NCBI GenBank assembly: GCA_043807255.1
Contig: JAZDGD010000007.1
Coordinates: 17,069 to 81,068 of the forward strand
Length of the DNA: 64,000 bases
Source: Patescibacteria group bacterium
GTDB taxonomy: Bacteria > Patescibacteriota > Minisyncoccia > RBG-13-40-8-A
Reading direction: 5' to 3'
Part shown: piece after piece, positions 1-64,000 of the stretch
Numbering within the stretch: the first letter of the stretch is position 1
Layout of the letters: the number at the start of each line of letters is the position of its first letter
Notes under the pieces: model-generated
What the model saw: the letters and a program-made list of their open reading frames with translations, nothing else
The model's database searches: none
Told to the model about the DNA's origin: nothing
Translations under genes and position numbers: made by a program

Positions 1-95
1 TTTTTAGCAATTGATTGACGTGCAACATAACCCAAAAACGACCCCACGGCCAAAGCAACCATTGCCACTATAAGTGGAATTAATCCTATTGTCAT
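1..95 (-). CDS. 5' end of a membrane-anchored protein; the N-terminus resembles RNase Y (TM helix, then GY..R.SIAKK). Partial: the gene continues beyond the window start
   Basis: The reverse complement of 1-95 translates as MTIGLIPLIVAMVALAVGSFLGYVARQSIAK, starting at ATG 93-95. The pattern matches the RNase Y N-terminal anchor plus the KxIAEAK-like motif. Confidence 0.4.
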   Translation of the reverse strand, partial: MTIGLIPLIVAMVALAVGSFLGYVARQSIAK

Positions 96-237
96 AAATT
101 TTTACTTTGATCGAAAAACCCATATTTAGTTAAATTAAAATAATAGCTTTTAATATCAAAGAATTAATATTCAATAATTTCAGTTTATCAAAATCGAACT
201 GTTTTGTCAAACTTTTTCCCCGTGTTAAAATAAAAAC

Positions 238-1821
238 ATGCGACCAATAATTCTAACGATTTTAGACGGCTGGGGAATCGGCGAACCAGAACAAACCAAC
301 CCAATTTATCGGGCAAAAATTTCTAATCTTAAAAAAATTGAACAATTATATCCTTTTTGTTCCTTGCAAGCGTCTGGAGGAGCAATTGGTTTGCCATGGA
401 AAGAAGCAGGGAATTCAGAAGTTGGCCACCTAACCATTGGTAGCGGAAGAACAATTTATCAATATTTACCTAGAATTTCTATGGATATTGAAAATGAAAC
501 ATTTTTCACTAACCCAGCATTTTTAAAAACAATCGATCATGTCAAAAAATATAATTCTACCCTACATTTAATAGGATTAATTTCCAGCGGGAATGTGCAT
601 TCTTACCTGGAACATGTTTATGCCCTACTAGAACTAGCGAGAAGGAATAATATTGATAATTTACGACTTCATCTTTTTACTGATGGCAAAGATGCTCCAT
701 TAAAAGAAGGAATCAAAATTATTTCTATTCTTGAACAAAAATTAAAAAATCCAAACTGGAAAATTGCTTCCATTGTCGGCAGAAATTATGCTATGGACAG
801 AAACCATAATTGGGACAGGACCGAAACTGCTTACAATTTAATTGTTAATGGCGCTGGAGAAAAAACCTTTAATCCACTCGAAAGAATAAGAGAATATTAT
901 GACCAAGACATTACAGATACCTACATTAAACCGATCGTAATCATAGATGATAATCAAAATCCGATTGGTATTGTAAAAAACAATGATGCGATTATTTCTT
1001 GGGACTTTAGAGAAGATAGTGCCCGACAATTAACTGAAGCATTTGTTAAAAAAGATTTTAATAAATTCGAAAGAAAATTAATTGAAAATTTATTTTTTTG
1101 CACAATGACTGAATACGAAAAAGATTTGCCAATTGCAATTGCCTATCCGCCAATGAAAATTATTAATCATTTAACGGAGATCCTAAATCAATACAATAAA
1201 AAAATACTAAAAGTTGCTGAAACGGAAAAATATGCCCATGTTACATATTTTTTCAATGGCAATCAAGAAAATTTATTTCCCAATGAAACAAGAAAATTAA
1301 TTGCTTCTAATATTGTTACGCATTACGACGAAACACCAGAAATGCAATCAGAAAAAATTACCGAAACCATTATTGAGGGGCTTAAAGAAAATTATGATTT
1401 AATTGTTGCAAATTATTCCAATGCCGATATGATTGGCCATACAGGAAATTTAAAGGCTGGGATTAAGGCAGTGGAAGCAATTGATAAGGCGTTAAAACCA
1501 TTAATCAAATTGGCAGAAAAAGGAGAATGCGTTTTAATAATCACCGCTGACCACGGAAATATTGAACAAATGGTAAATCTTCATACTGGCGAACCGAAAA
1601 CTGAACACACATTAAATCCGGTGCCATTTTATTTGGTGGGCAAAGAATTTAAAAAAGTGCAGGCGCCACGCCCGACTTCGCAAGACGAAGTCGTTGCGGG
1701 CGGGGGCTGGGGGATGCCCCAGGGCATGCTTTCTGATATTGCGCCAACAATTCTCGAATTAATGCAAATCCCTCAACCATCAGAAATGACGGGAAAAAGT
1801 TTATTGAGTGTTTTAAAATAA
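238..1821 (+). CDS. gpmI: 2,3-bisphosphoglycerate-independent phosphoglycerate mutase. Carries an in-frame GC-rich palindromic insertion near the C-terminus (about 1660-1735)
   Basis: ILDGWG and NSEVGH motifs are present and the protein is collinear with iPGM over 527 aa. The C-terminal segment QAPRPTSQDEVVAGGGWGMPQG is encoded by a GC-rich palindromic stretch absent from E. coli GpmI. Confidence 0.9.
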   Translation: MRPIILTILDGWGIGEPEQTNPIYRAKISNLKKIEQLYPFCSLQASGGAIGLPWKEAGNSEVGHLTIGSGRTIYQYLPRISMDIENETFFTNPAFLKTIDHVKKYNSTLHLIGLISSGNVHSYLEHVYALLELARRNNIDNLRLHLFTDGKDAPLKEGIKIISILEQKLKNPNWKIASIVGRNYAMDRNHNWDRTETAYNLIVNGAGEKTFNPLERIREYYDQDITDTYIKPIVIIDDNQNPIGIVKNNDAIISWDFREDSARQLTEAFVKKDFNKFERKLIENLFFCTMTEYEKDLPIAIAYPPMKIINHLTEILNQYNKKILKVAETEKYAHVTYFFNGNQENLFPNETRKLIASNIVTHYDETPEMQSEKITETIIEGLKENYDLIVANYSNADMIGHTGNLKAGIKAVEAIDKALKPLIKLAEKGECVLIITADHGNIEQMVNLHTGEPKTEHTLNPVPFYLVGKEFKKVQAPRPTSQDEVVAGGGWGMPQGMLSDIAPTILELMQIPQPSEMTGKSLLSVLK

Positions 1822-1861
1822 AGTATGTAGGACATCGTATGTCCTACATAATGTCTTAAAC

Positions 1862-1894
1862 AAAAATGCCCTCGACTTCCGTCGGGGCATTTTT
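1862..1894. terminator. Bidirectional rho-independent terminator between the convergent gpmI and 1901..2158
   Basis: AAAAATGCCCTCGACTTCCGTCGGGGCATTTTT forms a GC hairpin flanked by an A-run on one side and a T-run on the other. Confidence 0.7.
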
Positions 1895-1900
1895 ATGATT

Positions 1901-2158
1901 TTATTTATCTCGATATTTTTTTCTTTTATCGAGATCTTTTTTAATAGCCTCGTTCACTTCCTCTTCTGACTTAAAATATCCTTCCGCGATTAATCCCTGT
2001 TTTGCCTCTTCAAATGCTTCCCGGGCCATCATGCCATGGTGACCAACACTTTCATCTGCCGTTTTTTTCCGATCCAATAAACTTTCAAATCTCATCCAAA
2101 ATTCCGGAGTTTCTCTGTCTTTTGATTCGATTCTTGATTCTTTGTTTTCTTTTCCCAT
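1901..2158 (-). CDS. hypothetical small charged protein (85 aa)
   Basis: ORF only. It is convergent with gpmI and shares the terminator above. Confidence 0.4.
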   Translation of the reverse strand: MGKENKESRIESKDRETPEFWMRFESLLDRKKTADESVGHHGMMAREAFEEAKQGLIAEGYFKSEEEVNEAIKKDLDKRKKYRDK

Positions 2159-2583
2159 AAAATTTTGTTACTTAAAATTTATTTTATTAATCCTCCTACT
2201 TTCCATTTTACCCCCCCCCAGCGGAAAGTCAAGCCCCATAACAAATTATGTAGGACGTCGCACGTCCCACATAATAATTGCCCTAAAAACATTTATGTCA
2301 TATTTGTCACGATCGTGAAAAATATTACATACATCGAAATAATAAAAACGACACCTTTCCACGATCGGACAAAAGTGTCACTTCTTAGAAATGTCAGAGG
2401 TAAGACCTCTGACATTTCTATCTTACGAGGCTAAGCCTCGTAAAGTCATATTCGGAGGTTCCACCTCCGAATTTTGTATCCTGCCATTAATGAGAATTTG
2501 TTTGTCACTGAGACAACTTCGCAGGCAAAATGCATGGTTTCGTCCCGACGAACGTGTCGACACATAAAATAAATCTGAGCGTC

Positions 2584-3171
2584 CTATTTCCGTTTATCAA
2601 TTATCGAATCGATTAAACCGTACTCTTTCGCTTCTTCGGATGACATATAATAATCACGGTCGCTGTCTTTTTCGATTTTATCTATTTTCTGACCAGTGTG
2701 TTTGGCAATGATTTTATTTAAGCGTTGCTTGGTTTTCATAATTTGTTTTGCAGAAATCTCAATATCTGATGCACGCCCCTCAACACCACTAACTGCGACC
2801 TGATGAATCATTACTTCTGAATTTGGCAAAGCAAATCTTTTTCCTTTTTTGCCGGCAGTTAAAACCACTGCTGCACCCGAGGCTGCTAAACCAATACAAA
2901 CTGTTGAAATATCACATTTCACAAATTGCATTGTGTCATAAATTGCCATAGTTGCCGTAACGCTTCCTCCAGGACTATTAATGTAAATCAAAATATCTCT
3001 CTTTGGGTCTTGGTTTTCCAAAAACAATAATTGTGCAATAACTGCATTTGCCGTATCGTCATCAATTGGACCGCCCAAAAAAATAATTCTGTCTTTTAAT
3101 AATCTTGAATATATGTCGTAGGCTCTCTCACCGTTTTGTGATTTTTCTATGACCGTTGGTATTAAATTCAT
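2584..3171 (-). CDS. clpP: ATP-dependent Clp protease proteolytic subunit
   Basis: Full-length match to the ClpP family ([15 protein letters not shown]). Confidence 0.92.
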
Positions 3172-4124
3172 AAAATTTCTGCTTCGCGCTCAATGAGCTC
3201 AAAGACTTTTTCATTAATAATTACACCTTCAGTATATTCTTTTAAAGCTGCCAAATCAATAGTTTTTTTAACTTTTTCCGCGTCTGGATAGCGCATTAAT
3301 TCTTGATTCATTTTTTCTTCAATCTCTTCAGTTGTAGGAATTATTTCTTCTTTGTCGGCGATTGCTTTAATGCATAATCCGATTTTTGCCCTTTTTTCTG
3401 CTTGCACCCTCCAACTGCTTTTTAACTCATCTAACGTTGATTTAATTTGCATTAAATAAGTTTCAAACTCTAATCCGAATTGAGTAATACTTAATTTAAA
3501 TTCATTAATCATATTTTCTAATTCCGTATCAACTAATTCTTTTGGTACTTCGATTTTAGAATCATTTGCAACTTGTTCAATTAATTCAATCCTTACCCTT
3601 TGCTTATTCATTAATTCCTTTTCTTGTTTTAAACCATCAATAACGCTTTTTTTAAATTCTTCTAAAGATTTAAACTTGCCCATAGATATTGCAAATTCAT
3701 CGTTCAATTCTGGAACTTGTCTTTCTTGAACAAGAATCATCTTTGCTTTAAAATCCAAGCCCTTGCCAGCAACCCTTTTGTCTGTCCAATCATCAGGAAC
3801 TTTTAAGGAAAATTCTTTTTCGTCTCCGGCTTTCATCCCTTCTAATTCTTTTTCAAATCCCGGTAAAAATTGTCCCTCACCTAAAATCAAAGGATGGTTT
3901 TTACTTTCACCGTTTTCAACCTTAACTCCACCGCACCTCACTTCGAAATCAATTTCAATGCGATTTCCTTTTTCTGCCGGCTTATTTATGGTTACGGTTT
4001 TTGCCCGAGAATTTTGAATATACTTTAAAGCACTTTCAATTTCTTTTTCTTCAACTTTCGAATCTTTTTTAGTTGCTTTAAGTTTTCTATAATTTGCCAA
4101 TTCGATTTTTATTTCATTAGTCAT
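3168..4124 (-). CDS. tig: trigger factor lacking the N-terminal ribosome-binding domain (FKBP-type PPIase plus C-terminal domain only)
   Basis: Collinear with E. coli Tig from about residue 115 onward (IDFEVR, [13 protein letters not shown], [16 protein letters not shown]). The start overlaps the nusA stop (ATGA), so there is no room for an N-terminal domain. Confidence 0.75.
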
Positions 4125-5800
4125 TTTATTTCTATTTCCTGAATTAATTTTTTAGTTGCCGGAAAAGTTAATTTTTCCATCGCTTCTTCTTTGGTCGCCC
4201 ATTCATATTTATCATGTTCAATAATTTCCTGTTTTAAAGAAATTATTTGCTCCATGTCGGCTTTAACCAAAAACGTATCCGCAATAACATAATTAATTCC
4301 ATCCGCTTGCCATTCTTCTTTCTTCCCTAGTTTTTTAATTACTTTAAATTTTTTAATTTGAGTTTCTTCTGCAATGCCTCTCTTTATCGTTTTTAATGGC
4401 GTTTCTCCCGGCTCAACGGTTTCTTTTAAAAATTCCCAACCATTCCATCTTAAAATTCTGTGAAGAATCAAAAAATACGGTTTATCATCTTTAACGTCGT
4501 ATATAATAGCTCTATACTTTTTTATTCCATCCCCGCCCCCGCCAACATCTGATGAAGTTGTGGCGGGTGGCGGGCCCGCCTGAATGCCCTCTGGGCTTTC
4601 GGCGAGCTTGTCGGCTTCTATCATTTTTTCACTCTTAACATCTATTTTCCAGCCCGTTAGTTTTGCGGCCAATCTTACGTTCTGTCCACGTTGTCCAATT
4701 GCTAAAGAAATTTGATCTTCGGGGACAATTACTGTTGCGCTTCTGTCTTTTTCTTCAGTTTTCACGCTAATAATTTTAGCAGGCGACAATGCATTGGCGA
4801 TATATTTCTCCATATTTTCATTCCACTCAATGATGTCAATTTTCTCTCCACCCAATTCAGCAATCACTGTTTGTACCCTGCTTCCTTTTTGTCCAACACA
4901 AGAACCAACTGGATCAACCCCTTGCTCTTCTGTAAAAACTGCAATCTTTGTTCTTGAGCCAGGCTCTCGAGCGATGGATTTTATTTGCACCGTTCCCGTT
5001 GAAATTTCTGGAACCTCAATAGAAAATAATCTGCTCACTAATTTTGGATAAGCGCGAGACAAAACAATATCAGCACCTTTTGAAGATTTTTCAACTTTCA
5101 AAATATAAACTCTCAAACGTTGACCGATAAAAAATCTTTCCCCGGGGATTTGCTCTTCGGCGTATAAAATTCCTGATGCCTTACCGATGTCCATAAAAAT
5201 ATTTCTGCCTTCAATCCTTTGTACTATCGCGCTCACGACTTCACCTTCTTTGTCTTTATACTCCGCAAACACAACCTCTCTTTCGGCTTCTCTTAATCTT
5301 TGAATAATAACTTGTTTTGCGGTTTGGGCAGCGATTCTTCCGAAATCGGTATGAGCCTCGAGTTTAGTTTGGATTTCATCTCCTGGCTTTGACCCTTTTT
5401 TAATTTTTTGTGCGTCATCAACCATCACATGTTTGAAGGGATTGAAACGAACTTTCTTGTTGCCTTCTGCATCAATTTCTTCGTCGTCCTCAAACTCTTC
5501 CCCGCCCCCACCAACATCTGATGAAGTTGTGGCGGGTGGCGGGCCCGCCTGAATGCCCTCTGGGCTTTCGGCGGGTTCTTCCTTTAACATACTTTCATCC
5601 ACAACCAAAAATACCTGGAAAACTTTTATTTCTCCAGTATTTAAATCGAACTTGACCTTAATATTCTGACCTTTCTTGCCATAGTCCTTCTTGTATGCAG
5701 CGGCAATCGCCATCTCAAGGGTTTCAATAATTTGTTCTTGAGAAATGCCTTTTTCTTCGGCAATTTGACTCATTGCTGATATAAATTGTTTTTGATCCAT
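4121..5800 (-). CDS. nusA: transcription factor NusA (NTD-S1-KH1-KH2) fused to a C-terminal NUDIX (MutT-like) domain. Contains two in-frame copies of a 76-bp GC-rich repeat
   Basis: Recognised parts are the NusA NTD (ISQIAEEKGIS, FGRIAAQTAKQVIIQRLREAERE), the S1 and two KH domains (IGQRGQNVRLAAKLTGWKIDV). The C-terminal 130 aa carry a Nudix box (WEFLKETVEPGETPLKTIKRGIAEETQI) that aligns position by position with the MutT box [30 protein letters not shown]. The peptide AESPEGIQAGPPPATTSSDVGGGG occurs twice. Confidence 0.85.
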   Translation of the reverse strand: MDQKQFISAMSQIAEEKGISQEQIIETLEMAIAAAYKKDYGKKGQNIKVKFDLNTGEIKVFQVFLVVDESMLKEEPAESPEGIQAGPPPATTSSDVGGGGEEFEDDEEIDAEGNKKVRFNPFKHVMVDDAQKIKKGSKPGDEIQTKLEAHTDFGRIAAQTAKQVIIQRLREAEREVVFAEYKDKEGEVVSAIVQRIEGRNIFMDIGKASGILYAEEQIPGERFFIGQRLRVYILKVEKSSKGADIVLSRAYPKLVSRLFSIEVPEISTGTVQIKSIAREPGSRTKIAVFTEEQGVDPVGSCVGQKGSRVQTVIAELGGEKIDIIEWNENMEKYIANALSPAKIISVKTEEKDRSATVIVPEDQISLAIGQRGQNVRLAAKLTGWKIDVKSEKMIEADKLAESPEGIQAGPPPATTSSDVGGGGDGIKKYRAIIYDVKDDKPYFLILHRILRWNGWEFLKETVEPGETPLKTIKRGIAEETQIKKFKVIKKLGKKEEWQADGINYVIADTFLVKADMEQIISLKQEIIEHDKYEWATKEEAMEKLTFPATKKLIQEIEIK

Positions 5801-5855
5801 AAATTTATTTAATGAAAGGCCCGACGAATGTCGGACCGTAAATGATTAAGAATTA

Positions 5856-5884
5856 ATTTTATGATATTAAAATTCGGATGTCAA
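5856..5884 (-). promoter_or_regulatory. sigma70-like promoter for nusA (TTGACA-17-TAAAAT on the minus strand), followed by a 5'-UTR hairpin (5821-5845)
   Basis: The minus strand reads GGTTGACATCCGAATTTTAATATCATAAAAT. No SD is found before the ATG at 5800. Confidence 0.5.
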
Positions 5885-5904
5885 CCCTTCGACTTCGCTC
5901 AGGG

Positions 5905-6282
5905 CTAGTACATATCTCCAACTGCATTTTCTAGATGGCGAATATCGAAAGTTTCATCGCGGTAAATTTCAATTGCCAAAACATCTATTTGCCAATCACT
6001 ATCTAATAATTTTTTCTTGCTTAAGTAAATTTGCGATAATTTAATTAATTTTTTCTGCTTGGTATAAGTAATGTTGTCTTCCGGCCAAAATCCGCCTGGC
6101 CCAGTTTTCATACGTGTTTTAACTTCAAAAAAAACGATATTATCGCCTTTCTTTGCAATAATATCTAACTCTCCTAATTTACTATACCTAAAATTCTTAT
6201 CTAAAATTTTATATCCCTTATTCTCCAAATATTCTCTTGCAATTTTCTCCCCCTTATCGCCCAAATCTTTTTTCTCTCGCAT
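5905..6282 (-). CDS. yraN: YraN/UPF0102 family endonuclease
   Basis: GELDIIA...VFFEVKTR pattern and a size of about 120 aa. Confidence 0.7.
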   Translation of the reverse strand: MREKKDLGDKGEKIAREYLENKGYKILDKNFRYSKLGELDIIAKKGDNIVFFEVKTRMKTGPGGFWPEDNITYTKQKKLIKLSQIYLSKKKLLDSDWQIDVLAIEIYRDETFDIRHLENAVGDMY

Positions 6283-6407
6283 AATTTTTATAAATTTATT
6301 TTATACTGAGACAATCTCGGAAGCTGACCGCAGTCGGCTGAGAGTTAGTGCGATTTTGTAGTGGCAAAATCGACACGTGTCGACATATAAAATAAATTTA
6401 TAAAAAA

Positions 6408-7256
6408 TTAATTATTTTCGTTTAATCTTTCAGCGATTTCTTCTGCCTCATTAAAACCGTCCTCTGTGCCAATGTCGGTCCAAAGACCGGTATGCACATA
6501 GGCCAATAATTGGTTCTTTTTCGCCAATTCTGGGAAAACCTCGTCTTCTATTCTAAATGCTTCTGTTTTTTTCTTTGATTTCAAATGTTTAATTTTAAAA
6601 ACTTCTGGCGATAAAATATAAAATCCGGCATTTACATAACCAGCATATTGATAATCGGGGTCTTGTGAGAAGTCCACCACCTTCTCATTTTTTGTTTTAA
6701 CTAATCCTAAACCATTAACATTTTGGTCATAATATACTGCCATCGCGCCTAAATTTTCTTGATAAGAAACCCTTTTCCTGAAAGGCGAAACTTTTAATGG
6801 TAAAATCCTGGGAGTAATGTTTTTAATAAATTGCGATGACGCAAAAAACCTGGGTTGGGAAATATTTTTTTTATAAAAATCAACATAATCATTTAAATTA
6901 ATATTGGTTAGGGTGTCGCCATTAATAACCATAAAGTCCTTTTTAAGATTTTTGGCTACCAATTTAATTGCTCCACCAGTTCCTAATGCTTTCGAATCAA
7001 TAACATATTCAATGCCAGCAACTTTACCTTGTTTTTTAGAAATGTCTGCTTTGGGATCTTTTGTTTTTAAATATTCCAAAATTTTATCTGCGCCAAAATA
7101 TAAACTTAAACAAATATCATTAAATTTGTATTTTTTTAATAAGTCTAACTGATATTCAATCAAAGGCTTCCCTTTTATTTGAATCAACGATTTAGGCGTA
7201 TTTTTCAATTTTCCTGGCAGATTGGTTTTCCCGCCCGCCAAAATTATCACTTTCAT
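6408..7256 (-). CDS. sugar-phosphate nucleotidyltransferase (NTP_transferase family)
   Basis: N-terminal ILAGGK..L...PK.L G-loop-like motif and GTGGAI. Confidence 0.65.
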   Translation of the reverse strand: MKVIILAGGKTNLPGKLKNTPKSLIQIKGKPLIEYQLDLLKKYKFNDICLSLYFGADKILEYLKTKDPKADISKKQGKVAGIEYVIDSKALGTGGAIKLVAKNLKKDFMVINGDTLTNINLNDYVDFYKKNISQPRFFASSQFIKNITPRILPLKVSPFRKRVSYQENLGAMAVYYDQNVNGLGLVKTKNEKVVDFSQDPDYQYAGYVNAGFYILSPEVFKIKHLKSKKKTEAFRIEDEVFPELAKKNQLLAYVHTGLWTDIGTEDGFNEAEEIAERLNENN

Positions 7257-7318
7257 ATTTTTTGTTTAATCCTTAATCAATATAATAGTTTAGCGCGTTG
7301 AAATCAAATGTCAAGAGT

Positions 7319-7343
7319 TAAAAAAATCCCCAAAGGGGAAAAT
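7319..7343 (-). terminator. intrinsic terminator-like hairpin (minus-oriented) inside the divergent 7257-7545 intergenic region
   Basis: The minus strand reads TTTTCCCCTTTGGGGATTTTTTT. Confidence 0.4.
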
Positions 7344-7545
7344 GTTATACGAGAACAAACCCGTTTTTGAAAGGTTTATTCCTGTTGGACTTCGTTCGCA
7401 CATATTCAATTTTTATTTACTTCCGCCCATAACGGAACCTCCTTAATTCTTACAATAATTATTACGTGGGGGGTAAATATTTATTTCATTTAATTTTTCG
7501 TCTTTACTCTGTCAGAAAATTCTGATATTATTGTAATAAACTAAT

Positions 7546-8700
7546 ATGAAAATCATTATCGCTACTCCGTTATATCCACCAGAAATTGAAACCCTTGCTT
7601 CTTATGTAAAAGAATTGGCAACGAGATTAAAGAAATATCACGAAATCACAATCGTTGCTTATGCAAGTACTGCGGAGCAAATACCGGGAGTAAAATTAAT
7701 TACCGTAAGCAAACATTTGCCGCTTTTAATACGGCTTTTTATGTATACGTTTGTCTTATTGAAAGCATCAAAGCATGCCGATATTATTTATGCCCAAAAT
7801 TCAGCAACTTCTGGATTCGCATCTATAATTGTTCAAAAATTGAGAAAAATCCCCGTTGTTATCAATTTTGCAGAACACGAGGCATGGAAACGTGCGATTC
7901 AATTGCAGGCAACAACCGAACCATTGGAAAGTTTCGTGCGAACAAAATGCAATAATAGAAGAATAAGTTCTATTATGCGATTACAGAAATGGACAATAAA
8001 TCGCGCGAATAACATAATTTTTTCTTCTACAGAATTAGCACAAACAATCTCTAAAAATTACAATATTCCCGATTCTAAGATTATAATAAATTTTAACGCA
8101 CCCAAAAAACCACAAATATTGCCATTTGAAATACATCATATGCCATATCAGATTTTTACCAACGGACATCTCTTTAGGTGGAACAATATTGCGGACATTT
8201 TAGATGCTATATCCACATTAAAACAAAAATTTCCTGACATCAAACTTTTAATTTCCGGAGAAGGACCGGAAAAAGAAAACTTAAAAATGTTAACAGAGAG
8301 ATTAAGTATATCAAATAACATTATTTTTTTGGGCAGAATTTCCGAGGCCGAAGAGTGGTATCTGCTTAAAGCCTCTCAAATTTATATTCATAATTACAAT
8401 TTCATCCACGAGAATTTCCCCAGCATAATCACCTCTTGTTTCTCTGCCGAAACGCCGATAATTAGTTCGAATATTAACAACATACAAGAAATTATCTTTA
8501 ACAACAACGGAGTGTTGGTTAAATCTAATAGCGCACAAGAACTATCAGGCAGTATTACAAAAATATTTAACGATGATAATTTCAAACACGAACTAATCAA
8601 CAATGCCAAGAAATCTTTAATTGAAAAATTTTCTTGGGATATTCACATCGAAACGTTAAACAATCTTTTCGAAAAAATTTATGTCGACAGAACAAAATAA
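7546..8700 (+). CDS. glycosyltransferase family 1 (GT4-like)
   Basis: The C-terminal GT-B domain carries an EGP/EG..E-type motif region (ISGEGPEKENL ... FSAETP). Confidence 0.7.
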   Translation: MKIIIATPLYPPEIETLASYVKELATRLKKYHEITIVAYASTAEQIPGVKLITVSKHLPLLIRLFMYTFVLLKASKHADIIYAQNSATSGFASIIVQKLRKIPVVINFAEHEAWKRAIQLQATTEPLESFVRTKCNNRRISSIMRLQKWTINRANNIIFSSTELAQTISKNYNIPDSKIIINFNAPKKPQILPFEIHHMPYQIFTNGHLFRWNNIADILDAISTLKQKFPDIKLLISGEGPEKENLKMLTERLSISNNIIFLGRISEAEEWYLLKASQIYIHNYNFIHENFPSIITSCFSAETPIISSNINNIQEIIFNNNGVLVKSNSAQELSGSITKIFNDDNFKHELINNAKKSLIEKFSWDIHIETLNNLFEKIYVDRTK

Positions 8701-9772
8701 TCAGTCTTGGCAACAAAATTATAAATCAGAGCTCGAAAAAATCGCGCCAATTTTAGATAATTTAAATATTGTTCTGGATAGATCACAGGTACATGTGAGC
8801 GGAGAACGTTATTACACTAATAATAAAAAATTAGTACTCATTGGCGAAGATGTTAAAAACAAAAAGCGCGTTGCAATTAAGATGGGATTAGATCTCGATT
8901 CCATTAATGAGATACTCGTTGAAAAAAAATGTCGCGAAGTTTTAAAAAAGATAAATTTTGCTTCACACGTTTTTCTCTCTCCGGAAGAAGTATTCTTCGT
9001 CAACAAATCGGATTTTGTAGTTTTTATAACTGCATACGTCGAACAGGAATGTACGTTTTTAGAAAGACCAATGCAAGAACAATTTTTTCTTGCTCTTAAA
9101 ACATTCGAAGCACAAGAGGGGCTACATGCAACAACCTATGAACATGCAAATGTTATTAGTAAAATATTTGGAATTTGGGACGCCAAAAATTACTTAAAAA
9201 CCTTCGATGTTTATAGAAACGAAATCGTTTCGAAATTACCAGGAAACAATAAATTAAAAACACTTCTCACCGAAACGTTTGGTTTTTTAAACAAAAATTC
9301 CGAAATCATTAATCTCTATTCTGGATTTCTAGTACATTGGGACTTTGTTCCACACAATATTCGCGTAGTAGGTCGTGATGTTTATTTTTTGGACCATTCA
9401 TCGATGCGTTTCGGAAACAAACATGAAAGTTGGGCAAGATTCATAAATTTTATGACTCTTTATAATCCGGAACTAGAAAGAGCCCTTATCGAATATATAA
9501 AAAATAATCGTAGCCAAGAAGAAACATTGTCGCTACAATTGATGCGTATTTTTCGTTTAACGGAACTGATAAAGTATTATGTTTCTACCCTTGGAAATTT
9601 ATCTGGAAATATTCTCACTTTAAACAAAAAACGCATTGATTTTTGGGGCAATGCGCTTGAAGCGGTATTACATAATCAATTAATGCGTAAAGAAATAATT
9701 GACGAATATAAAACTACGCGCGATTCACTTCGTAGCGATGACGAAAAGCAAAGACAAAAAAATCTACATTAA
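8681..9772 (+). CDS. protein-kinase-like (APH/choline-kinase fold) phosphotransferase
   Basis: RVAIKMG (beta3 Lys), an HWDFVPHN catalytic loop (HxDxxxxN) and a downstream FLDHS (DFG-like) motif. Confidence 0.5.
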   Translation: MSTEQNNQSWQQNYKSELEKIAPILDNLNIVLDRSQVHVSGERYYTNNKKLVLIGEDVKNKKRVAIKMGLDLDSINEILVEKKCREVLKKINFASHVFLSPEEVFFVNKSDFVVFITAYVEQECTFLERPMQEQFFLALKTFEAQEGLHATTYEHANVISKIFGIWDAKNYLKTFDVYRNEIVSKLPGNNKLKTLLTETFGFLNKNSEIINLYSGFLVHWDFVPHNIRVVGRDVYFLDHSSMRFGNKHESWARFINFMTLYNPELERALIEYIKNNRSQEETLSLQLMRIFRLTELIKYYVSTLGNLSGNILTLNKKRIDFWGNALEAVLHNQLMRKEIIDEYKTTRDSLRSDDEKQRQKNLH

Positions 9773-9775
9773 ATT

Positions 9776-10327
9776 TTATTGAGTTTTTCGCATTTGCTCC
9801 ATAAGTCTTTCGTATTCGTCTATCAAGGGATGTGACCAAGTTTCTTTAAACATTTTCAACATCTCTTCTTCAAACCAAAGCTTTTCTTCTCTTTTGTTAC
9901 TAAATTTTTTCCAAACTTCTGGCCCAATCTGGCTGTAGGTAAAAAGCAAATCTTCCATATTATGAATTTTGTCCGCAATTGAAATCGCTTTCGCCTCATC
10001 AGAACCATTTCGAACCGTTTCCACATATTTAATCTTTTTATCTCTCCATGACAAAGTATCATCGTTCGTAACCATTTTGACCATATCCACAACCTCGTTG
10101 CCCAGCTTATCTCTTAATTCTTGCTCGGTGACGTCCGTGTCTTCTAGGACATCGTGGACTAGAGCAGCAGCAATTACGGCGTCAGAAAAATTATATTTCA
10201 CAAGCTTCATCGCGACTATAAATGGATGAACAACGTAAGGCGAACCATCGTTCTTACGTTTTTGATTTACGTGAGCAATCACCGCGATTCTCGTTGCTTT
10301 TTCAATTAAACCAAGTTCTTGATTCAT
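9776..10327 (-). CDS. HD-domain (p)ppGpp hydrolase-like protein (small alarmone hydrolase, RelA/SpoT-HD family)
   Basis: HPFIVA ... ALVHDVLEDT HD signature. Confidence 0.7.
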   Translation of the reverse strand: MNQELGLIEKATRIAVIAHVNQKRKNDGSPYVVHPFIVAMKLVKYNFSDAVIAAALVHDVLEDTDVTEQELRDKLGNEVVDMVKMVTNDDTLSWRDKKIKYVETVRNGSDEAKAISIADKIHNMEDLLFTYSQIGPEVWKKFSNKREEKLWFEEEMLKMFKETWSHPLIDEYERLMEQMRKTQ

Positions 10328-10344
10328 ATTTTTATAAAATTAAT

Positions 10345-11118
10345 TTAGACGTGAACATCGGGAAAAATATTTTCCACAATTGCTGATCCGTCGGGAGTTA
10401 TTGCTGCTGGATTTCCGGATTCTGTTGCCTCGTGAATTGCTTTAATGTCTTCTTTGGAAAGGATGCGTATTGTTTCTGATTTACTCATTTTATCAAAAAT
10501 TTCCTGTGGAACTTCCAAGGTGAATAATCGGAACAATCTAGCAGTTGGCATTCCCTTTCCACGTTCTGAGGTCTGTACTTTCCATTGGATTGGACTCACC
10601 GTAGATTCATATTCTGTAGAAATCTTGTCTTTTTCTTCTTCAGATACAATGCTCTTTAAATCTCCGATGACTTCTCTCATTGCATCTTCCTCAAATAATG
10701 GATTTTCTTTTTTAAAGAAGAAAGAAAGTACTTTTTCCATATATTGATTACGTTTTTCTGCTGCTTCTTTTTTTTGTTCTTCGGTGTCCCCAGAAAATTC
10801 TTGCATTTCTCTGGGAAGTTCAAGATTAAAACGAGCGTCGTCATTTTCTTCTGCCGGTCTTCCTTGTTTACCGAATTGAGCATTAAATTCTTTTATAAGC
10901 TCTTCTTTCCCTTCTGGCGTAACTTTAACTGCCCCACCCAATGCTTGAAATCTTGGATACTCTTTTCCGTCTTTTTTTAATGATTTATTACGCATTGCAA
11001 TAAAATGAGTCTCTCCAGTTTCTTTAATCCGACATTCGCGCACTAAATTATGAACCGATACATATATTTCTTTATACAGTCCTTCTGGAATTTTAATTGT
11101 TTCTTTTGATTCTTCCAT
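10345..11118 (-). CDS. hypothetical protein
   Basis: ORF only. Confidence 0.4.
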   Translation of the reverse strand: MEESKETIKIPEGLYKEIYVSVHNLVRECRIKETGETHFIAMRNKSLKKDGKEYPRFQALGGAVKVTPEGKEELIKEFNAQFGKQGRPAEENDDARFNLELPREMQEFSGDTEEQKKEAAEKRNQYMEKVLSFFFKKENPLFEEDAMREVIGDLKSIVSEEEKDKISTEYESTVSPIQWKVQTSERGKGMPTARLFRLFTLEVPQEIFDKMSKSETIRILSKEDIKAIHEATESGNPAAITPDGSAIVENIFPDVHV

Positions 11119-11129
11119 GTTTTTTGTTT

Positions 11130-12347
11130 TTAATTAATTTTTAAAATTCTATTAAATATTTTTTGTTGCATATCCTTGGCAACCATATCCCAGTTGTATT
11201 TATTAAATACCATTTCTCGGGCACGATCTGTAATCGCTTTAACTTTTTCTGGATGATCTAAAATGTCTTTTACTGCTTCGGCAATCTGTTCTGGCGAATC
11301 TTTGTCTACGGCCCAAGCGGTTGTCGGTTGATCTGGATTTCGTTTGGCATCAAAGATAAAGTCCGCGAGTCCGCCTTCTTGAGTTGCAACAACTGGTAAG
11401 CGCGATGCCATTGCCGAAAGAAATGCATTGCCAAGACCTTCTGATCTACTTGGGGCAACAAAAATATCAGATATCCTGCGATATTTGGTTACCTCGCTAC
11501 GATCGACGCGACCAGTAAATATAACTCTATTTTCTAATTTTAATTCTTTGGTGATGTCTTTTAATAATTTTTCGTCTTCTCCATCTCCGACAACTAAAAA
11601 TTTAACATTTTCTGGAAGCATTGGCAACGCACGAATCGTATCATCATTTGCTTTTTGATGCACAACACGTGCAGTATTAACAAGAAAGATTTCTCCTGAT
11701 TTTTTACCTACTTTCTTCTTGGTCTCTTCGAGTTCTGCCTCGGTAACATTGTCTGATAAATCACGTGGATTAGCACCATTGTGAATTAATTCTATTCTGT
11801 CTTCTTTGACACCCCTACGCTGCGCCCATTCCATAAGAAACACAGAAATTGGTTGAACAACATCGGCCTTTGTAAATGATCTCTTAAAGAAAAACCATAA
11901 AGGTTTTAGTTTCTTTTCAATGTGTTCTGGTGTTTTTCCCTCTTGCAGGGTTAGAGCATATCCTTTTCGAGGATAAAGCATTTTAAAAATTACCGCTGCG
12001 ATTCCTGCCGTATGCGCCATCATTGCCCAAATTCCATCATAATGATATTTTGCATTGAGAGAAATTGCCTTAAATGGAGCAAGAAACTGATATAACAATT
12101 TATTTAAATCAAGTGGCCACTTACCATAATCTTCGGCTGTCGGTTTTTTCTTGGTTATACCAATACGATGAACCAATACGTTTCCGAATTTCTCAATTTT
12201 AGGTAGGTCAGAATTAAACCTCGCTACAATCATGTGAAATTCAACATCGCTAGGGTTGATTCGGTCGGTGATTTCTTTTAATGCTCCATCGGAACCACCT
12301 ACGTATTCCGGATAATAGGTTAAAGAAAAAATAAGTATTTTTTTCAT
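11130..12347 (-). CDS. glycosyltransferase family 1
   Basis: EGLGNAFLSAMASRLPVVAT..GG motif typical of GT4. Confidence 0.75.
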   Translation of the reverse strand: MKKILIFSLTYYPEYVGGSDGALKEITDRINPSDVEFHMIVARFNSDLPKIEKFGNVLVHRIGITKKKPTAEDYGKWPLDLNKLLYQFLAPFKAISLNAKYHYDGIWAMMAHTAGIAAVIFKMLYPRKGYALTLQEGKTPEHIEKKLKPLWFFFKRSFTKADVVQPISVFLMEWAQRRGVKEDRIELIHNGANPRDLSDNVTEAELEETKKKVGKKSGEIFLVNTARVVHQKANDDTIRALPMLPENVKFLVVGDGEDEKLLKDITKELKLENRVIFTGRVDRSEVTKYRRISDIFVAPSRSEGLGNAFLSAMASRLPVVATQEGGLADFIFDAKRNPDQPTTAWAVDKDSPEQIAEAVKDILDHPEKVKAITDRAREMVFNKYNWDMVAKDMQQKIFNRILKIN

Positions 12348-12359
12348 ATTGCTTTAAAA

Positions 12360-13247
12360 TTATTTTTTATTAATTTTTATTAATTCAATGTATTGTTTAA
12401 GAGTTTTTGTTTGTCTCCATCCCAGTTTTTTGATCTTGTCCACATTAAATGCTCCAGTAGATCTGCTAGTTTTTGTGGCTGGCAACATTTTTAATCCGCA
12501 ATCAAACATTTTTGCTAAATCTAATAAAGAATAAACATCTTTACTACAAATACCATATTCATCACCTTGGCCCCTTTCTCCTATAAACATAATTCCATTG
12601 ACAGTGTCATCTACATGAGTAAACGCACGAGTTTGTGTGCCGGGTTTTCGCACTTCACACGGTTGATTATTTAAATAGCGCTGTTTAAATGTCTCCACAA
12701 TCGTGCCATAACCACCATTAAACTGTCCTGCTCGTTCACGTGGACCATAAACATTAAAGAAATAAGTTATTGCATAATTTAACCCGTACCATTGAGCATA
12801 ATTACGCACGAGTTCAGTATTTATTGCTTTCGCCCAAGTGTAGGGAGCGATGTCCTTGCCATCAACCCCACTTCTCCCTTTGAAAAACTTTGTTGAAGAA
12901 CCGGCATATACAAGTTTACATTTCTTTTTACGCCAAAATTCTAACACTCCCAATGTACCATTAATATTTAAATCCCAAACTAATTCTGGTTCATTTAAAC
13001 TTGGAGCAACACGAGAATATTCTCCTAAATGATAAATAATATCAGGAGTTTCTGGTATATATTTTTCAATGTCTTTGGTGTGTCCTTCGCGATATTCTGC
13101 GCCTAAAACATGGTTTTCTTTTAGGCCAGTGAAATAATTATCGAGTGAAATAACCTTATTGTTTTTATCTCGTACGAGTTTCGCGATTAAATTGGAGCCG
13201 ATAAATCCCGCTCCGCCTGTGACTAAAATTGTTTTTTGTTTTTTCAT
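12360..13247 (-). CDS. NAD-dependent epimerase/dehydratase (UDP-glucuronate decarboxylase-like SDR)
   Basis: LVTGGAGFIGSNL Rossmann motif and LDNYFTG. Confidence 0.75.
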   Translation of the reverse strand: MKKQKTILVTGGAGFIGSNLIAKLVRDKNNKVISLDNYFTGLKENHVLGAEYREGHTKDIEKYIPETPDIIYHLGEYSRVAPSLNEPELVWDLNINGTLGVLEFWRKKKCKLVYAGSSTKFFKGRSGVDGKDIAPYTWAKAINTELVRNYAQWYGLNYAITYFFNVYGPRERAGQFNGGYGTIVETFKQRYLNNQPCEVRKPGTQTRAFTHVDDTVNGIMFIGERGQGDEYGICSKDVYSLLDLAKMFDCGLKMLPATKTSRSTGAFNVDKIKKLGWRQTKTLKQYIELIKINKK

Positions 13248-13287
13248 AAAATTAATTTATATTTTTGTTACAAATAGATATTTTCAT

Positions 13288-14118
13288 TTAGAGTTTTTTA
13301 CAAATAAACATTGACCATCCAATATCGCCTTTTTTCATAAACCCCCACGTTTTACGATATGCAAAAATTAATTTTTTATACGCCCCATGAAATTGCTTAT
13401 TTTTTCCTTTTTTAATTTTTTCTTCCAAAATATCAGCGAGTTTCCAATAACTCATTGCATAATGCCACGACATATCTTCGGCATAGATAATCCTAAAACC
13501 AAGTTTCTGAAGTTCTTGTTGGTATGAAACAAAATTAAAATTTGTGTTGAAAAGAAGTCGTTCATAAACTAGTTTTTCTGCTTCCTTGCTTACTACCTTA
13601 TTCGGTTTTATCAAATCATCAAAAATAAATACCCCATCCCTTTTTAAAACTCGAGCAATCTCCTTTAATACTTTTTTCTTGTTGTGCATATGATAAATTG
13701 CTGCCTGGCTCCATATATTGGAAAAAGTATTTTTCCCAAAAGGCAATTTCGTCGCCGATCCTTGAAAAAACCTAATTTTATCTTTTACTTTCTTGCTTTT
13801 TGTTAAAAGCACTTTCTTTGCATTTTCAATTCTGGTGTCGCTTAAATCAAGACCTACAACCTTCGCATCAGTTTTTTCGTTAATAAAGAAAGAATTATTG
13901 CCATTTCCGCAACCCAGGTCCAGCACACTGGATTTATTATCAATCTGTGAGAGTTTAAGCATCTTTTTATTGAGCTCCATCATCGATTCTAAAAACGAAA
14001 TGTTTTTATTGGAAAAATAACCCCAGTGACAATTGCCCTGTTTGTCCCAAAAAGAACGATAAATTATATCATCGCTATTATAAAAATCTCTTGTTTGTCT
14101 CTCAGTGAATTTCTGCAT
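13288..14118 (-). CDS. class I SAM-dependent methyltransferase
   Basis: VLDLGCGNG motif I. Confidence 0.7.
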   Translation of the reverse strand: MQKFTERQTRDFYNSDDIIYRSFWDKQGNCHWGYFSNKNISFLESMMELNKKMLKLSQIDNKSSVLDLGCGNGNNSFFINEKTDAKVVGLDLSDTRIENAKKVLLTKSKKVKDKIRFFQGSATKLPFGKNTFSNIWSQAAIYHMHNKKKVLKEIARVLKRDGVFIFDDLIKPNKVVSKEAEKLVYERLLFNTNFNFVSYQQELQKLGFRIIYAEDMSWHYAMSYWKLADILEEKIKKGKNKQFHGAYKKLIFAYRKTWGFMKKGDIGWSMFICKKL

Positions 14119-14298
14119 ATTTTTTTATTAATTTAATAAAATCTGGTGCTTGCACCGCGAAGCTCTGAGGTTTTCCGAAGAGCGAAGTGGTGGACTTAGG
14201 CAGAATCCCCGCCTGCAACGCCTTGCGTAGCAATGGCGGGCAGGGAACTCGCCGTCTCAGCAACCTGCCTACCGGCAGGCAGGCTGCCGTCTTGTTAT

Positions 14299-14369
14299 TG
14301 GACTTAGCGGGAATCGAACCCACGTTTCGTCAATGCGAATGACGCGTATTACCACTATACTATAAGCCC
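14299..14369 (-). tRNA. tRNA-Ala (anticodon CGC), no encoded CCA
   Basis: A cloverleaf was derived by hand. The acceptor stem is GGGCTTA/TAAGTCC with the G3:U70 Ala identity pair, the anticodon loop is TTCGCAT and the T-loop is TTCGATT. Confidence 0.85.
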
Positions 14370-14372
14370 GAA

Positions 14373-15620
14373 TTATTCGTGACGCAAGGCCTCGATTGGA
14401 TTTAATTTTGATGCTTTCTTTGCTGGATAGATGCCGAATACCAGGCCAATCACAGTTGCCACTCCAAGCGAAAGAATAACAGCTCCAATTGGAATTGTAA
14501 ATCCCCAATTTGTTTTCAAAGCACTCGTTAAAACAATTGATGCGCCAAATGAGAACAATGTCCCACCTAAAAATCCAATAATGCCACCAAGCAAAGTTAA
14601 GGTTACTGCCTCAAACAAAAATTGATTCATAATATCTTTATTTCTTGCACCAACTGCCTTTCTTAAACCAATTTCTCTGGTTCTTTCTGTTACCGAAACC
14701 AACATAATATTCATAATTCCAATTCCGCCCACAACCAAAGCAATCGCCGCAATTGAAGACAAAAACGCAGTTAAAATTCCCGTAATCTGCGTTAACATTC
14801 CCGCTGTTTCGACTTGACTCATCGCCTTAAAATCGTCTTTTGCCAAATCTCCTTCAGGATTATAAATATTATGATTTTCTCTCAAAATGATTCTAATACT
14901 ATCTACGACTTGATTAATTAATTTCTCGCTTTTTGCTTTAACCATAATTGCATTCAAATAATCTGTCCCCAGCAAAAGTTTTTGCACGGTCGTATAAGGG
15001 AGATAAGCATAATCATCAAAAGTTTGAAAAACTTGCCCACCCTTTTCCTCTAAAACACCAACCACTTTTAGATTAAGCTTGCCCAATCCAACTGATTGTC
15101 CAATTGGATCATCTTCGCCAAATAAATCGCTTGCTAACTTGTGTCCCAAAACTATAACCCGTGCCATTCCCTTTATGTCGTCTTCATTAATACCGCGACC
15201 ACTAAAAATAGATAAATTACTAATATCAAACGAATCCGCACTTCCTCCCATATAAGTAATTTTTTTATCTTCATTCAAAGAGGAAATTCTTCCTGTTCCA
15301 TAAACCATCATTGCAACTTTTTCCACATTCGGGTCTTTAGCAATGGCGATGGCATCCTTTTCTTTTAAACTTTTTTGACTTAATTGATCTATCGCTTGTT
15401 GAGAAAAAGAACCCTGCGGAGAACCAGGTTCTATAAAAATATTATTTGAACCCATTGAAGAAATTTGCCCAACAATTAAATTTTGTGCACCACCGCCCAA
15501 AGACATCATCAAAATTACCGAACCAACACCAATGATAATGCCCAGCATAGTTAATGTTGACCGCATTTTGTTGGTTTTAAGCGTATTAAATGATATTTTG
15601 ATAGATTCTAATAATTTCAT
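14373..15620 (-). CDS. macB: ABC transporter permease, MacB/FtsX family
   Basis: One N-terminal TM, a large periplasmic domain, three C-terminal TMs and an FtsX-like C-terminus. Confidence 0.8.
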   Translation of the reverse strand: MKLLESIKISFNTLKTNKMRSTLTMLGIIIGVGSVILMMSLGGGAQNLIVGQISSMGSNNIFIEPGSPQGSFSQQAIDQLSQKSLKEKDAIAIAKDPNVEKVAMMVYGTGRISSLNEDKKITYMGGSADSFDISNLSIFSGRGINEDDIKGMARVIVLGHKLASDLFGEDDPIGQSVGLGKLNLKVVGVLEEKGGQVFQTFDDYAYLPYTTVQKLLLGTDYLNAIMVKAKSEKLINQVVDSIRIILRENHNIYNPEGDLAKDDFKAMSQVETAGMLTQITGILTAFLSSIAAIALVVGGIGIMNIMLVSVTERTREIGLRKAVGARNKDIMNQFLFEAVTLTLLGGIIGFLGGTLFSFGASIVLTSALKTNWGFTIPIGAVILSLGVATVIGLVFGIYPAKKASKLNPIEALRHE

Positions 15621-15626
15621 AACAAT

Positions 15627-16337
15627 TTATTTTAAAAATCCTTCTCTCGCAATCTTCCTATTTATTACTTGACTATCTTCAATTATTTTACCATCCTTGA
15701 GACGAATTATTCTTTTTGCCATCTCCGCCGTATAAAGTTCGTGTGTAACCAAAATAATTGTATGGCCTTTTTCGTTTAAGTCTTGCAAAATCTCCATAAT
15801 TTGTTGACCGGACTTACTATCTAAATTTCCCGTTGGCTCGTCAGCAAAAATAACCGAAGGATTATTTACAATTGCACGTGCAATTGCCACTCTTTGTTGT
15901 TCTCCGCCCGATAATTGATTTGATAAATGTTTTATTCTGTGTGAAAGTCCAACTGCATTGATTGCATCGATTGCGCGTTGCTTTTTTTCTTCTTCGTGAA
16001 TTTTCGTATAAATTAAAGGAAGTTTTACATTATCAAAGACCGACGTACGCGGAAGTAAATTAAAAAATTGGAAAATAAATCCCAATTTATTATTGCGCAC
16101 AAATGCTAGTTGGTCATCATTTAATTCTTCAATGCCTTGACCTTCAAATTTAAAGATTCCTGAACTTGGTCTGTCTAAAAAACCCATAATATGCATTAAA
16201 GTTGATTTCCCTGAGCCAGATGGGCCCATAATTGCTACAAACTCTCCTTTCTGAATATTAAAAGAAACTCCGTCTAGAGCAATTGTTTTCATCTCTCCGT
16301 CACAATATTCTTTTCGCAAATCTTTTACCTCAATCAT
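15627..16337 (-). CDS. ABC transporter ATP-binding protein (MacB/LolD-like)
   Basis: Walker [13 protein letters not shown] signature [14 protein letters not shown] and Walker B FADEPT. Confidence 0.9.
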
Positions 16338-17965
16338 TTCCCATTTTTCATATACGTAATTATTTCCTCTCCTTCAATTAAACCACTTATGATTTCAACT
16401 TCTCCCTGACTACCGCGCAATCCAGTAACAACTTCTTTTTCAACAACATTCTTCCCATCTAAAATTCTTACATATTTCTTTCCATTTTTAGAAATTACTG
16501 CTCGTTGTGGAACATTCAAAACGTTATCTTTTTCTTCGGTCTGAATTGTCGCGTCTCCGGACATTCCTGATTTTATCTTCGTGTTATCTCCTTCGAATAA
16601 AATTTTAATCTTATAATAAACAACTCCATCAATTATAGTTTTGCCAGAATCCATTTCTATAATTTGCCCTGAATATGTTTCTTCAGAAATAGCGTCCAGA
16701 GTTATCTCCACTAAATCATCCGGACTTACTTTAGAAATATCGGTTTCTGGTACATCGATTTTAATTTGTAAACCCTTAGGATTAATTAACGTAACAATAA
16801 TTTTTTCCGTATTAATTGTTTCGCCAATTTTTGCGTCTATTTTCGCTACCACGCCATCAAATGGAGCAATAATTGAAGCATCTCTTAGTTTGGTCGTGTA
16901 TTCCGTTAAATTTGCTTTATATCTATCAACATCTGTTTGATAAACAGCAATATCAACTTCACGTGGTTTAGCGATTAATTTATCCAAATCAACTTTTGCC
17001 TTATTGTATGTATTTTCTGCGGAGTTAACATTGATCTGGTTAGTAATTTTTTGATTGGCAATTTCGGTTTGAGAATTGGAAACGTTCAAAAACACGGAAT
17101 TAATTTCTCCTGAATCGGTAGTTATTGTGGTTTTATCAGTCACAGAAACCGTTTGCCCAAACGAAGAATCACTAAAAGATGTTTTAACATAATCCAAGAC
17201 GTCTGACGTCTTTTGTAGCGCAATCCACATCTTAGACAACGCTAAATCAATATTTTCTTGAGTTGGATTATCGGTAGCGATTTCAATTAGTTCTTGTGCT
17301 CCCTTGGTGCTCATGACCCCTAAAAATGCATCTTCTGCTTGGCCCTGTTTCTCAATAAACGTTCGAGAAAAACTATTAACGCCATTAAAATATAATTTTT
17401 CTATATCTTGTAAATCAGTGATTGATTTATTGCATTTGCTAGAAGCACCAATTAAATAAACCAAGCCAGAACCATAGTCTTGATTTAAGTCATTTTCTGC
17501 CTTGTCCCGAGCATCGTCGAGAGATTTTGCTGCATTTTCCAAAACTTGCTCACCAACCTTAATTTCTTCGTTGCTTACACCCGCCAACAACTGATCTAAC
17601 TTTGCCTTTGCTTGATTATAGCTTGCTTGTACTTGTAAGTATTGACTATAAATGGTTCCCGAATCCAAGCTTACTAAATATGCTCCCTTTTTAACATTTT
17701 CGCCAACTTTTGTAAAAATTTTTTCTACTGTGCCTGTTGTTTTAAATTTTAAATCAATTTCATTTGTTGATTCCACTGTTCCGTTGGCAGAAATTTCTTG
17801 AATTACGTTTGATCTGACAACTTTTCCCAATTCATAAACCGGTTTTTTGGGTTTTAAAATTGGAATTAAAATTAAAATAATTATAATTAAAATAACGCCA
17901 AGGATTATCTTGGTTTTTTTGCTCATTGCCTTTATTTTTTGTAGTATTTTTTTAATTGTATTCAT
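16334..17965 (-). CDS. HlyD/MacA-family periplasmic adaptor (membrane fusion protein)
   Basis: An N-terminal TM, a long coiled-coil and beta-barrel/lipoyl-like segments. It is operon-linked to the ABC pair. Confidence 0.7.
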   Translation of the reverse strand: MNTIKKILQKIKAMSKKTKIILGVILIIIILILIPILKPKKPVYELGKVVRSNVIQEISANGTVESTNEIDLKFKTTGTVEKIFTKVGENVKKGAYLVSLDSGTIYSQYLQVQASYNQAKAKLDQLLAGVSNEEIKVGEQVLENAAKSLDDARDKAENDLNQDYGSGLVYLIGASSKCNKSITDLQDIEKLYFNGVNSFSRTFIEKQGQAEDAFLGVMSTKGAQELIEIATDNPTQENIDLALSKMWIALQKTSDVLDYVKTSFSDSSFGQTVSVTDKTTITTDSGEINSVFLNVSNSQTEIANQKITNQINVNSAENTYNKAKVDLDKLIAKPREVDIAVYQTDVDRYKANLTEYTTKLRDASIIAPFDGVVAKIDAKIGETINTEKIIVTLINPKGLQIKIDVPETDISKVSPDDLVEITLDAISEETYSGQIIEMDSGKTIIDGVVYYKIKILFEGDNTKIKSGMSGDATIQTEEKDNVLNVPQRAVISKNGKKYVRILDGKNVVEKEVVTGLRGSQGEVEIISGLIEGEEIITYMKNGK

Positions 17966-18101
17966 AGTACAGGTATTATAAACTATTTTTTAAAAAAAGA
18001 AAAGAGCGAAAATTTGACACAACAATTTATTATGCTAAAATTAAATTAAGAGCGAGATTTAAAAATGAATACGATTTGACTGAAAATTAATTCCAATTCC
18101 C

Positions 18102-19094
18102 ATGCTACTAAAAAGCAGGCGGAATTTTTATTTATCCAAAATTGAAATGCTTACGAACAAATTAACCCCATATTTACAAAAATTAACCAAAACTTGCCCA
18201 GCAATCAAGCGCCAATTTGTTTACTCAAAACAAGAAAATTTATCTAAAAATAAAGATAAAAAATCAACATTTATTGACCCATTAATGGAGGAGAAATATA
18301 CTGTTGTGCGTGGGTTGATTCACAAATATGATAATCGTGCCCTGATCTTATTAACCCTAAATTGTGCTGCCTATTGTAGATTTTGTACTAGACGCAGAAA
18401 GGTTTCTGATATAAAAAATGGCCTATTATCAGACGAGGACATAAACAATATTGTCGCTTACATTAAAAAACATTCTGAGATTAAAGAAATTATCCTTTCC
18501 GGCGGAGATCCGTTAACCGTGCCCGTTCTATTACAAAAATTATTATTAAAACTTTCTAAACTTTCGCAAATCAAAATTATTAGAATTGGTACTCGTTTGC
18601 CTGTCGCTGACCCTCAAAAAATAAATTCAAAACTAATTAATATTTTAAAAGTCATAAAAAATAAAACTGTATACATTTTAATTCATTTTGAGCATCCCAA
18701 AGAAATTACCAAACAAACAATTATTGCTGTAAACAAATTAAAACAAGTTTCAACAATGCTTTTATCTCAATCGGTATTTTTAAAAAATGTTAATGATTCA
18801 TTTGATACGCTCTATGAACTTTTTTCTCAGTTAATTGAAATTGAGGTTAAGCCATACTATTTATATCATTGTGATCCAGTTAAGGGCGCTGAGCATTTTA
18901 TTGTTGATTTCAAAAAAGAAATAAAAATTGTTACCGAATTACGAAAAGAATTAAGTGGATTAGCATTTCCAACATATATTATTGATGCACCCAACGGTGC
19001 AGGCAAAATTCCTGTACCCCTGGAATTCTGGAAATTCGATTCAGACAAATACAAAGATTTTAACGGCAAAATCTTACGAGGTTTAACCTCGTAA
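18102..19094 (+). CDS. KamA-family radical SAM protein (lysine 2,3-aminomutase / EpmB-like)
   Basis: CAAYCRFC (CxxxCxxC) and SGGDPL. The size matches EpmB. Confidence 0.75.
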   Translation: MLLKSRRNFYLSKIEMLTNKLTPYLQKLTKTCPAIKRQFVYSKQENLSKNKDKKSTFIDPLMEEKYTVVRGLIHKYDNRALILLTLNCAAYCRFCTRRRKVSDIKNGLLSDEDINNIVAYIKKHSEIKEIILSGGDPLTVPVLLQKLLLKLSKLSQIKIIRIGTRLPVADPQKINSKLINILKVIKNKTVYILIHFEHPKEITKQTIIAVNKLKQVSTMLLSQSVFLKNVNDSFDTLYELFSQLIEIEVKPYYLYHCDPVKGAEHFIVDFKKEIKIVTELRKELSGLAFPTYIIDAPNGAGKIPVPLEFWKFDSDKYKDFNGKILRGLTS

Positions 19095-19121
19095 GATTTT
19101 GCATTTAAGTTCGAATTCATA

Positions 19122-20870
19122 CTACACTTCTATTATGACCGGCAAGACCATTGGTCTTCTTTTAGTTTTGCTATACAAAAATTGACCGATTTTATCGCGT
19201 AGATTATCTTTAACAAACACCCAATTAATTGGCGCCCCGGGAACAGCGCTGTGTTCAACAATATCTTTAACCTTTTTACGCACTTCGTTTAAGAGCTCTT
19301 TTGATTCTTTCATGTAGATAAACCCGCGAGAAATTATATCTGGACTATTTTTAATTTTACCAGTTTGTCGATCAATTGTAGCAATAATTACAAACATTCC
19401 GTCTTCGGCCATTGTTTGACGATCACGCAATACAACGTGACCGATATCACCAATTCCTAATCCGTCGACAAAAACATAGCTCGTGTCAATTTTTTTACTT
19501 AAAATCTTTGCTGATCCACCATGAAATTCAAGCACCGAGCCATTGTCTAAAACAAAAATTCTGTCTCTCGAAATTCCGATCTGTATTGCCAATTTTGCTG
19601 ATTCCTTCAAAAAATAATGATAAGCATAAACTGGCAAAAAATAATCTGGCCTGATTTGTCTAATAATTTCCTTAATGTTTTCGGCATTAGAATGTCCACT
19701 CATGTGTACGTCCATAATTTCGTTATGCACAACATTGTCACACTGACGATACAAGCCGTCTTTCATTTGTTGAATTGTTCTTTCGTTGCCAGGAATGATT
19801 GATGAAGAAAAGATTATGGTATCATTTTTTTTAATTCTAACAAATCGATGATCACCAGTAATAATTCTCGATAAAACTGCATTGCCCTCTCCTTGCGCGC
19901 CAGTACAAATAATTATAATTTTGTTTTCAGGATGTTTGTTGATTTCATTAATTGGAATAAGCGTTTCTTTGTCTGCTTTAATGTATCCCAGCCCTTGGGC
20001 AATTTCTACGTTCATTTTCATGCTATAACCGTCAAGCGCCACTTTTTTGCCAATTGTTTTGGCATATTCAATAATGTCGCCAATTCTTTTTATTTGAGAA
20101 GAAAAAGTGCCGATAATTACTTTGCCTTGTGCGCCACTAATAAGTTTCTCTAGATTAGCATACATGTCTTTTTCTAAAACCATTTCTTTGTTTGTATCTA
20201 ATGAGCCCAAGCTTTCGAGCATTAAAATTTTCGGTCCTGGCAAAGATGCCAAATGGTTATAGGTGACAGCTTGATGTGTATCAGAATTTTTTTCCATCGT
20301 CCAATCGCCTGGATGAATAATCGTTCCGTCGGGAGTATTAATCACAACGCCGACCGCATCCATAATTGAATGTTCAACATTAAAAAATCCAACCCTAAAC
20401 TTCCCCAACGTTAATCGTTCATCAATTGATTTAATTTTGATAATCTTTAATTGTTTCATTGAATCTTTATCATATTCTTGCATTCTTTTTTCAATTAAAG
20501 CAATTGTTAAATCTCTACCGATAATTGTCGGAAGGCCAAGTTTTTTCAAAAGTAACGGAGCAGCTCCGATATGATCCAAGTGACCATGGCTAAAAATTAC
20601 TCCCTTAATATTTTTTTCCTTGCCTTTCAGATAACTAATATTAGGAATAATGAAATCAATTCCCGGCATATCTTCTTCGGGAAACTGAATTCCCATATCT
20701 AAAATCACAATATCTTCGCCATATTCAAAAACAGTCATATTCCTACCAACTTCTTCCATTCCACCTAAAGGAATAATCCTTAAGGTTGGTTGTTTTGGTT
20801 TCTTTTGCATCTGCGGTCTTTGTATTTGTGGTTTTTGTTTCATTTGTTTGTGTTTAAATTGTTGTTCCAT
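19122..20870 (-). CDS. rnj: ribonuclease J (metallo-beta-lactamase/beta-CASP)
   Basis: IIPLGGMEEVGRNM and HGHLDHIGA. It has a Q/K-rich N-terminal extension. Confidence 0.88.
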   Translation of the reverse strand: MEQQFKHKQMKQKPQIQRPQMQKKPKQPTLRIIPLGGMEEVGRNMTVFEYGEDIVILDMGIQFPEEDMPGIDFIIPNISYLKGKEKNIKGVIFSHGHLDHIGAAPLLLKKLGLPTIIGRDLTIALIEKRMQEYDKDSMKQLKIIKIKSIDERLTLGKFRVGFFNVEHSIMDAVGVVINTPDGTIIHPGDWTMEKNSDTHQAVTYNHLASLPGPKILMLESLGSLDTNKEMVLEKDMYANLEKLISGAQGKVIIGTFSSQIKRIGDIIEYAKTIGKKVALDGYSMKMNVEIAQGLGYIKADKETLIPINEINKHPENKIIIICTGAQGEGNAVLSRIITGDHRFVRIKKNDTIIFSSSIIPGNERTIQQMKDGLYRQCDNVVHNEIMDVHMSGHSNAENIKEIIRQIRPDYFLPVYAYHYFLKESAKLAIQIGISRDRIFVLDNGSVLEFHGGSAKILSKKIDTSYVFVDGLGIGDIGHVVLRDRQTMAEDGMFVIIATIDRQTGKIKNSPDIISRGFIYMKESKELLNEVRKKVKDIVEHSAVPGAPINWVFVKDNLRDKIGQFLYSKTKRRPMVLPVIIEV

Positions 20871-20956
20871 TATATTTTTATACTTTTAAGTTGCTTTTAT
20901 TATATCAATATAATACAATAAAAGAAAGGCTGGAGTAATAAATAATTTAAAAAAAT

Positions 20957-21334
20957 ATGAATATTAGAAAAATATTATCAATAATCATTATTGTGGGTTT
21001 TGCGCTTGTGTTATTATTGGCCGTCATTTCAAAAGAAAGCCCGCAAGAACAAGAACTGATTTCGGGTTTGTTTTTTTATGTTTGTCTGGGGGTTGCGATT
21101 TCGACAGCTTTTTTGGTACTCTCGTTATTGTTCCCTTTTCGCACTGACATTGAAAATCAAAAACCCAAGAGCGTTTTTAGGAAAATTATAATTTTTGTTC
21201 TTGGATTAATATTTACAGTAATAACTGCCATAGCCTCATTTTTTATACTGCTTTTTCTCGGGGCCATTAGTGGCATTTTTAGTATTGGATCAGGCACCTA
21301 TGGCACCCCGATATATAGACCAAAAATAAATTAA
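20957..21334 (+). CDS. small four-TM membrane protein with a Gly/Ser-rich C-terminal tail. It ends 3 nt before the radical SAM gene
   Basis: Hydrophobicity profile; tail GAISGIFSIGSGTYGTPIYRPKIN. Confidence 0.5.
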   Translation: MNIRKILSIIIIVGFALVLLLAVISKESPQEQELISGLFFYVCLGVAISTAFLVLSLLFPFRTDIENQKPKSVFRKIIIFVLGLIFTVITAIASFFILLFLGAISGIFSIGSGTYGTPIYRPKIN

Positions 21335-21337
21335 ACT

Positions 21338-22696
21338 ATGGAAATTATTGATTCCATCGCAGATAAAATTTTGGGTGATTTTAAAAAAGAGATACCTATC
21401 GTGGGGCGATATTCTACGAGAAAAGAAAAGAGAGGGTATGCTCTTTTTTTTAATGACAGCCTAAGAATCGTTTTCCTTAGTGATATGGGTTACTATTTTA
21501 TAAAAGAAATAGATGGAATGAAAAACTGTGATCAAGTAGCAAGAGCTGTTGCAAGTTCATTAAAATTTCCTTATTTGGTTTCTTGTAGGCTGTTGATCAA
21601 ATGTTTAAATCATTTTTCTTCGCTTGAAATTGTTTCGTTGAAAACCACAAAAACCACAAAAGTTAAATTAAAAAATTTAGGAAATTTTATTCCATCAGCG
21701 CCAAACCAAATAGCTATTCTTTTAACAAACGAGTGTAATTTGCGCTGTTCTCATTGTGGCAACGAAAATAGAGATCGAAAAGAAAATGAATTGTCGAAAG
21801 AAGAGTGGTTCAAGATTATAGACGAATGTTCGAAAATTGGCGTGTTTATTTTCAATGTTTCTGGTGGCGAACCATTTATTAGAAAAGATTGGTATGAAGT
21901 ACTGTCCTATGCCCGTTCAAAGAAAATAGAAGTTGCAATTACCAGCAACTCAACGCTTATTAATGAAGATGTAGCAGAAAAATTAAAAGAACTAAAGATT
22001 TTTAATATACATTTGAGTGTAGACGGGGTTGGCGAAATTCATGATCATTTTAGAAATCAAAAAGGTGTCTTTGAGAAAGTAGTTAATGCAATAGATTTAT
22101 TAAAAAAATACAAAATCCCATTCGGCATTACAACGGCGGTTTCAAAGAGAAACTTTAGCGATTTGGACAAATTGGTTGAATTTGTTAGAAGTAATAATAT
22201 CTCCTCTTGGGAAATTTACTCCGCAATACCTCTGGGGTGTATGAATAAATTAGAAGCGTTAAGCCAGTCAGAAACGTTAGAATTTGCAAGAAAGATATCC
22301 GATTTTAGAAAAAATCTAAAGGATACAAAAATTTTTGTTGGCGACAATTTGGGATATTTCGACCAATACAATATGCAAGAAGATTGGAGGGGTTGCAGGG
22401 CGGGAATTAGTATTTGCGCGATTGATTCCGAAGGCAATGTCAAGGGTTGTCCCATACATCCCAATTCTTTAATACAGGGGAATCTTAGAAGCAGAACGTT
22501 AAGCGATATATGGAACGACAAGAAATCATTTGGATATAATCGTAATGCTAAATCGAAACTAAAAGAACACTGTAAAAATTGTCGATTTTCAAAAGTTTGC
22601 CGAGGCGGATGCAAGGCTTCAATGTATTCTCAACACAAGAATTTCGAACACAATGACTACTGTTTAAAGTTCATTGAGGAAAGCAGAACTATTTAA
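21338..22696 (+). CDS. radical SAM/SPASM-domain peptide-modifying enzyme with an N-terminal PqqD-like (RRE-like) extension
   Basis: CNLRCSHC cluster, GGEPF, and a C-terminal Cys-rich SPASM region (CRAGISIC ... CKNCRFSKVCRGGCKA). The N-terminal ~110 aa include YFIKEIDGMKNCDQVARAV, which resembles PqqD. Confidence 0.75.
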   Translation: MEIIDSIADKILGDFKKEIPIVGRYSTRKEKRGYALFFNDSLRIVFLSDMGYYFIKEIDGMKNCDQVARAVASSLKFPYLVSCRLLIKCLNHFSSLEIVSLKTTKTTKVKLKNLGNFIPSAPNQIAILLTNECNLRCSHCGNENRDRKENELSKEEWFKIIDECSKIGVFIFNVSGGEPFIRKDWYEVLSYARSKKIEVAITSNSTLINEDVAEKLKELKIFNIHLSVDGVGEIHDHFRNQKGVFEKVVNAIDLLKKYKIPFGITTAVSKRNFSDLDKLVEFVRSNNISSWEIYSAIPLGCMNKLEALSQSETLEFARKISDFRKNLKDTKIFVGDNLGYFDQYNMQEDWRGCRAGISICAIDSEGNVKGCPIHPNSLIQGNLRSRTLSDIWNDKKSFGYNRNAKSKLKEHCKNCRFSKVCRGGCKASMYSQHKNFEHNDYCLKFIEESRTI

Positions 22697-23474
22697 TCAA
22701 AAAATTTTCTATAATTCTAACAATTTTGGGTGCTTCTGTTTTTAAAAATTTGTGTTTTTTGTTCTCAATAATCTTTATTTCGGCGGTTTTTAATCTTGCA
22801 AAAAGATTTTTTGTTTTTTCTGAAAGCGTTTTGTCGTTTTTTCCATAAATTATCAACAGCGGAATTTTTAAATTCTCTAGTCCCAACGCTCCTTCGTAAT
22901 TTTTTAAAGAATAGACAGACCCCAAAAGATCCTTTGTGTTGATACATTTCAAGACATATCTCGTATCGTGGAAATTTGGATTCTCGTAATTTTTTAATTT
23001 AGAATAATTTAGTTTGAATTTCTTATTGGGAACTAAACATCGCCATACAATCCCAACAAAATCAAAGATGAGTTTTTCAAAAAAATTATTTTCTCCTTTA
23101 AAGTAGGGACTAACAAAGATCATAGACTTTATCTTCTCTTGCATTTTTTCTTTTATTAATAGACTGATATGACACGAAAAAGAATACGAAATTATAGAAA
23201 CGGACCCTATTTCTAATTGATTTAAGATTTTTACAATTTTCTCTGCCTGATTTGAAAATGAATATTCGTCTATGGTTTTTGGAGAACCGGAATTACCGTG
23301 CCCAACCAAATCAATGAGAATAATGTTAAATTTATCTTTAAGCGTTTCAACGTAATCGTCCCATACTGACGAGGTCCCTGTGAATCCATGCAAAAACAGC
23401 AAAGTATGATTTTCTTTGCTGTTTTTTAAATATCTATAAAAGATATTTTCAGATTTCTGTTCTATAATTTCCAT
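22689..23474 (-). CDS. alpha/beta hydrolase fold protein
   Basis: LFLHGFTGTS ... HGNSG. Confidence 0.6.
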   Translation of the reverse strand: MEIIEQKSENIFYRYLKNSKENHTLLFLHGFTGTSSVWDDYVETLKDKFNIILIDLVGHGNSGSPKTIDEYSFSNQAEKIVKILNQLEIGSVSIISYSFSCHISLLIKEKMQEKIKSMIFVSPYFKGENNFFEKLIFDFVGIVWRCLVPNKKFKLNYSKLKNYENPNFHDTRYVLKCINTKDLLGSVYSLKNYEGALGLENLKIPLLIIYGKNDKTLSEKTKNLFARLKTAEIKIIENKKHKFLKTEAPKIVRIIENFLIK

Positions 23475-23580
23475 TTCAGTTTCCTAATTATTCGGGCTAC
23501 CGAGACCTGAATATTGATTTAATTACCCCAATCGTGATATAATTAATAGAGAGTAGGCTTCTGTTAAAACAAAAAGTTTT

Positions 23581-24474
23581 GTGACTAATCTTAAAAAGGT
23601 TTATTGTAAAAATTGTAAAAAGCCAATTTATCGAAGCATCGGTCGATTCCATGAAAATTTAAAATTCGGATGGAATTTTTATTGTTCTCCAAAATGTTTA
23701 AGCCAAGACAAAACAAAGAAACAAGAATTAGTATGTGAAAATTGTGGCAAAACTATCAGGCGAACACCTTGTGCAATCTCTCCGCACAATTATTGTTCTC
23801 GATCTTGCGCTATGATAGAAAACAATAAGACAAGACCCAGTAAACCAACCCAATTCAAGATTTGCATAAATTGTAAGAAAAAATTCAAAAAAAGTAGTGG
23901 AAATTCAAAATATTGTTCTATGAAATGCCGAACAGAAGCAGAAAGTCATACTCCCGAACAGCTTATAAGTATTATAACTCAATTGGCACAAAAATTGAAA
24001 AGAACCCCTGCGCGACGCGAAATAGAAAGAATAATTAAGCCGTGCATAAGAATTTTTGGCTCATGGAATAAGGCTGTTCAATCCGCTGGATTAATTCCAA
24101 ATCGTTCGCACAATAATCGAATGTATAAACGCGTTAATGCAAAAGCCATAGATGGTCATTTATGCGATTCTGTCTCGGAACTTTTAATTGATAACTGGTT
24201 TTACAGGAATAATATTTTACACGAAAGAGATGCACATTATCCCGACACACATCACAAGGCAGACTGGAAAATATTCACAAAAAACAAATATGTTTTCGTA
24301 GAATATTTTGGTTTGGCCAATGATGGCCCAAGATATGATCGCTCAATAAAGGAGAAAAAGGTGCTTTGCAAAAAACATAAGATTTCTTTAATTGGAATTT
24401 ATCCGAAAGATATTTATCCTAAAATTCATTTAGAAAATAATCTTAAAAATAAATTCAAGCGTTTTTTAAATTAA
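23581..24474 (+). CDS. triple zinc-ribbon protein with a C-terminal endonuclease-like (DUF559/Vsr-like) domain
   Basis: Three repeats of C.NC.K...CS..C, followed by HERDAHYP...DWKI...VFVEYFG. Confidence 0.4.
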   Translation: MTNLKKVYCKNCKKPIYRSIGRFHENLKFGWNFYCSPKCLSQDKTKKQELVCENCGKTIRRTPCAISPHNYCSRSCAMIENNKTRPSKPTQFKICINCKKKFKKSSGNSKYCSMKCRTEAESHTPEQLISIITQLAQKLKRTPARREIERIIKPCIRIFGSWNKAVQSAGLIPNRSHNNRMYKRVNAKAIDGHLCDSVSELLIDNWFYRNNILHERDAHYPDTHHKADWKIFTKNKYVFVEYFGLANDGPRYDRSIKEKKVLCKKHKISLIGIYPKDIYPKIHLENNLKNKFKRFLN

Positions 24475-24479
24475 TATTG

Positions 24480-24552
24480 TCAGAGCGGAGAGACTTGCAC
24501 TCTCAGTTTCCGACTCCCGAAGCCGGCGTCTTAGCTGTTAGACCACGCCCTG
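24480..24552 (-). tRNA. tRNA-Pro (anticodon CGG), no encoded CCA
   Basis: Hand-folded cloverleaf. Acceptor CAGGGCG/CGCTCTG, anticodon loop TTCGGGA (G37), T-arm GAGAG-TGCAAGT-CTCTC. Confidence 0.75.
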
Positions 24553-24556
24553 GTGG

Positions 24557-26935
24557 TTATTTTTTCTTTTTTAATATTTTTTCTAATTCTTGTTTATCTA
24601 AAACCCAAAAATTATCTTGTTCTTTTGAATTTATATCATAAAAAACTTTTCCTCTAATTTTGAATCCGGAATTTTTCAATACACCCTCTGAAAGTAGATT
24701 CTTGGGATTTGTGAAAGCCACAATTGTGGTTTCTTCTGATTTTTCCAAAAGAGAAAATCCAATTTGTCTAATAGCGCTTGGAATATGTCCTCTTCCTTTG
24801 TTTTCTTCTGGCAAATTCTCATCAAGAAGTCGTGCAAAACTTATTTCTAAAATCTTTGAGTTTCCAGACAAATCAATCAACCTGCTTTCTTTCAAATTAG
24901 TAATTGTGTCTTCTTCTAATTCATAGAGCCAAACAAATCCCTCCATTAGCCCTTTTTCTTTTTCTCCACAAACGCCATAAAATTGTTTTTTAAACATTTT
25001 CTTAATTTCTTCTGTGGTGGATAATTCTTCTGCGTCGTCCATCCATTTTTTTATTATTGGTTGATCCTCGATGCGTTTATATGCATCAATATCGTTTGGA
25101 TTATTCGAGTCTGGTTTTTTTATCCATGCCGATTCTTGCTCAAAAATTTTCACCGGCCCTTCCTTCGGGCTCTTAGGCAATTTACAATCTGCAACCAGGT
25201 CTTCTTCCGTCTCGTCGATTCCTTTTATAAAATTTGATACCCTCTTAACTATCTTGTTCGGTTTACAATTATTTTTTACCCATTTATCGGCTTTTTGGGG
25301 ATTCATTGTTTCGTCCCGATAGAGTTTTAAGACTTCTTTTGATAATTCTTCGTTTATTTTATAAAAAGCATCAACATCGGTTATTGTTGCAGCCCCAGTT
25401 TTAAAATCAAAAACAACAATTCCTTGTTCAAATAATTTATTTAAAGTATAGACAGCAGCATAATAATATTCATCTCCTTCTGGTTTGTCAAAAAGTTCTT
25501 CTAACGAATTTTCTAAAGCCGCAGAAGCCCACTCCTCTTCTGTGCCCTCTATTGCGCCCGCCTTAATCAATTCGGGCAAAAATTGTCGGTAGAATTGTTC
25601 TGCCTTTACTTCATTAATAATCAATCCAGGATCCGCTCCCAATCTTTTTGCTCCCGGGTCACCATCTTTATGAAAGTGACAAAATTCGTGAAACGATGTA
25701 ACAAAAAAGGACATTCTTAAACTGTAAGGTTTTTCGGTATTTCCGATTTTAAAATTCTTTTTTCCCGCCAATGAATTCTGCAACTTTCTCTGTTCTGCAA
25801 GAAAAACCATACCAACCGATTCTCCCATTTGAGCAGTTGTTTTCATCGCTAAACCAGCACCATAGTCCCCAATAGAGTTAACAACTGTAAATTTTTTCTC
25901 TATAACATTTTTCGCCAATTCGGCGTGACCCATTTCTTTAAGTTGCCGAGAAATCACTTCCTGACACATAGAAAGATTTTTTTCCTCCTCCGGAGATCTC
26001 AACGTAATCTTTATCTCTGGATCGAAATACGGTGGTTTAAAATACCCCCCCGTGTATTCCGTTGGAACTATTAAAATTGGGAAGTCAGAAAAAGTTGATT
26101 GTTTATACAATTCGCTTACTGCTCGATAACATTCATCGGTCTTATTTACATCTTTTTCGCGATAGGATTCACTCAGAGCTATTAGATATTTTTGAAAAAT
26201 TTCTCCGCCAGGAAATTTTTTCCATTCAACCGACATTTCGCTAATTTCTTTGAATTTTCTAAAGAGATATTGGGCGTCTTTATCAAATAATTCATTGATT
26301 GTATGTGCTGTTTCGTCTCCAGGCAGATAGAATTTGGTTGACAACGATCCTTCTTTCGGTTTCGGCGATAGTCTTGAAAAGGCGAGAAAACGGATAAAGA
26401 GATTGTCCGCGCGCATCGAAGCGTCGAGAAGTTTTGTGGTGACGTCGCGTAGCTCTGAATTCAGTCCTAATTTTTCAAGATCTTTTTCTTCGGCACAATT
26501 AATAACTTCTTGATAAGCCCTTGTCTCCATATGTTTTATGACATGCCCGGCGACAGCTAATAAAACCTCTCTTCTTTGTCCTTGTATCTCCGGAATTCCT
26601 TCTGGCCAATTATTGACGATCGTATCGATAATTTCTTCTCGAGGAAGATCCTGTATAGATGAAACCTTCCCTTGGAATGCATCGACTTTAGTTTGTATTT
26701 GTTCTAAAACGACTCTTTGAACGTTTTCAAAAAGTTCTAGGGAATTTTCCCAAGGACCAACTTTTTCTGGTAAATCTTTTTTCCATTCAGTATAGCCGTC
26801 CAACAGTCCCAATGTTTTATAAATATCCTTCAATCCGGGTTCAGAATCGATTAATTTTTCTTGTTTAATTTTTGGTTTTGGCTCTCCGCTTTCTCTCATA
26901 ATTATTTTACTCCGCCGTTGGCGGGGTGAATCCAA
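24557..26935 (-). CDS. large hypothetical protein with an HExxH motif (HEFCHFH); possible M3-like zinc metallopeptidase
   Basis: HEFCH, with a Glu about 27 residues downstream. Confidence 0.4.
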   Translation of the reverse strand: MDSPRQRRSKIIMRESGEPKPKIKQEKLIDSEPGLKDIYKTLGLLDGYTEWKKDLPEKVGPWENSLELFENVQRVVLEQIQTKVDAFQGKVSSIQDLPREEIIDTIVNNWPEGIPEIQGQRREVLLAVAGHVIKHMETRAYQEVINCAEEKDLEKLGLNSELRDVTTKLLDASMRADNLFIRFLAFSRLSPKPKEGSLSTKFYLPGDETAHTINELFDKDAQYLFRKFKEISEMSVEWKKFPGGEIFQKYLIALSESYREKDVNKTDECYRAVSELYKQSTFSDFPILIVPTEYTGGYFKPPYFDPEIKITLRSPEEEKNLSMCQEVISRQLKEMGHAELAKNVIEKKFTVVNSIGDYGAGLAMKTTAQMGESVGMVFLAEQRKLQNSLAGKKNFKIGNTEKPYSLRMSFFVTSFHEFCHFHKDGDPGAKRLGADPGLIINEVKAEQFYRQFLPELIKAGAIEGTEEEWASAALENSLEELFDKPEGDEYYYAAVYTLNKLFEQGIVVFDFKTGAATITDVDAFYKINEELSKEVLKLYRDETMNPQKADKWVKNNCKPNKIVKRVSNFIKGIDETEEDLVADCKLPKSPKEGPVKIFEQESAWIKKPDSNNPNDIDAYKRIEDQPIIKKWMDDAEELSTTEEIKKMFKKQFYGVCGEKEKGLMEGFVWLYELEEDTITNLKESRLIDLSGNSKILEISFARLLDENLPEENKGRGHIPSAIRQIGFSLLEKSEETTIVAFTNPKNLLSEGVLKNSGFKIRGKVFYDINSKEQDNFWVLDKQELEKILKKKK

Positions 26936-28793
26936 TATTTTTCCATTCTTTGTCCATTTCCTCGAATCTTTCTCTTTTTTCGAAAATAAATTTTTGTATC
27001 TTCTTTTTTAATTCTTCTAAATGATATTCGAATTGGGGATTGCCATGCGACCCCGCCTTGTGTGCTGCTTCATGAAAATATAAATCTATGACATCTAAAA
27101 AATCTTTGCCAAAATCTTCTTGGGCGATCCAATAAAATAAATCATTGTATTGTCCGGAGAAAATGCTGTTTTCGTCTTTTATATTAAAAAGCCAAATATC
27201 TTTAATGTCGCTTTCGTCGAGACCAATCTCTTTTGCTACTCCTTTTAAATACTCTATTTTTTCGTTTTCTTTTTCGGAGGCTTCTATTTTTGTGTGATTT
27301 TGCAGTTCTTTAAATTTTTCTATAACTCCTTTCATTCCAATTTTCGCCATAAAATCAGGACAAATTTTATATCCTTGAGATTTTAATAAATCAATAATCC
27401 AATTTGGCATTCTGTCTCTTGCTAAAAATTCTTTTTCGAAATTAAATTTTATTTTTTCTTTCGATGCTTTTTCGGCCATCATTTCAAGTAGACTACAACC
27501 TTCTTGTGCCCCGGACATTTCCGGCCAAAGTGATTTAAAGTCATAAATTGATTTTTCTAGGTCTTTTTTGTCCATTGCATCAACGATAAGGGGAAGAACC
27601 TCTTCTTTTAGTTCCCAATAAGTTACCATGCCACGATCGCGATCGGCGCTAGCATCTTTTAGAATCTTTTTCCACGTCCAAATATTTACATCATAAACGG
27701 TGTTCCATTTTTCTCTTTCTCTGCAACTTATTCTTTGACCGGCGTGATAAAAATTTCCCTTAAATCTGCGTTCCCAACTATAATTTCCTTTTTCATTAAT
27801 CGGCAATATTTTAAATCCACCAACATCTGGATCGTTAAAGCTTGGCTCTTGGAAATCCTCGTTTTCTTTGGAATAAAAAAGTTCTCTGGCATCTGTTATC
27901 GCTTGTGCCTCTTCTTTGCTTTTTTCTCCATGGAAAACAATTTCCAATTTATTTCCTTTGATTGGTTTTTCTGTCTTATATTTCTTGATAAAAAGTCCTC
28001 TTAATTCTTTGTCGCGTTTGTCTTTTGCTAGTTGATCTTTTGGAATGTTATCTAAATAAAATTCTAATTCCCAATCATCACAAGCAAATTTTATGTCTGC
28101 ATCGAAATCTCTAAGCATTGTAAGCGAAAGCATTTTTGTTCCTTCGCCAAATCCTCCAGCAGCACGTTCTTTATCTGGCTTGTCGCTAATGCCCGTGTGT
28201 CGCAGAGTGCGCCAATCATAATTGGCATCTCCGTTGATTATCACTTTTGACTTCGGATCTTTTTCGTTATCGTCACTTTCAACAAAAAATTCAATTCCAT
28301 CCAAGGTGCCACCATTGGCATCAAAAAAATTCTGCCAAGAATCGCAAGCCGCTTTTTCTAAACTCCATTCAACGCCATAATCTTCAGCGTATCCAGTGTA
28401 AAAACCTTTTTCTATTTGTTTCTCAAAACTCGTTTTTTCAAAATCTTTTGTCAATATTTTTAATACATTTTTTTCGATATCTGATTTTACATCTAAAAAC
28501 GTTATTTTTCTTAACGTTTCTTCGCCAAGAGATTTTTCAATCAACTTAGAAATTTCTAATGGGTAATTTTCTCCGCTGGCATCCTTTAGTGTTTTTTTTA
28601 CTTCCTTCGCGGATTCAAATCTTTCTGGATTACGATTAAAAAGTTCTTTTGCTATCAAGTCTAGTGTTTTGGGAGATCTTTGTAATGCCTTAAAAACGCC
28701 CATTAATTGTTTTGGCTTTTCTTCTATGTTTTCCTTTTCCTCTTTTTTTTTGTTACCAGATAGCCCTTCGAAAATCTTTGAAAATTTTGACAT
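26907..28793 (-). CDS. large hypothetical protein with a C-terminal HExxH (HEAAH)
   Basis: ORF plus motif only. Confidence 0.4.
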   Translation of the reverse strand: MSKFSKIFEGLSGNKKKEEKENIEEKPKQLMGVFKALQRSPKTLDLIAKELFNRNPERFESAKEVKKTLKDASGENYPLEISKLIEKSLGEETLRKITFLDVKSDIEKNVLKILTKDFEKTSFEKQIEKGFYTGYAEDYGVEWSLEKAACDSWQNFFDANGGTLDGIEFFVESDDNEKDPKSKVIINGDANYDWRTLRHTGISDKPDKERAAGGFGEGTKMLSLTMLRDFDADIKFACDDWELEFYLDNIPKDQLAKDKRDKELRGLFIKKYKTEKPIKGNKLEIVFHGEKSKEEAQAITDARELFYSKENEDFQEPSFNDPDVGGFKILPINEKGNYSWERRFKGNFYHAGQRISCREREKWNTVYDVNIWTWKKILKDASADRDRGMVTYWELKEEVLPLIVDAMDKKDLEKSIYDFKSLWPEMSGAQEGCSLLEMMAEKASKEKIKFNFEKEFLARDRMPNWIIDLLKSQGYKICPDFMAKIGMKGVIEKFKELQNHTKIEASEKENEKIEYLKGVAKEIGLDESDIKDIWLFNIKDENSIFSGQYNDLFYWIAQEDFGKDFLDVIDLYFHEAAHKAGSHGNPQFEYHLEELKKKIQKFIFEKRERFEEMDKEWKNIGFTPPTAE

Positions 28794-28812
28794 AATTAAA
28801 ATTTACTTATAT

Positions 28813-30312
28813 TTATTTTATCCAATATTTTTCACGGATTTTTAGATCTTCTTCTTCCTTTTTTTCTTCGATTTTACCTTTGGCTAATTTGCGAAGAACT
28901 TCTAGGTTTTCTTCGTTTAATTCTAAAACTCTTTTTTCTAAATATTTCTTATTATTGTTCTTCGGCTCTTCAATTACTTCCGCCAACAAAACATCCAAAA
29001 TCGCACCTACTTTTGGACTGGGTTCGATTTTTAACAATTTCATTATATCCGTGCCATTAATTTTCAACATCTTTGCAGAAATCGGATCCTTGGAAATTTT
29101 TTCAATCATATACTCAATTGTTCTTAAACGATAGGGTTTTTCTTTCGGCCTTCCCATTCCCAATCTATCGGCAACTCTTAAATTAATCAAATCAACAATA
29201 TTTTCTTTGCCCACTCTTTTTAATAATCTTCTTGCGCCAGCATCAGTTAATTTTTCTGGGTCGGAAACAAACATATGATTTCTAACCAGCAAAACAACTT
29301 TATCAATAAATTTATTGGAGAATTTTAATCGTTTTAAAATTTTATCGACAAATTTCGCACCAACATAATCGTGATTATAAAAAGTAGAGTCGGGGCCTTC
29401 GCCTTGTTTGGTTTCTGGCTTACCAATATCATGGAATAAGGCCGCAACCTTTACTTCTAAATTAAAATCTTTCTTTGCTGCTTCATCCAACGCCCTTAAA
29501 GAGTGCTCATAAATATCATAAATATGGTGCTTGTTTTGGCTTACGCCAACACCCTTGTCGAGTTCTGGCAAAATGAATTTAAGTAAATTTGTTTGTCGCA
29601 ATAAATCAATTCCATTTGCTGCTTTTTTGGTTTGAAAAATTTTAATTAATTCGTCGTGAATTCTTTCATTGGAAATCATTTGAATTAATTCTGCATTTTT
29701 TTGAATCGCCTTAAAGGTTTTTTCCTCGATCGTAAAATCAAGGGTGCAGGCGAATCTTACCGCTCTTAGCATTCTTAGTGCGTCTTCATCGAATCTTTTA
29801 TTCGCATCGCCAACCGCACGAATTATTTTATTTTTTAAATCTTTCTGTCCATCGAAAAAATCTAATATTCGGACGTCCGATGTCCTACCATTCTTAATGT
29901 CGGGACATCGGACGTCCCCCATTTTTAACGCGAGTGCATTTACCGTAAAATCCCGCCTGGCAAGATCTTCTTCTAACTTTTTAGCAAAAGTTATTTCGTC
30001 AGGATGACGCTTGTCAGAATATTTTCCCTCTAAGCGAAAAGGCGTGATCTCGACAATTTTTAATGTTTCGTCTTTAGAATCAGTAATTACGCTTACTGTG
30101 CCAAATTGATTTTCATAAAAATTTTTAGGGAATAACTTTCTAATTTGTTCCGGTTTAGCATTAGTAGTAATGTCCCAATCGTTGGGCTTAATGTCTCTTC
30201 CTTCGACTTCGCTCAGGACGAGGTCGCGAACACAACCACCAACAGCATAAGCTTCGTAGTCATTCTTAATCAATTTTTCTAATATTAAATTAACTTCCTT
30301 GGGAATTGTCAT
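28813..30312 (-). CDS. cca: CCA-adding tRNA nucleotidyltransferase with an HD domain. Carries two in-frame palindromic-element insertions
   Basis: GGCVRD, RRDFTVNALA and HDIGKP. The inserted peptides are SEVEGRD and KMGDVRCPDIKNGRTSDVR. Confidence 0.88.
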   Translation of the reverse strand: MTIPKEVNLILEKLIKNDYEAYAVGGCVRDLVLSEVEGRDIKPNDWDITTNAKPEQIRKLFPKNFYENQFGTVSVITDSKDETLKIVEITPFRLEGKYSDKRHPDEITFAKKLEEDLARRDFTVNALALKMGDVRCPDIKNGRTSDVRILDFFDGQKDLKNKIIRAVGDANKRFDEDALRMLRAVRFACTLDFTIEEKTFKAIQKNAELIQMISNERIHDELIKIFQTKKAANGIDLLRQTNLLKFILPELDKGVGVSQNKHHIYDIYEHSLRALDEAAKKDFNLEVKVAALFHDIGKPETKQGEGPDSTFYNHDYVGAKFVDKILKRLKFSNKFIDKVVLLVRNHMFVSDPEKLTDAGARRLLKRVGKENIVDLINLRVADRLGMGRPKEKPYRLRTIEYMIEKISKDPISAKMLKINGTDIMKLLKIEPSPKVGAILDVLLAEVIEEPKNNNKKYLEKRVLELNEENLEVLRKLAKGKIEEKKEEEDLKIREKYWIK

Positions 30313-30373
30313 AGCAATTTTTTAAATTTTAAATGGTATTGAAATATTTTAAAGTTATCCACAGGCGAAAATC

Positions 30374-30401
30374 TTGACATCGGTCTTCTTAATGGTATAC
30401 T
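30374..30401 (+). promoter_or_regulatory. sigma70 promoter TTGACA-16-TATACT, preceded 9 nt upstream by AGTTATCCACAG (30353-30364)
   Basis: Read directly from the sequence. Confidence 0.6.
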
Positions 30402-30407
30402 GATAGT

Positions 30408-30486
30408 GCGGTCGCAAGATTGCCCTGCTCGCGGATGCGAGTCCGAGATTTAAACTTCGCCTTTTAAAGGCGAGGTTTTGTTTTTA
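30408..30486 (+). ncRNA. candidate small RNA of about 75 nt: promoter, internal hairpins, then an intrinsic terminator (30455-30485)
   Basis: The terminator CTTCGCCTTTTAAAGGCGAGGTTTTGTTTTT is plus-oriented. No ORF lies between the promoter and the terminator. Confidence 0.4.
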
Positions 30487-31114
30487 TAAAAGTAATTCCC
30501 TTTTTTATTCTTTGAGCATTGATATTCAAATCTGCTCTTTCTTTAAGATAATGCGTAATATATCCCGCACTAAATAAAATTACTTTTTTCTTTCTTCTTC
30601 TTAAAAAATTTAACAAATAGGCAAAATCTGCGTCGCTGGAAAATAAACAAAAAGTGTCATATTTGTCTAAGAATCTTATTGCATCAATACAAATTTCGGC
30701 ATCAAAATTACATTTCGGGATGTAAACGTATCTACCTTGATCGTCTTGATCTATGTTTCTTGTTGTGCTTTTTTCTTCGGAGGAATCTAAATAATGTCTA
30801 ATTTTTTGTATCGGTTTGGTAATTGTTTTGTCAAAATATTGTCTTGCTTTACTGATAATTTTGATAGATTTTTGCTTTGTTGTGTCCAGGCCAAAATAAA
30901 ATCTTTTATGCTCTGAAAATAAATTTATGAAACCTGCTAATTTTTCTATATCAACCACCAACTTTTTGTCTTGTGATAAAACATTATCATCGCCATCTCT
31001 TTCGTCTCTTTCGTACCAATAGTTTACATTCCCAAAATCAACAAAACTATAAATTTTACCAAATTTATTTTTATCTATTTCTAAGTTTTCTAATTTAAAC
31101 TCACACAAATCCAT
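30464..31114 (-). CDS. NYN/LabA-like (PIN-like) domain protein
   Basis: FSSDADFAYLL. A paralogous architecture occurs at 36881..37396. Confidence 0.55.
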   Translation of the reverse strand: MDLCEFKLENLEIDKNKFGKIYSFVDFGNVNYWYERDERDGDDNVLSQDKKLVVDIEKLAGFINLFSEHKRFYFGLDTTKQKSIKIISKARQYFDKTITKPIQKIRHYLDSSEEKSTTRNIDQDDQGRYVYIPKCNFDAEICIDAIRFLDKYDTFCLFSSDADFAYLLNFLRRRKKKVILFSAGYITHYLKERADLNINAQRIKKGITFIKTKPRL

Positions 31115-31178
31115 TATATCTTAACCATACCTTAAAAATGCGTTTATGACAAATAAAAAAATCGCATTGAACACGACT

Positions 31179-31252
31179 TGGTGCCCCCACAAGGAATCGG
31201 ACCTTGGTCAGCTGCTTAAAAGGCAGTTGCTTTACCATTAAGCTATGGGGGC
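31179..31252 (-). tRNA. tRNA-Lys (anticodon UUU) with encoded 3' CCA
   Basis: GCCCCCA...TGGGGGCACCA. Anticodon loop CTTTTAA. Confidence 0.8.
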
Positions 31253-31270
31253 GTATTTATATTATTTAGA

Positions 31271-31921
31271 TTAATTAATATGATTGCATATTTCTTCAAT
31301 CCATGCAAGAATTCTATGCCTTAAATTCTCATTATTGACCTGAATTCTAAGCGTTCCATTGTATAACTTGTTCTTTCTGTGACCAGTGCCTTCTTTTTTG
31401 AAGAAAGTGCTTCCAAATCTATTTGTCGAAATATGAACTATTTTTGACCAATATCTTTTTGCTTTTTTTTCATTAAGACCAGTGTGAAGGTGTAAATATG
31501 GCTTAATCTTGTTTTCTGGCACCATACAAACATCTCGATACCATTTCATCATAAATTTGATCAATAATGGATCAGAATTTGTGAAAGACGAACTTTTAAC
31601 CTTAGATCCTTCGGCCCAATACAATGCCGCACCGATCATTTTAATCTCGTAATTGTTTAAGTGCTTAATTTCTTTCTTCGCATTTTTTTTAATAACTTCA
31701 ATCTCTTTTTGTCTTTTTAGTTGGTTGGCTTTGGCACCACGGAATTGGGTATCATACAAAGAACCCAGACGAGTGATCTGTTTTTTGGTCAATTTAACGT
31801 TTTTACACCATGCGCTAATAGTGCTTTTGCTCACAGGAACCCGTTTCACTATTTCCGAATAGCTGAATCCCTTTTTTCTTAACTCCATAGCACGCTCTTT
31901 CAATTGCCATTTTCTAGTCAT
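31271..31921 (-). CDS. HTH-domain protein with a LAGLIDADG-like motif (putative homing-endonuclease-like), embedded between two tRNA-Lys genes
   Basis: N-terminal HTH (GFSYSEIVKRVPVSKSTIS) and IGAALYWAEGSK. Confidence 0.35.
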   Translation of the reverse strand: MTRKWQLKERAMELRKKGFSYSEIVKRVPVSKSTISAWCKNVKLTKKQITRLGSLYDTQFRGAKANQLKRQKEIEVIKKNAKKEIKHLNNYEIKMIGAALYWAEGSKVKSSSFTNSDPLLIKFMMKWYRDVCMVPENKIKPYLHLHTGLNEKKAKRYWSKIVHISTNRFGSTFFKKEGTGHRKNKLYNGTLRIQVNNENLRHRILAWIEEICNHIN

Positions 31922-31991
31922 AATCGTATATGTTAATTAATACTACATGATTACATATTAAGTATACGATCATAAAATTGTATTGTCAATT

Positions 31992-32062
31992 TGCCCCCAC
32001 AAGGAATCGGACCTTGGTCAGCTGCTTAAGAGGCAGTTGCTTTACCATTAAGCTATGGAGGC
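31992..32062 (-). tRNA. tRNA-Lys (anticodon CUU), no encoded CCA
   Basis: Identical to the UUU copy except at position 4 (C to T) and position 34 (T to C). Confidence 0.8.
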
Positions 32063-32069
32063 AGAAGAA

Positions 32070-32141
32070 TGCCCTCGGCAGGAATCGAACCCGCAATTGC
32101 GCGTCCGAAGCGCGCCGTGTTATCCATTATACCACGAGGGC
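32070..32141 (-). tRNA. tRNA-Arg (anticodon UCG), no encoded CCA
   Basis: Acceptor GCCCTCG/CGAGGGC, anticodon stem GCGCG/CGCGC with loop CTTCGGA, T-loop TTCGATT. Confidence 0.75.
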
Positions 32142-32199
32142 AACAATAAAATCATACCCTATAATTAATTTATGGTCAATTTAATCCGCCCCAATATTA

Positions 32200-32228
32200 T
32201 TGACACGTGTCTTAATCTGTGGTAATAT
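32200..32228 (+). promoter_or_regulatory. sigma70 promoter TTGACA-17-TAATAT overlapping the palindrome GACACGTGTC. A strong SD (AAGGAGG) follows
   Basis: Read directly from the sequence. Confidence 0.55.
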
Positions 32229-32252
32229 TTTAATACCAAAAAGGAGGGCAAA

Positions 32253-32495
32253 ATGCACCCTATTAGACGCATAAAGTACTTATATGTAAGGCGCTTGAGA
32301 AGACCGTGGCGAAAAGTTAAGGCGCGCTTCAAAAATCGGAATGAAGCCAAAAAAGACGTTAAACTAAAACACGAAGCGGCTGAAAGACACCGCAAAGAAG
32401 CATTAGCAAAAAATCACTATTATAAGCGACGACACGAAGAGAGGCTAATGAATTCCGAGCACTCTGAACGCCGCAAATCCCCTCACATCAAATGA
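32253..32495 (+). CDS. small, highly basic (Arg/Lys/His-rich) hypothetical protein of 80 aa
   Basis: A strong promoter and SD precede it. It ends with a TGA stop. Confidence 0.5.
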   Translation: MHPIRRIKYLYVRRLRRPWRKVKARFKNRNEAKKDVKLKHEAAERHRKEALAKNHYYKRRHEERLMNSEHSERRKSPHIK

Positions 32496-32531
32496 ATGGT
32501 GGGAGGGGATATTTTCATACAAAAATTAATT

Positions 32532-33704
32532 CTAAAATATTCCTGACAAATAATAAAGTCCCATTGCCAATAAAACAATCGCTTCAACTAAACTCAACCA
32601 TTTCATTGCTTTGCCCGACACAATTTTTATATTCATCGTGAAAACGGCAATTAGGAAAACGATAATCTCGTCTAACATGTAAAACAAAACATACACTATA
32701 AGATGAAAAATATAACTCGATAAGGAAACTCCCGCATGGGTCATGACTCCCGCAAATAGAACCGGTATCACTGCCGAACAGGGGAATTCTACGATCGTAA
32801 TTACGGCAGCGAAAATTATTACACCCACGATCAATCCCCATATTCCACCTGATTTTTTAAACGCTTCTTGAATTTTTACAGATTGCTTGTTAACGATTTT
32901 ATTTCCTTGACTATCGCAAACTAAATTTTGTTTTTTAGATTTTAAAAATTGTCTTAAAAAATATATTGAACCCAAAATCCCTAAGATTCCTACAAACAAA
33001 TTCATTACTTTTAAAACGGGACTTAAATAATAAAATAATTGATACCACAAAAAAATCAAGGCACCATAAATTATGGCTGTAACTAAAATGTATAATCCAC
33101 CAAAAAGAATAATTTTTGATCGTGATTTCAGGATTAAGACTAATCCCAAAATCATTATTAATGCACCCAAAGAACAAACACTAAATCCATCAAAAAACCC
33201 CAAAATTATTGCTTGCATTAATAACGAATATTTGCTCAAATCTACTTCTCCTAGAATTGGAACATTTATCTTGTTTTTGTCTTTTTCTTCTGGCTTTTCA
33301 GCGTTTAATTGTTTTTCAATTGAATTAATTATTTCTTGACCAGTACTTGATTCGTCGTTAAAGCCCAAAATAAAATCTTCGCCAACAAATGTCATTGGTA
33401 CAGCTCCCAAATATTTATCAGCATTATGTTTTTTGACGGAGTCAATTAATAATTGTCTGTGCGTAATATCGGTGACTAAGTAACGATTAATTTGCACATC
33501 TGGATAATCTGGTGCTATTCTATCCAAAAATGCGCTTTCTGCCTTACAATGAATACACGTTTCAGAATAGAAAAAATTAATCTCTAATTTTATTTCTGCG
33601 GACTTGTCCGCCGAAGCTTTAGCGAAGGCGGGCGCAAAAAAAGGAGCTACGATTGTAAGCCCAATTAAAGCGAACGCAATAAAACCGGATAATCTTTTTG
33701 CCAT
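32532..33704 (-). CDS. secreted thioredoxin-fold domain (CIHC) fused to a CcdA/DsbD-like polytopic membrane domain
   Basis: Signal peptide, CxxC, and two membrane-embedded Cys (FSVCSLG, EFPCSAV). Confidence 0.55.
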   Translation of the reverse strand: MAKRLSGFIAFALIGLTIVAPFFAPAFAKASADKSAEIKLEINFFYSETCIHCKAESAFLDRIAPDYPDVQINRYLVTDITHRQLLIDSVKKHNADKYLGAVPMTFVGEDFILGFNDESSTGQEIINSIEKQLNAEKPEEKDKNKINVPILGEVDLSKYSLLMQAIILGFFDGFSVCSLGALIMILGLVLILKSRSKIILFGGLYILVTAIIYGALIFLWYQLFYYLSPVLKVMNLFVGILGILGSIYFLRQFLKSKKQNLVCDSQGNKIVNKQSVKIQEAFKKSGGIWGLIVGVIIFAAVITIVEFPCSAVIPVLFAGVMTHAGVSLSSYIFHLIVYVLFYMLDEIIVFLIAVFTMNIKIVSGKAMKWLSLVEAIVLLAMGLYYLSGIF

Positions 33705-33814
33705 TGTATTTTAATACTACAATATTTTAATTTTTATTTCCACTGCCTCTTGCTTTTTTCGACGAGACTTGATAGTATGAATACGGATACGCACATTTCA
33801 GAAGGAGGAGATTA

Positions 33815-34132
33815 ATGAAAGATGTAAGCATCGAAAGATTGATTAAAGATGCGCGTCGTGTTCTCGACTATCCTTTTTGGATTCCAGACGTAGAGACGAT
33901 GAGACGATACACGAGAATTCACGATGATCACGATGGAACCTTCCAGGGTGCAATCACTGTGATATTTAGCAAAGATGGCGATGCCTGGGTCGAATTCGAT
34001 CCAACCCACAACGCATCTCCATTGAGATTTCGTGGTGATTTGGGTGGAGGCATGAGTTTACGAACTAAAAATGCTCTTATGATTTTGGCTCTTGCTATTA
34101 AACTGGACAACGAAGAAGCACCCCAGCGCTAG
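33815..34132 (+). CDS. hypothetical protein (105 aa)
   Basis: Strong SD GAAGGAGGAG. A terminator hairpin plus T-run follows at 34166-34196. Confidence 0.5.
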   Translation: MKDVSIERLIKDARRVLDYPFWIPDVETMRRYTRIHDDHDGTFQGAITVIFSKDGDAWVEFDPTHNASPLRFRGDLGGGMSLRTKNALMILALAIKLDNEEAPQR

Positions 34133-34231
34133 CAATCCCAGCAAATTAATCGTTAATCGGTTACGGCCGCATGGTTCGCCCAGCGGCTTTTTTATTTATA
34201 ATTTTGAAAAAGTTATCCACAGACGCCACTA

Positions 34232-34260
34232 TTGATTTTCGGTTTTCTTTCGGTATATAA
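34232..34260 (+). promoter_or_regulatory. promoter TTGATT-17-ATATAA with AGTTATCCACAG 9 nt upstream (34211-34222)
   Basis: Same architecture as the promoters at 30353 and 42506. Confidence 0.5.
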
Positions 34261-34281
34261 TTGTAATATAGTAATGAAATT

Positions 34282-35841
34282 ATGTTAACAGAAAAACAGC
34301 AAAAAATATTCGATTATATCAAGAAATATATAAAGAAAAATAACTACTCGCCTTCTCTCCAAGAGATCGCGAAACGTTTCAAGTTATCATCGATATCTGG
34401 CGTGCACCAACACGTCGAAGCGCTCAAATCAAAAGGCTATTTAAATAAATTTGAAAATCATCCAAGGACAATCCAAATATCAAATAAATTCAAAAGATTA
34501 AATTTTGTAAAAATACCAATTCTCGGAACCATCACCGCCGGACAACCAATAGAAGTTATTGAAACGCTAGGCGAAACAATTAATGTTTCGAAAAACGAAA
34601 TAAGTCCCTATTTTGATTATTATGCCCTTAAAGTCAAAGGCGACAGTATGATCGATGAGGGAATTTTTGACGGAGATACTGTTGTAATTAAAAAACAATC
34701 TACGGCAGAAAATGGCCAAACAGTGGTCGCCATAATAAATCAGAACGAGGCCACCTTAAAGAAAATCTACAAATTAAAAAATATTTTTAAATTGCAACCG
34801 GCAAATCAGAATATGTTACCAATTTATACAAACGAAATTGAGATTAGAGGTGTTCTCGTTAAAACTATTCCTGGTTTTCCAAGCACAAAAAACCAAACAA
34901 CGATCAGAACCCTGGATTTGTTCGCAGGGATTGGTGGCATACGTCTCGGATTCGAAAAGAATGGATTTGAAACAGTATTCTCTAATGATTTTGACGAAAA
35001 TTGCAAGACAACTTACGATTTAAATTTTAAAACCTCAAAACTTGTTACCGAAGACGTAACTAAAATTGGAATCGATGATTTGCCAGAATTTGATTTCTTG
35101 CTAGCAGGATTTCCGTGTCAAGCATTTTCAATTGCTGGATATCGACAAGGATTCAAGGACGAGAAAGGAAGGGGGAATCTATTTTTCGATATTGCGAGAA
35201 TTATTGACGCCCGGAAACCGAAAGGTTTCTTATTGGAAAATGTTAAGAATCTAATTAGCCACGACAATGGAAAAACGTTTAAAATAATAACGGAAACATT
35301 GAAAAATCTTGGCTATCACATTAAACCCGAAGTTTTAAATAGCATGAATTACGGTAACGTTCCACAAAATCGAGAGAGAATCTATATCGTGGGATTTAAA
35401 GACAAAAATAACATAGAGAAATTTAATTTTCCCGAACCCATAAAACTAGAAACAAAAATCAACGATTTTCTGGAAGAAAACGTTGATAATAAATACTATT
35501 ATAACGACAAGCCTCTCTATAAAAAACTCAAAGATTTTGTAAAAGAAGAAAATAAGATTTATCAATGGCGTAGACAATATGTGCGAGAAAATAAAAAAGG
35601 AGTTTGCCCAACGCTAACAGCAAATATGGGAACCGGCGGACACAATGTGCCAATTATAAAAGACAAAAAAGGAATCAGAAAACTGACTCCTCTTGAATGT
35701 TTTAGGTTGCAGGGTTTTTCGAAAGATTTTATATTGCCCAAATTGGCGGATTCTGTTTTATATAAACAGGCCGGAAATTCCGTAACCGTTTCGGTAGTTG
35801 AAAGAATTGCAAAAAAAATAAAAAGCGTAATGGATAATTAA
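34282..35841 (+). CDS. LexA-like repressor (wHTH plus S24 peptidase with Ala-Gly site, Ser and Lys) fused to a DNA (cytosine-5) methyltransferase
   Basis: N-terminal 200 aa are collinear with LexA (ITAGQP, GDSM, TLKK). The C-terminal part carries FAGIGG (motif I), FPCQAFS (IV), ENVKNL (VI), QNRERIY (VIII) and GNSV (X). Confidence 0.85.
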   Translation: MLTEKQQKIFDYIKKYIKKNNYSPSLQEIAKRFKLSSISGVHQHVEALKSKGYLNKFENHPRTIQISNKFKRLNFVKIPILGTITAGQPIEVIETLGETINVSKNEISPYFDYYALKVKGDSMIDEGIFDGDTVVIKKQSTAENGQTVVAIINQNEATLKKIYKLKNIFKLQPANQNMLPIYTNEIEIRGVLVKTIPGFPSTKNQTTIRTLDLFAGIGGIRLGFEKNGFETVFSNDFDENCKTTYDLNFKTSKLVTEDVTKIGIDDLPEFDFLLAGFPCQAFSIAGYRQGFKDEKGRGNLFFDIARIIDARKPKGFLLENVKNLISHDNGKTFKIITETLKNLGYHIKPEVLNSMNYGNVPQNRERIYIVGFKDKNNIEKFNFPEPIKLETKINDFLEENVDNKYYYNDKPLYKKLKDFVKEENKIYQWRRQYVRENKKGVCPTLTANMGTGGHNVPIIKDKKGIRKLTPLECFRLQGFSKDFILPKLADSVLYKQAGNSVTVSVVERIAKKIKSVMDN

Positions 35842-35844
35842 TAA

Positions 35845-36408
35845 TTACCAAACTTTTACATTACACGCAATTGGTTTTAATTTGCATCTTTCAATGATTT
35901 CTTTAGTTATACTAAATCTTGGTCTTCGTTTTTGTTTTTGTTGTTGCCTTAATGTTTGTTTCTTGTTTACTTTGGCATTAAGTATAAATCTAGATGGAAT
36001 TTTATAGACGTTAAAAGTCCCGTCTAGTTTTTTCTCATTATAAAAATCTAAAAAATACAAATCGTCCCATTGAGATTTTGGGCCAAATGTTGTTAAGTCG
36101 TGCTTTATACTAGATGCCTTTATTTGTTCAGCTCTTTTGGTTTTTAAATTAAATGTATCAAAAGATGTTGATGCTTCTCCCCTTAGGGATATAAATCTTT
36201 TCGAACCCGAAAACAAACAAAACGCCACCTCAGACAGACCCTCTGGCAAATTAGGTTCTCGTGATTTATATTCGCGCATACCTAATTTTAATTTTTTCCA
36301 TATATCAAAAAGTGCTTTCCATTTTTTACTGTCTTCTTTGTCAAAGCTCATGAGTTCCACTAAGCATTCCTTACCAAAGATAACGGTTTTGTATTGATCA
36401 ATATGCAT
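35845..36408 (-). CDS. hypothetical protein; candidate cognate type II restriction endonuclease, inferred only from its convergent position next to the methyltransferase
   Basis: Context only. No recognisable motif. Confidence 0.3.
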   Translation of the reverse strand: MHIDQYKTVIFGKECLVELMSFDKEDSKKWKALFDIWKKLKLGMREYKSREPNLPEGLSEVAFCLFSGSKRFISLRGEASTSFDTFNLKTKRAEQIKASSIKHDLTTFGPKSQWDDLYFLDFYNEKKLDGTFNVYKIPSRFILNAKVNKKQTLRQQQKQKRRPRFSITKEIIERCKLKPIACNVKVW

Positions 36409-36541
36409 ATTGTAATTTACAATTATTGTATTATGTTTTTATGATACACCACAGCATCTCCTCTTGGCAAGAGAATTATTATGATGTATAATGTTTTTAT
36501 AATAAAATAAGTAAAATATAGTAAAAGTAATTATTTAATTT

Positions 36542-36808
36542 ATGTTAGGAAAAATTAAGAAGAAGAAAGTTATTACCGAACACAAAATACACGACACCGA
36601 CACTGGATCGGCGGATGTTCAGATTGGGATTTTATCTCAAGAAATCACTGAATTGGCTGAACATTTAAAAAAACACCCCAAAGATAATCATTCCAGGCGT
36701 GGTCTTTTGGGCATGGTTTCGAAACGCAAAAAATTACTTGAATGGCTAAGTTCAGACAATGAATCTCGCTATAAAAAAGTAATCAAAGCCCTCGGCCTTA
36801 AGAAATAA
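36542..36808 (+). CDS. rpsO: 30S ribosomal protein S15
   Basis: HSRRGLLGMVSKRKKLLEWL. Confidence 0.92.
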   Translation: MLGKIKKKKVITEHKIHDTDTGSADVQIGILSQEITELAEHLKKHPKDNHSRRGLLGMVSKRKKLLEWLSSDNESRYKKVIKALGLKK

Positions 36809-36880
36809 ATTTCACGAAGTTAATTTCGCGAACGCAGTGAGCTTATCTCACTTGCGAAGCAAGTAAATTTCAATAAGTAT

Positions 36881-37396
36881 ATGTCTATTATCAAAAACAA
36901 GGATCAAAGAGTGGGAATTTTTATTGACGTACAAAATATGTACCACTCCGCAAAAAATATTTACGGAGCAAGGGTTAATTTTAGAGAAATTTTAAAAACC
37001 GCAGTTGCTGGCAGAAAACTTATTCGCGCAATTGCTTATGTTGTTACTACCGAATCCGGAGATGAAAAAGCATTTTTGGAAGCTTTAACCAAATCGGGAA
37101 TCGAGGTTAAAAGTAAGGATTTACAAATCTTTCCTGGCGGAATGAAAAAAGCAGATTGGGATGTGGGCATGGCAGTGGATGCAATTAGTTTGAATACAAA
37201 ATTAGATAGCGTGGTTTTGGTTACTGGCGATGGTGACTTTGTGCCGTTAGTAGAATTTTTACAATCACAAGGACAGCAAGTGGAAGTAATTTCATTTGGC
37301 AAAAGCGCATCCGCAAAATTGAGAGAAGCAGTTGATGATTTTGTCGATCTTAGCGCTTCCCCACAAAAGTACTTAATAGGAATAAGAAATAAGTAA
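36881..37396 (+). CDS. NYN/LabA-like domain protein inserted between rpsO and pnp
   Basis: VGIFIDVQNMY ... GDGDFVPLVEFL. Confidence 0.7.
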   Translation: MSIIKNKDQRVGIFIDVQNMYHSAKNIYGARVNFREILKTAVAGRKLIRAIAYVVTTESGDEKAFLEALTKSGIEVKSKDLQIFPGGMKKADWDVGMAVDAISLNTKLDSVVLVTGDGDFVPLVEFLQSQGQQVEVISFGKSASAKLREAVDDFVDLSASPQKYLIGIRNK

Positions 37397-37432
37397 CGTT
37401 TTGGTCTGTGAACACATAGATTATGGATTCGT

Positions 37433-39607
37433 ATGAATCGTAGTCTGAAGTTTGCAGATCAAGGCGAAAAATATATGGATGTGAAAACATTTAAAACAGA
37501 GATCGAAGGAAAAGAACTCTCTGTCGAGTTGGGTAGATTGGCTCAACAAACCAATGGCTCGGCCTTGGTAACGTATGGACAAACCACAGTTTTAGCAACT
37601 GCGGTTCTTTCCAATAAAAAAAGCGAAAAAACCTATTTTCCCCTAACCGTTGATTACGAAGAAAAATTTTACGCAGCGGGAAAAATCAAGGGCAGTCGTT
37701 TCATTAAAAGGGAAGGAAGGCCATCAGATGAAGCGATTTTAACTGGCCGAGTTATTGATAGATCAATCCGACCTCTTTTTAATCAAAAACTAAGAAACGA
37801 TTTACAGGTCGTTTTAACCGTCTTATCATTCGACGGTGAAAATGATCCAGTACTACCAGCGCTAATTGGCGCTTCGGTTGCCCTGTCTATTTCTGACATA
37901 CCATTTAATGGACCAATTGCAGGAATTTCTGCTGGTCAAGATGAAAAAGGAGAATGGATTGTTACTTCAACCTTAAGCGCAAAAGCAAAAACTGGTTCAG
38001 AAATTTTTGCAGCCGGAATCGAAAAAGACAACGATATTCTTTTAAATATGCTTGAAGGACAAGGAATACAGGTTCCAGAAGAGCAAATGCTTGAAGGAAT
38101 CGATGTTGTGAGAAAATATATTAAAAAATTAATTGATTTTCAAAAGGATATCATTAAAGAGGTTAAACCAGTCAAATTAGAATTAACAATCCCAGAAATT
38201 GATGCTGATCTTAAAAAATTAATCGATAAATTTCTTGAAGATAAAATAGAAACAGCAATTTATCATAAAGAAAAACAAGCCAGAGTAAAGCAATTAGAAG
38301 ATATTAATTTGGGAATTGAGGTCTTGATCGAAGAAAAATATCCCGAAGAAACAAAGGGAAAAACCGCAATGGTTATGGATTATCTTGAAGAAAAAATTGA
38401 TGAAATCACTCACATCAACATTCTTAAAAACGACAAGAGACCGGATGGTAGAAAAATGGACGAATTAAGAAAATTAAGCGCCGAAGTAGCAATTCTTCCT
38501 AGATTACACGGTTCGGGATTGTTCCAAAGAGGAGAAACACAAGTATTCTCTGCTGTTACTCTTGGCTCTCCTGGCTCGGAACAAATTTTTGACCAAATGG
38601 AGATTCAAGGCAAAAAAGGATTTATGCATGACTACAACTTTCCCCCATTCTCTGTGGGAGAGGTCGGACGAGTCGGAAATCCTGGCAGACGGGACATTGG
38701 CCATGGTGCATTAGCGGAAAAAGCGTTAATGGCGATTGTCCCTTCAAGAGAAGAATTTCCTTATACGATTAGAGTTGTATCTGAAGTCCTGTCTTCAAAT
38801 GGATCGTCTTCAATGGCATCTGTTTGCGGTTCGACATTAGCATTAATGGATGCCGGTGTTCCAATTAAAGAAAAGGCAGCTGGTATTGCCATGGGGTTAA
38901 TGATGGACCCTTCGACGGGCTCAGGGCAAGCTTTAAAATATAAAGTTTTAACCGATATTCAGGGACCAGAAGATCATTATGGCGACATGGACCTGAAGAT
39001 TGCTGGAACAAAAAATGGAATTAACGCACTTCAAATGGATATTAAAATTGACGGGATACCAATGAATATCTTGAAGGATGCATTTCAACAATCAAAAAGG
39101 GCACGTCTAGAAATTCTTGATGTAATCACAAAAACGATCGACGTACCTCGTGCAGAATTATCAACTTTTGCTCCTCGCGTTTATTCGATAAAAATCAATC
39201 CTGCCAAAATAGGATTAGTGATTGGTTCTGGCGGAAAAACAATTAATGAACTTTCCACAGAAACCGGAGCGACCATTGAAATCGAAGAAGATGGAACAAT
39301 CTTTGTTACCTGCAATGATGCTGATGGCGCAAAGCGAGCAATCAACAGGATTGAATCAATGACCAGGGAAGCAAAAGTAGATGAAGAATTTGAAGGAACG
39401 GTTGTTAAGGTTATGGAGTTCGGCGCATTTGTAGAATTGTTTCCCGGACAAGATGGATTGCTCCACATTTCCGAACTTTCGAACAAAAGAGTTGATAGGG
39501 TTGAAGACATAGTTAGACAAGGCGATATTGTTCATGTTAAAGTTAAGAAAGTGGACGATAGTGGTAAAATTAGTCTTGGTTTAATAAAAATTATTTCAAA
39601 AAAATAA
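37433..39607 (+). CDS. pnp: polynucleotide phosphorylase. The start may be the downstream Met at 37476. Carries an in-frame insertion DPSTGSGQALK encoded by a repeat element (38908-38926)
   Basis: Two RNase PH domains, KH and S1. VLTDIQGPEDHYGDMD. Confidence 0.9.
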   Translation: MNRSLKFADQGEKYMDVKTFKTEIEGKELSVELGRLAQQTNGSALVTYGQTTVLATAVLSNKKSEKTYFPLTVDYEEKFYAAGKIKGSRFIKREGRPSDEAILTGRVIDRSIRPLFNQKLRNDLQVVLTVLSFDGENDPVLPALIGASVALSISDIPFNGPIAGISAGQDEKGEWIVTSTLSAKAKTGSEIFAAGIEKDNDILLNMLEGQGIQVPEEQMLEGIDVVRKYIKKLIDFQKDIIKEVKPVKLELTIPEIDADLKKLIDKFLEDKIETAIYHKEKQARVKQLEDINLGIEVLIEEKYPEETKGKTAMVMDYLEEKIDEITHINILKNDKRPDGRKMDELRKLSAEVAILPRLHGSGLFQRGETQVFSAVTLGSPGSEQIFDQMEIQGKKGFMHDYNFPPFSVGEVGRVGNPGRRDIGHGALAEKALMAIVPSREEFPYTIRVVSEVLSSNGSSSMASVCGSTLALMDAGVPIKEKAAGIAMGLMMDPSTGSGQALKYKVLTDIQGPEDHYGDMDLKIAGTKNGINALQMDIKIDGIPMNILKDAFQQSKRARLEILDVITKTIDVPRAELSTFAPRVYSIKINPAKIGLVIGSGGKTINELSTETGATIEIEEDGTIFVTCNDADGAKRAINRIESMTREAKVDEEFEGTVVKVMEFGAFVELFPGQDGLLHISELSNKRVDRVEDIVRQGDIVHVKVKKVDDSGKISLGLIKIISKK

Positions 39608-39611
39608 TAAT

Positions 39612-40775
39612 ATGGCACAACAAAATAACGATCCAATTAATTCCTTGCCCGAATACGAAGTAAGGACGATGCAAGACGACTTAAATAAGATAGAAGGAAA
39701 AACGGTAGAACCAAAATTGGTGAACCTAAAAGTACCCGAAATACAGGTTCCAAAACCAATTATCAAAAAAGAAGAAAAGATACCTGAACCGCCAAAAGAA
39801 TTACCAATAATTGAAGAAGCCAAAGAAACACTGAAAACACCCCTATCGGAAGAAATCGACAATATTCTTAATGCATCGAAACTCAAATCCGAGACCAAGC
39901 CAGAAATTAAAATACCAGAGACCAAAAAATCCTCATTGCCAGATATCGAGGATTTTATTGTACCCGTACCCCCGCCTGCGCCCACGCCAACAGCCACCCC
40001 CATTCCTCCACCAATAAAGCCAATCACAAAAAAAACAATTAAACCAATCACACAAGAAAGCAATGAAATAGAAACAACGATTAAGGCACACAAGACAAAA
40101 AAAATATTAATCATTTTAGGGATAATTGTTATCATTGTCATCGTCATCAATCTGATAGGATACTTGATAATTTCAAAAATAAAAAAACAAGAACCAAATC
40201 CTTTGCCAATTGATAATCAGCCAGAAATTTCTATGTCATTAATTAGGGTTGATGAAACAAAAATTTTTAAAATAGAAAACAACTCTTCTTTGATTGATAT
40301 GTTAATTAATGAAGAAAATTCTGGCCAACCAGAAAAAACTCTAAAAAGAATTGTGCCTACAAAAATTAGTGGCAACGCTCTTTCATTAAATGAATTGACC
40401 CAAGAATTACGGATTTATATTCCCCCATACACGCTTGCGGAACTAAAAAATAATTATACACTTGTTACATATAAACAAGGCGAACAGCAAAGGATTGGAT
40501 TGATCGTAGAAATAAACAATTTAGAAGGATTTATTGAGAAATCGAAATCGTGGGAAAAAACAATGCCCTGGAATTTCCAAGGCATATTCTTAAACCATCA
40601 ACCAAACAATTTAACTACAAATGGCTTTTCTGATAATAAATATAACGAAACAAACATCCGCATTGTCGATCTCTCTGTCCCAGAATTGTCCCTTGACTAC
40701 GCGATCAAAAATAATCTATTTTTAATGTCTACGAGCAGAGAATCAATATACAACATTATCGATAGATTAAAATAA
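39612..40775 (+). CDS. hypothetical single-pass membrane protein with a Pro-rich N-terminal region
   Basis: ORF plus TM. Confidence 0.45.
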   Translation: MAQQNNDPINSLPEYEVRTMQDDLNKIEGKTVEPKLVNLKVPEIQVPKPIIKKEEKIPEPPKELPIIEEAKETLKTPLSEEIDNILNASKLKSETKPEIKIPETKKSSLPDIEDFIVPVPPPAPTPTATPIPPPIKPITKKTIKPITQESNEIETTIKAHKTKKILIILGIIVIIVIVINLIGYLIISKIKKQEPNPLPIDNQPEISMSLIRVDETKIFKIENNSSLIDMLINEENSGQPEKTLKRIVPTKISGNALSLNELTQELRIYIPPYTLAELKNNYTLVTYKQGEQQRIGLIVEINNLEGFIEKSKSWEKTMPWNFQGIFLNHQPNNLTTNGFSDNKYNETNIRIVDLSVPELSLDYAIKNNLFLMSTSRESIYNIIDRLK

Positions 40776-40971
40776 GGAAGTGGTTTACCGCGAGCGAAGC
40801 ACCTTTGGTGCTGAGTCGAGTGGGGATAACTTGTTTAAAACATAATTTTAGGAAAACAAAACTCATCGATGTCAAGGGCGAAAATACTATATTTTAGCTC
40901 TAAAAACACAAGATTGTCTCAAAACCTTGATATTGACGAAATCATTAAAACTTATCCACAACCAGAATAAC

Positions 40972-42507
40972 ATGAATAAAGTTTATTCAGCTGCAACAAC
41001 GGGATTAGACGCCGAACTCATTGAGGTGGAGGCAGATTTATCTTCTGGCCTCCGCTTTTTTAGTATCGTTGGCCTTCCCGACAAATCAGTTGAAGAGTCC
41101 AAGGAAAGAATTGCTGCGGCCATAAAAAATAGTGGAGCCGAACCTCCGCATAAACAAAATAAACGCGTAATTATCAACTTGGCACCTGCCGATTTAAGAA
41201 AAGAGGGTTCGGGATATGACCTACCAATTGCTTTAAGTTTTTTATTGTCATCCCAACAAATAGAATTTGATGCTGAAGACAAAATTTTTGTTGGCGAGCT
41301 TGCCTTAAATGGCGAAGTAAGGAGAGTTAATGGGGTTTTACCAATTTGTTTGGCAGCAAAAGAAAAAGGAATTAAAAATGTTTTTGTCCCAAAGTCAAAC
41401 AGCAATGAAGCACGATTAGTGAAAGATATTAACGTCTATCCTGTTGAATCTTTGGCGGAATTAATCGGATTTTTAGAAAATAGAATTGAAATCAAAGCGT
41501 TAGAACCATTTGATGAAAATTTCTTGGAAGGATTTGAAACTGCATTTCCATCAACAGTAGATATGGCATACATTAAGGGCCAGGAAAACGCTAAACGAGC
41601 ATTAGAAATTGCAGCTAGCGGAAATCATAATATCATTATGACCGGCCCACCTGGGTCTGGAAAAACTTTATTGGCCAAAGCAATTCCCACTATTCTACCG
41701 AGAATGGCATGGAGTGAGGTTTTAGAGGTGACTAAAATTTATAGTGTTTCGGGAAAATTATCCCATAAAAAACCATTCATCCACCAAAGACCATTTCGCT
41801 CTCCCCACCATAGCGCGTCAGAAGCAAGTATGATTGGAGGCGGGGGATTTGCAAGACCAGGAGAAATAACTTTAGCACATCGGGGAGTTCTATTTATTGA
41901 TGAATTTCCAGAAATACATCGTGATGTCTTGGAAAGTTTAAGGCAACCGCTTGAAGATGGAGTTGTGCATATTTCTAGGGCAAAGGCGAGTTATAGTTTT
42001 CCTTCAAGATTTATTTTGGTCGCGGCGATGAACCCCTGTCCTTGCGGATATTATGGCGACCCAGAGAAACAATGCACCTGCAATCAACAACAAATCGGCA
42101 AATATCAGCGCAGAATTTCTGGACCAATTATGGATAGAATTGATTTATATGTTGAAGTGCCACACGTTAAATATGGAAAATTAACCGATGAATCGGTTGA
42201 GGGTTCGAGCGAAGAAATTCGAGAAAAGGTGGAAAAGGCAAGGAAAATTCAATTGGAAAGATTTAAAGATGATAATATTGTTACTAATTCAGAAATGAAC
42301 ATCCCTTTAGTTAAAAAGCATTGCCAGACCGATGAGCAAGGCGAAATGTTATTAAAAAATGCAGTAAATAATCTGCATATGTCTGCGCGTGGATATCATC
42401 GCATTCTTAAGCTCGCCCGCACAATCGCCGATCTCGCCGACATGCCCAATATCACCCACATCCACATCGCCGAAGCATTGCAATATAGACCAAAGATGGA
42501 AATATAG
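40972..42507 (+). CDS. comM: Mg-chelatase-like AAA ATPase YifB/ComM. The track's TTG at 40927 is probably not the start
   Basis: GPPGSGKT and a C-terminal YRPK motif; collinear over about 510 aa. Confidence 0.85.
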   Translation: MNKVYSAATTGLDAELIEVEADLSSGLRFFSIVGLPDKSVEESKERIAAAIKNSGAEPPHKQNKRVIINLAPADLRKEGSGYDLPIALSFLLSSQQIEFDAEDKIFVGELALNGEVRRVNGVLPICLAAKEKGIKNVFVPKSNSNEARLVKDINVYPVESLAELIGFLENRIEIKALEPFDENFLEGFETAFPSTVDMAYIKGQENAKRALEIAASGNHNIIMTGPPGSGKTLLAKAIPTILPRMAWSEVLEVTKIYSVSGKLSHKKPFIHQRPFRSPHHSASEASMIGGGGFARPGEITLAHRGVLFIDEFPEIHRDVLESLRQPLEDGVVHISRAKASYSFPSRFILVAAMNPCPCGYYGDPEKQCTCNQQQIGKYQRRISGPIMDRIDLYVEVPHVKYGKLTDESVEGSSEEIREKVEKARKIQLERFKDDNIVTNSEMNIPLVKKHCQTDEQGEMLLKNAVNNLHMSARGYHRILKLARTIADLADMPNITHIHIAEALQYRPKMEI

Positions 42508-42544
42508 TTATCCACAGTATTAACTATTGACAAACATATCTTAT

Positions 42545-42922
42545 ATGATATATACTGATTCTAATGAATATAAAGTAAAATTTTTCGTTGATCCCAAAAC
42601 AGGAAAAGATCCAGTTATGAAATACATTAATGATTTAGACGAAAAACAGAAAGCAAAAGTTTCTAGATTTATCGAATTTTTAAGACAACACGAAGGCGTA
42701 TTAGATGAGCCATACTCAAAACACATTAAAGGCAAAATTCGCGAATTAAGGATTGATTTTGGCAAAAATAGACACAGAATCTTCTATTTTACGTTCATCA
42801 ACAAGAACATCATATTGCTCCACGCATTTTTAAAGCATACGCAAAAAACTCCTGAAACTGAGATAAAAATCGCTGAAAATAATTATAATATTGTAATTAA
42901 TAATCCAAAATTTTATGAATAA
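42545..42922 (+). CDS. higB: HigB/Gp49-like (RelE/ParE superfamily) toxin. Start uncertain: alternatives are 42617 or the TTG at 42527, which is more likely a -35 hexamer
   Basis: IRELRIDFGKNRHRIFYF ... LLHAFLK, similar to Gp49/HigB-2. Confidence 0.6.
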   Translation: MIYTDSNEYKVKFFVDPKTGKDPVMKYINDLDEKQKAKVSRFIEFLRQHEGVLDEPYSKHIKGKIRELRIDFGKNRHRIFYFTFINKNIILLHAFLKHTQKTPETEIKIAENNYNIVINNPKFYE

Positions 42923-43205
42923 AAAAATAAAAGCAAGAGATTTTCAAAAATACCTTGCTCAACAATTAAAAAATCCCGAATTCAAGAGACACTACGATGA
43001 TTACGGCAAACAATTAGAAATTGCTTACCAGATTTTGAAGTTGCGAAAACAGAGAAATATGTCCCAGTTACAATTAGCCAGAAAGATTAAAACCAAGCAA
43101 AGCAATATCGCCCGAATCGAAGCTGGCAAACAAAATCTTAGCATTCAAACCCTCGACAGCATCGCCCGCGCATTAAACAGCAATTTTACAGTCAACTTTT
43201 CGTAA
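42915..43205 (+). CDS. higA: HTH XRE-family antitoxin (HigA-like)
   Basis: HTH (LRKQRNMSQLQLARKIKTKQSNIARIE). Overlaps the toxin stop. Confidence 0.65.
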   Translation: MNKKIKARDFQKYLAQQLKNPEFKRHYDDYGKQLEIAYQILKLRKQRNMSQLQLARKIKTKQSNIARIEAGKQNLSIQTLDSIARALNSNFTVNFS

Positions 43206-43317
43206 AATCCACATCGCCGAAGCGTTGCAATATAGACCGAAGATGGAGGTATGATAAAATTTTCAATTTTCAATTTCTAATTTACAATGAATTTTTAATG
43301 ATTAAATTTTCAAACCC

Positions 43318-43455
43318 ATGACCAAGAAAATAAAAGCAAGAGATTTCCAAAAATATCTTGCCGAACAATTAAAAAATCCTGAATTTAAGAAACATTACGA
43401 TAAATTCGGCAAAAAATTAAGGCAGAATTATAAAAAAAGCGAAATACATGATTAA
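43318..43455 (+). pseudogene. truncated second copy of the HigA-like antitoxin (N-terminal 45 codons only)
   Basis: MTKKIKARDFQKYLAEQLKNPEFKKHYD, against MNKKIKARDFQKYLAQQLKNPEFKRHYD in the intact copy. Confidence 0.55.
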
Positions 43456-43900
43456 AACATGGCCATTGGGATACAAAGAAGCTAGGCGTAGGGCTAAAAA
43501 GATTTATTCTAAGATAGGAAGGATACAATGCCCTTGTTTAGATAACGAATACATATCATTTAATAGAGACGGATTTGATCATTTAGTATACAAGGGTCGT
43601 ATTTCTAGAACAAAAAATGAACAGAAAAAACGATTTGTCCTAATAGAATATGCTGAGCAAATAATTAAACAATCTACATCTTATAGTTACGAGGAAAGGG
43701 AGATGGAACGTAAAATATTAAATAAATATCGACAGAGGATTCTTGTTAAGTCTAAAGCACGATTCTGGACTTTTTCTCTGTCAATAAAGGGTTGCGAAGT
43801 AAAGCTCGTTGTAATACAAATCGGCGAAGGATTCAAAAGATTTTGTAGCATCATGGGAGATAAAGTAAAAATAAGTCGCGGAAAAACAAAAACCCCCTAA
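43448..43900 (+). CDS. hypothetical protein (150 aa)
   Basis: ORF. A terminator hairpin at 43888-43915 follows. Confidence 0.4.
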   Translation: MIKTWPLGYKEARRRAKKIYSKIGRIQCPCLDNEYISFNRDGFDHLVYKGRISRTKNEQKKRFVLIEYAEQIIKQSTSYSYEEREMERKILNKYRQRILVKSKARFWTFSLSIKGCEVKLVVIQIGEGFKRFCSIMGDKVKISRGKTKTP

Positions 43901-44133
43901 AATAAGAGGGGTTTTGGTGTGCCTGCCATCAGCTTTGATGCCGATTGGAGTCTAAACGACTCCGCAAGCACACTATAATCATAGTTTATGAAAAATATCG
44001 TGTCAAGCCCTTGTACTGGATCTGAAATTTCAGTCTTTAAATTAAATCTTAACCATTTGACTCTTAGGGCAAAACACTTGCTGATTCTAATTTTTAGGAT
44101 TATGATCTGGGCATAAGAATTAAATATAAATTT

Positions 44134-44508
44134 ATGTGGAACATTATTCGCTACATCTTGGAAGTTGCTCTGGGATTTTCAGCTATTTATTTCTATATAG
44201 AAAACAGAAGGCTCAAAGGATTTGAAATTGAAAGAGATATTGATCTTAAAGAAATAGAACTTGATGAATTAAATCGTCAATATTTAAAGGAAACAGGAGA
44301 CGAAATAAATCGTCTCGAAAAAGGACTCGGGGGACATTGGGGAATATCAATGGATGGTGCTGTAGATATCGGGTTAAAGAATAAATACGATATAAAAATT
44401 AAAAAAGTGAATGCCGAAAAAGAATACTTATATAAACTCCGGGATTACAGATGGATTTTTAGTAGACCCAAAAAACAACAAATAAATCTATGGAAAGTAA
44501 AAAAATAA
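44134..44508 (+). CDS. hypothetical protein with an N-terminal TM and a coiled-coil
   Basis: ORF only. Confidence 0.4.
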   Translation: MWNIIRYILEVALGFSAIYFYIENRRLKGFEIERDIDLKEIELDELNRQYLKETGDEINRLEKGLGGHWGISMDGAVDIGLKNKYDIKIKKVNAEKEYLYKLRDYRWIFSRPKKQQINLWKVKK

Positions 44509-44512
44509 ATTT

Positions 44513-44905
44513 ATGACACTTGAAGAAGCGGATAAAATTTTTAAAGTTTGGAAAGAATATGTTTACCCAATAGATTGGTTCTTGAGTTCCGCTTTTTTCT
44601 GTAGTTCTATCCCAGAATCGTTCTTGCCATACCCAATAGATGTTCTCTGGGAAGCATTAGATATTGTTGCTAAACATTATTGGGACATGGGAGATCGTAA
44701 ATATAGCAAAATCGTACAGGAGGCAACGGGTTTATTGGGAGGTTATCAAAAAGATGATGAAGCAATCGATGATATGATAGAAAAATACAAAAGCCGTCTT
44801 ACTAAGCCCGAATGGAGAGAAATTTATATCAAAAGCATCAAAGCAAGTGTAAAGAATTGGATGGATTGGATAGAAAGAGGCAAACAACCACTAGGAGAAA
44901 AATAA
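44513..44905 (+). CDS. hypothetical protein (130 aa)
   Basis: ORF only. Confidence 0.4.
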   Translation: MTLEEADKIFKVWKEYVYPIDWFLSSAFFCSSIPESFLPYPIDVLWEALDIVAKHYWDMGDRKYSKIVQEATGLLGGYQKDDEAIDDMIEKYKSRLTKPEWREIYIKSIKASVKNWMDWIERGKQPLGEK

Positions 44906-44913
44906 ATAAATCC

Positions 44914-45486
44914 ATGGAGCCAGAAAAAAAATTTAAAGAAGAACTGATTAAAGATCTGAATCTTCTTAATTCGAATTGGATTGATGGAGACGAAGAGAGT
45001 GGCTCGAAGAAGAAAGCCGATATAGTAAATCACTCGTTAAAAATAGCCATAGAGATTAAAGATGATACAAATTACAGGATAGCATTTGCGACGGAACCAG
45101 GAGTAATGACTGGACAAGGCATCGACATGGAAAAAATGAATCAAAGATTTAGCGACCACATAAAGTCGGCAGATAATAAGTTCAAAGAATATTCCGACTA
45201 CAAAACAATTCTTATTTTAAGAACGGAGTTTCTCTTAGAAAAAATCATTGGATATGCCATAGAGGGCTGCCACTCATATTTGCTACAAGATAGAAAATTA
45301 ATATATGCGGGCAGAAGAAAAAAATACTCCAAATATTGTGGACGTGAAATAGGTTGCTTTCTCATATTTATCAATAGAGAAAAATATTATCTTTCAAATA
45401 ACCTGGCAAAAGACAATAGAATTGTTCTGAAAAATGACGCGGAGAGTATTTTGGGACTTGCCCTCAATGACGTGCCAGCGATCTAG
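44914..45486 (+). CDS. hypothetical protein with a PD-(D/E)xK-like motif (ADIV...IAIEIKDD). The start is taken at MEPEKKF rather than the track's 44812
   Basis: D-x12-E-I-K arrangement. Sits in a putative island context. Confidence 0.35.
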   Translation: MEPEKKFKEELIKDLNLLNSNWIDGDEESGSKKKADIVNHSLKIAIEIKDDTNYRIAFATEPGVMTGQGIDMEKMNQRFSDHIKSADNKFKEYSDYKTILILRTEFLLEKIIGYAIEGCHSYLLQDRKLIYAGRRKKYSKYCGREIGCFLIFINREKYYLSNNLAKDNRIVLKNDAESILGLALNDVPAI

Positions 45487-45517
45487 ATAGAAATTTAATG
45501 GAAATATAAAGGACCAC

Positions 45518-45784
45518 TTATCGAGTGGCCCTTTTGAGTTTAACGCAGGGGAAGTAGAATTCGTATCCGGACAACATACGTTCTCCGGTTTTTTCGTTGG
45601 TACAAATGTCTTCCAATAAGCACAAGGCGCAGGCAATAAATCCTTCTCCGACGAATTTACTGTCTCCGTATTTTACAAATATAACCTCCTTACCCACAAA
45701 ACATTCTCTTGCTTCGAAATGAAATGCTCCCCCTCCCAGTTCGACAATTTCGCATTTGTCCCCAGGATTAAAAATTTTTTGCAT
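45518..45784 (-). CDS. small Cys-rich hypothetical protein (88 aa). The start is reassigned to the Met that has a GGAGG SD
   Basis: SD GGAGG lies 6 nt upstream. The track's upstream 25 codons are encoded by the palindromic operator. Confidence 0.45.
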   Translation of the reverse strand: MQKIFNPGDKCEIVELGGGAFHFEARECFVGKEVIFVKYGDSKFVGEGFIACALCLLEDICTNEKTGERMLSGYEFYFPCVKLKRATR

Positions 45785-45828
45785 GTGCGCCTCCTTCATT
45801 TCAATATAGCATACGATAATAGACACGC

Positions 45829-45863
45829 ATAGATGTACGGAGAACTGTTCTCCGTACATCTAT
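45829..45863. promoter_or_regulatory. perfect 16-bp inverted repeat with a 3-nt spacer (ATAGATGTACGGAGAA ctg TTCTCCGTACATCTAT) upstream of the small Cys-rich gene; putative operator
   Basis: Read directly from the sequence. Confidence 0.55.
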
Positions 45864-45873
45864 AATTAAATTA

Positions 45874-45902
45874 AAAATGTGGCGGGACAGGGTCCCGCCA
45901 CG
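45874..45902 (-). terminator. intrinsic terminator for 45918..46334 (GTGGCGGGACCCTGTCCCGCCAC plus a T-run on the minus strand)
   Basis: GC hairpin plus TTTTT. Confidence 0.6.
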
Positions 45903-45917
45903 ATCACTTTCTGCCCT

Positions 45918-46334
45918 TTATTGGGGCATTTTCTCGAAATGGTATGCGCAATAACCGTTACCGCGATCTATCTCGCAGAACCTCCAGCCATAATCGAAAA
46001 TGATATCGAGTTCTTTTGCTCCCAGCACACGATGGTCGTAGATGGCGTAATGTCTTCCAATTTCCATCTTTTTCTGGGTCTCGTTCCACCAAGCTTCGTC
46101 ACTGATTTCCTCGACTTCTTCCAGATTCGTTTCTGCTTGCAATTCTTCTTCTGAAGTCGCGCCGGAAACAGCAGGCACGGATGTCTTTAAATGCCTTCTG
46201 ATTCGGCGCATTGCCGTCATGACAACCAACAAAACAAAAAAACCAAAAACAAGGACCATCCACCCAAATGTGCTCATCTTCATCCTCCTAGTGTACATAT
46301 TTGCAGATTGATTCCGCAAATAACAATATATCAT
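45918..46334 (-). CDS. hypothetical membrane-anchored protein. The start is uncertain; MSTFGW at 46277 is more plausible
   Basis: ORF plus TM. Confidence 0.4.
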   Translation of the reverse strand: MIYCYLRNQSANMYTRRMKMSTFGWMVLVFGFFVLLVVMTAMRRIRRHLKTSVPAVSGATSEEELQAETNLEEVEEISDEAWWNETQKKMEIGRHYAIYDHRVLGAKELDIIFDYGWRFCEIDRGNGYCAYHFEKMPQ

Positions 46335-46355
46335 ATGGCTAGTTTTTTGTCAATT

Positions 46356-46386
46356 AAAAAATCCCCTGCAGTTGCGGGGGATTTTT
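46356..46386. terminator. bidirectional terminator (AAAAAATCCCCTGCAGTTGCGGGGGATTTTT)
   Basis: Perfect hairpin with A and T runs. Confidence 0.7.
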
Positions 46387-47419
46387 AGTAGATGTAGCCA
46401 CGTATTCGCCAGTCATCTTGATTTAAAATTCTCACACGCTTAATGCCACGGCCCAAACTCATTTCTGAAATTGTAATCGTGTTCTCTCCTACGGCCTCAA
46501 CATAGGCAACGTGACCATAAATACTTTCTTTTGTAGAAACAATCGCCCCGACAACTGGTTCTGTGCCAGTCGCAAACCCAAATTGTGGTGCTTTTGTAAG
46601 CCAAGTTTTAGCATCTCCGTTCCAAGGAATATACCTTTTTTGAGCAACATACCATGTGCATTGACCCCAAGGGAATCCATGACTTGCATCTCCATATGGC
46701 CCGAGTTCTTCTTGGGTATAAGAGGCATAAGTTCTTGCTTTTGCAGGAATAAATTGAATTGGTTTCTGACCATCGGGAATTATAATTTCCTGTCCAATAG
46801 CCAAAACACCGTTTGCTGGCAAACCATTTAAATTAATGGTCTCGTCGGTATCCCCCTTGTATGTTTTAACAATACCATCTAATGTGTCTCCCTTCTTAAT
46901 CGTGTGTTTAACGCCTGAAACCGGCAATATTGATAATTTCTGACCAATCTTAATCTTGCTTGTTGGGGTTAAATTGTTCGCCCAAAGCAGGGTGTTGGTC
47001 GTAATTCCAAACATTGAAGCGATTTCTGATGGAACGTCTCCTTGCTGAACCTCATAAGCGATAACGCTCCCTCTGCCAGAAGATGAAAACGGCGAAACCG
47101 TTGCTGGAGAATTGTGGGCAACAAAGGCATTGTCTTGAACCATAATTCCTAATTCTTTAAATGATTCATCTATAAAATATGACTCCTCGACTATCTCCTC
47201 GTGTAGATTTAAATAATCAGAAGCATAGACGCAAGAACCACTTATGGCTGAATTTATATCCTCCTGATTTGTGCTGAAATTGCCAGTAAAACTACCAGCA
47301 ATTGTCGTAGTTATGAATAAAACCATTAAAACAATAAAAATAACTGCTGCTACCCCTATATTGGCCGAGCCCACCGGGCTATAGTGCCTAAAATATAGGG
47401 TTTTGAGCAGTTTGCCCAT
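46385..47419 (-). CDS. secreted peptidoglycan hydrolase: two LysM domains plus a CHAP (Cys/His amidohydrolase-peptidase) domain
   Basis: LysM-like HTIKKGDTLDGIV. CHAP motifs GQCTWYV and GHVAYV. Confidence 0.7.
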   Translation of the reverse strand: MGKLLKTLYFRHYSPVGSANIGVAAVIFIVLMVLFITTTIAGSFTGNFSTNQEDINSAISGSCVYASDYLNLHEEIVEESYFIDESFKELGIMVQDNAFVAHNSPATVSPFSSSGRGSVIAYEVQQGDVPSEIASMFGITTNTLLWANNLTPTSKIKIGQKLSILPVSGVKHTIKKGDTLDGIVKTYKGDTDETINLNGLPANGVLAIGQEIIIPDGQKPIQFIPAKARTYASYTQEELGPYGDASHGFPWGQCTWYVAQKRYIPWNGDAKTWLTKAPQFGFATGTEPVVGAIVSTKESIYGHVAYVEAVGENTITISEMSLGRGIKRVRILNQDDWRIRGYIY

Positions 47420-47581
47420 AAAACTACTAGTTGTTTGAATCTTATAAATAGGTTTTTGGTTAAACTGATTACCTAAAATAAAAAATACCTAACTGAGTTT
47501 TGGTACTTTTAATACTATCACAGGAATAAGCCCTTGTCAAGTTTTTTTCGTTAAAATTTTGGCTCGTGTTATACTTGGGTT

Positions 47582-49507
47582 ATGAGCGATATTTTAACTG
47601 ATTTGAATCCAAAACAGCAAGAAGCGGTAACCACGATTGATGGGCCGGTTTTGATATTGGCTGGGCCGGGTTCTGGCAAGACAAAAGTGCTTACTCACCG
47701 CTTAGCATACATGGTAAAATCAGGAATTTTGCCCCAAAACATCTTGGCGGTCACATTTACAAATAAGGCGGCAGGCGAGATGAAATCGCGAACAGCAAAG
47801 CTGCTCGACCATACCAGCTATCTACCTTTTATGGGAACCTTCCACGCATTTTGCTTAAAAACCTTGCGCAAAGAAATCCCCAAATTGGGCTACAGATCAA
47901 GTTTTGTAATTTATGACGAAGACGACCAATTGAGCTTGGTAAAAGACGTTATTAAGCGATTAGAAATTAACCAAGACCAGTTCTCTGCTAAAAGGGCCCT
48001 ACACACAATTTCTTCCCTAAAAAACGAAATTATTGATTACAAAGAATACGAAGATAATGCACAAGAATTTTTTGAGAAAATAATTGCTAAAATTTATAGA
48101 GGGTATCAAGAAGAACTAAAAAAGAACAATGCCCTGGACTTTGATGACTTAATTATGTTTATGGTTAAAATTTTTGAAGAATGGCCAGATGTCTTAGAAA
48201 GATATCAAGAACAATACAAATATATTATGGTTGATGAATATCAGGACACTGACCCATCGCAATACAAATTAATTAAATTATTATCGTCTAAATACAAAAA
48301 TATTTGCGTAGTGGGAGACGACGCACAATCGATTTATTCATTTAGAAATGCGGATTTCAGAAATATTTTGAATTTTGAAAAAGATTATCCGCAAGCAAAA
48401 GTTGTGACCCTAGACCAAAATTATCGATCAACACAAAATATTTTAGACGCTGCTTCAAAATTAATTTCCAAAAATGTTTATCAAAAACCGAAAAATCTTT
48501 GGACAGAGAATCCTTCTGGCCCCTTGATTGCAGTTGTGGGAACCTGGAACGAAAAAAGCGAAGCGGAATTCATTGTTAAAAAGATTGCCGAACTCTCACA
48601 ACAGGGATACAAATTAAGCGATTTTGCAATTTTCTACCGAACCAATGCCCAATCACGTGCAGTTGAAGAGGCGTTTATTAAAAACAACATCCCCTACAAA
48701 TTGGTGGGAGCGATTAGATTTTATCAAAGAAGGGAAATTAAAGATTTGATTGGATATTTAAAATATATTTCCAACGGCGATGAATTGAGTTTAAAAAGAA
48801 TTATTAACACTCCCACTCGAGGGGTTGGCAAAATTACAATTGATAAAATCTTACAAAATGGCATTGAAAAAATCGCTGAAGAAAAAAATGAAGTAGGGTT
48901 ATTCTATAAAATTATTCAAAAAGCAAAAGAACTCGCTCTAAAATCGCCATTATCAAAGCTTTTAAAATTTATTCTCAAAGAAACTGAATATCAGAATTAT
49001 CTTAAAAAAACTTATGGCGATAACGAACTGCAGGCCGGACTTTCTGAAGATGAGGCGCGATGGCAAAACGTTGAAGAGCTCGTCAGTGTTGCTGCCGAAT
49101 ATGATAAACTCCCTTCACCACAAGGATTAAATGATTTTTTGGAAAAAACTGCATTACTTTCTGATGCTGACGAAATTCAAAACAATCAAAATGTTGTACA
49201 TCTAATGACACTTCATACCGCCAAGGGGCTGGAATTTCCAGCAATTTTCATTATTGGTTGCGAAGAGGGAATTTTACCTCATTCGCGAAGCTTACTAAAT
49301 CCTTTAGACATTGAAGAAGAACGCAGACTATTTTATGTCGGCATAACCAGAAGTAAGGTTCATTTACATTTAATCGTTTCTCAACGCAGAACAAGCTGGG
49401 GATCGCAAGAAGCGAATCCGCCATCGAGATTTTTGTCAGAAATACCTGAACATCTAATTCAATACGAAGAATTCGAACCAGACATTAAAGGACTAATTGA
49501 TTTTTAA
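47582..49507 (+). CDS. pcrA: ATP-dependent DNA helicase PcrA/UvrD
   Basis: GPGSGKT, TFTNKAA, DEYQDT and the VTLDQNYRS motifs. Confidence 0.9.
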   Translation: MSDILTDLNPKQQEAVTTIDGPVLILAGPGSGKTKVLTHRLAYMVKSGILPQNILAVTFTNKAAGEMKSRTAKLLDHTSYLPFMGTFHAFCLKTLRKEIPKLGYRSSFVIYDEDDQLSLVKDVIKRLEINQDQFSAKRALHTISSLKNEIIDYKEYEDNAQEFFEKIIAKIYRGYQEELKKNNALDFDDLIMFMVKIFEEWPDVLERYQEQYKYIMVDEYQDTDPSQYKLIKLLSSKYKNICVVGDDAQSIYSFRNADFRNILNFEKDYPQAKVVTLDQNYRSTQNILDAASKLISKNVYQKPKNLWTENPSGPLIAVVGTWNEKSEAEFIVKKIAELSQQGYKLSDFAIFYRTNAQSRAVEEAFIKNNIPYKLVGAIRFYQRREIKDLIGYLKYISNGDELSLKRIINTPTRGVGKITIDKILQNGIEKIAEEKNEVGLFYKIIQKAKELALKSPLSKLLKFILKETEYQNYLKKTYGDNELQAGLSEDEARWQNVEELVSVAAEYDKLPSPQGLNDFLEKTALLSDADEIQNNQNVVHLMTLHTAKGLEFPAIFIIGCEEGILPHSRSLLNPLDIEEERRLFYVGITRSKVHLHLIVSQRRTSWGSQEANPPSRFLSEIPEHLIQYEEFEPDIKGLIDF

Positions 49508-50373
49508 TGATTAAAATTCAAGATATTTTAAACAGATACAATATCAAACCCAATAAATTTATGGGGCAGAATTTTTTGATTGACGAGAATGTTTTGAATA
49601 AAATTATTGAAACTGCAAACATTAAACCAAACGATATTATTTTGGAGGTTGGGCCCGGATTAGGAAATTTAACATTGGAACTAGCAAAAAGGGCAGAGCG
49701 AGTGATTGCGATTGAAAAAGATAGAGAATTGTGTGAAATATTAGAAAAAATTCTAAAAGATAACAACATAAAAAATGTCCAAATTATCAATGACGATATT
49801 TTAAAAATGGGAGACATCGCACGTCCCCATGTAGGACGTGCGATGTCCTACATGGTTGTGGCAAATATTCCGTACTATCTTACTTCGCCATTGATTAGAA
49901 TGTTTTTGGAAACAGAAAATAAACCAAGCGAAATAATTTTAATGATTCAAAAAGAGGTGGCTCAGCGCATCTGCGCTTCGCCACCCACTAAATCGCCAAA
50001 GGCGATCGGGCCCGAACTACGAAGTAGTTCTAGGGCAAAAATGTCCTTACTCGCCGTATCTGTGCAATTTTATGCTAAACCAGAGATAATTTCTTTTGTT
50101 TCTAAAAATAGTTTTTACCCTGTGCCAAAAGTGGATTCTTCAATCATCAAAATAGTGCCCTACAACACAAAGAATGTTGGACGTCCGACGTCCAACATTG
50201 ATACGGAAAAGTTTTTTAAATTGGTGAAAATGGGGTTTTCTGCGAAAAGAAAGATGCTAAAAAACAACATCCCTGAAATTAATTTTGAAAAATTAAATTT
50301 AAATCCAGGTATTCGTGCAGAGAGTTTAACGATCAATGATTGGATTAAAATTTATGAACAATTTAATCCCTAA
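49507..50373 (+). CDS. rsmA: 16S rRNA (adenine1518/1519-N6)-dimethyltransferase with three in-frame palindromic-element segments
   Basis: GQNFL, EVGPGLGNLT and NIPYY. The extra segments are KMGDIARPHVGRAMSYM, TKSPKAIGPELRSSS and NVGRPTSNID. Confidence 0.88.
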   Translation: MIKIQDILNRYNIKPNKFMGQNFLIDENVLNKIIETANIKPNDIILEVGPGLGNLTLELAKRAERVIAIEKDRELCEILEKILKDNNIKNVQIINDDILKMGDIARPHVGRAMSYMVVANIPYYLTSPLIRMFLETENKPSEIILMIQKEVAQRICASPPTKSPKAIGPELRSSSRAKMSLLAVSVQFYAKPEIISFVSKNSFYPVPKVDSSIIKIVPYNTKNVGRPTSNIDTEKFFKLVKMGFSAKRKMLKNNIPEINFEKLNLNPGIRAESLTINDWIKIYEQFNP

Positions 50374-51976
50374 CATTAAAAAAAATTTAAACTTCATATT
50401 ACCCATTACGAGCGGACTGTTGTTGATTTTGTTCCCTTTGTTCGATTTTAATCATCTGATTTGGTTTTCATTGATTCCATTATTTTTATTTATATTTTCA
50501 AAATCAACAACAACAAAGAGGGCATTTTTTGGTGGGTTAGTCACTGGCACAATTTTCGGTGGCGGATTGCTTTTGTGGTTATTTGACACTGTGCCATTTG
50601 AATTCTTGGATGTTAACACTGAGAAAGAAGTTGTTGTGGTATTTTTCGTCTTTCTCCTTCTGTGGCTCATTCACATTCTATTCGTTGGATTATTTATTGG
50701 TGCGTTCTCATGGACAATTAAAAAATTATTGTCTCTGAAAATCAATACAATTTGGCCAATATTCTTAATCCCAGGAATTTGGATAATTTTTGAATATTTA
50801 CGAACTTGGGGATTTAATATCTTGTGGCTGGGGAAAGAAACCCTATGGAGTCCCTATTGGACGTGGGGGAATTTAGCGTATTTTTTGCACAACAATTCTC
50901 CTCTCTCGCAAATAGCGGACATCGGCGGAATTTATTTAATTAGCTTCTTAATTGTTTTAATTAATACTTTATTGTTTTTAATGATCTATAAAATTAAACA
51001 AAAAACCATATCTCTTAAATATTTCGCATCTATAATAATTTTTATCATTTCAATTTTTTCGATTTGGAAATGTTATGGATTTTATAAATTGAACATTCCC
51101 GAGAACGGCAAAATAATTAAATTAGCAATCCTACAAACCAATTTTGCTTCTGGAAACGAACTGAACGCCTATAATCGGCTTGATATTTTTAATATCGTAA
51201 AAAAAATATTTCAAGAACCAGAAAACATTAACCAAAATCCAGACATCATTATTGAGCCCGAAGGATTTAGCATTACAGCAATGGCTGGAAGCAATGAAAT
51301 TGCTAAATATATTCTCAAAGATTTTTGGCGACCAGGACAAATTTTTATTGAGAATCAAAAATTTACGGACAAAAACGGAAAAACAACATCTCGATTGTTC
51401 TATTTTGATTTAGACAAAAAAGAACCAATCGCTGTTTATGACAAGACATTTTTAATGCCCAATGGAGATTATTTGCCATATATTACAAAACTTTTTCTTA
51501 ATTTATATTCTTTCAAAACCGACTTGAAAGAAAAATTCTTTTCTCGTGGAAATTTTTCTTACCCAGCCAAAACATTAAAGGGCAATGTCGGCGGAACAAT
51601 ATGCACTGGATTTATGTCTCCAAACGAAAATAGACGAATGACTAATAACGGAGCCGAGATATTAATGTCGTCTTCTAGCGATGCACCATTTCATGGCTCT
51701 GCAACCCTCCTAAATCAAATTATGGCGATGACAAAATTCCGAGCCATAGAAAATAATCGTTATTTTGCGCAAGCAACCAATGTGGGGTATTCTTTTCTGC
51801 TCAATTCCAAAGGAGAAGTTATTGACAAGTCCCCAACCATAGATAATCGCATAATATTTGTAGATGCCAAACTTTTAACAGACAAATCCTTATATACAAA
51901 ATATGGTGATTGGATAATTTATTTAACAATTTTGATATTAACAATCTTTTTGTTTTTAAAATTTTATAAAAAATGA
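50336..51976 (+). CDS. lnt: apolipoprotein N-acyltransferase-like (N-terminal polytopic membrane domain plus C-N hydrolase domain)
   Basis: TM topology plus nitrilase-superfamily region. Confidence 0.55.
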   Translation: MIGLKFMNNLIPNIKKNLNFILPITSGLLLILFPLFDFNHLIWFSLIPLFLFIFSKSTTTKRAFFGGLVTGTIFGGGLLLWLFDTVPFEFLDVNTEKEVVVVFFVFLLLWLIHILFVGLFIGAFSWTIKKLLSLKINTIWPIFLIPGIWIIFEYLRTWGFNILWLGKETLWSPYWTWGNLAYFLHNNSPLSQIADIGGIYLISFLIVLINTLLFLMIYKIKQKTISLKYFASIIIFIISIFSIWKCYGFYKLNIPENGKIIKLAILQTNFASGNELNAYNRLDIFNIVKKIFQEPENINQNPDIIIEPEGFSITAMAGSNEIAKYILKDFWRPGQIFIENQKFTDKNGKTTSRLFYFDLDKKEPIAVYDKTFLMPNGDYLPYITKLFLNLYSFKTDLKEKFFSRGNFSYPAKTLKGNVGGTICTGFMSPNENRRMTNNGAEILMSSSSDAPFHGSATLLNQIMAMTKFRAIENNRYFAQATNVGYSFLLNSKGEVIDKSPTIDNRIIFVDAKLLTDKSLYTKYGDWIIYLTILILTIFLFLKFYKK

Positions 51977-52027
51977 TATAATTAATTTAACATAGCTTGA
52001 CATTTAAATTTTTGGTATAATAAGAGT

Positions 52028-53038
52028 ATGAAAATCAAAAAATCACACTTAACTATAATCCCGTTAGCATTAATTTTTGCTATTGGGTTAATTTTATTTA
52101 TCGGTGCTTATTCGAAAAGAGATGCTTTCTCCAGCTATAATTTATGGGGAGCAAGACAAACAATTGTTGAATCCCAAAATCTTGATACTGACAACGACGG
52201 ACTTAAGGACTGGGAAGAAGATTTATACAAAACCGACAGGTTGAATCCCGACACAGACAATGATGGATACTTAGACGGCGAAGAAATTAATTCTGGGCAC
52301 AATCCATTAATCAAAGCACCGGGAGACGAAGAAATGTTTTATCCGCTTCCCTTAGGAGATAAATACAATATTACAAATAAAATTTTGAATAGCGAATTTA
52401 TTGACTCGATATTAGAATCGTATGTTGCTCAAAAAAACGAATATATTAATGATCACCAAATCACATCACCGGACGAATATGGTCAGACAATAGACAAAAC
52501 AACGGTTCAAACAATGTTCACAAGAGCAATCGCCGAAGGATATCCATTACTAATTGAAAGCGCTGACCAAATATTACAAAAAATGCCAGAAATCTTTAAC
52601 ATACAGATTTCAGACGACAATATTTTTGTATCCGATGACAATAGTACAGAAAACGTTAAATCCTATATTGAAAAAACCTCGTCTATCTTAAAATCAAAAA
52701 CATTTTTATTGCAACAACAAAGTTTTTCTGCTGTCACTTCCGCATTTAAAGAGGGTGATTTTTCAAAAATAGACACGGTAATCAAAGACAACGCAGGCAA
52801 AATTGACACTTTAAAAGAAATTGTTGTGCCATCTTCCTGGAAAGAAATTCATAAAGAGGGGTTGGGGTTAATTTTAACCATCCGAAACATCTTTATATCG
52901 TTCAGAGACCTTCCCAATGATCCCCTAAAAGCATATGCCGCCTTAAATGAATTTGAAAAATTTTCCGACAGATGGAATGGCTTTATAGAAAAAGCGATTA
53001 ATTTAGCGAAACAACAAAACATAGAAATTAATTTATAA
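52028..53038 (+). CDS. secreted or anchored protein with thrombospondin-type-3-like Ca-binding repeats (DTDNDG)
   Basis: DTDNDGLKDWEED and DTDNDGYLDGEE. Confidence 0.5.
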   Translation: MKIKKSHLTIIPLALIFAIGLILFIGAYSKRDAFSSYNLWGARQTIVESQNLDTDNDGLKDWEEDLYKTDRLNPDTDNDGYLDGEEINSGHNPLIKAPGDEEMFYPLPLGDKYNITNKILNSEFIDSILESYVAQKNEYINDHQITSPDEYGQTIDKTTVQTMFTRAIAEGYPLLIESADQILQKMPEIFNIQISDDNIFVSDDNSTENVKSYIEKTSSILKSKTFLLQQQSFSAVTSAFKEGDFSKIDTVIKDNAGKIDTLKEIVVPSSWKEIHKEGLGLILTIRNIFISFRDLPNDPLKAYAALNEFEKFSDRWNGFIEKAINLAKQQNIEINL

Positions 53039-53043
53039 AAATT

Positions 53044-55980
53044 ATGCTCAACAAATTTCAAAAAATAATAATTTCTTCCATTATATTTTGTTTAATTTTT
53101 GGTTTTGTTTTTAATATATTTCTTACCAGACCAAAAATAGTACAAGCAACTGACGGAGGTGCTGGTTTTTTAAATTTAATGAAAGAGACAGTACTTGACG
53201 CTGTCGGTTGGGGAGTTACGGATATGGTATTGAAACCATTAAAACAAAAAATACAGGATTGGGGGATGGGCAAAACAAGCGATAGCAACACACCATTCTT
53301 TGTTATGGATTGGAAAAAGTTTTGGGACGACGCATTAGATATTGCTTCAGCAAAATTTATAGAAGAACTGGGAGCGACAAAGCTTTGCGGACCATTACAA
53401 ATAAGCATTGGTCAAAATCCAACATTTACTACATATTATAGTGACAAACCACAATACAAAAACTATTCTGCTTGCACGCTTGATAATGTTGTGGATAATG
53501 TTGAGTCGTTTTTTAAAAATCCATCAATTTCTGTTTATGGCTGGGACGCATGGACAGCATTAACTCAACCGAATAATAATTTTTTGGGTGCGTATCTGAT
53601 GGCAGCGCAAAGACAAGATGAATTGGCACAGGAAGAACTTGATGCCAAAAACAAAGAAACCGCAGTAAGCGAGGGGACTAAAAATGAAACAACAACTAAG
53701 GCAACGGACACTGATACTTGTAATAAAAAATGTGATACTGATTTCCCAACCACAACTCCTGGCAACGACATAAAATGGAATGATTGTCTCGACAAGTGCG
53801 AGACAACAACAAAAGGCGTTCCAACACAAAGCGGGGTTAAGAATCTCGGAGCAACAATCAAAGAGAATATGGACAAGGCCCTGGGAGCAGATATGAGCAG
53901 AATCATTAGTGCAGACGAAATCAGTGAACTTGTGGGAGTGTTTTTTAGCGCTGTTTTAAACAAAGCTATTGATGGATTAGGACTAGTCCCATCTTCTGCT
54001 AACCAAACAACCCAAGAACAGAATCGAAACGAAAATAAAGATCTTTACGGATACGGAACATCGGTAGGGCAAACAATTACCCCTGAAATGCAAAAAGACA
54101 TCCGCACTACTATTTTAAATGGCACACTTAAGGGAGTACAAATGATATCGAGAGCAACAGCAAAATGTAAAGATGAAAAAACGATGCTTACTGAATTAGA
54201 TTTCAATAAAAACATTACTGACATGTATTCGGCACAATTAGAAGCATTGTATGTCGGAACAACCGGAATTGCCTTAAAGCCCGACTTTACAGTATTAGAC
54301 TCTCCATTCGCTCCGTTTTCTCTATACGGTTATCGTTGGGGAGAAATTCCTGTAAACAAGATACCAGCTAAGTGCAAAAAGATGATCACTCAGTCAAGCG
54401 GAGGATTAACCGCTTCCTGCAAAGATATTGTTAGCGGTCTTGAGCCAAATTACAGTAAACAATGCACTCAATGTATTTATGATGATAGCGAATTAAATTG
54501 TCCACCTGCACCATATCCGCCATTTTCAAAACCATCCGTATTAACAAAAGCAGTGGTTACTGCCAAACAAGAATTTTATAGTGGTTGTATGAACTGGTAT
54601 GAAGTAACAACCAATAGATGTAAAGAATGTGTGAAAAAGACAGATGAAAAATGCGATCAGGAAGATGGCGCTCAAAAACAAGCATGCATTGAAAGCGTCT
54701 GCAGTAATTACGAAGACCTGAAACCACATGTTGTCTCTACAATAAGCAGTGGCATTGATTTCCATAGTAAGTGTTTGCTTGAAGAAACAAAAACATCTTG
54801 TTTCACCTGCCTTAAAGAATATTTTATGCCTGCGTCATACTGCGATGATATGAGTGCATTTACTGCGCGCGCATTAATAAAATATCCTGGCGTGGTATTG
54901 ATGGGTGACGCCAGAACCAGTGCATATTTTATAGGGAGATACGATTCAACGTTTGCCGATGCATTTGAGGGTGGCACAAAATGTAATAACGATCGAGACG
55001 CAAAGAAAGCAATAGACGTAAGTTTGATTTGTCAAATTATGCCCGACTTTGAAGACAACGGCATAAAGGTCTGTAAACAATATTGTATGGGGCACGGTAT
55101 GACTGAAGCAGAATTAAACGATATTGTGGACAATCGACCAACAAATGAAGATTGTAACAATCAAAAATTAAACATCGGCGGAAGTATAAATGTTTGGAAT
55201 ACTGTTAGCAATGGGAATTTTCAACAATTAAGTAAATGTTGCGCAGCAACAAATACAACAGATCTAAAGAGATACCAAACTTGTATTGGGGGATCAAAAC
55301 CATTGGTAGATGTTCCCCCTGTGTCCCCTTGCACGTTTGCTAAGCCAGTCAATCAAGAACCAGAATGTTATTGTAATGACGGCGAAAGACCGTTGGGATG
55401 GGCTAAGGCAAAAGTTTTTCCAGAATATACCAATGAATCGGATATAAGTTTTTGTACAGATTTCGAATTTCAATCACCTGGCACAAAACGATTAAGAATA
55501 TATACTGACAGCACTCCTGGCGGAGCGGTCGTTTATATCGGCAAAGACAGCTGTACGTATAATGGTACATACAAATTACAAGAACCAACTTCTACTGCTT
55601 GCCCGCCAAGCAACCCATTATTTATGGCCGAGACTTCTTTTGGAACGAATTCACAAGAATTTTATTATAACTTATCAGACACAGGCACGTTGCATGGCGG
55701 AGTATTTAATAATGACTTAACCGACACAAAAGCGACCACAATGCACGTATGCGCTCCCTGTGACCCATCAGATACAGGATATCCCAACTATGGAACAAGC
55801 TTGAATCAATGTTCGGGCAAATTAAGTAGCACTTCTGGAAGCGAAGGGTCTTATGTCCCACCAATCATGCCTGGGGACTGTTCATATACTCCACCAGGAG
55901 GAATGCCATCGTGCCCGAAAGATAAATACAATAGATGCATCCCGCCCCAAGATGATGATCCGATGTGTGAATGCAGATAA
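53044..55980 (+). CDS. large (978 aa) Cys-rich secreted or surface protein, hypothetical
   Basis: N-terminal TM or signal; many Cys. Confidence 0.45.
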   Translation: MLNKFQKIIISSIIFCLIFGFVFNIFLTRPKIVQATDGGAGFLNLMKETVLDAVGWGVTDMVLKPLKQKIQDWGMGKTSDSNTPFFVMDWKKFWDDALDIASAKFIEELGATKLCGPLQISIGQNPTFTTYYSDKPQYKNYSACTLDNVVDNVESFFKNPSISVYGWDAWTALTQPNNNFLGAYLMAAQRQDELAQEELDAKNKETAVSEGTKNETTTKATDTDTCNKKCDTDFPTTTPGNDIKWNDCLDKCETTTKGVPTQSGVKNLGATIKENMDKALGADMSRIISADEISELVGVFFSAVLNKAIDGLGLVPSSANQTTQEQNRNENKDLYGYGTSVGQTITPEMQKDIRTTILNGTLKGVQMISRATAKCKDEKTMLTELDFNKNITDMYSAQLEALYVGTTGIALKPDFTVLDSPFAPFSLYGYRWGEIPVNKIPAKCKKMITQSSGGLTASCKDIVSGLEPNYSKQCTQCIYDDSELNCPPAPYPPFSKPSVLTKAVVTAKQEFYSGCMNWYEVTTNRCKECVKKTDEKCDQEDGAQKQACIESVCSNYEDLKPHVVSTISSGIDFHSKCLLEETKTSCFTCLKEYFMPASYCDDMSAFTARALIKYPGVVLMGDARTSAYFIGRYDSTFADAFEGGTKCNNDRDAKKAIDVSLICQIMPDFEDNGIKVCKQYCMGHGMTEAELNDIVDNRPTNEDCNNQKLNIGGSINVWNTVSNGNFQQLSKCCAATNTTDLKRYQTCIGGSKPLVDVPPVSPCTFAKPVNQEPECYCNDGERPLGWAKAKVFPEYTNESDISFCTDFEFQSPGTKRLRIYTDSTPGGAVVYIGKDSCTYNGTYKLQEPTSTACPPSNPLFMAETSFGTNSQEFYYNLSDTGTLHGGVFNNDLTDTKATTMHVCAPCDPSDTGYPNYGTSLNQCSGKLSSTSGSEGSYVPPIMPGDCSYTPPGGMPSCPKDKYNRCIPPQDDDPMCECR

Positions 55981-56007
55981 AATACAAATATTGAAAAATA
56001 AAAAAAC

Positions 56008-58164
56008 ATGAGAATAAAAATGAAATCAAAATTAAACATAAAAACAATATCCGTTATATCTTGCGTGGCTTTAATCTGCCTGATTGTGCCAATAGCCACC
56101 CACGCTGGTGTTGGCGAGACTATAGCAAGATGGCTTTTTAATGGATTGGCAAGCGTCGTGATGGAAATAGCTAAATTGTTTGTGAATTTGGGAATAAAAA
56201 TAATTGATACAATACTGAAGATTGGCTTTTCTGGCGCCTACAGAAGCATAGCGGAAAGTGGTTGGAAAACCTCTCAAGGCATTGCCAATATGTTTTTCAT
56301 TTTAATAATGGTTTTTATTGCGTTCGCAACAATATTGAGGATTGAAAAGTATGGAGTTAAAAAATTATTGCCCAGACTACTTGGTGTGGCCTTATTGATA
56401 AATTTCAGTTTACCTTTAACATATCTGATGATAGATATTAGCAATATAACAGCAAGAACATTTGTAAATCAACTGACCGGATTAGAGAACAACCTTGGTG
56501 GTAGATTAGTAGACGGACTGAGGGCGAATCTTATGTTGATAGATGATACTTGTGATTTGCCAGATAATGAGGTTTGCCCCGGATCAATGCAACGAGAAGA
56601 ACGAGAGGCGTGCTGGACAAAAGTTTACGATGACGAACATGAGTGCGAAAGAAAGCAGAAAATAGCAAAGGCAGCCCAAGCCACTGCGCCCCCTGTTCAA
56701 GATTTTTGGGAAATAGTAGCAACGTCGCTCGTTTCAGCTGGATTTATGATGTTGGCCGCATTAGTCTTAATTGCCGCAGGGTTAATGCTTATAGTTAGAT
56801 TGATATCCTTGGCAATTCTGGTGATACTTGCTCCTCTGGCTTTTATTTGTTATGCAACCCCATCCTTAGATAAATATGCGAAGGAATGGTGGTCTAATTT
56901 ATTGAAATGGTGTTTCTTTGCTCCTGTCTTTACCTTCTTCTTTTGGTTGGCAGTAAAAAATATTGAGAATTTAAAGTCATTAGGACAATACAACTCAAAA
57001 GTTGACGGAGGGTTGACAAGATTTATAGCAAATACTTCGGATTCTGCTGCTTACTTTATATTTCTTGGTTTAATTTTGGGAGGAATGATAGTCGCTCAAA
57101 AATTAGGAGTAACCGGAGCAGCTGCAACGATGGGCATCGCCAAAAAATGGCAAAAAGGTGCAACCGATTGGGCGAAAAGAAAAACAGTCGATAAAGGAGT
57201 TCGCTTGGGTCAAATGGCTGGTGGTGCAGCACAAAGAGCAGGAGGTGGTCTGATTAAAAAAATTCCTGGGTTCAGAACTTATGGAGCAAAAATGGAGGTT
57301 AAAGGAAAAGAAATGCAACAGAAAATGCTTAAAGCCAAAGACGTTGAAAAAGCAAAGAGAATGTATGAGCAATTTTCGCCCGAAGATCTATCTAATGCAA
57401 TGAATAGCAAAGTCATGAATCTAAGTCCTGCTGAAAAACTAGCATTAGCGCAAGTTGCATCTAGCGATAAATTTAAAAATAAAATTGATGCGAAAGCAGC
57501 CGACAGAGCTGCGGGCACTCTTAAGACTTTTGGCTATGGAAAAGAAGCTAATGATCTAAGGGATGCTAGAATAGACAGCGAACAAACTCAGACAGGACTA
57601 GAAAGCAGAATTGATGAGATGCGAGACAAAGGAGAACTTACAAATATGTCAGCAAAAGCACTTGAAGACCCAAGAGTCATTCAGTATTTAGCAAAAATTT
57701 GTAAGGCAGAAGAATTGGAAGCAATACGTAATAAATCAGGAAAACACGGACTTGCCCTTGTCGGCACAGCACCAACCACCGCGAACCCGATGGGTAGTGG
57801 CCTTACAGGAATGGCAAGCACCATCAGCACCACCAATCCAAATTATCAGGCAGTACAACATGCCTATGCATCACAGTCTGGAGACGCACAGTCACTGATG
57901 GCAAGAGGTCAGTTAAATTCATACGCTGCGACAGCTGGAATTAATGCGTTCAGGAGAGATAGATTTAAATTTAGTACTCCTCCAAGTCCTCAAATTGCAG
58001 GATCGCTTGCTGCCAACATCCCGCTTGCCGATCTAAAAGAAACCCTCCAAAAGGCAGATCCAAAATTAGCTGTAGCGGTCGTCGCCGCAATCAGGAGATT
58101 ATTCCCGACGGGACATCCAAAAAGAGCAATGGTGGACAATGATCAATGGCTAAAATCACTGTAA
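56008..58164 (+). CDS. VirB6/TrbL-like polytopic membrane protein with a long hydrophilic C-terminal extension
   Basis: Signal plus at least five TM segments, in a T4SS-like context. Confidence 0.5.
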   Translation: MRIKMKSKLNIKTISVISCVALICLIVPIATHAGVGETIARWLFNGLASVVMEIAKLFVNLGIKIIDTILKIGFSGAYRSIAESGWKTSQGIANMFFILIMVFIAFATILRIEKYGVKKLLPRLLGVALLINFSLPLTYLMIDISNITARTFVNQLTGLENNLGGRLVDGLRANLMLIDDTCDLPDNEVCPGSMQREEREACWTKVYDDEHECERKQKIAKAAQATAPPVQDFWEIVATSLVSAGFMMLAALVLIAAGLMLIVRLISLAILVILAPLAFICYATPSLDKYAKEWWSNLLKWCFFAPVFTFFFWLAVKNIENLKSLGQYNSKVDGGLTRFIANTSDSAAYFIFLGLILGGMIVAQKLGVTGAAATMGIAKKWQKGATDWAKRKTVDKGVRLGQMAGGAAQRAGGGLIKKIPGFRTYGAKMEVKGKEMQQKMLKAKDVEKAKRMYEQFSPEDLSNAMNSKVMNLSPAEKLALAQVASSDKFKNKIDAKAADRAAGTLKTFGYGKEANDLRDARIDSEQTQTGLESRIDEMRDKGELTNMSAKALEDPRVIQYLAKICKAEELEAIRNKSGKHGLALVGTAPTTANPMGSGLTGMASTISTTNPNYQAVQHAYASQSGDAQSLMARGQLNSYAATAGINAFRRDRFKFSTPPSPQIAGSLAANIPLADLKETLQKADPKLAVAVVAAIRRLFPTGHPKRAMVDNDQWLKSL

Positions 58165-58186
58165 TTTGTATTTAAAAATAATCTAG

Positions 58187-58600
58187 ATGCAATTTCAAGT
58201 ACCACAATTTATTGATATTGAGGACAAGGTTATTGGTCCCATGACAATCAAACAATTCCTGTATTTATTAACATCAGGAGTAACAATATTTATTATTTAT
58301 AAGATATTAAATATTGTTGCCACGATAATTTTAGCGATACCAATTGCCGGAATCGGAATTGCTCTCGCCTTCGTAAGGGTTAGCAACCAGCCATTTGTTA
58401 ATTTTATTAAAAACTTTATGGGCTTTATCAAAAAACCCGATTTCTACGTTTGGAAAAAACCGATTGGCAAAAACAATCTTCCCGAACAAACAGAAGAACG
58501 CGTCGAAATCATAAAGAAAATGCCAGCAAAGACCAAATTAAACCAAGAAACAAAAGATAATTTGCAGGATATGAGTTGGAAAGTAGAAATTGAAAAATAA
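58187..58600 (+). CDS. PrgI-family (VirB3-like) small membrane protein
   Basis: MQFQVPQFIDIEDKVIGPMTIKQF followed by two TM segments. Confidence 0.6.
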   Translation: MQFQVPQFIDIEDKVIGPMTIKQFLYLLTSGVTIFIIYKILNIVATIILAIPIAGIGIALAFVRVSNQPFVNFIKNFMGFIKKPDFYVWKKPIGKNNLPEQTEERVEIIKKMPAKTKLNQETKDNLQDMSWKVEIEK

Positions 58601-59243
58601 TAATTCTATGCCCACAAACACAAAACTTCCGAAGAACGCCAGCGCGGTGCAAAAATTTGTTGAAATCCAGGAAATCAAAAATGGATTAGCAATAATGAAA
58701 GACAACAGCATCAGATCTGTCTGTGCTTGTTCATCTATAAATTTTGATTTATTAAGCCAAACCGAACAAGAAGCTGTTATTAATCGTTTTCAAGAATTTT
58801 TGAATTCCATTGACTTCCCCCTGCAAATCATCGTTGCCTCCCGTCATTTTCAAGTTGAAGGGTATTTAAATCAAATTCGCGAATTAGAAAAAGTCCAAAC
58901 CAATGAATTGTTAAAAATCCAGACCAATGAATATATCAATTTCGTCGATAGCTTTGTGGAATTTGCAAACATAATGAATAAATCATTCTATGTAATCGTA
59001 CCGTTTAATATTGTTGAAACAAAAGATGAAGGATTTATGACAAGAATAAAGAATATTGTTAGTTCCAGTAAGCCAAAAAAAACTAGATTCGAACCAGAAA
59101 AACTAAGTCAGTATAAAGCACAATTAGATCAAAGAATTAATTTGGTCGCTCAAGGACTTCAGGCGTTAGGAATAAAAACCATTCCCTTAAATGATGAACA
59201 GCTAACGCAGTTATATTTCGAGTTTTATAATATCGAAAAGTAA
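58590..59243 (+). CDS. VirB4/TrbE-like N-terminal domain, encoded separately from the ATPase domain
   Basis: Same reading frame as 59289..61067; separated from it by TAA and TGA stops. Confidence 0.45.
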   Translation: MKNNNSMPTNTKLPKNASAVQKFVEIQEIKNGLAIMKDNSIRSVCACSSINFDLLSQTEQEAVINRFQEFLNSIDFPLQIIVASRHFQVEGYLNQIRELEKVQTNELLKIQTNEYINFVDSFVEFANIMNKSFYVIVPFNIVETKDEGFMTRIKNIVSSSKPKKTRFEPEKLSQYKAQLDQRINLVAQGLQALGIKTIPLNDEQLTQLYFEFYNIEK

Positions 59244-59288
59244 TCATCCGCAATCCGCTGATTAGCATTAAATTCGCATATTCGCATT

Positions 59289-61067
59289 ATGTTCAGAAAA
59301 AAACAAACAATAGATAAAATTGCTGAAATTGAGGAAACAAAAGAAATTGAAAGCACGTTGGCAGATACAATTTCTCCTTCGGCTCTTCAAATTACTTCAA
59401 ATTATATTCAAATCGGTGAAAAATTCGCCCGAACGTTTTTTATAATTACCTATCCCCGATTCTTAACTGTAAATTGGTTATCGCCGATTATCAATTTGGA
59501 CAGAATATTTAATTTGGCAATGTTTGTGCATCCTACTGACACGGGAATAATTTTAAAAAAATTAAGACGCAAGGTAACTCAAATTCAATCACAAATCAAC
59601 TCCGAACAAGAGGCGGGAAAAGTTAGAAATCCGATTTTGGAAACTGCCAGCAGTGATGTTGAAGACCTGCGAGACAAATTAATTCAGGGAACGGAAAAAT
59701 TTTTTAAATACTCACTTTATATCACCATCTTTGAAGATTCTCTTGAAAAACTCAATGAAGCAGAAGAACAAATTATGGGAATCTTTGAGGCAAAGATGAT
59801 TTATGCCAAACCAGCGATATTCCAACAACAAATTGGATTAAATTCTACATTCCCGTTCGGCAAAGACCAATTATTTATTACTAATTCTCTAAACACCGCC
59901 CCACTTTCAACTATCTTTCCATTTGTCTCTTCTAATCTGTCGTCAAATAAAGGAATCCTCTATGGAATCAATCGCCACAATAACAGCTTGATAATTTTCG
60001 ATAGATTTTCGATGGAAAATGGCAATATGGTGATTTTTGGAAAATCAGGAGGAGGAAAGTCGTATGCAGTAAAAGTAGAAATTTTAAGATCTTTGATGTT
60101 TGGAACTGACGTAATAGTTGTTGACCCAGAAAACGAATATCAACATTTGGCCGAAACAGTTGATGGCGCATACTTTAAAATATCACTAACCTCCGATAGT
60201 CATATTAATCCTTTTGACCTTTCAATTCCCGATGGAGACGAAACAACCGAAGATGTTGTGCGTTCAAAAATAATGGATTTAATTGGCCTTTTAAGAGTTG
60301 CCCTGGGAGAATTAACCCCCGAAGAGAATTCCATTTTAGACAGGGCATTAACCGAAACATACGCCTCAAAAGATATTACTTTCCAATCAGACCTTAAAAA
60401 TATCACGCCACCACTAATGCAAGACCTGGAAACAGTTTTAAATAATATGGAAGGAGGTGACAGAATTGCTAAGCGACTCGAAAGATACACCAAGGGCAGT
60501 TTCGCGGGATTTTTGAACCAGCCCACAAATATTGATATTAACAAAGGCCTTATTGTTTTCAGCACTCGAGATATGGAAGACGAATTAAAACCAGTAGCGA
60601 TGTATTTAATCTTACAATATATATGGAATTTAATCCGCTCTCAATTAAAAAAACGCATTATGATTGTCGACGAGGCCTGGTGGATGTTAAAGAGTGAGGC
60701 GGGGGGATCATTTTTGCACGGCATAGCCAAAAGATGCAGAAAATATTGGCTTGGGTTGACCACAATTACTCAAGACATCCCCGATTTTATGAATTCTGCC
60801 TACGGCAAACCAATTGTCTCTAATTCTTCGATTCAAATACTTTTCAAACAATCCCCTTCAACGATTGAGGTTGTGCAACAAACATTTAATTTGACTGATG
60901 AAGAAAAATATTTATTATTGCAAGCAGACGTTGGTGAAGGAATTTTCTTCGCTGGATTAAAACATGCCGCAATAAAGGTGGTTGCATCCTATACTGAAGA
61001 TCAAATTGTTACGACCAATCCAGAACAAATCGCAAAAATTAATCAAGCAAAAGAGGATTTAAAATAA
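59289..61067 (+). CDS. VirB4/TraC/TrbE-family conjugation or T4SS ATPase (C-terminal ATPase part)
   Basis: Walker A FGKSGGGKS and Walker B VVDEAW. Confidence 0.75.
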   Translation: MFRKKQTIDKIAEIEETKEIESTLADTISPSALQITSNYIQIGEKFARTFFIITYPRFLTVNWLSPIINLDRIFNLAMFVHPTDTGIILKKLRRKVTQIQSQINSEQEAGKVRNPILETASSDVEDLRDKLIQGTEKFFKYSLYITIFEDSLEKLNEAEEQIMGIFEAKMIYAKPAIFQQQIGLNSTFPFGKDQLFITNSLNTAPLSTIFPFVSSNLSSNKGILYGINRHNNSLIIFDRFSMENGNMVIFGKSGGGKSYAVKVEILRSLMFGTDVIVVDPENEYQHLAETVDGAYFKISLTSDSHINPFDLSIPDGDETTEDVVRSKIMDLIGLLRVALGELTPEENSILDRALTETYASKDITFQSDLKNITPPLMQDLETVLNNMEGGDRIAKRLERYTKGSFAGFLNQPTNIDINKGLIVFSTRDMEDELKPVAMYLILQYIWNLIRSQLKKRIMIVDEAWWMLKSEAGGSFLHGIAKRCRKYWLGLTTITQDIPDFMNSAYGKPIVSNSSIQILFKQSPSTIEVVQQTFNLTDEEKYLLLQADVGEGIFFAGLKHAAIKVVASYTEDQIVTTNPEQIAKINQAKEDLK

Positions 61068-61068
61068 T

Positions 61069-61359
61069 ATGAACGAGAGAGCAATAACCGAAAAACTAAA
61101 TCAAGAGAGAGCTAAAACTCAGAGACAAGACGGAGTAGGAGCAAAAACCTCTTCCGATAAAACACCGAACACCGGTCTCGGGATTATTATGTTAATGTTT
61201 GCAATTATTGGATTGATACCTGGCATAGGCATGATCGTGAGAGGAACACTAAAATTACAGCAAAAAATGGGGCATCCAAAAAATAAAAATAGTTTAATTT
61301 CGAAATTGCCTGGCAATATTCCCAATGTATTATCTATGTTTTTTACAAAATCAAAATAA
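61069..61359 (+). CDS. small membrane protein, hypothetical
   Basis: ORF plus TM. Confidence 0.4.
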   Translation: MNERAITEKLNQERAKTQRQDGVGAKTSSDKTPNTGLGIIMLMFAIIGLIPGIGMIVRGTLKLQQKMGHPKNKNSLISKLPGNIPNVLSMFFTKSK

Positions 61360-61386
61360 AAATAATTTTAAAAATTTAAAAATTTT

Positions 61387-62124
61387 ATGAAAGAGAAAAT
61401 TTATCTTGTAATGGCAATCATATTAATCTTCATGCCATCAATGAATGTTTTGGCGGAAGATTCTATTCCTTTGATACAGAACTTATTGCCATCAAGGACA
61501 ACCACGAACGCAGATCAGCCAGCGATTAGTTTGAATATGCTCGAACTGGTATGGAACGCTGAGACATACACTCCTTTAGAATACCAAGGCAGAGCACTGC
61601 CAACCAAAGGATCAATGGTTGATGTTGACGCCGTAATATCTGTCTCTGGGGGGAGTACGAGCAATTTAAAATTTAGTTGGTTCTTAGATGACACGTTTCA
61701 AGAATCTAAGTCCGGATATGGAAAGACCTCATTTAGGTTCGGCGTAAGAAAGTTCAGTGGTTCATCGCACAATGTATTGGTTAAAATTTTCAACGACGAC
61801 AGGTCATTTTACACGGAAAAATCAATCGACATACCAATCTGCGAACCAGAAGTTGTCCTAACGCAATCCAACACCAACTTGCTTTCCATCGTTGCCAAAC
61901 CATACTTCTTCTATATTAAAAAATTAACTGATTTAATTTTTGAATGGACGCTTGCGGGACAAGAACCAATTATTTCTTCTAATTATAATGCTAGCATCCT
62001 AGATATCAGTATTTCAAACAGAGATACCACCGAAACAGCAGAGCAGACAATTAATCTCAGCGTCAAAAGGAATTCAACACAAATTATACAGAATGCGTAT
62101 AATTCAATTAAAATTAACCTCTAA
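61387..62124 (+). CDS. secreted hypothetical protein (signal peptide)
   Basis: ORF plus signal peptide. Confidence 0.4.
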   Translation: MKEKIYLVMAIILIFMPSMNVLAEDSIPLIQNLLPSRTTTNADQPAISLNMLELVWNAETYTPLEYQGRALPTKGSMVDVDAVISVSGGSTSNLKFSWFLDDTFQESKSGYGKTSFRFGVRKFSGSSHNVLVKIFNDDRSFYTEKSIDIPICEPEVVLTQSNTNLLSIVAKPYFFYIKKLTDLIFEWTLAGQEPIISSNYNASILDISISNRDTTETAEQTINLSVKRNSTQIIQNAYNSIKINL

Positions 62125-62492
62125 TGAAGATGAAAAAAACTATACTTTTTACAATTATAATCTTTACATTTTTAATAATTGCTCAGAATTGCTTGGCGGT
62201 TGAATTACTATTGAAATGGCCAGAAATCGGAGGAGCAAAACTTGGAGAACAAAGCAGTGTGCCTGAACTTATAAAATATATTTACACATTCGCCTTAGCG
62301 ATTTGTGGAATAACCGCATTGATATCTATCGTTTATGGTGCCGCACAATACACTTTCTCTGCCGGTAACGCTTCTAAGGCAGAGGACGCCAAAAAAAGAA
62401 TAACCGACGCATTGTTAGGAATTTTAATACTTTTATTCGCAGTCTTAATTTTAAATACAATTAACCCGGATTTAATTAATCTGACACTATAA
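62124..62492 (+). CDS. VirB2/TrbC-like pilin candidate (signal peptide plus two TM hairpin)
   Basis: Topology and size. Confidence 0.45.
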   Translation: MKMKKTILFTIIIFTFLIIAQNCLAVELLLKWPEIGGAKLGEQSSVPELIKYIYTFALAICGITALISIVYGAAQYTFSAGNASKAEDAKKRITDALLGILILLFAVLILNTINPDLINLTL

Positions 62493-62509
62493 TAAATTTA
62501 TAAAACCAT

Positions 62510-63685
62510 ATGAATACAAAACTTAAAAAAATCTTAATCATTATCGTAATAATCCTAATTATCGCCTTAGCTGGACTATTAATTTATAATTTTTTAATCA
62601 AAAAAGATGCCCAGCTAGACGACAACAATGGCAATCTCCCTGGCGAACAACCAAACTCAAATAACGACCAGAATCAAAATCAAGGAAATATTGAGCAACC
62701 AATATCAGAACGAAAAATTATAGCAATTAGTATGGACCCCGTGCTTTCTCCAACAACAACTAACAACAAAACCAGTGTAATCTATTATTCTAAAATCAAT
62801 GGCAATATTATTCAGTCAGATTTCGATGGATTAAACAAAATTACAGTTTCTGATACAAATTTAGATAATCTAATCAAGGTTATTTGGTCGCCAGATAAAA
62901 ATAAGACCCTGACCACATTTCAAGACAACTTAGAAAATGTTAGCAAGTACCATTATAATCTTTCTGACAAAAAGAGTTCTCCTCTAAATCAAAACATTGA
63001 TTATATTTCTTGGTCTTCAGATAGCTCAAAGATTGCCTATCAATATCAGAACGCGACCACAGACGAAAACACAATTAACACGTCGAACCCTGACGGATCA
63101 AGGTATTCTGCAATTTTTAAAACCAGAATGAAGGACTTAATCGTTGAATGGCCAAAGGGCTCAACTATTTATTTGCGCGAAAAACCCTCTGGGCTAGCCA
63201 AAAGTAACCTGTATTCGTTAAATTCTCTGTCTAAAGCGTTTAATAAGGTAATTTCCGATATCTATGGCTTTAGTTTAAAATGGTCGGTTGCCGGGGACAA
63301 AATACTTTATTCAAAGACAGGTTCTAAGGGAGAAAATATTGCTTTATTTATTGCTAGTGCTAATGGATCCGGAGAAAAAGCAATGAATGTTCAAACATTG
63401 GTTGAAAAATGTACGTGGTCTCAAGACACCAGATACATATTCTGTGCGATACCAAACAATATTAAAGATGCAAAAGTTTTACCTGATGATTTTTACAAAG
63501 GAACATTTGTTGGGGATGACGGATTCTATAAGATTAATACGGAAACCGGCGAGAAAATCAATTTGCTTGAAAGTGAGGGCCTAAACGAATTTTATGACGC
63601 AAACGAACTATTTCTTTCATCAAATGAAGATTATCTATTCTTTGTAAATAAAAATAACGGCTTATTATACCGCATAAAGATTTAA
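62510..63685 (+). CDS. secreted protein with an Asn/Gln-rich linker and TolB/PD40-like beta-propeller repeats
   Basis: WSPDKNK and WSSDSSKIAY repeats. Confidence 0.45.
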   Translation: MNTKLKKILIIIVIILIIALAGLLIYNFLIKKDAQLDDNNGNLPGEQPNSNNDQNQNQGNIEQPISERKIIAISMDPVLSPTTTNNKTSVIYYSKINGNIIQSDFDGLNKITVSDTNLDNLIKVIWSPDKNKTLTTFQDNLENVSKYHYNLSDKKSSPLNQNIDYISWSSDSSKIAYQYQNATTDENTINTSNPDGSRYSAIFKTRMKDLIVEWPKGSTIYLREKPSGLAKSNLYSLNSLSKAFNKVISDIYGFSLKWSVAGDKILYSKTGSKGENIALFIASANGSGEKAMNVQTLVEKCTWSQDTRYIFCAIPNNIKDAKVLPDDFYKGTFVGDDGFYKINTETGEKINLLESEGLNEFYDANELFLSSNEDYLFFVNKNNGLLYRIKI

Positions 63686-63717
63686 CAAATTATATCTTAA
63701 AAGAGTCCTCGATTTTA

Positions 63718-64000
63718 TCAGGACTCTTTTTTATTTACTAACATTAATCCGATAATAACCCAAAAGACAATAGATAAATCGTTTTTCCAATAAGTTGTAT
63801 CAACTAATCCGTGAGCAAAAATATAAACCATTAGACACAGGACTACCAAATGGCGCCAGCCTACGGCTGGTCGTCCGCAGGACGAAAAGAACCATATCAA
63901 TATTAATAAAAATCCAATAAATCCAATTAATCCTGTTTGAATCAAAAATGCTAAAAATATATTATGTGGTTGTGGCACCCCCCATTTGGGATAGGGCGGA
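63718..64000 (-). CDS. C-terminal part of an O-antigen-ligase (Wzy_C) family membrane protein. Partial: it continues past the window end
   Basis: HNIFLAFLIQTGLIG matches HNxxL..L.E.G..G. The frame stays open to position 64000. Confidence 0.5.
   Translation of the reverse strand, partial: PPYPKWGVPQPHNIFLAFLIQTGLIGFIGFLLILIWFFSSCGRPAVGWRHLVVLCLMVYIFAHGLVDTTYWKNDLSIVFWVIIGLMLVNKKES

Follow-up and report, generated by a model that had tools for sequence, protein, structure and literature searches.

REP/BIME sequences lie outside genes, have a GTAG-type tetranucleotide conserved on the 5′ side and are found together with a RAYT (Y1) gene, and IS200/IS605 elements go in directly on the 3′ side of a fixed tetra- or pentanucleotide. 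MITEs (ERIC, BOX, Correia and cyanobacterial) are small non-autonomous elements with inverted ends that may sit inside open reading frames (ORFs) and make in-frame fusions; they usually measure 50–500 bp and have a target-site duplication and a recognizable parent insertion sequence (PMC10969869). Rickettsia palindromic elements (RPEs; Ogata et al. 2000) are, as reviewed in PMC10969869, old and diverged sequences of about 100–150 bp that lie in frame in many unrelated housekeeping genes, in a frame that gives a conserved benign peptide; they occupy fold-compatible positions, occur also in non-coding and RNA-gene contexts, and have no known transposase. The GC clusters of yeast mitochondria are short GC palindromes of a very AT-rich genome, mostly intergenic, with in-frame insertions in var1; they can fuse, nest within one another and be shuffled, are hot spots of recombination and bear terminal AG/TAG repeats that have been interpreted as target-site duplications (PMC8811140). 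The byp elements of Magnusiomyces mitochondria are GC-rich hairpins in an AT-rich genome that are bypassed (PMC8811140).

We analysed a 64-kb stretch of DNA from a contig of an AT-rich, ultra-small Patescibacteria bacterium (hereafter the window), in which gpmI, the gene of a glycolytic enzyme, carries in frame a GC-rich hairpin sequence that we term the type-1 element. Base-for-base identical copies of this gpmI segment lie in an unrelated gene of other genomes, and it is therefore a dispersed element; Rickettsia and yeast mitochondria have elements of this kind, which is here extended to a new bacterial group. Like the RPEs, it is palindromic, is inserted without a frameshift in unrelated protein genes that all read it in one frame, takes a surface or permissive position in the protein and belongs to an AT-rich, reduced bacterial genome. 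Unlike them, it is 39–42 nt long, far GC-richer than the genome that carries it and 100% identical from one genome to another; it also belongs to another sequence family and another phylum (Patescibacteria, not Rickettsiales). With the yeast GC clusters it shares a short GC-rich palindrome in an AT-rich genome, found both between genes and in frame within them, and the nested gpmI loop and the nusA–NUDIX fusion described below are comparable to GC-cluster nesting and shuffling; the yeast clusters, however, are organellar, whereas the copies here lie on a bacterial contig and have no terminal AG/TAG repeats.

The product of the gpmI ORF is 100% identical to the NCBI Patescibacteria MAG protein MFH1129397.1. 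The real terminator-like hairpin of gpmI, with a T-run, lies at about 1868–1895. The features of the locus are the following.

238–1821, + strand: gpmI (cofactor-independent phosphoglycerate mutase), the host gene; ORF of 527 aa with Pfam iPGM_N and Metalloenzyme domains
1659–1730, + strand: GC-rich island of 72 nt, a composite in which type-1 is joined by apparent remnants of an older element and by native codons for PQGM
1660–1665, + strand: CAGGCG, left of type-1, placed by codon alignment
1666–1704, + strand: the type-1 element itself, a hairpin inserted as a unit of 39 nt (CCACGCCCGACTTCGCAAGACGAAGTCGTTGCGGGCGGG), with the reading PRPTSQDEVVAGG; edges from the empty versus filled alaS site
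1669–1702, + strand: outer stem CGCCCG (1669–1674)/CGGGCG (1697–1702) around the inner hairpin, with 3′ bulge CGTTG
1673–1693, + strand: inner perfect hairpin, 8-bp stem and 5-nt loop
1705–1713, + strand: GGC TGG GGG (G-W-G), apparent older-element flank outside type-1, common to the L003/P0013/P0027 loop 'QAG-WG-x-PQG'
1714–1727, + strand: inverted repeat ATGCCC (1714–1719)/GGGCAT (1722–1727) with the 2-nt spacer CA; 1717–1727 are native conserved P-Q-G-M codons

The island at 1659–1730 contains approximately 71–74% GC against 34% in gpmI. GC reaches 0.61 in the 100-nt window 1651–1750, compared with 0.24–0.38 across most of the gene, and the maximum over 50-nt windows, 0.74, falls at the gpmI island. 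The 42-mer at 1665–1706 is 71% GC and the remaining gpmI 34%; a content of at least 31/42 GC occurs in just 35 of the approximately 64,000 42-nt windows of the 64 kb. The inner hairpin is exact, with arms CGACTTCG (1673–1680) and CGAAGTCG (1686–1693) around the loop CAAGA (1681–1685), and this hairpin and the GC profile bear out the initial sequence-only reading, which placed a palindromic, GC-rich mini-element within the gpmI reading frame. Across the window there are 12 perfect GC-containing hairpins, against 0–3 (mean ~1) in block shuffles, and CCGCC-N8-38-GGCGG occurs 6 times against 0.19 expected.

That reading had taken about 70 nt and about 20 codons as the element, with nested inverted repeats. 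The unit is in fact 39–42 nt (1666–1704/1706), or 13–14 codons, giving the peptide PRPTSQDEVVAGG(G), and the 'PQG' that follows is native. The first inverted repeat stands exactly as given; the second is ATGCCC/GGGCAT with its 2-nt spacer rather than the form originally written, and lies outside the unit because its 3′ arm and spacer are native codons kept in element-free orthologs (CCC GAG/CAG GGC ATG occurs in gpmI orthologs without any GC element). Folding, which the initial reading had proposed as a check, gives an unexceptional energy on the sense strand (z = −1.55; antisense strand, z = −3.6), because good folding is common to all GC-rich stretches. The significance of the element thus rests on the repeat evidence, folding energy aside. 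The absence of stop codons is likewise without weight, because all six reading frames of the 42-mer are open.

On either side of the unit, CAGGCG (left) and GGCTGGGG (right) look like leftovers of an older, different hairpin element that persists in the closest ortholog, L003, which reads ATG CAG GCG|GGC TGG at the matching place in the codon alignment. From this alignment, CAGGCG at 1660–1665 is probably what is left of the 3′ arm of an earlier hairpin of the 'PAANLRMQAG' type.

Relatives of type-1 were sought in metagenomes by a degenerate-pattern scan, which returned 12 loci. On other Patescibacteria contigs, the exact 42-mer lies within alaS (L089; L094/95/99), where its frame is that of the gpmI copy and it reads PRPTSQDEVVAGGG; identity with the gpmI element spans 1665–1706 (42/42 in L089, 41/41 in L094). 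The alaS genes of L089 and L094 are 72% identical in nucleotide sequence, and the element, at 42/42, is the sole identical block among 556 sliding blocks. A variant is carried by a XerC-like ORF of L092, and L001, L002 and L098 have a type-1 copy at the same gpmI site. The genes gpmI, alaS (two genomes) and the XerC-like gene share one reading, (P)RPTSQ..VVAGGG, and the identical 42 nt were found in independent JGI, ENA and NCBI assemblies with the frame always kept. Between the window and L001, gpmI has a nucleotide identity of 66% overall and 49% at third positions; within the element the two figures are 82% and 87%. In alaS and gpmI alike, type-1 evolves differently from its host gene. The same ortholog (57% identical) is the sole distant one with this loop and it uses GC-rich, 82%-identical DNA; AT-rich coding of the same loop, which would have counted against an element, was not found in distant orthologs. 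The L001 and window copies differ by a compensatory C-G to A-T change and by a mismatch repair, and covariation is seen at 2/10 consensus pairs over nine copies. Members of the family share their ends (5′ CCNNGCCCG..., 3′ ...GTTGCRGGCGGGG) and differ in the centre of the hairpin; the inverted termini are CGCCCG...CGGGCG in type-1 and CCCGCC...GGCGGG in a sister type-2.

The insertion sites in gpmI and alaS are variable in the host proteins. Among 120 gpmI orthologs the loop is hypervariable; the closest (85% and 84% identity) do not have type-1, and the segment thus shows the presence/absence polymorphism that was named at the outset as a check. Of the nearest relatives, L003 has another hairpin, of 30 nt, and L004 has no hairpin; in several orthologs the loop is the AT-rich KNADEKYSF. 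That the insert is an extra loop ahead of the C-terminal DIAPT motif also proved correct, since the solved iPGMs 5vpu, 1ejj and 1o99 have no counterpart of its 18–20 residues. In an AlphaFold2 model, pLDDT falls below 50 at residues 476–494 and nowhere else in the C-terminal domain, and the type-1 insert is thus predicted to occupy a permissive site of the gpmI protein. Most of 120 AlaRS orthologs read FYDGVEIWN, that is, an empty site FYD|GVEIWN, and the alaS gene of L094 has exactly 39 nt between D and G. Empty TAT GAC|GGC GTG and filled TAT GAT|39 nt|GGA GTA sites show no duplicated bases. This one alaS site is taken by at least three unrelated hairpin sequences, and insertion points are reused in divergent orthologs (alaS of L089, L094, L102 and L103; gpmI of the window and L001).

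The exact type-1 unit is single-copy in the window, where its relatives are a 37-nt type-2 element and diverged copies in nusA. The other hairpin elements of the window are the following.

4530–4604, − strand: 75-nt element, copy 2, 99% identical to copy 1
5499–5573, − strand: copy 1 of the 75-nt element, GC-rich and with two hairpins, in frame within an acidic, variable loop in the N-terminal domain of NusA (AESPEGIQAGPPPATTSSDVGGGG)
14208–14244, − strand: type-2 sister element, 37 nt, CCTGCCCGCCATTGCTACGCAAGGCGTTGCAGGCGGG, intergenic; 38/38 identical to L091
33606–33635, − strand: hairpin element of 30 nt from a different family, with the reading APAFAKASAD, just past the signal/transmembrane segment of ORF 32532–33704

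The proposal that the gpmI insert belongs to a wider pattern is upheld by the two nusA copies, by in-frame hairpin repeats in ksgA and in the secreted-protein ORF 32532–33704, and by the copies on other contigs. Copy 2 in nusA supplants the C-terminal tail of NusA and makes one reading frame of nusA and the NUDIX gene downstream. One half of the nusA element is akin, in antisense, to the type-1 3′ half (20/25 matches, shuffle p = 0.0025), a kinship that this alignment moderately supports; a likeness of its first hairpin to the gpmI PQGM region was too weak and was dropped. Members of the 33606–33635 family also fill the gpmI loop in other orthologs, and one lies inverted at the alaS site of L103. 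A proline-rich GC island at 39957–40009 was rejected as an element and is ordinary coding sequence. All measured intragenic units are multiples of 3 (alaS site, 39/36/30 nt; L086 gpmI, 30 nt; nusA, 75 nt twice; 33606–33635, 30 nt), compared with 37 nt for the intergenic type-2. The window copy of type-2 begins approximately 55 nt 3′ of tRNA-Ala, within a duplicated fragment of its T-loop and acceptor end, and type-2 copies are consistently tRNA-gene-associated, lying inside or adjoining tRNA gene fragments. Every type-1 or type-2 copy found is sense to local transcription (two in gpmI, three in alaS, one in the XerC-like gene and four tRNA-linked).

Pfam detected no transposase, Y1/RAYT or reverse transcriptase gene in 50 of the 55 main window ORFs, and the compared filled and empty sites showed no target-site duplication or conserved target motif. 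As in REP/BIME and IS200/IS605-derived palindromes, there is an imperfect palindrome of 20–40 nt, no target-site duplication and likely hairpin (single-strand) recognition. Unlike REPs, the type-1 copies are intragenic and have no GTAG next to the palindrome; in contrast to IS200/IS605 insertions, the left flanks of the copies differ (CAGGCG, TATGAT, TATAAG, GCAAAG, GGTAGA, GGTTC). Terminal inverted repeats are shared with MITEs, but the element is shorter and has no target-site duplication, and those 50 ORFs include no transposase. With Rfam 15 covariance models only tRNAs reached the gathering score, and the elements had no credible match at E<=10. GenBank phages and PLSDB plasmids gave no significant match to the elements, a triple-tandem element peptide query none at E<=10, and the 34-aa nusA element segment none at E<=0.001 against 1.84 billion representatives. 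Viral contigs held one real near-copy (L148) beside approximately 120 chance 15-mer matches in GC-rich phages, and gave no match for the type-1 or nusA-type element. Among the matches listed, a gpmI alignment search of genome contigs showed only distant loci of at most 58% identity. The hairpin is followed by GGCTGGGGGATG, and is no intrinsic terminator because no T-run comes after it; a CRISPR repeat (outside any array, Rfam 13 bits) and a DNA-uptake sequence (far too long and too rare) were also rejected. Full-text search of an incomplete library returned no description of such elements in Patescibacteria, and their novelty is provisional.

We favour, at a probability of roughly 0.7, a selfish palindromic repeat of 39–42 nt that is tolerated as a disordered loop in Portnoybacteria-like Patescibacteria, with family sites in intergenic DNA (especially tRNA fragments) and in in-frame hypervariable loops of gpmI, alaS and a XerC-like recombinase. 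Insertion would take place at the DNA level at an N|GG junction, in gpmI apparently into the 3′ arm of the older hairpin element in the loop. Frame conservation suggests that the element is translated, and transcription and translation would then yield a disordered loop of 13–14 Pro/Gly/Ser/Thr/acidic residues that leaves the fold undisturbed, allowing the insertion to survive. The element would behave as selfish DNA akin to RPEs and yeast GC clusters, with a DNA or RNA hairpin maintained, and may spread within and between genomes by a trans-acting activity and/or recombination. Against this stand the lack of a mobilizing enzyme in the 50 ORFs and of a target-site duplication or consensus, and the presence of just one exact type-1 unit in the 64 kb; moreover, reuse of the insertion point is also obtainable by homologous allele transfer or by selection for a functional hairpin, and the cross-genome 100% identity could equally reflect nucleotide-level purifying selection. 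A bolder proposal, which we regard as speculative, is a currently active family of ~40-nt hairpins that moves between genes and genomes by a new mechanism (no target-site duplication, N|GG joining, sense-strand bias and nesting), hits tRNA genes leaving intact-plus-fragment pairs, remodels essential proteins and fuses genes, as in nusA–NUDIX.

It is rather unlikely that the repeat is instead a functional cis-acting nucleic-acid signal under nucleotide-level selection, possibly in mRNA or tRNA-transcript processing or stabilization, ribosome or polymerase pausing, or protein binding, with the coding sites co-opted. The perfect conservation of 42 nt across diverged genomes, the stem kept by compensatory changes, the uniformly sense orientation and the tie of type-2 to tRNA genes are what such a signal would explain. 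However, the closest orthologs of gpmI and alaS do without type-1, which is therefore dispensable; at least three unrelated hairpins share one alaS site, only insertion-tolerant protein positions are occupied, there is no Rfam family match and no T-run, and the nusA copies are antisense.

Spread without dedicated mobility, in which natural transformation and homologous recombination via conserved flanks pass on allele segments, with occasional ectopic gene conversion or template switching into other genes, appears quite unlikely. It would account for sites filled in divergent orthologs and empty in nearer relatives, the highly conserved flanks (GPCGPxTEMFY/EIWNDVF; NPVPFY/DIAPT), the lack of target-site duplication and the extra CAGGCG left flank common to the window and L001, but not for identical units in unrelated genes (gpmI, alaS, XerC-like) without flank similarity, copies within tRNA gene fragments, or the conserved termini and variable centre typical of a repeat family.

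Very unlikely is an untranslated element, skipped by the ribosome in the manner of byp or T4 gene 60 or removed from the mRNA. A GC-rich hairpin in an AT-rich genome recalls the byps (PMC8811140), and an exact 39-nt skip in alaS would give back the canonical FYD-GVEIWN. In contrast to byp and T4 gene 60, though, frame and length are conserved here: the intragenic units that were measured all have lengths divisible by 3 and stay open in the frame of the host gene (the intergenic sister is 37 nt), one frame is used across four gene contexts, no take-off codon is matched by a landing codon or followed by an in-frame stop, and the elements match no ribozyme or intron. An ordinary lineage-specific loop that is GC-rich by chance, or an assembly or chimera artefact, is barely credible: the loop is variable in all Patescibacteria orthologs and repeats can mislead assemblers, but the same 42 nt recur in frame in other genes of the independent assemblies, and the protein on record at NCBI matches that of the window ORF throughout.

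Small and streamlined as Patescibacteria genomes are, their genes for the essential enzymes phosphoglycerate mutase, AlaRS, NusA and KsgA have selfish or hairpin repeats in frame. If this is general, it accounts for many odd 'CPR-specific' insertions and low-complexity peptides. Such hairpin elements are a source of annotation and alignment artefacts, natural markers for permissive loop sites, and a way for genes to become fused and rearranged. That different genomes have identical copies points to recent activity or exchange, and the mobilizing machinery would then be discoverable by comparative genomics. Should the family prove to be active, it would be a major unrecognized source of protein-loop and gene-architecture variation in minimal genomes.

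The 64-kb window, with a GC content of 35%, contains only nine strong GC islands. One of them (1659–1730) lies in the gene for a 527-aa cofactor-independent phosphoglycerate mutase (gpmI; ORF 238..1821(+)), whose product is identical to NCBI protein MFH1129397.1 from a 'Patescibacteria group bacterium' MAG. Here the 42-mer 1665–1706 has a GC content of 71% versus 34% in the remaining gpmI, and only 0.05% of 42-nt windows are equally GC-rich. The sequence-only reading had proposed an in-frame, GC-rich palindromic element of about 70 bp with nested inverted repeats; the finding is real and that interpretation essentially right, with boundaries corrected. The repeats are:

1673–1680 / 1686–1693: first inverted repeat, CGACTTCG / CGAAGTCG, loop CAAGA, exact
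1669–1674 / 1697–1702: outer stem around the first repeat, CGCCCG / CGGGCG
1714–1719 / 1722–1727: second inverted repeat, ATGCCC / GGGCAT

The first repeat was borne out, whereas the second was in part misattributed, because bases 1717–1727 are the native P-Q-G-M codons, also present in orthologs without any GC element. Folding of the segment, suggested as a check, gave a sense-strand z of −1.55, not exceptional at such composition, and an antisense z of −3.6; the case therefore depends on comparative evidence.

Alignment of 120 Patescibacteria gpmI orthologs (50–100% identity) revealed a hypervariable region between FYLVGKEFK and PQG(M/I)LSDIAPT, with presence/absence variation. In the closest relative (locus L003, 85%) the loop holds another hairpin of 30 nt, CCCGCCGCAAACTTACGTATGCAGGCGGGC (PAANLRMQAG), with TGG GGA after it; the next (L004, 84%) has a short loop and no GC element. 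An AT-rich state, Q-KNADEKYSF-xx-PEG, is frequent (L085, L088), L086 has the PAAN hairpin preceding the ancestral RYSF, and other orthologs carry a third motif, (P/S)(S/A)FAKA(S/T)(E/A)(G/D). Solved iPGM structures lack 18–20 residues at this position, and an AlphaFold2 model (mean pLDDT 81.5) falls below 50 at residues 476–494, the insert. Several different hairpin sequences have thus repeatedly occupied this site, a permissive surface loop.

The window element, termed type-1, is dispersed. In L001 (also L002/L098), a 57% identical ortholog, the corresponding position holds the same 48 nt without gaps (40/48 identical); among the differences are a compensatory C-G to A-T pair and a repaired A·A stem mismatch. 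In the codon alignment of window and L001, identity is 82% in the element (87% at third positions) versus 66% (49%) for the gene. Scanning JGI metagenomes with a degenerate pattern covering both gpmI copies and an intergenic relative yielded 12 loci. The exact window sequence 1665–1706 (42/42) lies within alaS of L089 and of L094/L095/L099, in the orientation and frame of gpmI, and is read as PRPTSQDEVVAGGG. The L089 and L094 alaS genes share only 72% nucleotide identity, and the element is the sole identical one among 556 sliding 42-nt blocks. A decayed variant with two stem mismatches lies at the N-terminus of a XerC-like recombinase (L092).

Most AlaRS orthologs of L094 (n = 120) read FYDGVEIWN. 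L101, recovered from the metagenome that also contains L094, has the empty site TAT GAC|GGC GTG; when filled, the site reads TAT GAT|39 nt|GGA GTA and shows no duplicated bases. Empty and filled sites define the type-1 unit as 39 nt (window copy 1666–1704), shorter than first proposed. The same alaS junction holds a 36-nt relative, SACHGKSGVAGG, in L102 and, in L103, a 30-nt member of the FAKAS hairpin family in opposite orientation, read PARRSLGEGG. Separately, AlaRS orthologs P0208, P0189, P0230 and many others carry lineage-specific inserts at two further sites, some of clear hairpin origin (PACRQGRPAYRQGR; CLPAGR/CLPVGR, from CTGCCTGCCGGCAGG-type repeats) and others Lys/Gln-rich (KIQNPNAKIQTFEY).

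L003 and the ortholog proteins P0013 and P0027 share ...ATG CAG GCG GGC TGG GGx xxx CCC CAG GGC, the window equivalent being GTG CAG GCG [39 nt] GGC TGG GGG ATG CCC CAG GGC. In the simplest history, type-1 would have inserted at GCG|GGC, within the 3′ arm of an older PAAN-type hairpin, whose disrupted 5′ arm (18 nt) would then have been lost. L001 shares the CAGGCG|...|GGC flanks, which points to common descent, to transfer of the composite as an allele, or to preferential nesting in PAAN-type hairpins.

Further in-frame hairpins in nusA, ORF 32532..33704 and ksgA agree with the earlier suggestion of a wider insertion pattern:

4530–4604 and 5499–5573 (−): 75-nt two-hairpin elements, 99% identical, folding z ~ −6, in frame in ORF 4121..5800(−)
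33606–33635: FAKAS hairpin, 30 nt, after the signal segment of ORF 32532..33704
49507..50373 (+): ksgA, several in-frame palindromes of other families
49813–49853, ~49990–50030 and 50173–50199: ksgA palindromes, in frame

The NusA N-terminal domain has a variable acidic loop that houses one 75-nt copy. The other (4530–4604) takes the place of the Lys-rich NusA tail, so that nusA continues in frame into a NUDIX gene, giving a fused 559-aa ORF (4121–5800(−)) with its junction exactly at the element; in L085, L087 and L088 the NUDIX gene is separate, overlapping nusA, and NusA ends in the Lys-rich tail. Recombination between these direct copies, 969 nt apart, could delete most of nusA. The second hairpin of the nusA element, read antisense, matches the type-1 3′ half at 20/25 positions (p = 0.0025). 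In ksgA, ATCGCC-aaa-GGCGAT plus GAACTAC-gaa-GTAGTTC (~49990–50030) form an insertion of ~14 residues relative to solved KsgA structures. Across the window, CCGCC-N8-38-GGCGG occurs 6 times versus 0.19 expected, and perfect GC-containing hairpins number 12 versus ~1 in shuffles.

Several other features were observed in the window. A separate palindrome family, ATGTAGGAC-N6-GTCCTACAT, has two copies (1825–1849, 2248–2272) on either side of a small ORF (1901..2158(−)) that lies shortly after gpmI, and two (49829–49853, 50174–50198) inside ksgA. Long perfect palindromes at 2386–2420, 19066–19102 and 45829–45863 (16–17-bp stems, 3-nt loops, all intergenic), two with a common ...ACGAGGT/ACCTCGT... 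core, may be terminators or another repeat family. A single 519-aa protein (34282–35841(+)) has LexA DNA-binding and S24 peptidase domains together with a C-5 cytosine DNA methylase; its gene is convergent with a Bsp6I-like restriction endonuclease gene (35845–36408(−)). Such a fusion of SOS repressor and methylase within a restriction-modification system is unusual. At 42460–43419, the 3′ end of a ComM/Mg-chelatase-like gene (42460–42505) is repeated at 43207–43252 (91%), and a 102-nt direct repeat (42915–43016 / 43318–43419, 85%) brackets a Gp49-like toxin gene (42527..42922); the region looks like a small insertion at the 3′ end of comM. A duplicated module (30464–32142) comprises a 216-aa ORF, of which only the 30464..31114 copy has a detected NYN domain, then tRNA-Lys (71-nt repeat, 97% identical, anticodons TTT and CTT), plus tRNA-Arg.

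A 37-nt sister form, type-2 (CCTGCCCGCCATTGCTACGCAAGGCGTTGCAGGCGGG), has both termini in common with type-1 and lies near tRNA genes:

14208–14244 (−): type-2 copy, beginning ~55 nt downstream of tRNA-Ala

This copy is identical to that of L091 (38/38). Others follow tRNA-Ile (L090/96/97), and two lie within a Thr-Tyr-Thr-Trp tRNA cluster (L093/L100/L091). In the window and in L090, the neighbouring tRNA is partly duplicated, and type-2 splits the T-loop of this 3′ fragment between TTC and GA(A/T)TC; the fragment carries an encoded CCA (window 14119–14298(−); L090 7195–7290). In L093 (8177–8612), the junction is TAGA|GC of the D-stem, and type-2 comes after 5′ tRNA fragments of 22–23 nt, one of which is a chimera of Thr(GGT) and Thr(TGT). 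In a comparison of nine copies, compensatory change affects 2 of 10 consensus pairs. Since a near-copy lies in an intergenic spacer of the IMG/VR viral contig L148 (4112–4150; 63% GC), the hairpin is not confined to AT-rich Patescibacteria genomes. The elements matched no Rfam family, and no copies were found in GenBank phages or PLSDB plasmids. A second hairpin beside the window copy (14264–14283, CCTGCCT-accggc-AGGCAGG) is bordered by a 7-nt direct repeat, AGACGGC.

We thus observe identical copies at dispersed loci, both occupied and empty sites that lack a target-site duplication, and a maintained stem. All measured intragenic units are multiples of three (39, 36 and 30 nt in alaS; 30 in gpmI of L086; 75 twice in nusA; 30 at 33606–33635), the intergenic type-2 being 37 nt, and a single frame is reused in four gene contexts though all six frames are open. 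These lengths and the reused frame fit a model in which the units are translated and a benign, disordered peptide is then selected for; they count against ribosomal bypass and against excision from the RNA. That divergent orthologs have the same site filled could be explained by survivorship at permissive sites, by recombinational transfer of alleles or by hairpin swapping via shared GC-rich ends. Comparison of filled and empty sites gave no shared target motif beyond a following G, and a fixed target of the IS200/IS605 type is ruled out by the differing left flanks. Among the main window ORFs, 50 of 55 were scanned and none encodes a transposase, RAYT or reverse transcriptase. Where a comparison could be made, the element also lacks what defines the REP/RAYT, MITE, byp and terminator classes.

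Type-1 resembles Rickettsia palindromic elements, repeats that lie in frame within housekeeping genes, conserve the frame of their peptide and occupy permissive sites (PMC10969869), and the GC clusters of yeast mitochondria, short GC-rich palindromes in AT-rich DNA that insert in frame in var1, merge and recombine (PMC8811140). However, it belongs to neither family, because it differs in size, sequence, host and the absence of terminal repeats. Full-text searches, with incomplete coverage of the literature, returned no account of such elements in Patescibacteria, so their novelty is provisional. The more exciting part is the mechanism of mobility and the link to tRNA genes.

Follow-up and report, generated by a model that had tools for sequence, protein, structure and literature searches.

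Short palindromes within and between Patescibacteria genes as probable REP-like elements linked to a RAYT-like gene

Palindromic repeats in the window

The window analysed here, i.e. the whole 64-kb stretch of DNA, belongs to a Patescibacteria MAG and has a GC content of about 35% (0.32-0.41 across 2-kb windows). Seven units of a short palindromic repeat are found in it, two of them intergenic, three in-frame in rsmA and two in-frame in cca. The full palindrome is 25 nt long, with the consensus ATGTNGGACRT-NNN-AYGTCCNACAT.

The first intergenic copy, ATGTAGGACATCGTATGTCCTACAT at 1825-1849, has a perfect stem of 11-12 bp with a 3-nt loop (DNA hairpin of -10.3 kcal/mol, z -7.9) and begins 3 nt past the stop codon of iPGM (238-1821), while a separate terminator-like hairpin lies 3' of it at 1870-1887. 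A relative (L004) has an identical palindrome (25 of 25 positions) in-frame in its rsmA. The second copy, ATGTAGGACGTCGCACGTCCCACAT at 2248-2272, has one stem mismatch (-9.9 kcal/mol, z -6.8) and is located inside a 425-bp spacer between an 85-aa ORF (1901-2158, minus strand) and clpP (2584-3171, minus strand). Both intergenic copies have a terminator-like score on the minus strand. The two palindromes are present where the initial annotation had placed them, but its description of them as near-identical was generous, as 4 of the 25 positions differ, and the consensus it quoted (..GGACGTCG...CGACGTCC..) does not occur literally at either intergenic site.

The remaining five units are within genes. 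The host gene rsmA (49507-50373, plus strand) encodes the 16S rRNA dimethyltransferase as an intact ORF of 288 aa, which matches Pfam RrnaAD over its full length (E = 2e-51) and has an identical counterpart in an NCBI Patescibacteria MAG. As had been reported, rsmA contains in-frame palindromes, all on the plus strand: the full palindrome ATGTAGGACGTGCGATGTCCTACAT at 49829-49853 (site 1), encoding VGRAMSYM in phase p1; a degenerate unit ATGGGAGACATCGCACGTCCCCAT at 49807-49830, which has the core with one mismatch, encodes MGDIARPH in phase p0 and overlaps site 1 by 2 nt; and the full palindrome ATGTTGGACGTCCGACGTCCAACAT at 50174-50198 (site 2; -12.4 kcal/mol), encoding (N)VGRPTSNI in phase p1. 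The other host gene, cca (28813-30312, minus strand), encodes a member of the CCA-adding enzyme / poly(A) polymerase family as an intact 499-aa ORF with the Pfam domains PolyA_pol, PolyA_pol_RNAbd and HD. Its palindromes were correctly recognized as in-frame, but the interval given for them earlier (29888-29938) was about 20 nt off. There are two units on the minus strand: one at 29864-29892 with degenerate flanks and the core GGACGTCCGATGTCC at 29871-29885, encoding ..NGRTSDVRI.. in phase p2, and its inverted partner at 29896-29923 with the core GGACATCGGACGTCC at 29903-29917, encoding MGDVRCPDI in phase p0. Together the two cca units form a hairpin with a 16-bp stem (-20.2 kcal/mol, z -7.4), and the stretch that they encode is MGDVRCPDIKNGRTSDVRI. 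All intragenic units of the window are in frame and without stops.

These counts are far above chance. With up to three mismatches, ATGTNGGACRTNNNAYGTCCNACAT has four matches in the window, compared with 0.00 across 100 shuffles; allowing one mismatch, the core GGACRTNNNAYGTCC occurs seven times against 0.16 expected from shuffles, and GGACGTCC three times against 0.21 expected. As single-stranded DNA, the window sites fold at -10 to -20 kcal/mol (z -6.5 to -7.9), and an Rfam search of the window returned no RNA family over the palindromes. The claim that one GC-rich family occupies both coding and non-coding DNA is upheld, and the family behaves as one that is dispersed and probably mobile. 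By hand count, the four full copies of the window show 2-4 pairwise differences, so that they look old and may be relics.

Insertions in rsmA and cca

RsmA orthologs were aligned, 27 first and then 120. At site 2, the palindrome-encoded peptide VG(R/H)xxS(Y/H/N)I is present in 17 of the 120 orthologs, patchily over the tree, and the remaining orthologs have a shorter segment of the K-Q-I-P-E-I type. Even sister pairs are discordant at this site (P0021/P0073, P0012/P0044, P0011/P0028 and P0013/P0049). At site 1, a REP-type peptide is found in only 5 of the 120. In the DNA of five RsmA orthologs the peptide corresponds to a palindrome with compensatory variants, for example ATGTAGGACGTGCGACGTCCTACAT, ATGTGGGACGTGCGACGTCCCACAT and ATGTGGGACATACGATGTCCCACAT. 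In cca, alignment with a solved CCA-adding enzyme (6ibp) shows the doublet as 14 extra residues, cleanly set off within the well-aligned head domain. Judged from these alignments, the coding copies in rsmA and cca are insertions and not ordinary codons conserved in relatives, the alternative that the initial annotation had weighed. Filled rsmA alleles are 3 to 7 aa longer than empty ones, with no fixed difference of 8 or 9, and even the nearest RsmA ortholog in a set of 5.8 billion proteins shares only 69% identity; for these reasons no target site or insertion mechanism can be read from the alleles.

Distribution and coding phase across Patescibacteria

Relatives were searched by scanning the pattern ATGTNGGACRTN{3,5}AYGTCCNACAT over 596 Gb of species-representative genomes, for which about 2 chance matches are estimated. 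The palindrome was found in at least 117 loci, nearly all of them labelled Patescibacteria. Among the matches listed, the labels include Paceibacterota and Kaiser-, Nomura-, Staskawicz-, Parcu- and 'Saccharibacteria' MAGs, and the loci span 0.33 to 0.66 in GC content. A few other labels also appear among the matches listed (Omnitrophota, Planctomycetia, Chloroflexota, Cyclobacteriaceae, Marivirga, Leucobacter and Janthinobacterium). The 'Chloroflexota' locus L086 has the typical Patescibacteria synteny of the gene described below and may be mis-binned, and the 26-27-nt matches under non-Patescibacteria labels may be unrelated. The same pattern had 0 matches in 2.9 million viral contigs, and a phage origin was rejected on this ground.

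Copy statistics were derived from 133 strict 25-mers among the matches listed. Positions 5 and 21 are complementary in 125 of these 133 copies, with all four pairs represented (A-T, T-A, G-C and C-G), and positions 10 and 16 in 132. Since the pattern had left both position pairs free, pairing there reflects genuine co-variation of the stem. Bases 3-6 of the fully paired copies listed read GTAG in 58, GTTG in 33, GTGG in 28 and GTCG in 6; this GTNG tag pairs with the CNAC of the opposite arm, i.e. it lies inside the stem. Some variants of the system are without the GTNG motif (ATGAACGACCT..).

Single MAGs contain at least 5-8 strict copies, and many MAGs have one dominant variant, loop included. 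Among the matches listed, copies differ at 1.34 positions within a genome versus 3.87 between genomes (permutation 0/2000). Doublets account for 21 of the 133 copies listed (16%, with a partner within 70 nt), and their spacer is exactly 3 nt in 15; most copies are singletons. In the window, the cca pair and rsmA site 1 are doublets. Around the listed copies, complementarity of the flanks at positions +/-1 to 4 is about double the expected rate, so that many palindromes reach past the core, and the left flank favours C/A and the right flank G/T; a fixed target-site motif was sought in these flanks and none was found.

Most of the listed copies are inside genes: 78 of 133 (~59%) are set 25 codons or more into ORFs of 150 codons or longer. 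The host genes among the copies listed include a HolB-like gene (13 genomes), PheT, Tgt and Dus. A reading-frame bias, raised earlier as a possibility, is pronounced in these deep-ORF copies, of which 65 are in phase p1, 8 in p0 and 5 in p2; counted per host-gene cluster (36 clusters), p1 is seen in 31, p0 in 7 and p2 in 5. The main phase p1 encodes V-G-(R/H)-x-(T/M)-S-(Y/H/N)-(I/M), and the 27-nt form (C/A)ATGT..ACAT(G/T) in this phase makes up nine whole codons, (H/N/D/Y)-V-G-(R/H)-x-(T/M)-S-(Y/H/N/D)-(I/M). Phase p1 is the sole phase that is identical on both strands, and p0 of the GTAG variant has a TAG stop.

A RAYT-like gene flanked by cognate palindromes

In some loci three palindromes occur at fixed spacing and bracket an ORF of about 225 aa. 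One precedes the ATG by ~40-50 nt, another follows the stop by 6-20 nt, and the third is in-frame inside the ORF at codons 51-58 (VGRTTSYI). A first guess that such loci were an rRNA or intron was rejected, as Rfam was blank in seven three-copy loci.

The ~225-aa protein has H77-x-H79, Y136 and N140, which are invariant in 11 and in 30 sequences; Y136-x3-N140 has its counterpart in the Y115/N119 arrangement of E. coli TnpA-REP (PMC6006769). Its best NCBIfam match is REP_Tyr_transpos (NF047646), with 28.6-50.3 bits under a cut-off of 80, and Pfam Y1_Tnp (PF01797) matches with E = 0.007 and 16.9 bits versus a cut-off of 23. A single-sequence search of the protein against the PDB gave no match, and a profile search against PDB sequences retrieved 2xm3 (E = 0.008) and 4er8 (E = 0.36). 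The AF2 model is of moderate confidence (pLDDT 66.8, pTM 0.66), with the palindrome-encoded residues 40-61 disordered. The top PDB match of this model in Foldseek is 4er8_A, the E. coli RAYT with its REP hairpin (E = 4.2e-5, probability 1.0), followed by the TnpA proteins of IS608, ISDra2 and IS200. Going by motifs and predicted fold, the ORF encodes a distant relative of Y1/HUH transposases that is RAYT-like.

At E <= 1e-3 the family has 4,574 members, most of which bear the name 'hypothetical protein' or 'putative transposase'. Synteny is conserved in 13 loci, in the order L25-RAYT-aldolase-PfkB or GAPDH-RAYT, and a setting of this kind would be expected of a RAYT passed on vertically, not of an insertion sequence (cf. 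PMC5581495). Two metagenome contigs carry two RAYT-like paralogs each. The gene was also sought in the 64-kb window and is absent from it.

Because the three-copy loci had been chosen via the palindrome, the association was retested on homologs chosen by protein similarity alone. The sample consisted of 80 RAYT-like homologs on metagenome contigs, and a palindrome was defined as a 25-nt ATG(N8)(N3)(N8')CAT, perfect or with one mismatch. An upstream palindrome was present in 44 of 79 homolog loci, an internal one at +135 to +160 nt in 43 of 80, and one no more than ~20 nt from the stop in 41 of 72. By strict definition, the three-palindrome arrangement applies to ~55% of the 80 homologs, and ~30-45% of RAYT-like loci have no recognisable trio under the definitions used. 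Several of these apparent negatives have 27-nt or ATAT-ended variants with unchanged geometry. More than 35 stem variants occur in the homolog loci, for example TAGGACGT, TAGGACCT, AAAGACCT, TTGGATTT and AGCGATTT, with matching copies within each locus. Locus L126 has a different palindrome trio, ATGAACGACCTnnnAGGTCGTTCAT, in the same geometry, with two extra copies of that variant nearby. Of all the evidence, this co-variation of hairpin with enzyme lineage argues most strongly that gene and palindromes form one system.

Discussion

What, then, are the palindromes of the window? Probably they are REP-like elements of a Patescibacteria-wide, RAYT-like (Y1/HUH) system. Their mobilisation by an enzyme of this kind is inferred, and the window itself has no RAYT gene. 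By analogy with the TnpA of IS200/IS605 and with E. coli TnpA-REP, the enzyme would recognise the palindrome as a single-stranded DNA hairpin, cut beside it and rejoin it elsewhere, so giving rise to new copies; cleavage, transposition and the single-stranded DNA route are what this analogy would predict, and the genome of the window may still have an active enzyme. The enzyme and palindrome of each lineage would co-evolve, which would keep the copies of any one genome similar. Since non-coding DNA is scarce in Patescibacterial genomes, many copies would land in genes, where those that survive would sit in tolerant surface loops, mostly in the strand-symmetric, stop-free phase.

Several features are shared with the REP/REPIN-RAYT systems of E. 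coli (YafM/TnpA-REP, PDB 4ER8) and Pseudomonas (PMC2817692, PMC3116915, PMC5581495, PMC6006769). These are a short GC-rich dispersed hairpin (20-40 nt); a tetranucleotide of the GT[AG]G type on the 5' side, here in the commonest variants; an apparently single Y1/HUH gene at an apparently fixed position, flanked by cognate palindromes (here seen in relatives); homogeneity within genomes together with divergence between lineages; and inverted doublets for some copies, along with a copy just past a stop codon, as is typical of REPs. There are differences as well. In REPs, the GTAG/GTGG tetranucleotide is unpaired and stands 0-2 nt 5' of the hairpin foot (PMC6006769, PMC3733652), whereas GTNG is paired in the stem here, making the element fully symmetric. 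REPs are extragenic, whereas the Patescibacteria copies are mostly intragenic, with ~59% deep in long ORFs and 5 of the 7 window units in genes, and they show a strong bias for one phase. REPs are also species-specific, in contrast to the 25-nt ATG..CAT architecture that is conserved over many Patescibacteria lineages. Unlike REPINs, most copies are singletons, with 16% in doublets that typically have a 3-nt spacer. Compared with known RAYTs, the gene also has a third cognate copy within its own reading frame, and the protein of ~225 aa has a C-terminal extension and scores under the cut-off of the curated RAYT model.

Palindromes inside genes have been described before: PMC3733652 covers Rickettsia RPE-1, the short RPE-4 and RPE-6, which are CGTC-type REPs, and the GTAG REPs of Opitutus terrae. 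The common features are in-frame insertion in housekeeping genes, short added peptides, some genes with two insertions, and host classes such as tRNA synthetases, tRNA-modifying enzymes and replication/repair genes. Intragenic copies are a minority in those organisms, however, unlike in Patescibacteria, and the text consulted describes neither a phase bias nor a RAYT-internal copy for these elements. There is no sequence relation to RPEs, and RPE-1 (>100 bp) is far longer than the 25-27 nt unit. The comparison with Rickettsia made in the initial annotation holds for the outcome, in-frame insertion, but not for a 25-27 nt unit that is tied to a Y1/HUH gene and bears a REP/RAYT signature; it is fair as an analogy only.

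With the IS200/IS605 family (IS608, ISDra2) and its palindrome-associated derivatives, the system shares the modelled Y1/HUH fold and hairpins flanking the transposase gene, and the seamless single-strand 'peel and paste' expected by analogy with that family would suit in-frame survival. The RAYT-like gene, in contrast, is in conserved synteny and does not appear to be a multi-copy mobile gene, its flanking hairpins are identical perfect palindromes instead of distinct left and right ends, and there is no tnpB.

An alternative that we regard as unlikely is that the palindromes are domesticated host sites, no longer mobile, with a cellular role together with the RAYT-like protein and with intragenic copies that are ancient and maintained. 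The roles proposed for such sites are mRNA 3'-end stabilisation or termination, regulation and DNA structure, and selection would keep the palindromy. Host roles for REPs are discussed in PMC3733652, and several observations point the same way: the RAYT-like gene is in fixed, housekeeping-like synteny, one window copy is 3 nt past a stop and both intergenic copies are terminator-like on the minus strand, the window copies are heterogeneous, and one rsmA site has kept perfect palindromes among orthologs with no more than 60-70% identity. Patchy sister orthologs and genome-specific homogenised variants, however, require repeated copying or replacement, and a terminator or regulatory role leaves copies in 36 housekeeping gene families unexplained. 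Domestication overlaps with the REP-like explanation, without excluding it.

Rickettsia palindromic elements have been suggested to spread through recombination or gene conversion, and an autonomous selfish element of this type, without a dedicated transposase, could spread by such routes here too. In-frame insertions in essential genes resemble RPEs, and the window is without a transposase gene. We nevertheless consider such an element highly improbable, as the unit has only 25-27 nt, it is tightly linked and co-variant with a Y1/HUH gene in dozens of independent loci, and the modelled fold of that gene's product best matches the RAYT-REP complex 4ER8. Finally, the notion that the palindromes are not copies of one element and arose locally, through template-switch or hairpin-templated mutation, chance or codon bias, would fit the twofold flank complementarity at +/-1 to 4 and the filled and empty alleles without a fixed length difference, but it is essentially refuted by the same 25-nt sequence in at least 117 loci of many genomes against ~2 by chance, by four window copies against 0.00 expected, and by variants common to a genome's copies and to the RAYT-flanking copies.

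Returning to the REP-like explanation, a more comprehensive version of it can be put forward tentatively, with slightly less than even confidence. This version holds that an ancient, vertically inherited RAYT-like/REP-like system exists in Patescibacteria, that its enzyme and its ATG(N8)(N3)(N8')CAT palindromes evolve together, that the palindromes have spread through the coding sequences of dozens of essential genes, preferentially in one phase, adding a loop of 8-9 residues, VG(R/H)x(T/M)S(Y/H/N)(I/M), to their products, and that the transposase-like gene always keeps an in-frame cognate copy.

The usual view of REP/RAYT systems is that they reside outside genes and mainly in Proteobacteria, and no paper linking them to CPR/Patescibacteria was found in the literature searched. 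A system of the REP/RAYT kind across a large and little-understood radiation of minimal genomes, with most of the listed copies inside essential genes, would explain a class of odd insertions in CPR proteins that are often annotated as hypothetical or resemble assembly noise, and would give a simple sequence rule for finding them. Such insertions would also be natural markers of insertion-tolerant loops, and the more than 35 enzyme/hairpin pairs would be a clean co-variation data set on how Y1 transposases read hairpins. If the comprehensive version is true, this would be the first mainly intragenic REP system, and the hairpins or the RAYT-internal copy, rather than being just tolerated, could serve autoregulation, replication-linked processing or a similar function.

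Palindromes sharing the architecture of Family A

Besides the 25-nt, REP-like palindromes of Family A with their GGAC-type stem, the window carries a perfect 25-nt palindrome of the form ATG(N8)(N3)(N8')CAT, ATGTCAGAGGTAAGACCTCTGACAT, at 2391-2415, within an extended stem spanning 2386-2420. Its core is unlike that of Family A but its architecture is the same, and this architecture is also that of the variant palindromes bordering RAYT-like genes (encoding Y1/HUH transposase-like proteins) in other genomes. ATGTCAGAGGTAAGACCTCTGACAT may represent a second REP type in this genome. A 27-nt palindrome ending in ATGT..ACAT, ATGTACGGAGAACTGTTCTCCGTACAT, lies at 45833-45859 (stem 45829-45863) and is followed after 20 nt by a GC-rich hairpin, GTGGCGGGACAGGGTCCCGCCAC, at 45879-45901; both elements apparently sit in a short spacer.

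At some RAYT-like loci, the flanking palindromes are of more than one type. At L111 (7041-7845), ATGTAGGGTTTACGAAACCCTACAT occurs upstream and internally, and both ATGGCCGACATCCGATGTCGGCCAT and a GGAC-type copy lie downstream; at L016 (2772-3507), palindromes beginning ATGAACGACCT are found upstream and internally, with a GGAC-type copy downstream. Two metagenome contigs each encode two RAYT-like paralogs, namely Ga0172379_10000441 (L173 and L188) and Ga0172379_10003461 (L146 and L181). Recognisable palindromes accompany one paralog of each pair, and the other had none by the criteria used (25-nt palindromes, then 27-nt and ATAT-ended variants).

GC-rich repeats and insertions in coding DNA

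Several further GC-rich elements lie within genes of the window. The 17-mer CTTCGACTTCGCTCAGG is present twice, once intergenically (5887-5903) and once within cca (30201-30217), where it is translated into the 6-aa segment SEVEGR, which is missing from the solved CCA-adding enzyme 6ibp in our alignment. CTTCGACTTCGCTCAGG is a second GC-rich family with both coding and non-coding copies in the window. In rsmA, a third in-frame GC-rich insertion (49959-50035) encodes TKSPKAIGPELRSSSRA and contains two mini-hairpins, ATCGCCAAAGGCGAT and GAACTACGAAGTAGTTC. Most RsmA orthologs in the alignment have no such insert, and in two others, P0086 and P0092, this position is occupied by inserts of unrelated sequence. 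A 75-nt GC-rich stretch in the 3' part of the iPGM (phosphoglycerate mutase) gene, at 1656-1730, encodes QAPRPTSQDEVVAGGGWGMPQGM, includes the hairpin CGACTTCGCAAGACGAAGTCG and looks like another palindromic insertion. Within a single ORF on the reverse strand (4121-5800), TGAAGTTGTGGCGGGTGGCGGGCCCGCCTGAATGCCCTCTGGGCT, a GC-rich segment some 45 nt long, is found in two copies (4526-4597 and 5522-5578) about 1 kb apart.

The two RsmA loops that host Family A also contain several other palindrome-looking peptides in orthologs from other lineages (P0103, P0077/P0094, P0114/P0120 and P0030/P0059), for example RGQTSRPTGGLTSPD, RQFGVLVSRQFRE and RMNANLEPNERE, and both loops seem to act as general hot spots where palindromes insert.

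Neighbouring genes and tRNA

Downstream of rsmA, in the region 50336-61067 of the window, lies a block conserved in the relatives' loci L001-L003 and L007. Synteny with the gene tables of the relatives places PrgI-like, TraC-like and VirB4/TraG-like genes in this block, a putative type IV secretion-like cluster. The window, L001 and L007 have lnt between rsmA and the block, and L002 and L003 lack it. Elsewhere, ARAGORN called a tRNA-Pro(CGG) at 24479-24552, although the Rfam tRNA model gave no match to this segment at the gathering threshold.

A GC-rich intergenic block and a possible further palindrome family

A GC-rich intergenic block containing CTGCCTACCGGCAGGCAGG (14199-14295) adjoins tRNA-Ala (14299-14369). 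Two related hairpins, TTACGAGGCTAAGCCTCGTAA and CTTACGAGGTTTAACCTCGTAAG, lie at 2423-2443 and 19073-19095, and ATTCGGAGGTTCCACCTCCGAAT at 2450-2472 is a terminator-like hairpin with a T-run after it. Among the peptides found in RsmA orthologs are the inserts LPAGRQG, PASRQGG and AYRQAGQ. Since inserts of this type look like translated palindromes of the CTGCCTACCGGCAGGCAGG kind, the latter are suggested to constitute another widespread palindrome family in CPR bacteria.

Follow-up and report, generated by a model that had tools for sequence, protein, structure and literature searches.

A Translated GC-Rich Double-Hairpin Repeat in a nusA-nudix Fusion Gene of Patescibacteria, Probably Part of a Dispersed Family of Palindromic Modules

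Introduction

Rickettsia palindromic elements (RPEs) were reportedly first described by Ogata et al. in 2000. They are dispersed palindromic repeats which often lie in frame in protein genes (PMC10969869). Within a small genome these palindromes occur in unrelated and often essential genes as well as in non-coding DNA, they add a short peptide that is compatible with the fold of the host protein, and they encode no transposase. All of this also applies to the element described here, whose closest analogues appear to be the RPEs. Like that functional class, the element combines a stable palindrome, dispersal, a reading frame kept outside the folded core of the host protein and presence/absence polymorphism at orthologous sites. 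The likeness is meant as a functional one and membership in a homologous RPE family is not claimed, since the length of 75 nt and the host differ. RPEs measure approximately 100–150 bp, form about ten families and belong to Alphaproteobacteria, whereas the modules of the element comprise 25–75 nt and are found in Patescibacteria. Moreover, the element differs from RPEs in being strongly GC-rich in an AT-rich genome, in its CCCGCC/GGCGGG stem with variable loops and in the nesting of modules in either orientation.

Short GC-rich mobile hairpins are also known from fungal and chytrid mitochondria, where GC clusters and double-hairpin elements are located in intergenic DNA and, in frame, in the variable parts of protein genes. 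The VAR1 gene of yeast mitochondria has a GC cluster, and the double-hairpin elements of Allomyces were reportedly described by Paquin et al. in 2000. These sequences resemble the element as short GC-rich hairpins in AT-rich genomes. They are organellar, whereas the element is bacterial, and the sequences are unrelated.

REPs are by definition extragenic, and one of their termini typically bears a GTAG or CGTC tag (PMC3733652). REP and BIME sequences share with the element the organization as imperfect palindromes of 20–40 nt in mosaic clusters near the 3′ ends of genes, as observed in the relatives L004 and L009. In contrast to REP/RAYT systems, the copies of the element are intragenic and translated, they carry no GTAG or CGTC tag, and no Y1/RAYT transposase gene was found in the scanned ORFs of the 64-kb window, i.e., the whole stretch of DNA that was analysed. 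The element was consequently not assigned to the REP/RAYT group. The cognate transposase expected for a MITE was not found in the scanned ORFs of this window either.

Results and Discussion

Two Near-Identical Repeats in nusA

A repeat search in the 64-kb window revealed a 75-nt direct repeat at positions 4530–4604 and 5499–5573 with an identity of 99%. The GC content of the repeat was 0.65–0.69 in 75-nt windows (approximately 69% overall) versus 0.35 over the entire 64 kb. One 35-mer taken from this repeat occurred twice in the window compared to 0.00 expected occurrences in shuffled sequences, and the exact 75-nt element was present only as the two nusA copies. Both copies encode AESPEGIQAGPPPATTSSDVGGGG in frame in the nusA ORF, and their sole internal mismatch, G versus A at position 4541, is synonymous (GGC versus GGT). 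The initial annotation of this DNA had described two GC-rich in-frame repeats of 76 bp with 75 of 76 identical positions and the same peptide. The repeat, its frame, its GC content and the common peptide were recovered, whereas the counts had to be corrected to 75 nt with 74 matching bases (74/76 over the span used before). Because the nusA gene lies on the minus strand, the two copies had also been interchanged: the sequence at 4531–4606, formerly placed in the NTD loop, is the copy in the KH2-Nudix linker, and the sequence at 5500–5575, formerly placed between KH2 and Nudix, is the NTD-loop copy (Table 1).

Table 1. Coordinates of the fusion gene, the repeat copies and further hairpin modules in the 64-kb window.
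Feature	Position	Strand	Remarks
Fused nusA-nudix ORF, 559 aa	4121..5800	-	Pfam: NusA_N 6-175, S1 182-244, KH_5 280-347, KH 355-391, NUDIX 432-554
NUDIX domain, variant Nudix box E-x7-RG-IxEET	4139..4507	-	Pfam and Nudix box comparison
nusA/nudix fusion junction	4506..4529	-	GAT GGA ATA AAA AAG TAT AGA GCT (DGIKKYRA)
KH2-Nudix linker copy of the element	4530..4606	-	aa 403-426; hairpin 2 = 4532-4574, hairpin 1 = 4575-4606
NTD-loop copy of the element	5499..5575	-	aa 77-100; hairpin 1 = 5544-5575, hairpin 2 = 5501-5543
Different GC-rich hairpin module in iPGM, in frame (VQAPRPTSQDEVVAGGGWGM)	1657..1716	+	GC profile, fold, orthologue comparison
CCCTTCGACTTCGCTCAGGGC module, intergenic, yraN (UPF0102) to nusA	5884..5905	.	
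Non-coding hairpin, CCCGCC...GGCGGG stem, adjoining tRNA-Ala	14208..14240	.	
Perfect 16-bp-stem hairpin in CCA-adding/poly(A) polymerase-family gene, in frame (MGDVRCPDIKNGRTSDVRIL)	29871..29917	-	
CCTTCGACTTCGCTCAGG module in CCA-adding/poly(A) polymerase-family gene, in frame (LSEVEGR)	30200..30222	-	
Hairpin module in KsgA/RsmA gene, in frame (MGDIARPHVGRAMSY)	49810..49855	+	
Second GC-rich multi-hairpin island in KsgA, in frame (SPPTKSPKAIGPELRSSSR)	49950..50030	+	

The internal hairpin potential noted in the initial annotation was confirmed by folding. Each copy forms two stem-loops with CCCGCC/GGCGGG stems, with energies of −49.5 and −50.5 kcal/mol and z values of −5.2 and −5.9, and none of 200 shuffled sequences was as stable as the element copies. 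Hairpin 1 consists of CCCGCC-GAAAGCCCAGAGGGCATTCA-GGCGGG and hairpin 2 of CCCGCCACCCGCC-ACAACTTCATCAGATGTT-GGYGGGGGCGGG. The outermost stem pair of hairpin 1 is broken in the linker copy (CTCGCC). The termini of the element, CCCGCC...GGCGGG, are inverted repeats of each other. A comparison of nine copies showed 96.7% of the hairpin 1 stem positions paired and compensatory changes at two of them. One of these changes, CG to UA in two copies, converts the peptide PEGIQ to PEDIQ (G to D). The pairing of hairpin 1 together with the compensatory stem changes indicates that the structure of the element is maintained. Neither the repeats nor the GC-rich stretch 14141–14298 matched a known RNA family in Rfam.

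The NusA-Nudix Host Protein

The 559-aa ORF matched the NCBI MAG protein MFH1129401.1, annotated as NusA, by 100%; the host protein with both copies is known from this single MAG contig. A canonical succession of NusA_N, S1 and a pair of KH domains and an E value of 1.5e-84 to T. maritima NusA (1HH2) identify the protein as NusA. The C-terminal domain, which had been recognized as MutT-like Nudix domain before, exceeded the cut-off of the Pfam profile PF00293 (38.3 versus 21.1 bits, E 1.6e-9) and covered 124 of the 134 profile positions. Its Nudix box reads ...PGETPLKTIKRGIAEETQI compared to the consensus GX5EX7REUXEEXGU. It retains the Arg and the EE pair but lacks the first Gly, and the Glu after the Arg, which we take to be the position of MutT E53, is replaced by Gly in 6/6 family members. 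For this domain NCBIfam contained no equivalog above cut-off; weak sub-threshold similarities to NudB and RppH were observed.

In the alignment to 1HH2, aa 70–120 stand in place of just three residues, which suggests that the NTD site is an insertion-tolerant loop. The solved NusA core stops at aa 389 and the linker copy follows after the last KH2 strand. According to this alignment both copies are in frame and outside the folded core. An AlphaFold2 model based on a 21-sequence alignment was of low confidence overall (mean pLDDT 49.5) and lends weak support to this placement. Among 120 relatives listed, of which about 90 could be anchored, the NTD loop and the post-KH2 tail were hypervariable and contained recurring modules, designated A–G. 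The NusA and iPGM sites of the relatives carry the element's module, other modules or none. Related modules were observed at precisely these two nusA sites in the independent assemblies L003, L005, L012 and L015; the last of these, a close relative (85% nt), contains module A at the NTD site and module B in the tail.

Origin of the Fusion

In L004, L005 and L009 a separate nudix ORF of 136–141 aa shares approximately 23–26 nt with the 3′ end of nusA. This arrangement shows nudix to be the ancestral downstream neighbour of nusA. The unfused genes of these three relatives read AGT TAG AGC, with nusA ending in KKS* and nudix continuing as KKVRA in the +1 frame. The three fused genes all read TAT AGR GC, giving KK(S)YRAIIYD, and the two of L001 and L006 have AGY TAT AGR GC. 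The TATAG signature, which is the reverse complement of CTATA at 4512–4516, lies 15–20 nt downstream of the element. Most simply, the junction may be explained by duplication of TA inside the stop codon (TAG to TATAG).

It had been proposed initially that the element may have mediated the fusion, together with the suggestion to ask whether NusA-Nudix occurs with or without the repeat in relatives. This comparison showed that the fused genes of L001 and L006 possess the same junction without this element; in its place are a K-rich linker (L001) and a different module, APTLAEGEVG (L006). The location of the junction downstream of the element and the ancestral neighbourhood of nudix also speak against the proposal. 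Thus, the comparison of fused and unfused genes ruled out the element as creator of the fusion, which represents a separate event, independent of the element.

Fused genes are rare. Three were found among the 120 best NusA relatives, and nearly all of the best 150 representative sequences of a Nudix-domain search were stand-alone proteins and none was a fusion of NusA size. Two independent metagenomes (L001/L002 and L006) contain the same junction together with the fused-type Nudix allele. With its two overlapping neighbouring ORFs and the small indel at the stop, NusA-Nudix resembles other fusions of adjacent genes by stop-codon loss. It differs from the usual cases as a rare allele which forms its own Nudix group amid genes that group with unfused genomes. 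The origin of this rare fusion from a conserved nusA-nudix pair suggests a functional link between transcription elongation/termination and the predicted Nudix activity.

Copies in Other Genes and Genomes

When GTDB genomes were scanned for an exact 35-mer no match was obtained; a shorter 22-mer did return matches. The scan of these genomes revealed hairpin 1 in ybeY of a Wildermuthbacteria MAG (30/30 identical, in another reading frame, NPPKAQRAFRRA) and, with further modules nested inside, in the L25/Ctc tail as well as the NTD loop of NusA in a second MAG. The NusA tail of L003 matched hairpin 1 at 41/42 positions and contained a different hairpin 2. A metagenome scan detected hairpin 2 in opposite orientation, nested within hairpin 1, in the C-terminal tail of L19. 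The whole composite (72/76 nt) was found in an unrelated 80-aa membrane-anchored ORF (L014) on a contig of another organism with 44% GC. This ORF was reached by a concatenated 51-aa peptide query, which gave four candidates and two matches. A scan of viral contigs for hairpin 1 produced no match. Since exact-pattern scans of very large collections returned just a handful of loci, the hairpin family appears to be sparse or fast-diverging.

The window itself contains five CCCGCC-N(8–30)-GGCGGG hairpins versus none expected. Hairpins with the same stem are also present in intergenic DNA, and in L004 and L009 they lie directly past stop codons. The element is palindromic and dispersed over several unrelated genes and non-coding DNA. 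Its initial description as a mobile-looking in-frame linker agrees with this dispersal over genes, genomes, frames and orientations, which is the behaviour of a mobile or copy-paste element.

Proposed Explanation and Alternatives

We consider it probable that the 75-nt repeat is a two-stem-loop composite belonging to a modular palindromic family dispersed in Parcubacteria/Patescibacteria, and that the fusion arose separately. The modules would be dispersed both between and within genes. Intragenic copies appear to survive only if their length is a multiple of three, their frame is free of stops and the site is structurally permissive, for instance in surface loops, in linkers between domains or in C-terminal tails. 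Surviving copies would be transcribed and translated as short Pro/Gly/Ser/acidic peptides, and the NTD loop and post-KH2 tail of NusA would be two permissive sites with module turnover in this clade. Because the two nusA copies differ by one synonymous base, they probably arose recently, either by two insertions of the composite or by gene conversion homogenising an older NTD module-A copy and a tail copy. The mode of copying, which may be hairpin-based transposition by a trans-acting enzyme or recombination/template switching between copies, is inferred, as is its direction at the two nusA sites. Concerning the fusion, a small stop-codon indel (TAG to TATAG) would have merged the frames of the ancestral nusA and its overlapping downstream nudix, and the element would merely occupy the linker produced in this way.

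No transposase, RAYT or integrase domains were detected in the scanned ORFs of the 64-kb window, and RAYT, IS200 or other transposases encoded there were consequently discarded as mobilisers. The flanks of nine copies exhibited no target-site duplication or consistent insertion motif, just a loose GAA-rich context, and no clean pair of empty and filled sites was definable for this element. A relation of the stems to the GCNGC sites of a Bsp6I-like restriction-modification system (34282–36408) was also rejected; the element is devoid of any GCNGC site.

An unlikely alternative is a purely local event, in which a linker-coding nusA segment was duplicated or gene-converted between the two sites, with no mobile element involved and with hairpins that are incidental to GC-rich Pro/Gly coding. 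Such an event would be in line with the presence of just two copies in the window, both in one gene, with the lack of a transposase in its scanned ORFs and with modules A and B of L015, which fit a copying from NTD to tail. It leaves unexplained that another organism has the same composite in the ORF of an unrelated membrane protein, that hairpin 1 is present in the ybeY, L25 and L19 genes, that hairpin 2 occurs inverted and nested and that the stems show compensatory changes; intragenic conversion accounts for the near-identity of the copies, not for the existence of the family. An assembly artefact, i.e., a 75-mer duplicated or misplaced by the assembler or a fusion that is a frameshift error, is scarcely credible. 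Although the exact protein occurs in one contig of one MAG only, the NusA sequence on either side of each copy is correct, in frame and different for the two copies, four independent assemblies have related modules at the same two sites, and the junction with the fused-type Nudix allele was recovered from two independent metagenomes.

It also seems quite improbable that the repeat was kept for its peptide, which would act as a functional flexible linker or interaction motif under protein-level selection and be exchanged by recombination. The compensatory stem substitution alters this peptide, ybeY uses another frame of hairpin 1, L19 reads hairpin 2 from the opposite strand and so obtains a different peptide, and relatives have unrelated modules or none at the same sites. 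On the other hand, the same frame (PAESPEGIQAGPP...) is found in NusA, L25, the L014 membrane protein and partly in L19, and a flexible spacer would be of use at both NusA positions, which are loops or linkers. Four of five host genes share the hairpin 1 frame, which may be due to selection on the peptide and not to neutral tolerance, although chance alone gives about 0.1. Tolerance would explain the shared frame because the other two sense frames of the element encode highly basic, Cys/Trp-containing peptides. We give even less credit to the hairpins as cis-regulatory RNA or DNA structures in nusA, for example NusA-sensitive pause/attenuation sites autoregulating the operon, or RNase barriers. 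Inspection of the sequence revealed no U-tract after either nusA copy, the same modules are located in unrelated genes in both orientations, and functional nusA genes of close relatives lack the hairpins; nothing links the structure specifically to nusA. In favour of such a role are the very high stability of the structures (about −50 kcal/mol, z about −5.5) and the stems kept by compensatory change, together with the stimulation of hairpin-dependent pausing and termination by NusA and the autoregulation of nusA operons in model bacteria.

In such very small genomes repeats are unexpected inside the most conserved genes. If the repeat indeed belongs to a dispersed palindromic family, essential proteins of ultra-small bacteria would be remodelled by selfish or structure-selected hairpin DNA, which would explain in concrete terms where the many lineage-specific insertions in proteins of these bacteria come from. 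Owing to recurrent short module peptides (PEGIQAGPPQSEGLGG, APTLAEGEVG, SAKATADK and others), homology searches, domain calls and MAG quality checks can go wrong. A broader idea is put forward tentatively and with somewhat less than even confidence. Patescibacteria may harbour an undescribed system of nested GC-rich CCCGCC-loop-GGCGGG modules which would insert copies of themselves between genes and also, in frame, in loop- and linker-coding parts of essential genes, among them nusA, ribosomal protein genes, ybeY, iPGM, ksgA, pnp and cca. The modules would be kept at the level of nucleic-acid structure, would be a main origin of new loops and linkers in these minimal genomes and would perhaps serve as crossover points for alleles such as the fused nusA-nudix cassette. 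Such a bacterial system, with hairpin-specific mobilisation, would be a counterpart to both RPEs and the GC clusters of mitochondria.

Other Hairpin Modules in the Window

Further hairpin modules were located in several genes and intergenic regions of the window (Table 1). The iPGM loop contains three different hairpin modules, or none, in orthologues, and the module peptide PTSQDEVVAG is similar to PPTSDEVVAG, the peptide read from the inverted hairpin 2 of L013. Sequence related to the first KsgA module is present in a non-coding stretch near 2250–2270. A 14-mer of the module at 30200–30222 recurs in the intergenic module between yraN and nusA, a relative of which lies in frame in PNPase at approximately 38906–38930.

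A double hairpin repeated in frame within nusA

A repeat search of the window, which has a GC content of 35%, revealed a single long GC-rich direct repeat of 75 nt with one mismatch (Table). A 35-mer of this repeat occurred exactly twice compared to 0.00 expected occurrences in dinucleotide-preserving shuffles. Both copies lie within an ORF of 559 aa on the minus strand (4121..5800) and encode the peptide AESPEGIQAGPPPATTSSDVGGGG; the internal mismatch at 4541 is synonymous (GGC/GGT). Either copy forms a pair of neighboring stem-loops, with folding energies of -49.5 and -50.5 kcal/mol for the two copies (z -5.2 and -5.9); no shuffle out of 200 reached this stability. Hairpin 1 is CCCGCC-GAAA-GCCC-AGA-GGGC-ATTCA-GGCGGG and hairpin 2 is CCCGCCACCCGCC-ACAACTTCATCAGATGTT-GGYGGGGGCGGG. 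The stem CCCGCC/GGCGGG is common to both, and hairpins with this stem and a loop of 8-30 nt were found five times in the window versus 0 expected.

The protein is identical to the NCBI MAG protein MFH1129401.1 ("Patescibacteria group bacterium"), annotated simply as NusA. Its Pfam domains are NusA_N, S1, two KH and NUDIX. The NusA_N match is longer than its profile, which indicates an insertion of approximately 50 aa. Residues 7-69 aligned with residues 6-67 of T. maritima NusA (1HH2) and residues 121-389 with residues 71-339. Thus, residues 70-120 take the place of just three residues in the solved structure; the sequence beyond residue 389 is outside the canonical core. Consequently, both repeat copies are located at insertion-tolerant positions. 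An AlphaFold2 model showed no secondary structure at residues 72-107 and 402-432, and this poor model (mean pLDDT 49.5) carries little weight.

The initial annotation had described a 76-bp repeat, translated in frame within nusA, with internal hairpin potential and with a Nudix domain at the C-terminus of the protein. These assignments were confirmed, the last by a Pfam score exceeding the gathering cut-off. The claimed identity of 75/76 was not, since it amounts to 74/76 over the coordinates used there. The two copies had also been swapped: nusA is encoded on the minus strand, which places 5499-5573 in the NTD loop.

Features of the NusA-Nudix protein and in-frame hairpin modules
Feature	Window position (nt)	Strand	Residues (aa)	Remark
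NusA_N			6-175	profile of 119 positions
NUDIX			432-554	Pfam 38.3 bits, gathering cut-off 21.1
Repeat copy, NTD loop	5499-5573	minus	77-100	
Repeat copy, KH2-Nudix linker	4530-4604	minus	403-426	
iPGM loop, window	1657-1716			60-nt GC-rich module (VQAPRPTSQDEVVAGGGWGM)
iPGM loop, L001 and L009				AT-rich QKNADEKFSFSV
iPGM loop, L004				TCCGCC...GGCGGA hairpin (SAFAKASADK)
iPGM loop, L007 and L008				CCCGCC...GGCGGG hairpin (PAANSRMQAG)
CCA-adding enzyme gene, in-frame hairpin	29871-29917			folding-energy ranking
KsgA, in-frame hairpins	49810-49855 and 49950-50030			folding-energy ranking

Hairpin modules in NusA relatives

The sequence was compared with 120 best NusA relatives (approximately 70-88% BLAST identity over the covered 67-76% of the query), of which approximately 90 could be anchored. 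Across these genomes, both the NTD loop and the tail following KH2 vary in length and carry recurrent short peptide modules. Module A, PAESPEGIQ[A/T]GPPQSEGLGGE and variants thereof, was found in the tails of the proteins P0006 and P0020 and in the NTD loops of P0009, P0012 and P0039. Further modules are APTLAEGEVGVPT, SAKATADK/EAMADK and PTEVGVPTEVGK; module-free relatives also exist, for example EEAPVTEEEAEFEKEEE.

The DNA of the NusA tail at the related locus L003 matches hairpin 1 at 41/42 positions and continues with a simpler form of hairpin 2, CCCGCC-ACAATCCGAAGGTTTG-GGCGGG. The repeat of the window thus represents module A with a modified hairpin 2: CCGCCAC is doubled on the 5' arm, the 3' arm is extended to match, and the loop is different. 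The metagenome contig L015 (JGI 3300019785, 2119 nt) carries a nusA of 85% nucleotide identity with module A at the identical NTD position, again with the simpler hairpin 2, and module B in the tail. Several frameshifts split this nusA into three called ORFs, which is probably due to a low-quality assembly and not to a pseudogene; its module A copy is still informative.

Origin of the NusA-Nudix fusion

The gene order yraN(UPF0102)-nusA-[nudix]-tig-clpP-(iPGM)-rny is conserved. nusA and nudix are fused in the window and at the loci L001/L002 and L006. L004, L005 and L009 possess a separate nudix ORF of 136-141 aa which overlaps the nusA 3' end by approximately 23-26 nt. L003, L007 and L008 are without nudix, and L007 retains the +1-frame remnant MTIKKV. 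The unfused junction reads ...AAA AGT TAG AGC..., with nusA ending in KKS* and nudix reading KKVRA in the +1 frame. The fused junctions are AGT TAT AGG GC (L001), AGC TAT AGA GC (L006) and AAG TAT AGA GC (window; its signature appears as the reverse complement CTATA at 4512-4516), and all of them yield KK(S)YRAIIYD. Judged from these junctions, the fusion would be explained most simply by duplication of TA within the stop codon; the precise course of the indel is inferred and not proven, since the divergence of the upstream tails leaves no anchor for it. It had been suggested before that the element mediated the fusion. The junction is located 15-20 nt downstream of the element, and comparison with relatives revealed the same junction in L001 and L006, where the element is absent. 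Thus, the fusion did not arise through the element.

The Nudix part of the window shows 84% and 83% nucleotide identity to the fused L001 and L006, respectively, versus 70-72% to the unfused genes. The nusA core, tig and clpP of the window instead show their highest identity to L007 and L009 (85-87%; 2584-5800 compared with L001, L006, L007 and L009). The fused allele thus groups apart from the genomic backbone, which suggests that it was exchanged between lineages or is an old polymorphism. The genomes closest in this backbone have an unfused or missing nudix, and the phylogenetic signals disagree.

The nusA-linked Nudix family is small: searching with the Nudix domain yielded 341 representative sequences (E <= 0.001). 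Of these, the best 150 are almost all stand-alone proteins of approximately 130-160 aa and include no fusion of NusA size; fusions of this kind are consequently rare. The family shares a non-canonical Nudix box, E-x7-RG-IxEET (window 4139-4507; L004, L005, L009, L001, L006), and the residue following the conserved Arg is Gly instead of Glu in all six family members. No NCBIfam equivalog scored over its cut-off for this domain, the best sub-threshold matches being NudB and RppH.

Dispersal of the element and its possible route

A 22-mer of hairpin 1 was scanned against one genome per GTDB species and detected at three loci: in a Wildermuthbacteria MAG, within ybeY and translated in a different frame (NPPKAQRAFRRA); in the C-terminal tail of ribosomal protein L25/Ctc of a second MAG; and in the NusA NTD loop of the latter, with additional GC-rich modules of 24 nt and 21 nt nested inside. 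Hairpin 2 was found on one contig of the metagenome scan (L013), where it occupies the ribosomal protein L19 tail in opposite orientation, nested within the loop of hairpin 1. A protein search retrieved P0121, a membrane-anchored ORF of 80 aa on a groundwater contig of 44% GC (L014), which holds the whole composite with 72/76 identical nucleotides. In the intergenic DNA of L004 and L009, hairpins with the CCCGCC/GGCGGG stem are located immediately 3' of stop codons. No copy of hairpin 1 was detected in a scan of viral contigs.

The modules thus form a family whose copies are homologous at the nucleotide level and span different genes, genomes, frames and orientations, nested in places and with maintained stems. 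This supports the proposed mobile in-frame linker. In nine copies of hairpin 1, 96.7% of the stem positions are paired and 2 of 13 stem pairs show compensatory double changes; one of these, CG to UA in two copies, turns PEGIQ into PEDIQ. The observed covariation score was reached by 2/500 shuffles and is, for this small sample, suggestive rather than conclusive.

The closest functional analogue is the Rickettsia palindromic element, and mitochondrial GC clusters and double-hairpin elements form a second analogue. Like the nusA element, the Rickettsia palindromic element resides in frame within many unrelated genes (PMC10969869). The element does not qualify as a REP/RAYT system, given its location, its terminal tag and the absence of a RAYT gene from the 64-kb window. 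Assignment to the MITEs is equivocal: terminal inverted repeats are present, but the flanks of nine copies showed no target-site duplication, and the ORFs scanned in the 64-kb window contained no domain of a transposase, integrase or RAYT protein. A full-text literature search of one library yielded no description of such elements in Patescibacteria/CPR.

We favor spread by non-autonomous copying, because neither a mobilizing domain in the scanned ORFs, nor a target-site duplication, nor a copy in viral contigs was found. A trans-acting enzyme encoded elsewhere might carry out hairpin-directed insertion; alternatively, recombination or template switching between copies might generate new ones. 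Selection would then keep only stop-free insertions with a length in multiples of three in permissive loops. The flanking nusA gene is 13-19% diverged from its relatives at the nucleotide level, whereas the two repeat copies are nearly identical. This points to a recent event, which may have been a double insertion or an intragenic conversion.

Further modules and features of the window

In-frame hairpin modules are general in this genome and its clade. The iPGM loop between GKEFK and PQGMLSDIAPT varies in content among orthologues, and further in-frame hairpins were obtained by ranking 50-nt windows on folding energy (Table). Two module sequences are common to intergenic and coding contexts of the window: CGACTTCGCTCAGG at 5890 and 30204, to which a sequence near 38906 in PNPase is related, and GGGACGTGCGA at 2258 and 49817.

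A GC-rich (58-70%), strongly structured non-coding stretch at 14141-14298 adjoins tRNA-Ala(cgc) (14299-14369, minus strand) and contains a CCCGCC...GGCGGG hairpin at 14208-14240; it matched no Rfam family even at E <= 1. Runs of perfect stem-loops (9-16 bp) at 2386-2470, 19066-19100 and 45829-45900 are intergenic or extend across stop codons; for instance, AAAATCTTACGAGGTTTAACCTCGTAAGATTTT spans the stop codon of ORF 18102..19094. Their sequence families are distinct from that of the nusA repeat, and they resemble terminators or REP-like elements.

The second long direct repeat of the window (31179-31252 and 31991-32063; 71 nt, 97%) corresponds to two tRNA-Lys genes (ttt, ctt). Nearby are two ORFs of 216 aa, 30464..31114 with a NYN domain and 31271..31921 without Pfam match. 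ORF 34282..35841 combines LexA DNA-binding, S24 peptidase and C-5 cytosine DNA methylase domains and adjoins a Bsp6I-like restriction endonuclease gene on the opposite strand (35845..36408). A LexA-type repressor fused in this way with a restriction-modification methylase is unusual. The final approximately 46 nt of the comM/Mg-chelatase gene (42460-42505) have a second copy at 43207-43252 (91%). Between the two copies are a Gp49/HigB-like ORF (42527..42922) and an HTH-XRE ORF (42915..43205), and a further partial copy of the HTH gene start is present at 43318-43419 (85%). This arrangement (within 40927-43419) resembles the insertion of a toxin-antitoxin cassette at the comM 3' end with duplication of the target. 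A type IV secretion/conjugation-like cluster with a PrgI-family protein, a TraG/VirB4-like ATPase and a T4SS pilin is located at 56008-63685.

Follow-up and report, generated by a model that had tools for sequence, protein, structure and literature searches.

Three copies of a hairpin unit in the window

The window, by which we mean the entire 64,000-nucleotide stretch of patescibacterial DNA analyzed here, is AT-rich (~35% GC) and carries three copies of a short hairpin unit, one of them intergenic and the other two embedded in the genes cca and pnp. The copies, their host and neighboring genes and the associated features are listed below, with the anatomy of each copy written as stem / loop / stem.

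238-1821, plus strand: gpmI
4121-5800, minus strand: nusA, fused to a C-terminal NUDIX domain; downstream of copy 1
5856-5884, minus strand: nusA promoter-like site, with TTGACA at 5884-5879, a 17-nt spacer and TAAAAT at 5861-5856
5885-5904, plus strand: copy 1 of the hairpin unit, CCCTTCGACTTCGCTCAGGG; intergenic; CCC-T / TCGACTTCGCTC / A-GGG, with a 4-bp stem and a 12-nt loop
5905-6282, minus strand: UPF0102/YraN-like ORF, the TAG stop codon of which (5907-5905) abuts copy 1
28813-30312, minus strand: cca, CCA-adding enzyme / poly(A) polymerase family; hosts copy 2
30190-30216, minus strand: insert in cca, nine codons (LSEVEGRDI) for three in relatives; net gain of 6 amino acids (18 nt)
30199-30218, plus strand: copy 2, TCCTTCGACTTCGCTCAGGA; within cca, whose coding strand is the minus strand; TCC-T / TCGACTTCGCTC / A-GGA
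37433-39607, plus strand: pnp, polynucleotide phosphorylase; hosts copy 3
38908-38926, plus strand: copy 3, CCCTTCGACGGGCTCAGGG; within pnp, whose coding strand is the plus strand; CCC-T / TCGACGGGCTC / A-GGG, then the tail CAAGC
38909-38935, plus strand: insert in pnp, nine codons (PSTGSGQAL) for two (GE) in relatives; net gain of 7 amino acids

The gene calls (nusA, cca, pnp, gpmI and the UPF0102/YraN-like ORF) agree with those of an earlier note on this DNA, which had also recognized the motif at these three sites, and the three-copy observation is confirmed. All three copies contain the conserved loop TCGAC-N3-4-CTC, the middle of which comprises 4 nt in copy 1 and 3 nt in copy 3. The flanking triplets are CCC/GGG in copies 1 and 3 and TCC/GGA in copy 2; the apparent mismatches between copies 1 and 2, which share an identical inner 18-mer and differ at both end bases, thus amount to one compensatory pair. 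On the 3′ side the pnp copy continues into the tail CAAGC and the cca copy into CGAGG, while copy 1 has no such tail because the stop codon directly adjoins it. The window holds only solo copies, two of the three being intragenic, and their folds are weak (−3.4 to −6.7 kcal/mol, z = −0.1 to −1.4).

No match to the motif arose in dinucleotide-preserving shuffles of the window, and none of the three copies is expected by chance. A covariance model of the hairpin family (R1), run on the window, finds exactly these three with E-values on the order of 1e-7 (2e-7 to 7e-7), scoring copy 1 at 31.8 bits (E = 1.9e-7), copy 2 at 29.9 bits (E = 7.3e-7) and copy 3 at 30.0 bits (E = 6.7e-7). The best remaining matches in the window have E-values of 0.29 (14803-14826, plus strand) and 0.48 (17503-17526, minus strand), leaving a gap of six orders of magnitude. 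One of these marginal matches lies within an FtsX/MacB permease gene and one within an HlyD-like gene; either decay of former copies or chance could account for them.

The earlier suggestion that related cores also occur in the flank of tRNA-Ala and in the gpmI terminator finds no support. At the former, R1 scores 7.9 bits with an E-value of 6.9, which is at noise level, and the ACTTCGCTC core there is one extra 9-mer match, of which ~0.2 are expected by chance. The gpmI terminator (1868-1888) has no R1 match and is a strong hairpin of another kind (−15 kcal/mol, z = −4.1).

Anatomy and covariation of the hairpin family

The unit is a short stem of 4 bp (NNN-T / A-N′N′N′) that closes a conserved loop of 11–12 nt. 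When the flanking triplets were left free in the scan (TTCGACARGCTCA NNN CGAAC), the triplets on either side of the conserved 13-mer were fully complementary in 145 of 165 arms and comprised at least 10 different pairs, the most frequent being CCC/GGG (48), GGC/GCC (26), TCC/GGA (23), TGG/CCA (20) and TGC/GCA (19). Pairing in the 4-bp stem reaches 91% over 90 distinct arms, and both partners have changed in three of the four pairs, with a covariation score that was reached by none of 500 shuffles; as a control, partner columns that were slid relative to each other paired at only 18–48%. The search patterns fixed most of the loop positions, such that the conservation of the loop is in part by construction, but this does not apply to the stem covariation or to the non-random composition of the free positions.

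In the viral-contig loci the unit is mostly intergenic, with 295 arms occurring solo and 109 in inverted pairs whose members lie 0–60 nt apart. Tandem arrays are seen as well, with periods of 27 nt in a locus from the Sphingobacteriales (L397, 1263-1964) and 24 nt in one from an alphaproteobacterium (L333, 358-423), both of which are multiples of three. That the inverted pairs form one long hairpin was considered and rejected: the variable loop middles do not covary between the arms and can differ even in length. Since the loop middles of the arms are unmatched and the two stems within a pair usually differ, the single arm has to be seen as the unit.

Wobble pairs read on the TTCGAC strand comprise 60 A.C as against 22 G.T, an asymmetry which hints that the TGAGC strand may be the folded one. 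Relative to the upstream gene, the unit shows no orientation bias (16 versus 19). By sequence inspection, five of its six reading frames are open. In its 5′ half (TTCGAC) the loop is similar to a T-loop, and R1 cross-matches the T-arm and acceptor end of a tRNA in one related locus (L187, 17075-17098, GGGGTTCGACTCCCC).

Distribution across bacteria

Outside the window the unit is widespread. Scanning viral and prophage contigs with the pattern CCTTCGAC-N3-4-CTCAGGG recovered it from at least 120 contigs, the GC content of which ranges from 31 to 73%. Among the matches listed, the free positions are far from random, with AAG or AGG filling the gap in 77 of 137 sites, and the 3′ flank is mostly CGAACGG, CAGGC, TGACA or CAAGC. 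The exact 18-mer of copies 1 and 2, which has TTCG as its gap, is found at no fewer than 120 loci in GTDB species genomes from many phyla, as compared to a chance expectation of ~17 over the whole GTDB collection by our own arithmetic, and is identical to arms in four further loci (L028, L233, L235 and L261). Its carriers include Acidobacteriota, Bacteroidota, Alpha-, Beta- and Gammaproteobacteria, Chloroflexota, Cyanobacteria, Planctomycetota, Verrucomicrobiota, Spirochaetota, Myxococcota and Gemmatimonadota, as well as Saccharibacteria, Curtissbacteria and other Patescibacteria, and isolate chromosomes are among them. A two-arm version is present, unannotated, between co-oriented genes in Moraxella osloensis, Sphingobium and Comamonas plasmids. 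Thus, the motif is a genuine repeat family, as the earlier note had supposed, and the existence of further copies is contrary to the outcome that would have refuted the note; however, the family is pan-bacterial with a covarying stem rather than private to one genome. No match was obtained in 5,426 E. coli genomes or in GenBank phage genomes.

The 148 ORFs adjacent to copies include no consistent neighboring gene, and transposases are not enriched among their top families; this is a sample in which a single-copy RAYT would rarely be caught. ORFs lying between neighboring units in two loci (L092 and L218) code for Mu-like phage structural proteins or have no Pfam match, no mobilizing gene being recognized among them. 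Rfam has no family for the unit: at gathering thresholds the window matches only tRNAs, and E-value scans of 14 unit-carrying loci returned only weak matches to RF02901 and unrelated families, a Flavo-1 match being located elsewhere in its locus, away from the unit. A literature search with the motif DNA, the translated peptides and the topic found no description of the unit, and a study of GTAG-/CGTC-tagged REPs (PMC3733652) contains none of the four DNA strings taken from the two strands of the motif.

Copy 1 at the YraN–NusA junction

Copy 1 makes up the entire gap between the stop codon of the YraN-like ORF and the −35 hexamer of the nusA promoter-like site, with no spare bases on either side. 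It therefore touches the TTGACA directly, as had been claimed. The promoter-like site fits the sigma-70 consensus at 11 of 12 positions and is conserved in relatives with or without an upstream element. At the site occupied by copy 1, one relative (L132) has merely the three nucleotides ATC and another (L130) an unrelated GC-rich palindrome, CCCCAGCCGTGGCGGGG.

The fusion of NusA to a NUDIX domain in the window is unusual; the match of distant relatives to the NusA query stops at about residue 390, which suggests that they may lack the NUDIX part. The 5′ UTR of nusA contains a separate hairpin (5818-5837, minus strand; GGTCCGAC-ATTC-GTCGGGCC) with a fold energy of −14.9 kcal/mol (z = −5.1), which is retained in relatives L128 to L133 with altered stem and loop bases and is possibly a leader or attenuator.

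In-frame copies in the CCA-adding enzyme and PNPase

Copies 2 and 3 are translated in frame, respectively as LSEVEG and PSTGSGQ, and alignment of the orthologs that the earlier note had singled out for comparison reveals an in-frame insertion in both genes. In the CCA-adding enzyme the insertion falls between the GGxVRD motif and the DWD (DxD) motif. Here, relatives L125 and L316 have LIMGQKPKDWD and LLLEEKPKDWD as against LVLSEVEGRDIKPNDWD in the window, with MGQ of the former and LEE of the latter placed opposite LSEVEGRDI, bearing out the view that the 18-mer adds coding sequence to cca. The cca gene of a further relative (L122) carries a different hairpin insert at the same loop, namely EHPPAGG from TCCGCCAGCTGGCGGA.

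In PNPase the insertion lies in a turn of the second RNase PH domain. Among 120 aligned homologs, most have a 3-residue turn (GEK, GDK and the like) where the window protein has the 10 residues PSTGSGQALK; the two closest relatives (89–91% identity) have no insert, and the solved PNPase 5yjj shows a 7-residue gap exactly at this point, in keeping with the earlier claim of additional residues. The window PNPase is itself 100% identical to one from a MAG recorded at NCBI as a Patescibacteria group bacterium. The DNA of the site is GAT GGT GAG AAA in empty alleles and GAC CCT TCG AC[G/A] [G/A]GC TCA GGG CAA G.. ... AAA in filled ones, a net gain of 21 nt. With the tail, the inserts in cca and pnp are 27 nt long, as compared to 19–20 nt for the unit itself. 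The same codon in relatives is occupied by CCCTTCGAC[AAG/GGG/AGG]CTCAGGGCAAG, with the copy in L125 having its T-A stem pair replaced by C-G. The filled alleles all share their boundaries exactly, with the same two codons replaced in each. Other relatives have other inserts at this site: two (L314 and L316) carry CTGAGCGAAGCGAAATCCGC.TCTGGCGGA, and one (L315) has an AT-rich insert of 11 residues.

Site polymorphism in patescibacterial relatives

With R1 we searched 0.89 Mb of related DNA surrounding homologs of nusA and pnp and obtained nine matches at E < 0.05. The pnp insert accounts for four of these and the C-terminal tails of NusA for two (L181 and L129); the others are a match close to the end of a different ORF (L151), a pair between genes (L145) and the tRNA T-arm cross-match mentioned above. 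The density is low, with about five non-pnp copies in the 0.89 Mb, or ~1 per 170 kb, as against 3 in the 64-kb window. The identical 20-mer also occurs in other lineages of the CPR, where an ATP-dependent DNA ligase (TLRLRSGQ) and a ComM/Mg-chelatase-like ATPase (HPSTSLRA) read it in different frames.

Each of the three window sites is polymorphic among relatives, being either empty or occupied by another GC-rich hairpin. In a PNPase tree, which is a simple neighbor-joining tree of one protein, the PSTGSGQ allele is polyphyletic, appearing in at least six separate places, each beside an empty allele, and an EAKSASGG allele is likewise scattered. The identity of the 150-nt flanks of the pnp site tracks whole-gene relatedness: the flanks in the window are closest to those of the empty alleles in L121 and L123 (86%), and those of L124 are closest to L314 (85%), which has a different insert. 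As the flanks follow whole-gene relatedness, spread of the insert by long-tract recombination was rejected. Two probable sources are left, namely repeated gain at one and the same codon or conversion over very short tracts. The boundaries between filled and empty alleles show no target-site duplication at any of the three sites; instead, a few resident bases are replaced.

A few kilobases downstream of pnp, relative L122 has phage-like genes (16604-21780; capsid, primase, D5_N and large terminase), which possibly represent a prophage or a phage-like island of a Portnoybacteria genome.

Comparison with known repeat families

The closest general parallel is with the REP/BIME/REPIN elements mobilized by RAYT Y1 transposases. 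Like these, the unit is a short imperfect palindrome of 20–35 nt that is dispersed, non-coding and mostly intergenic, often just 3′ of a gene, and occurs solo, in spaced inverted pairs and in arrays; the extragenic, multi-copy layout with solo and inverted-pair arms is indeed seen in other bacteria. REPs within genes are on record, and REP/REPIN elements are defined by a GTAG or CGTC tag at one end of the palindrome (PMC3733652). This tag is absent from the unit and its conserved flanks. Moreover, the REP stem is long and GC-rich, whereas that of the unit is 4 bp with a large conserved loop; REP families are lineage-specific, whereas the loop of the unit is common to many phyla; and neither a RAYT nor another transposase was found near the unit among the 148 adjacent ORFs, with a low copy number in the lineage.

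Rickettsia palindromic elements (RPEs), which are 100–150 bp long, are restricted to Rickettsia and are translated as surface insertions in essential proteins, offer a parallel for the coding copies: they too are GC-richer palindromic selfish repeats that sit in frame in essential genes of a small AT-rich genome. The unit shares with them the in-frame insertion into conserved protein-coding genes but not the long stable hairpin of 100–150 bp, being ~20–27 nt in size, pan-bacterial and without sequence relationship to them. The theme of in-frame palindromic elements has also been covered elsewhere (PMC1779305).

Like MITEs and mitochondrial GC clusters, the unit is a small, non-autonomous, GC-rich hairpin in an AT-rich genome. 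Such GC-rich hairpin invaders of AT-rich genomes are sometimes found in coding sequence. In contrast to MITEs (reviewed in PMC10969869), the unit has no terminal inverted repeats around an internal segment and no target-site duplication, and it is far shorter.

Within Rfam, the consensus of RF02901 (AaHKsRNA41, Aggregatibacter sRNA 41), a species-specific sRNA model of 187 nt, has upstream of a terminator the Aggregatibacter form of the unit, arranged as an inverted pair (CUGAgCUUGcCGAAG ... gUUCGgCAAGcUCAg). Two-arm units elsewhere score 17–33 bits with this model as against a gathering score of 97, and the window has no match to it at the gathering threshold. Accordingly, the unit is not a classical REP/REPIN, RPE, MITE, intrinsic terminator or instance of RF02901. 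Likenesses to the hammerhead core, integron attC sites, Tn3 terminal repeats and the 5′ end of tmRNA were also considered and dropped as too partial.

Origin of the copies

We favor, with moderate confidence, the interpretation that the three copies are relics of a REP-like, non-autonomous selfish hairpin repeat that survive only where they are harmless. Under this proposal, a very widespread non-coding hairpin unit, elsewhere mostly intergenic as solo arms, inverted pairs and tandem arrays, would have entered an AT-rich, gene-dense Patescibacteria (Portnoybacteria-like) genome in which copies might persist only at harmless sites. Copy 1 would then be a gap filler between a stop codon and the nusA −35 hexamer, and copies 2 and 3 would occupy tolerant surface turns of the CCA-adding enzyme and PNPase, where open frames would let them be simply translated into 6–7 extra residues. 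We posit that the element is or was mobile selfish DNA acting as a single-stranded hairpin, that the window copies are likely to be passive relics rather than regulators of nusA, cca or pnp, and that the re-use of the same sites might reflect selection for harmless positions or some site targeting. The established features of the family speak for this proposal: three copies where none is expected by chance, the specificity of R1, the covarying stem, the occurrence across bacterial phyla and the polymorphism of each of the three sites, together with the presence of the 20-mer in unrelated genes and frames (DNA ligase, ComM-like ATPase and NusA tails). Against it stand the lack of a transposase among the 148 ORFs and of a target-site duplication or terminal tag at the three sites, and the low copy number in the lineage. 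Further, known HUH/Y1 transposases recognize hairpins for which a stem of 4 bp would be unusually short, the identical boundaries of all filled pnp alleles are odd for independent transposition, and the near-identity of the loop across phyla exceeds that of ordinary REP families and could reflect a conserved host function.

These last points invite a bolder proposal, which we put forward only tentatively: the unit may be an undescribed, pan-bacterial structured mini-element that is recognized in single-stranded form by conserved machinery and repeatedly enters or replaces identical positions, as it would have done in five or more lineages at one codon of an essential gene. If so, it would imply site-directed insertion or short-patch replacement without a linked transposase. 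Overall, a functional role or a novel mechanism is a minority prospect, kept alive by the invariance of the loop, the short stem, the identical pnp boundaries and the absence of a linked enzyme.

In its functional form, which we regard as doubtful, the unit would be a structured RNA or ssDNA motif of the host; a widely conserved factor would bind its loop, and selection rather than mobility would keep the copies in place. The near-invariance of the loop across phyla with GC contents of 31–73%, combined with a covarying stem, speaks for this; the excess of A.C over G.T wobbles suggests a single folded strand, one Aggregatibacter instance lies within a detected sRNA (RF02901), and the 5′ half of the loop resembles the tRNA T-loop, with R1 cross-matching a T-arm. 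However, a maintained motif sits poorly with the want of an orientation preference or a consistent neighboring gene, with sites that are present, absent or swapped among close relatives, with its occurrence in any reading frame inside unrelated enzymes, and with its absence from E. coli.

A more local role for copy 1, as a terminator or insulator of the upstream gene or as an upstream promoter element of nusA, is improbable, its exact position between stop codon and −35 hexamer notwithstanding. Its stem is weak (4–5 bp, −6.7 kcal/mol, z = −1.4); a terminator scan made no call here, no U-tract is present and TTGACA follows in place of a run of T, such that it does not qualify as an intrinsic terminator (a GC-rich stem of ≥5 bp followed by a U-tract). 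L132 keeps the promoter with just 3 nt in place of copy 1, L130 has its unrelated palindrome there, and the motif is coding in two other genes. More generally, the lack of an orientation bias and the weak hairpins without a U-tract argue against a cis-regulatory RNA role, and nothing indicates that copy 1 regulates nusA.

Alternatively, the coding copies might be kept for their peptides, with PSTGSGQ and LSEVEG acting as functional loop extensions and the likeness at the DNA level being secondary. The retention of the pnp insert in several lineages with an intact reading frame fits this notion, but cca and pnp read opposite strands of the same DNA, other CPR genes read it in other frames, one copy is non-coding, the closest relatives have no inserts and solved PNPases have no such loop; we consider it very improbable. 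Even less credible is a DNA-uptake or recombination signal sequence of the lineage: although uptake sequences can occur inside genes and as inverted pairs, the density of the unit (3 per 64 kb here and ~1 per 170 kb in relatives) is far too low, its distribution is pan-bacterial rather than lineage-specific, and stem covariation is not expected of a word recognized in double-stranded DNA. Most carriers are metagenome-assembled genomes, yet chance similarity or an assembly or contamination artifact has a negligible probability given the absence of matches in shuffles, the in-frame copies in conserved genes, the diverged versions in independent relatives and the presence of the motif in isolate chromosomes and plasmids.

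Implications for annotation and genome dynamics

If our interpretation of the family holds, a 20-nt hairpin common to Acidobacteria, Bacteroidota, Proteobacteria, Chloroflexota, Cyanobacteria, Planctomycetota, Patescibacteria and others would rank among the most widely distributed small bacterial repeats. Peptides such as PFDKLRANG, PSTSSGQA and LSEVEG, which we take to be derived from the unit, probably account for many spurious “hypothetical proteins”. In real CPR proteins the unit adds odd loop insertions, and its recognition would improve annotation. The re-use of sites by different GC-rich hairpins and the polyphyletic pnp insert would also offer a testable setting for the movement of elements in tiny genomes with almost no intergenic space.

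Other hairpins and GC-rich elements

In relatives, the same protein loops also house a second family of small hairpins, TCCGCC-NNN(N)-GGCGGA, which is translated as the peptides PPAGG and SASGG. It is found in cca of L122 (~2806-4257), in pnp of L314 and L316, and in L360 (365-583); in the latter, it is joined to the unit studied here to form a composite repeat of ~55 nt that is present twice.

The window also contains larger GC-rich segments. Two 99%-identical copies of a 75-nt GC-rich element (4530-4604 and 5499-5573) both lie within the nusA-NUDIX ORF, one of them in the N-terminal NusA domain, which exceeds the Pfam profile in length by ~50 residues; they look like larger, RPE-like in-frame elements. 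A further GC-rich island of ~75 nt is located in gpmI (1655-1729). Upstream of cca, a GC-rich segment (30380-30470) follows a TTGACA and has no Rfam match at gathering thresholds. Finally, a GC-rich block of ~95 nt (14199-14292), palindromic in appearance and with no Rfam match, adjoins tRNA-Ala (14299-14369, minus strand).
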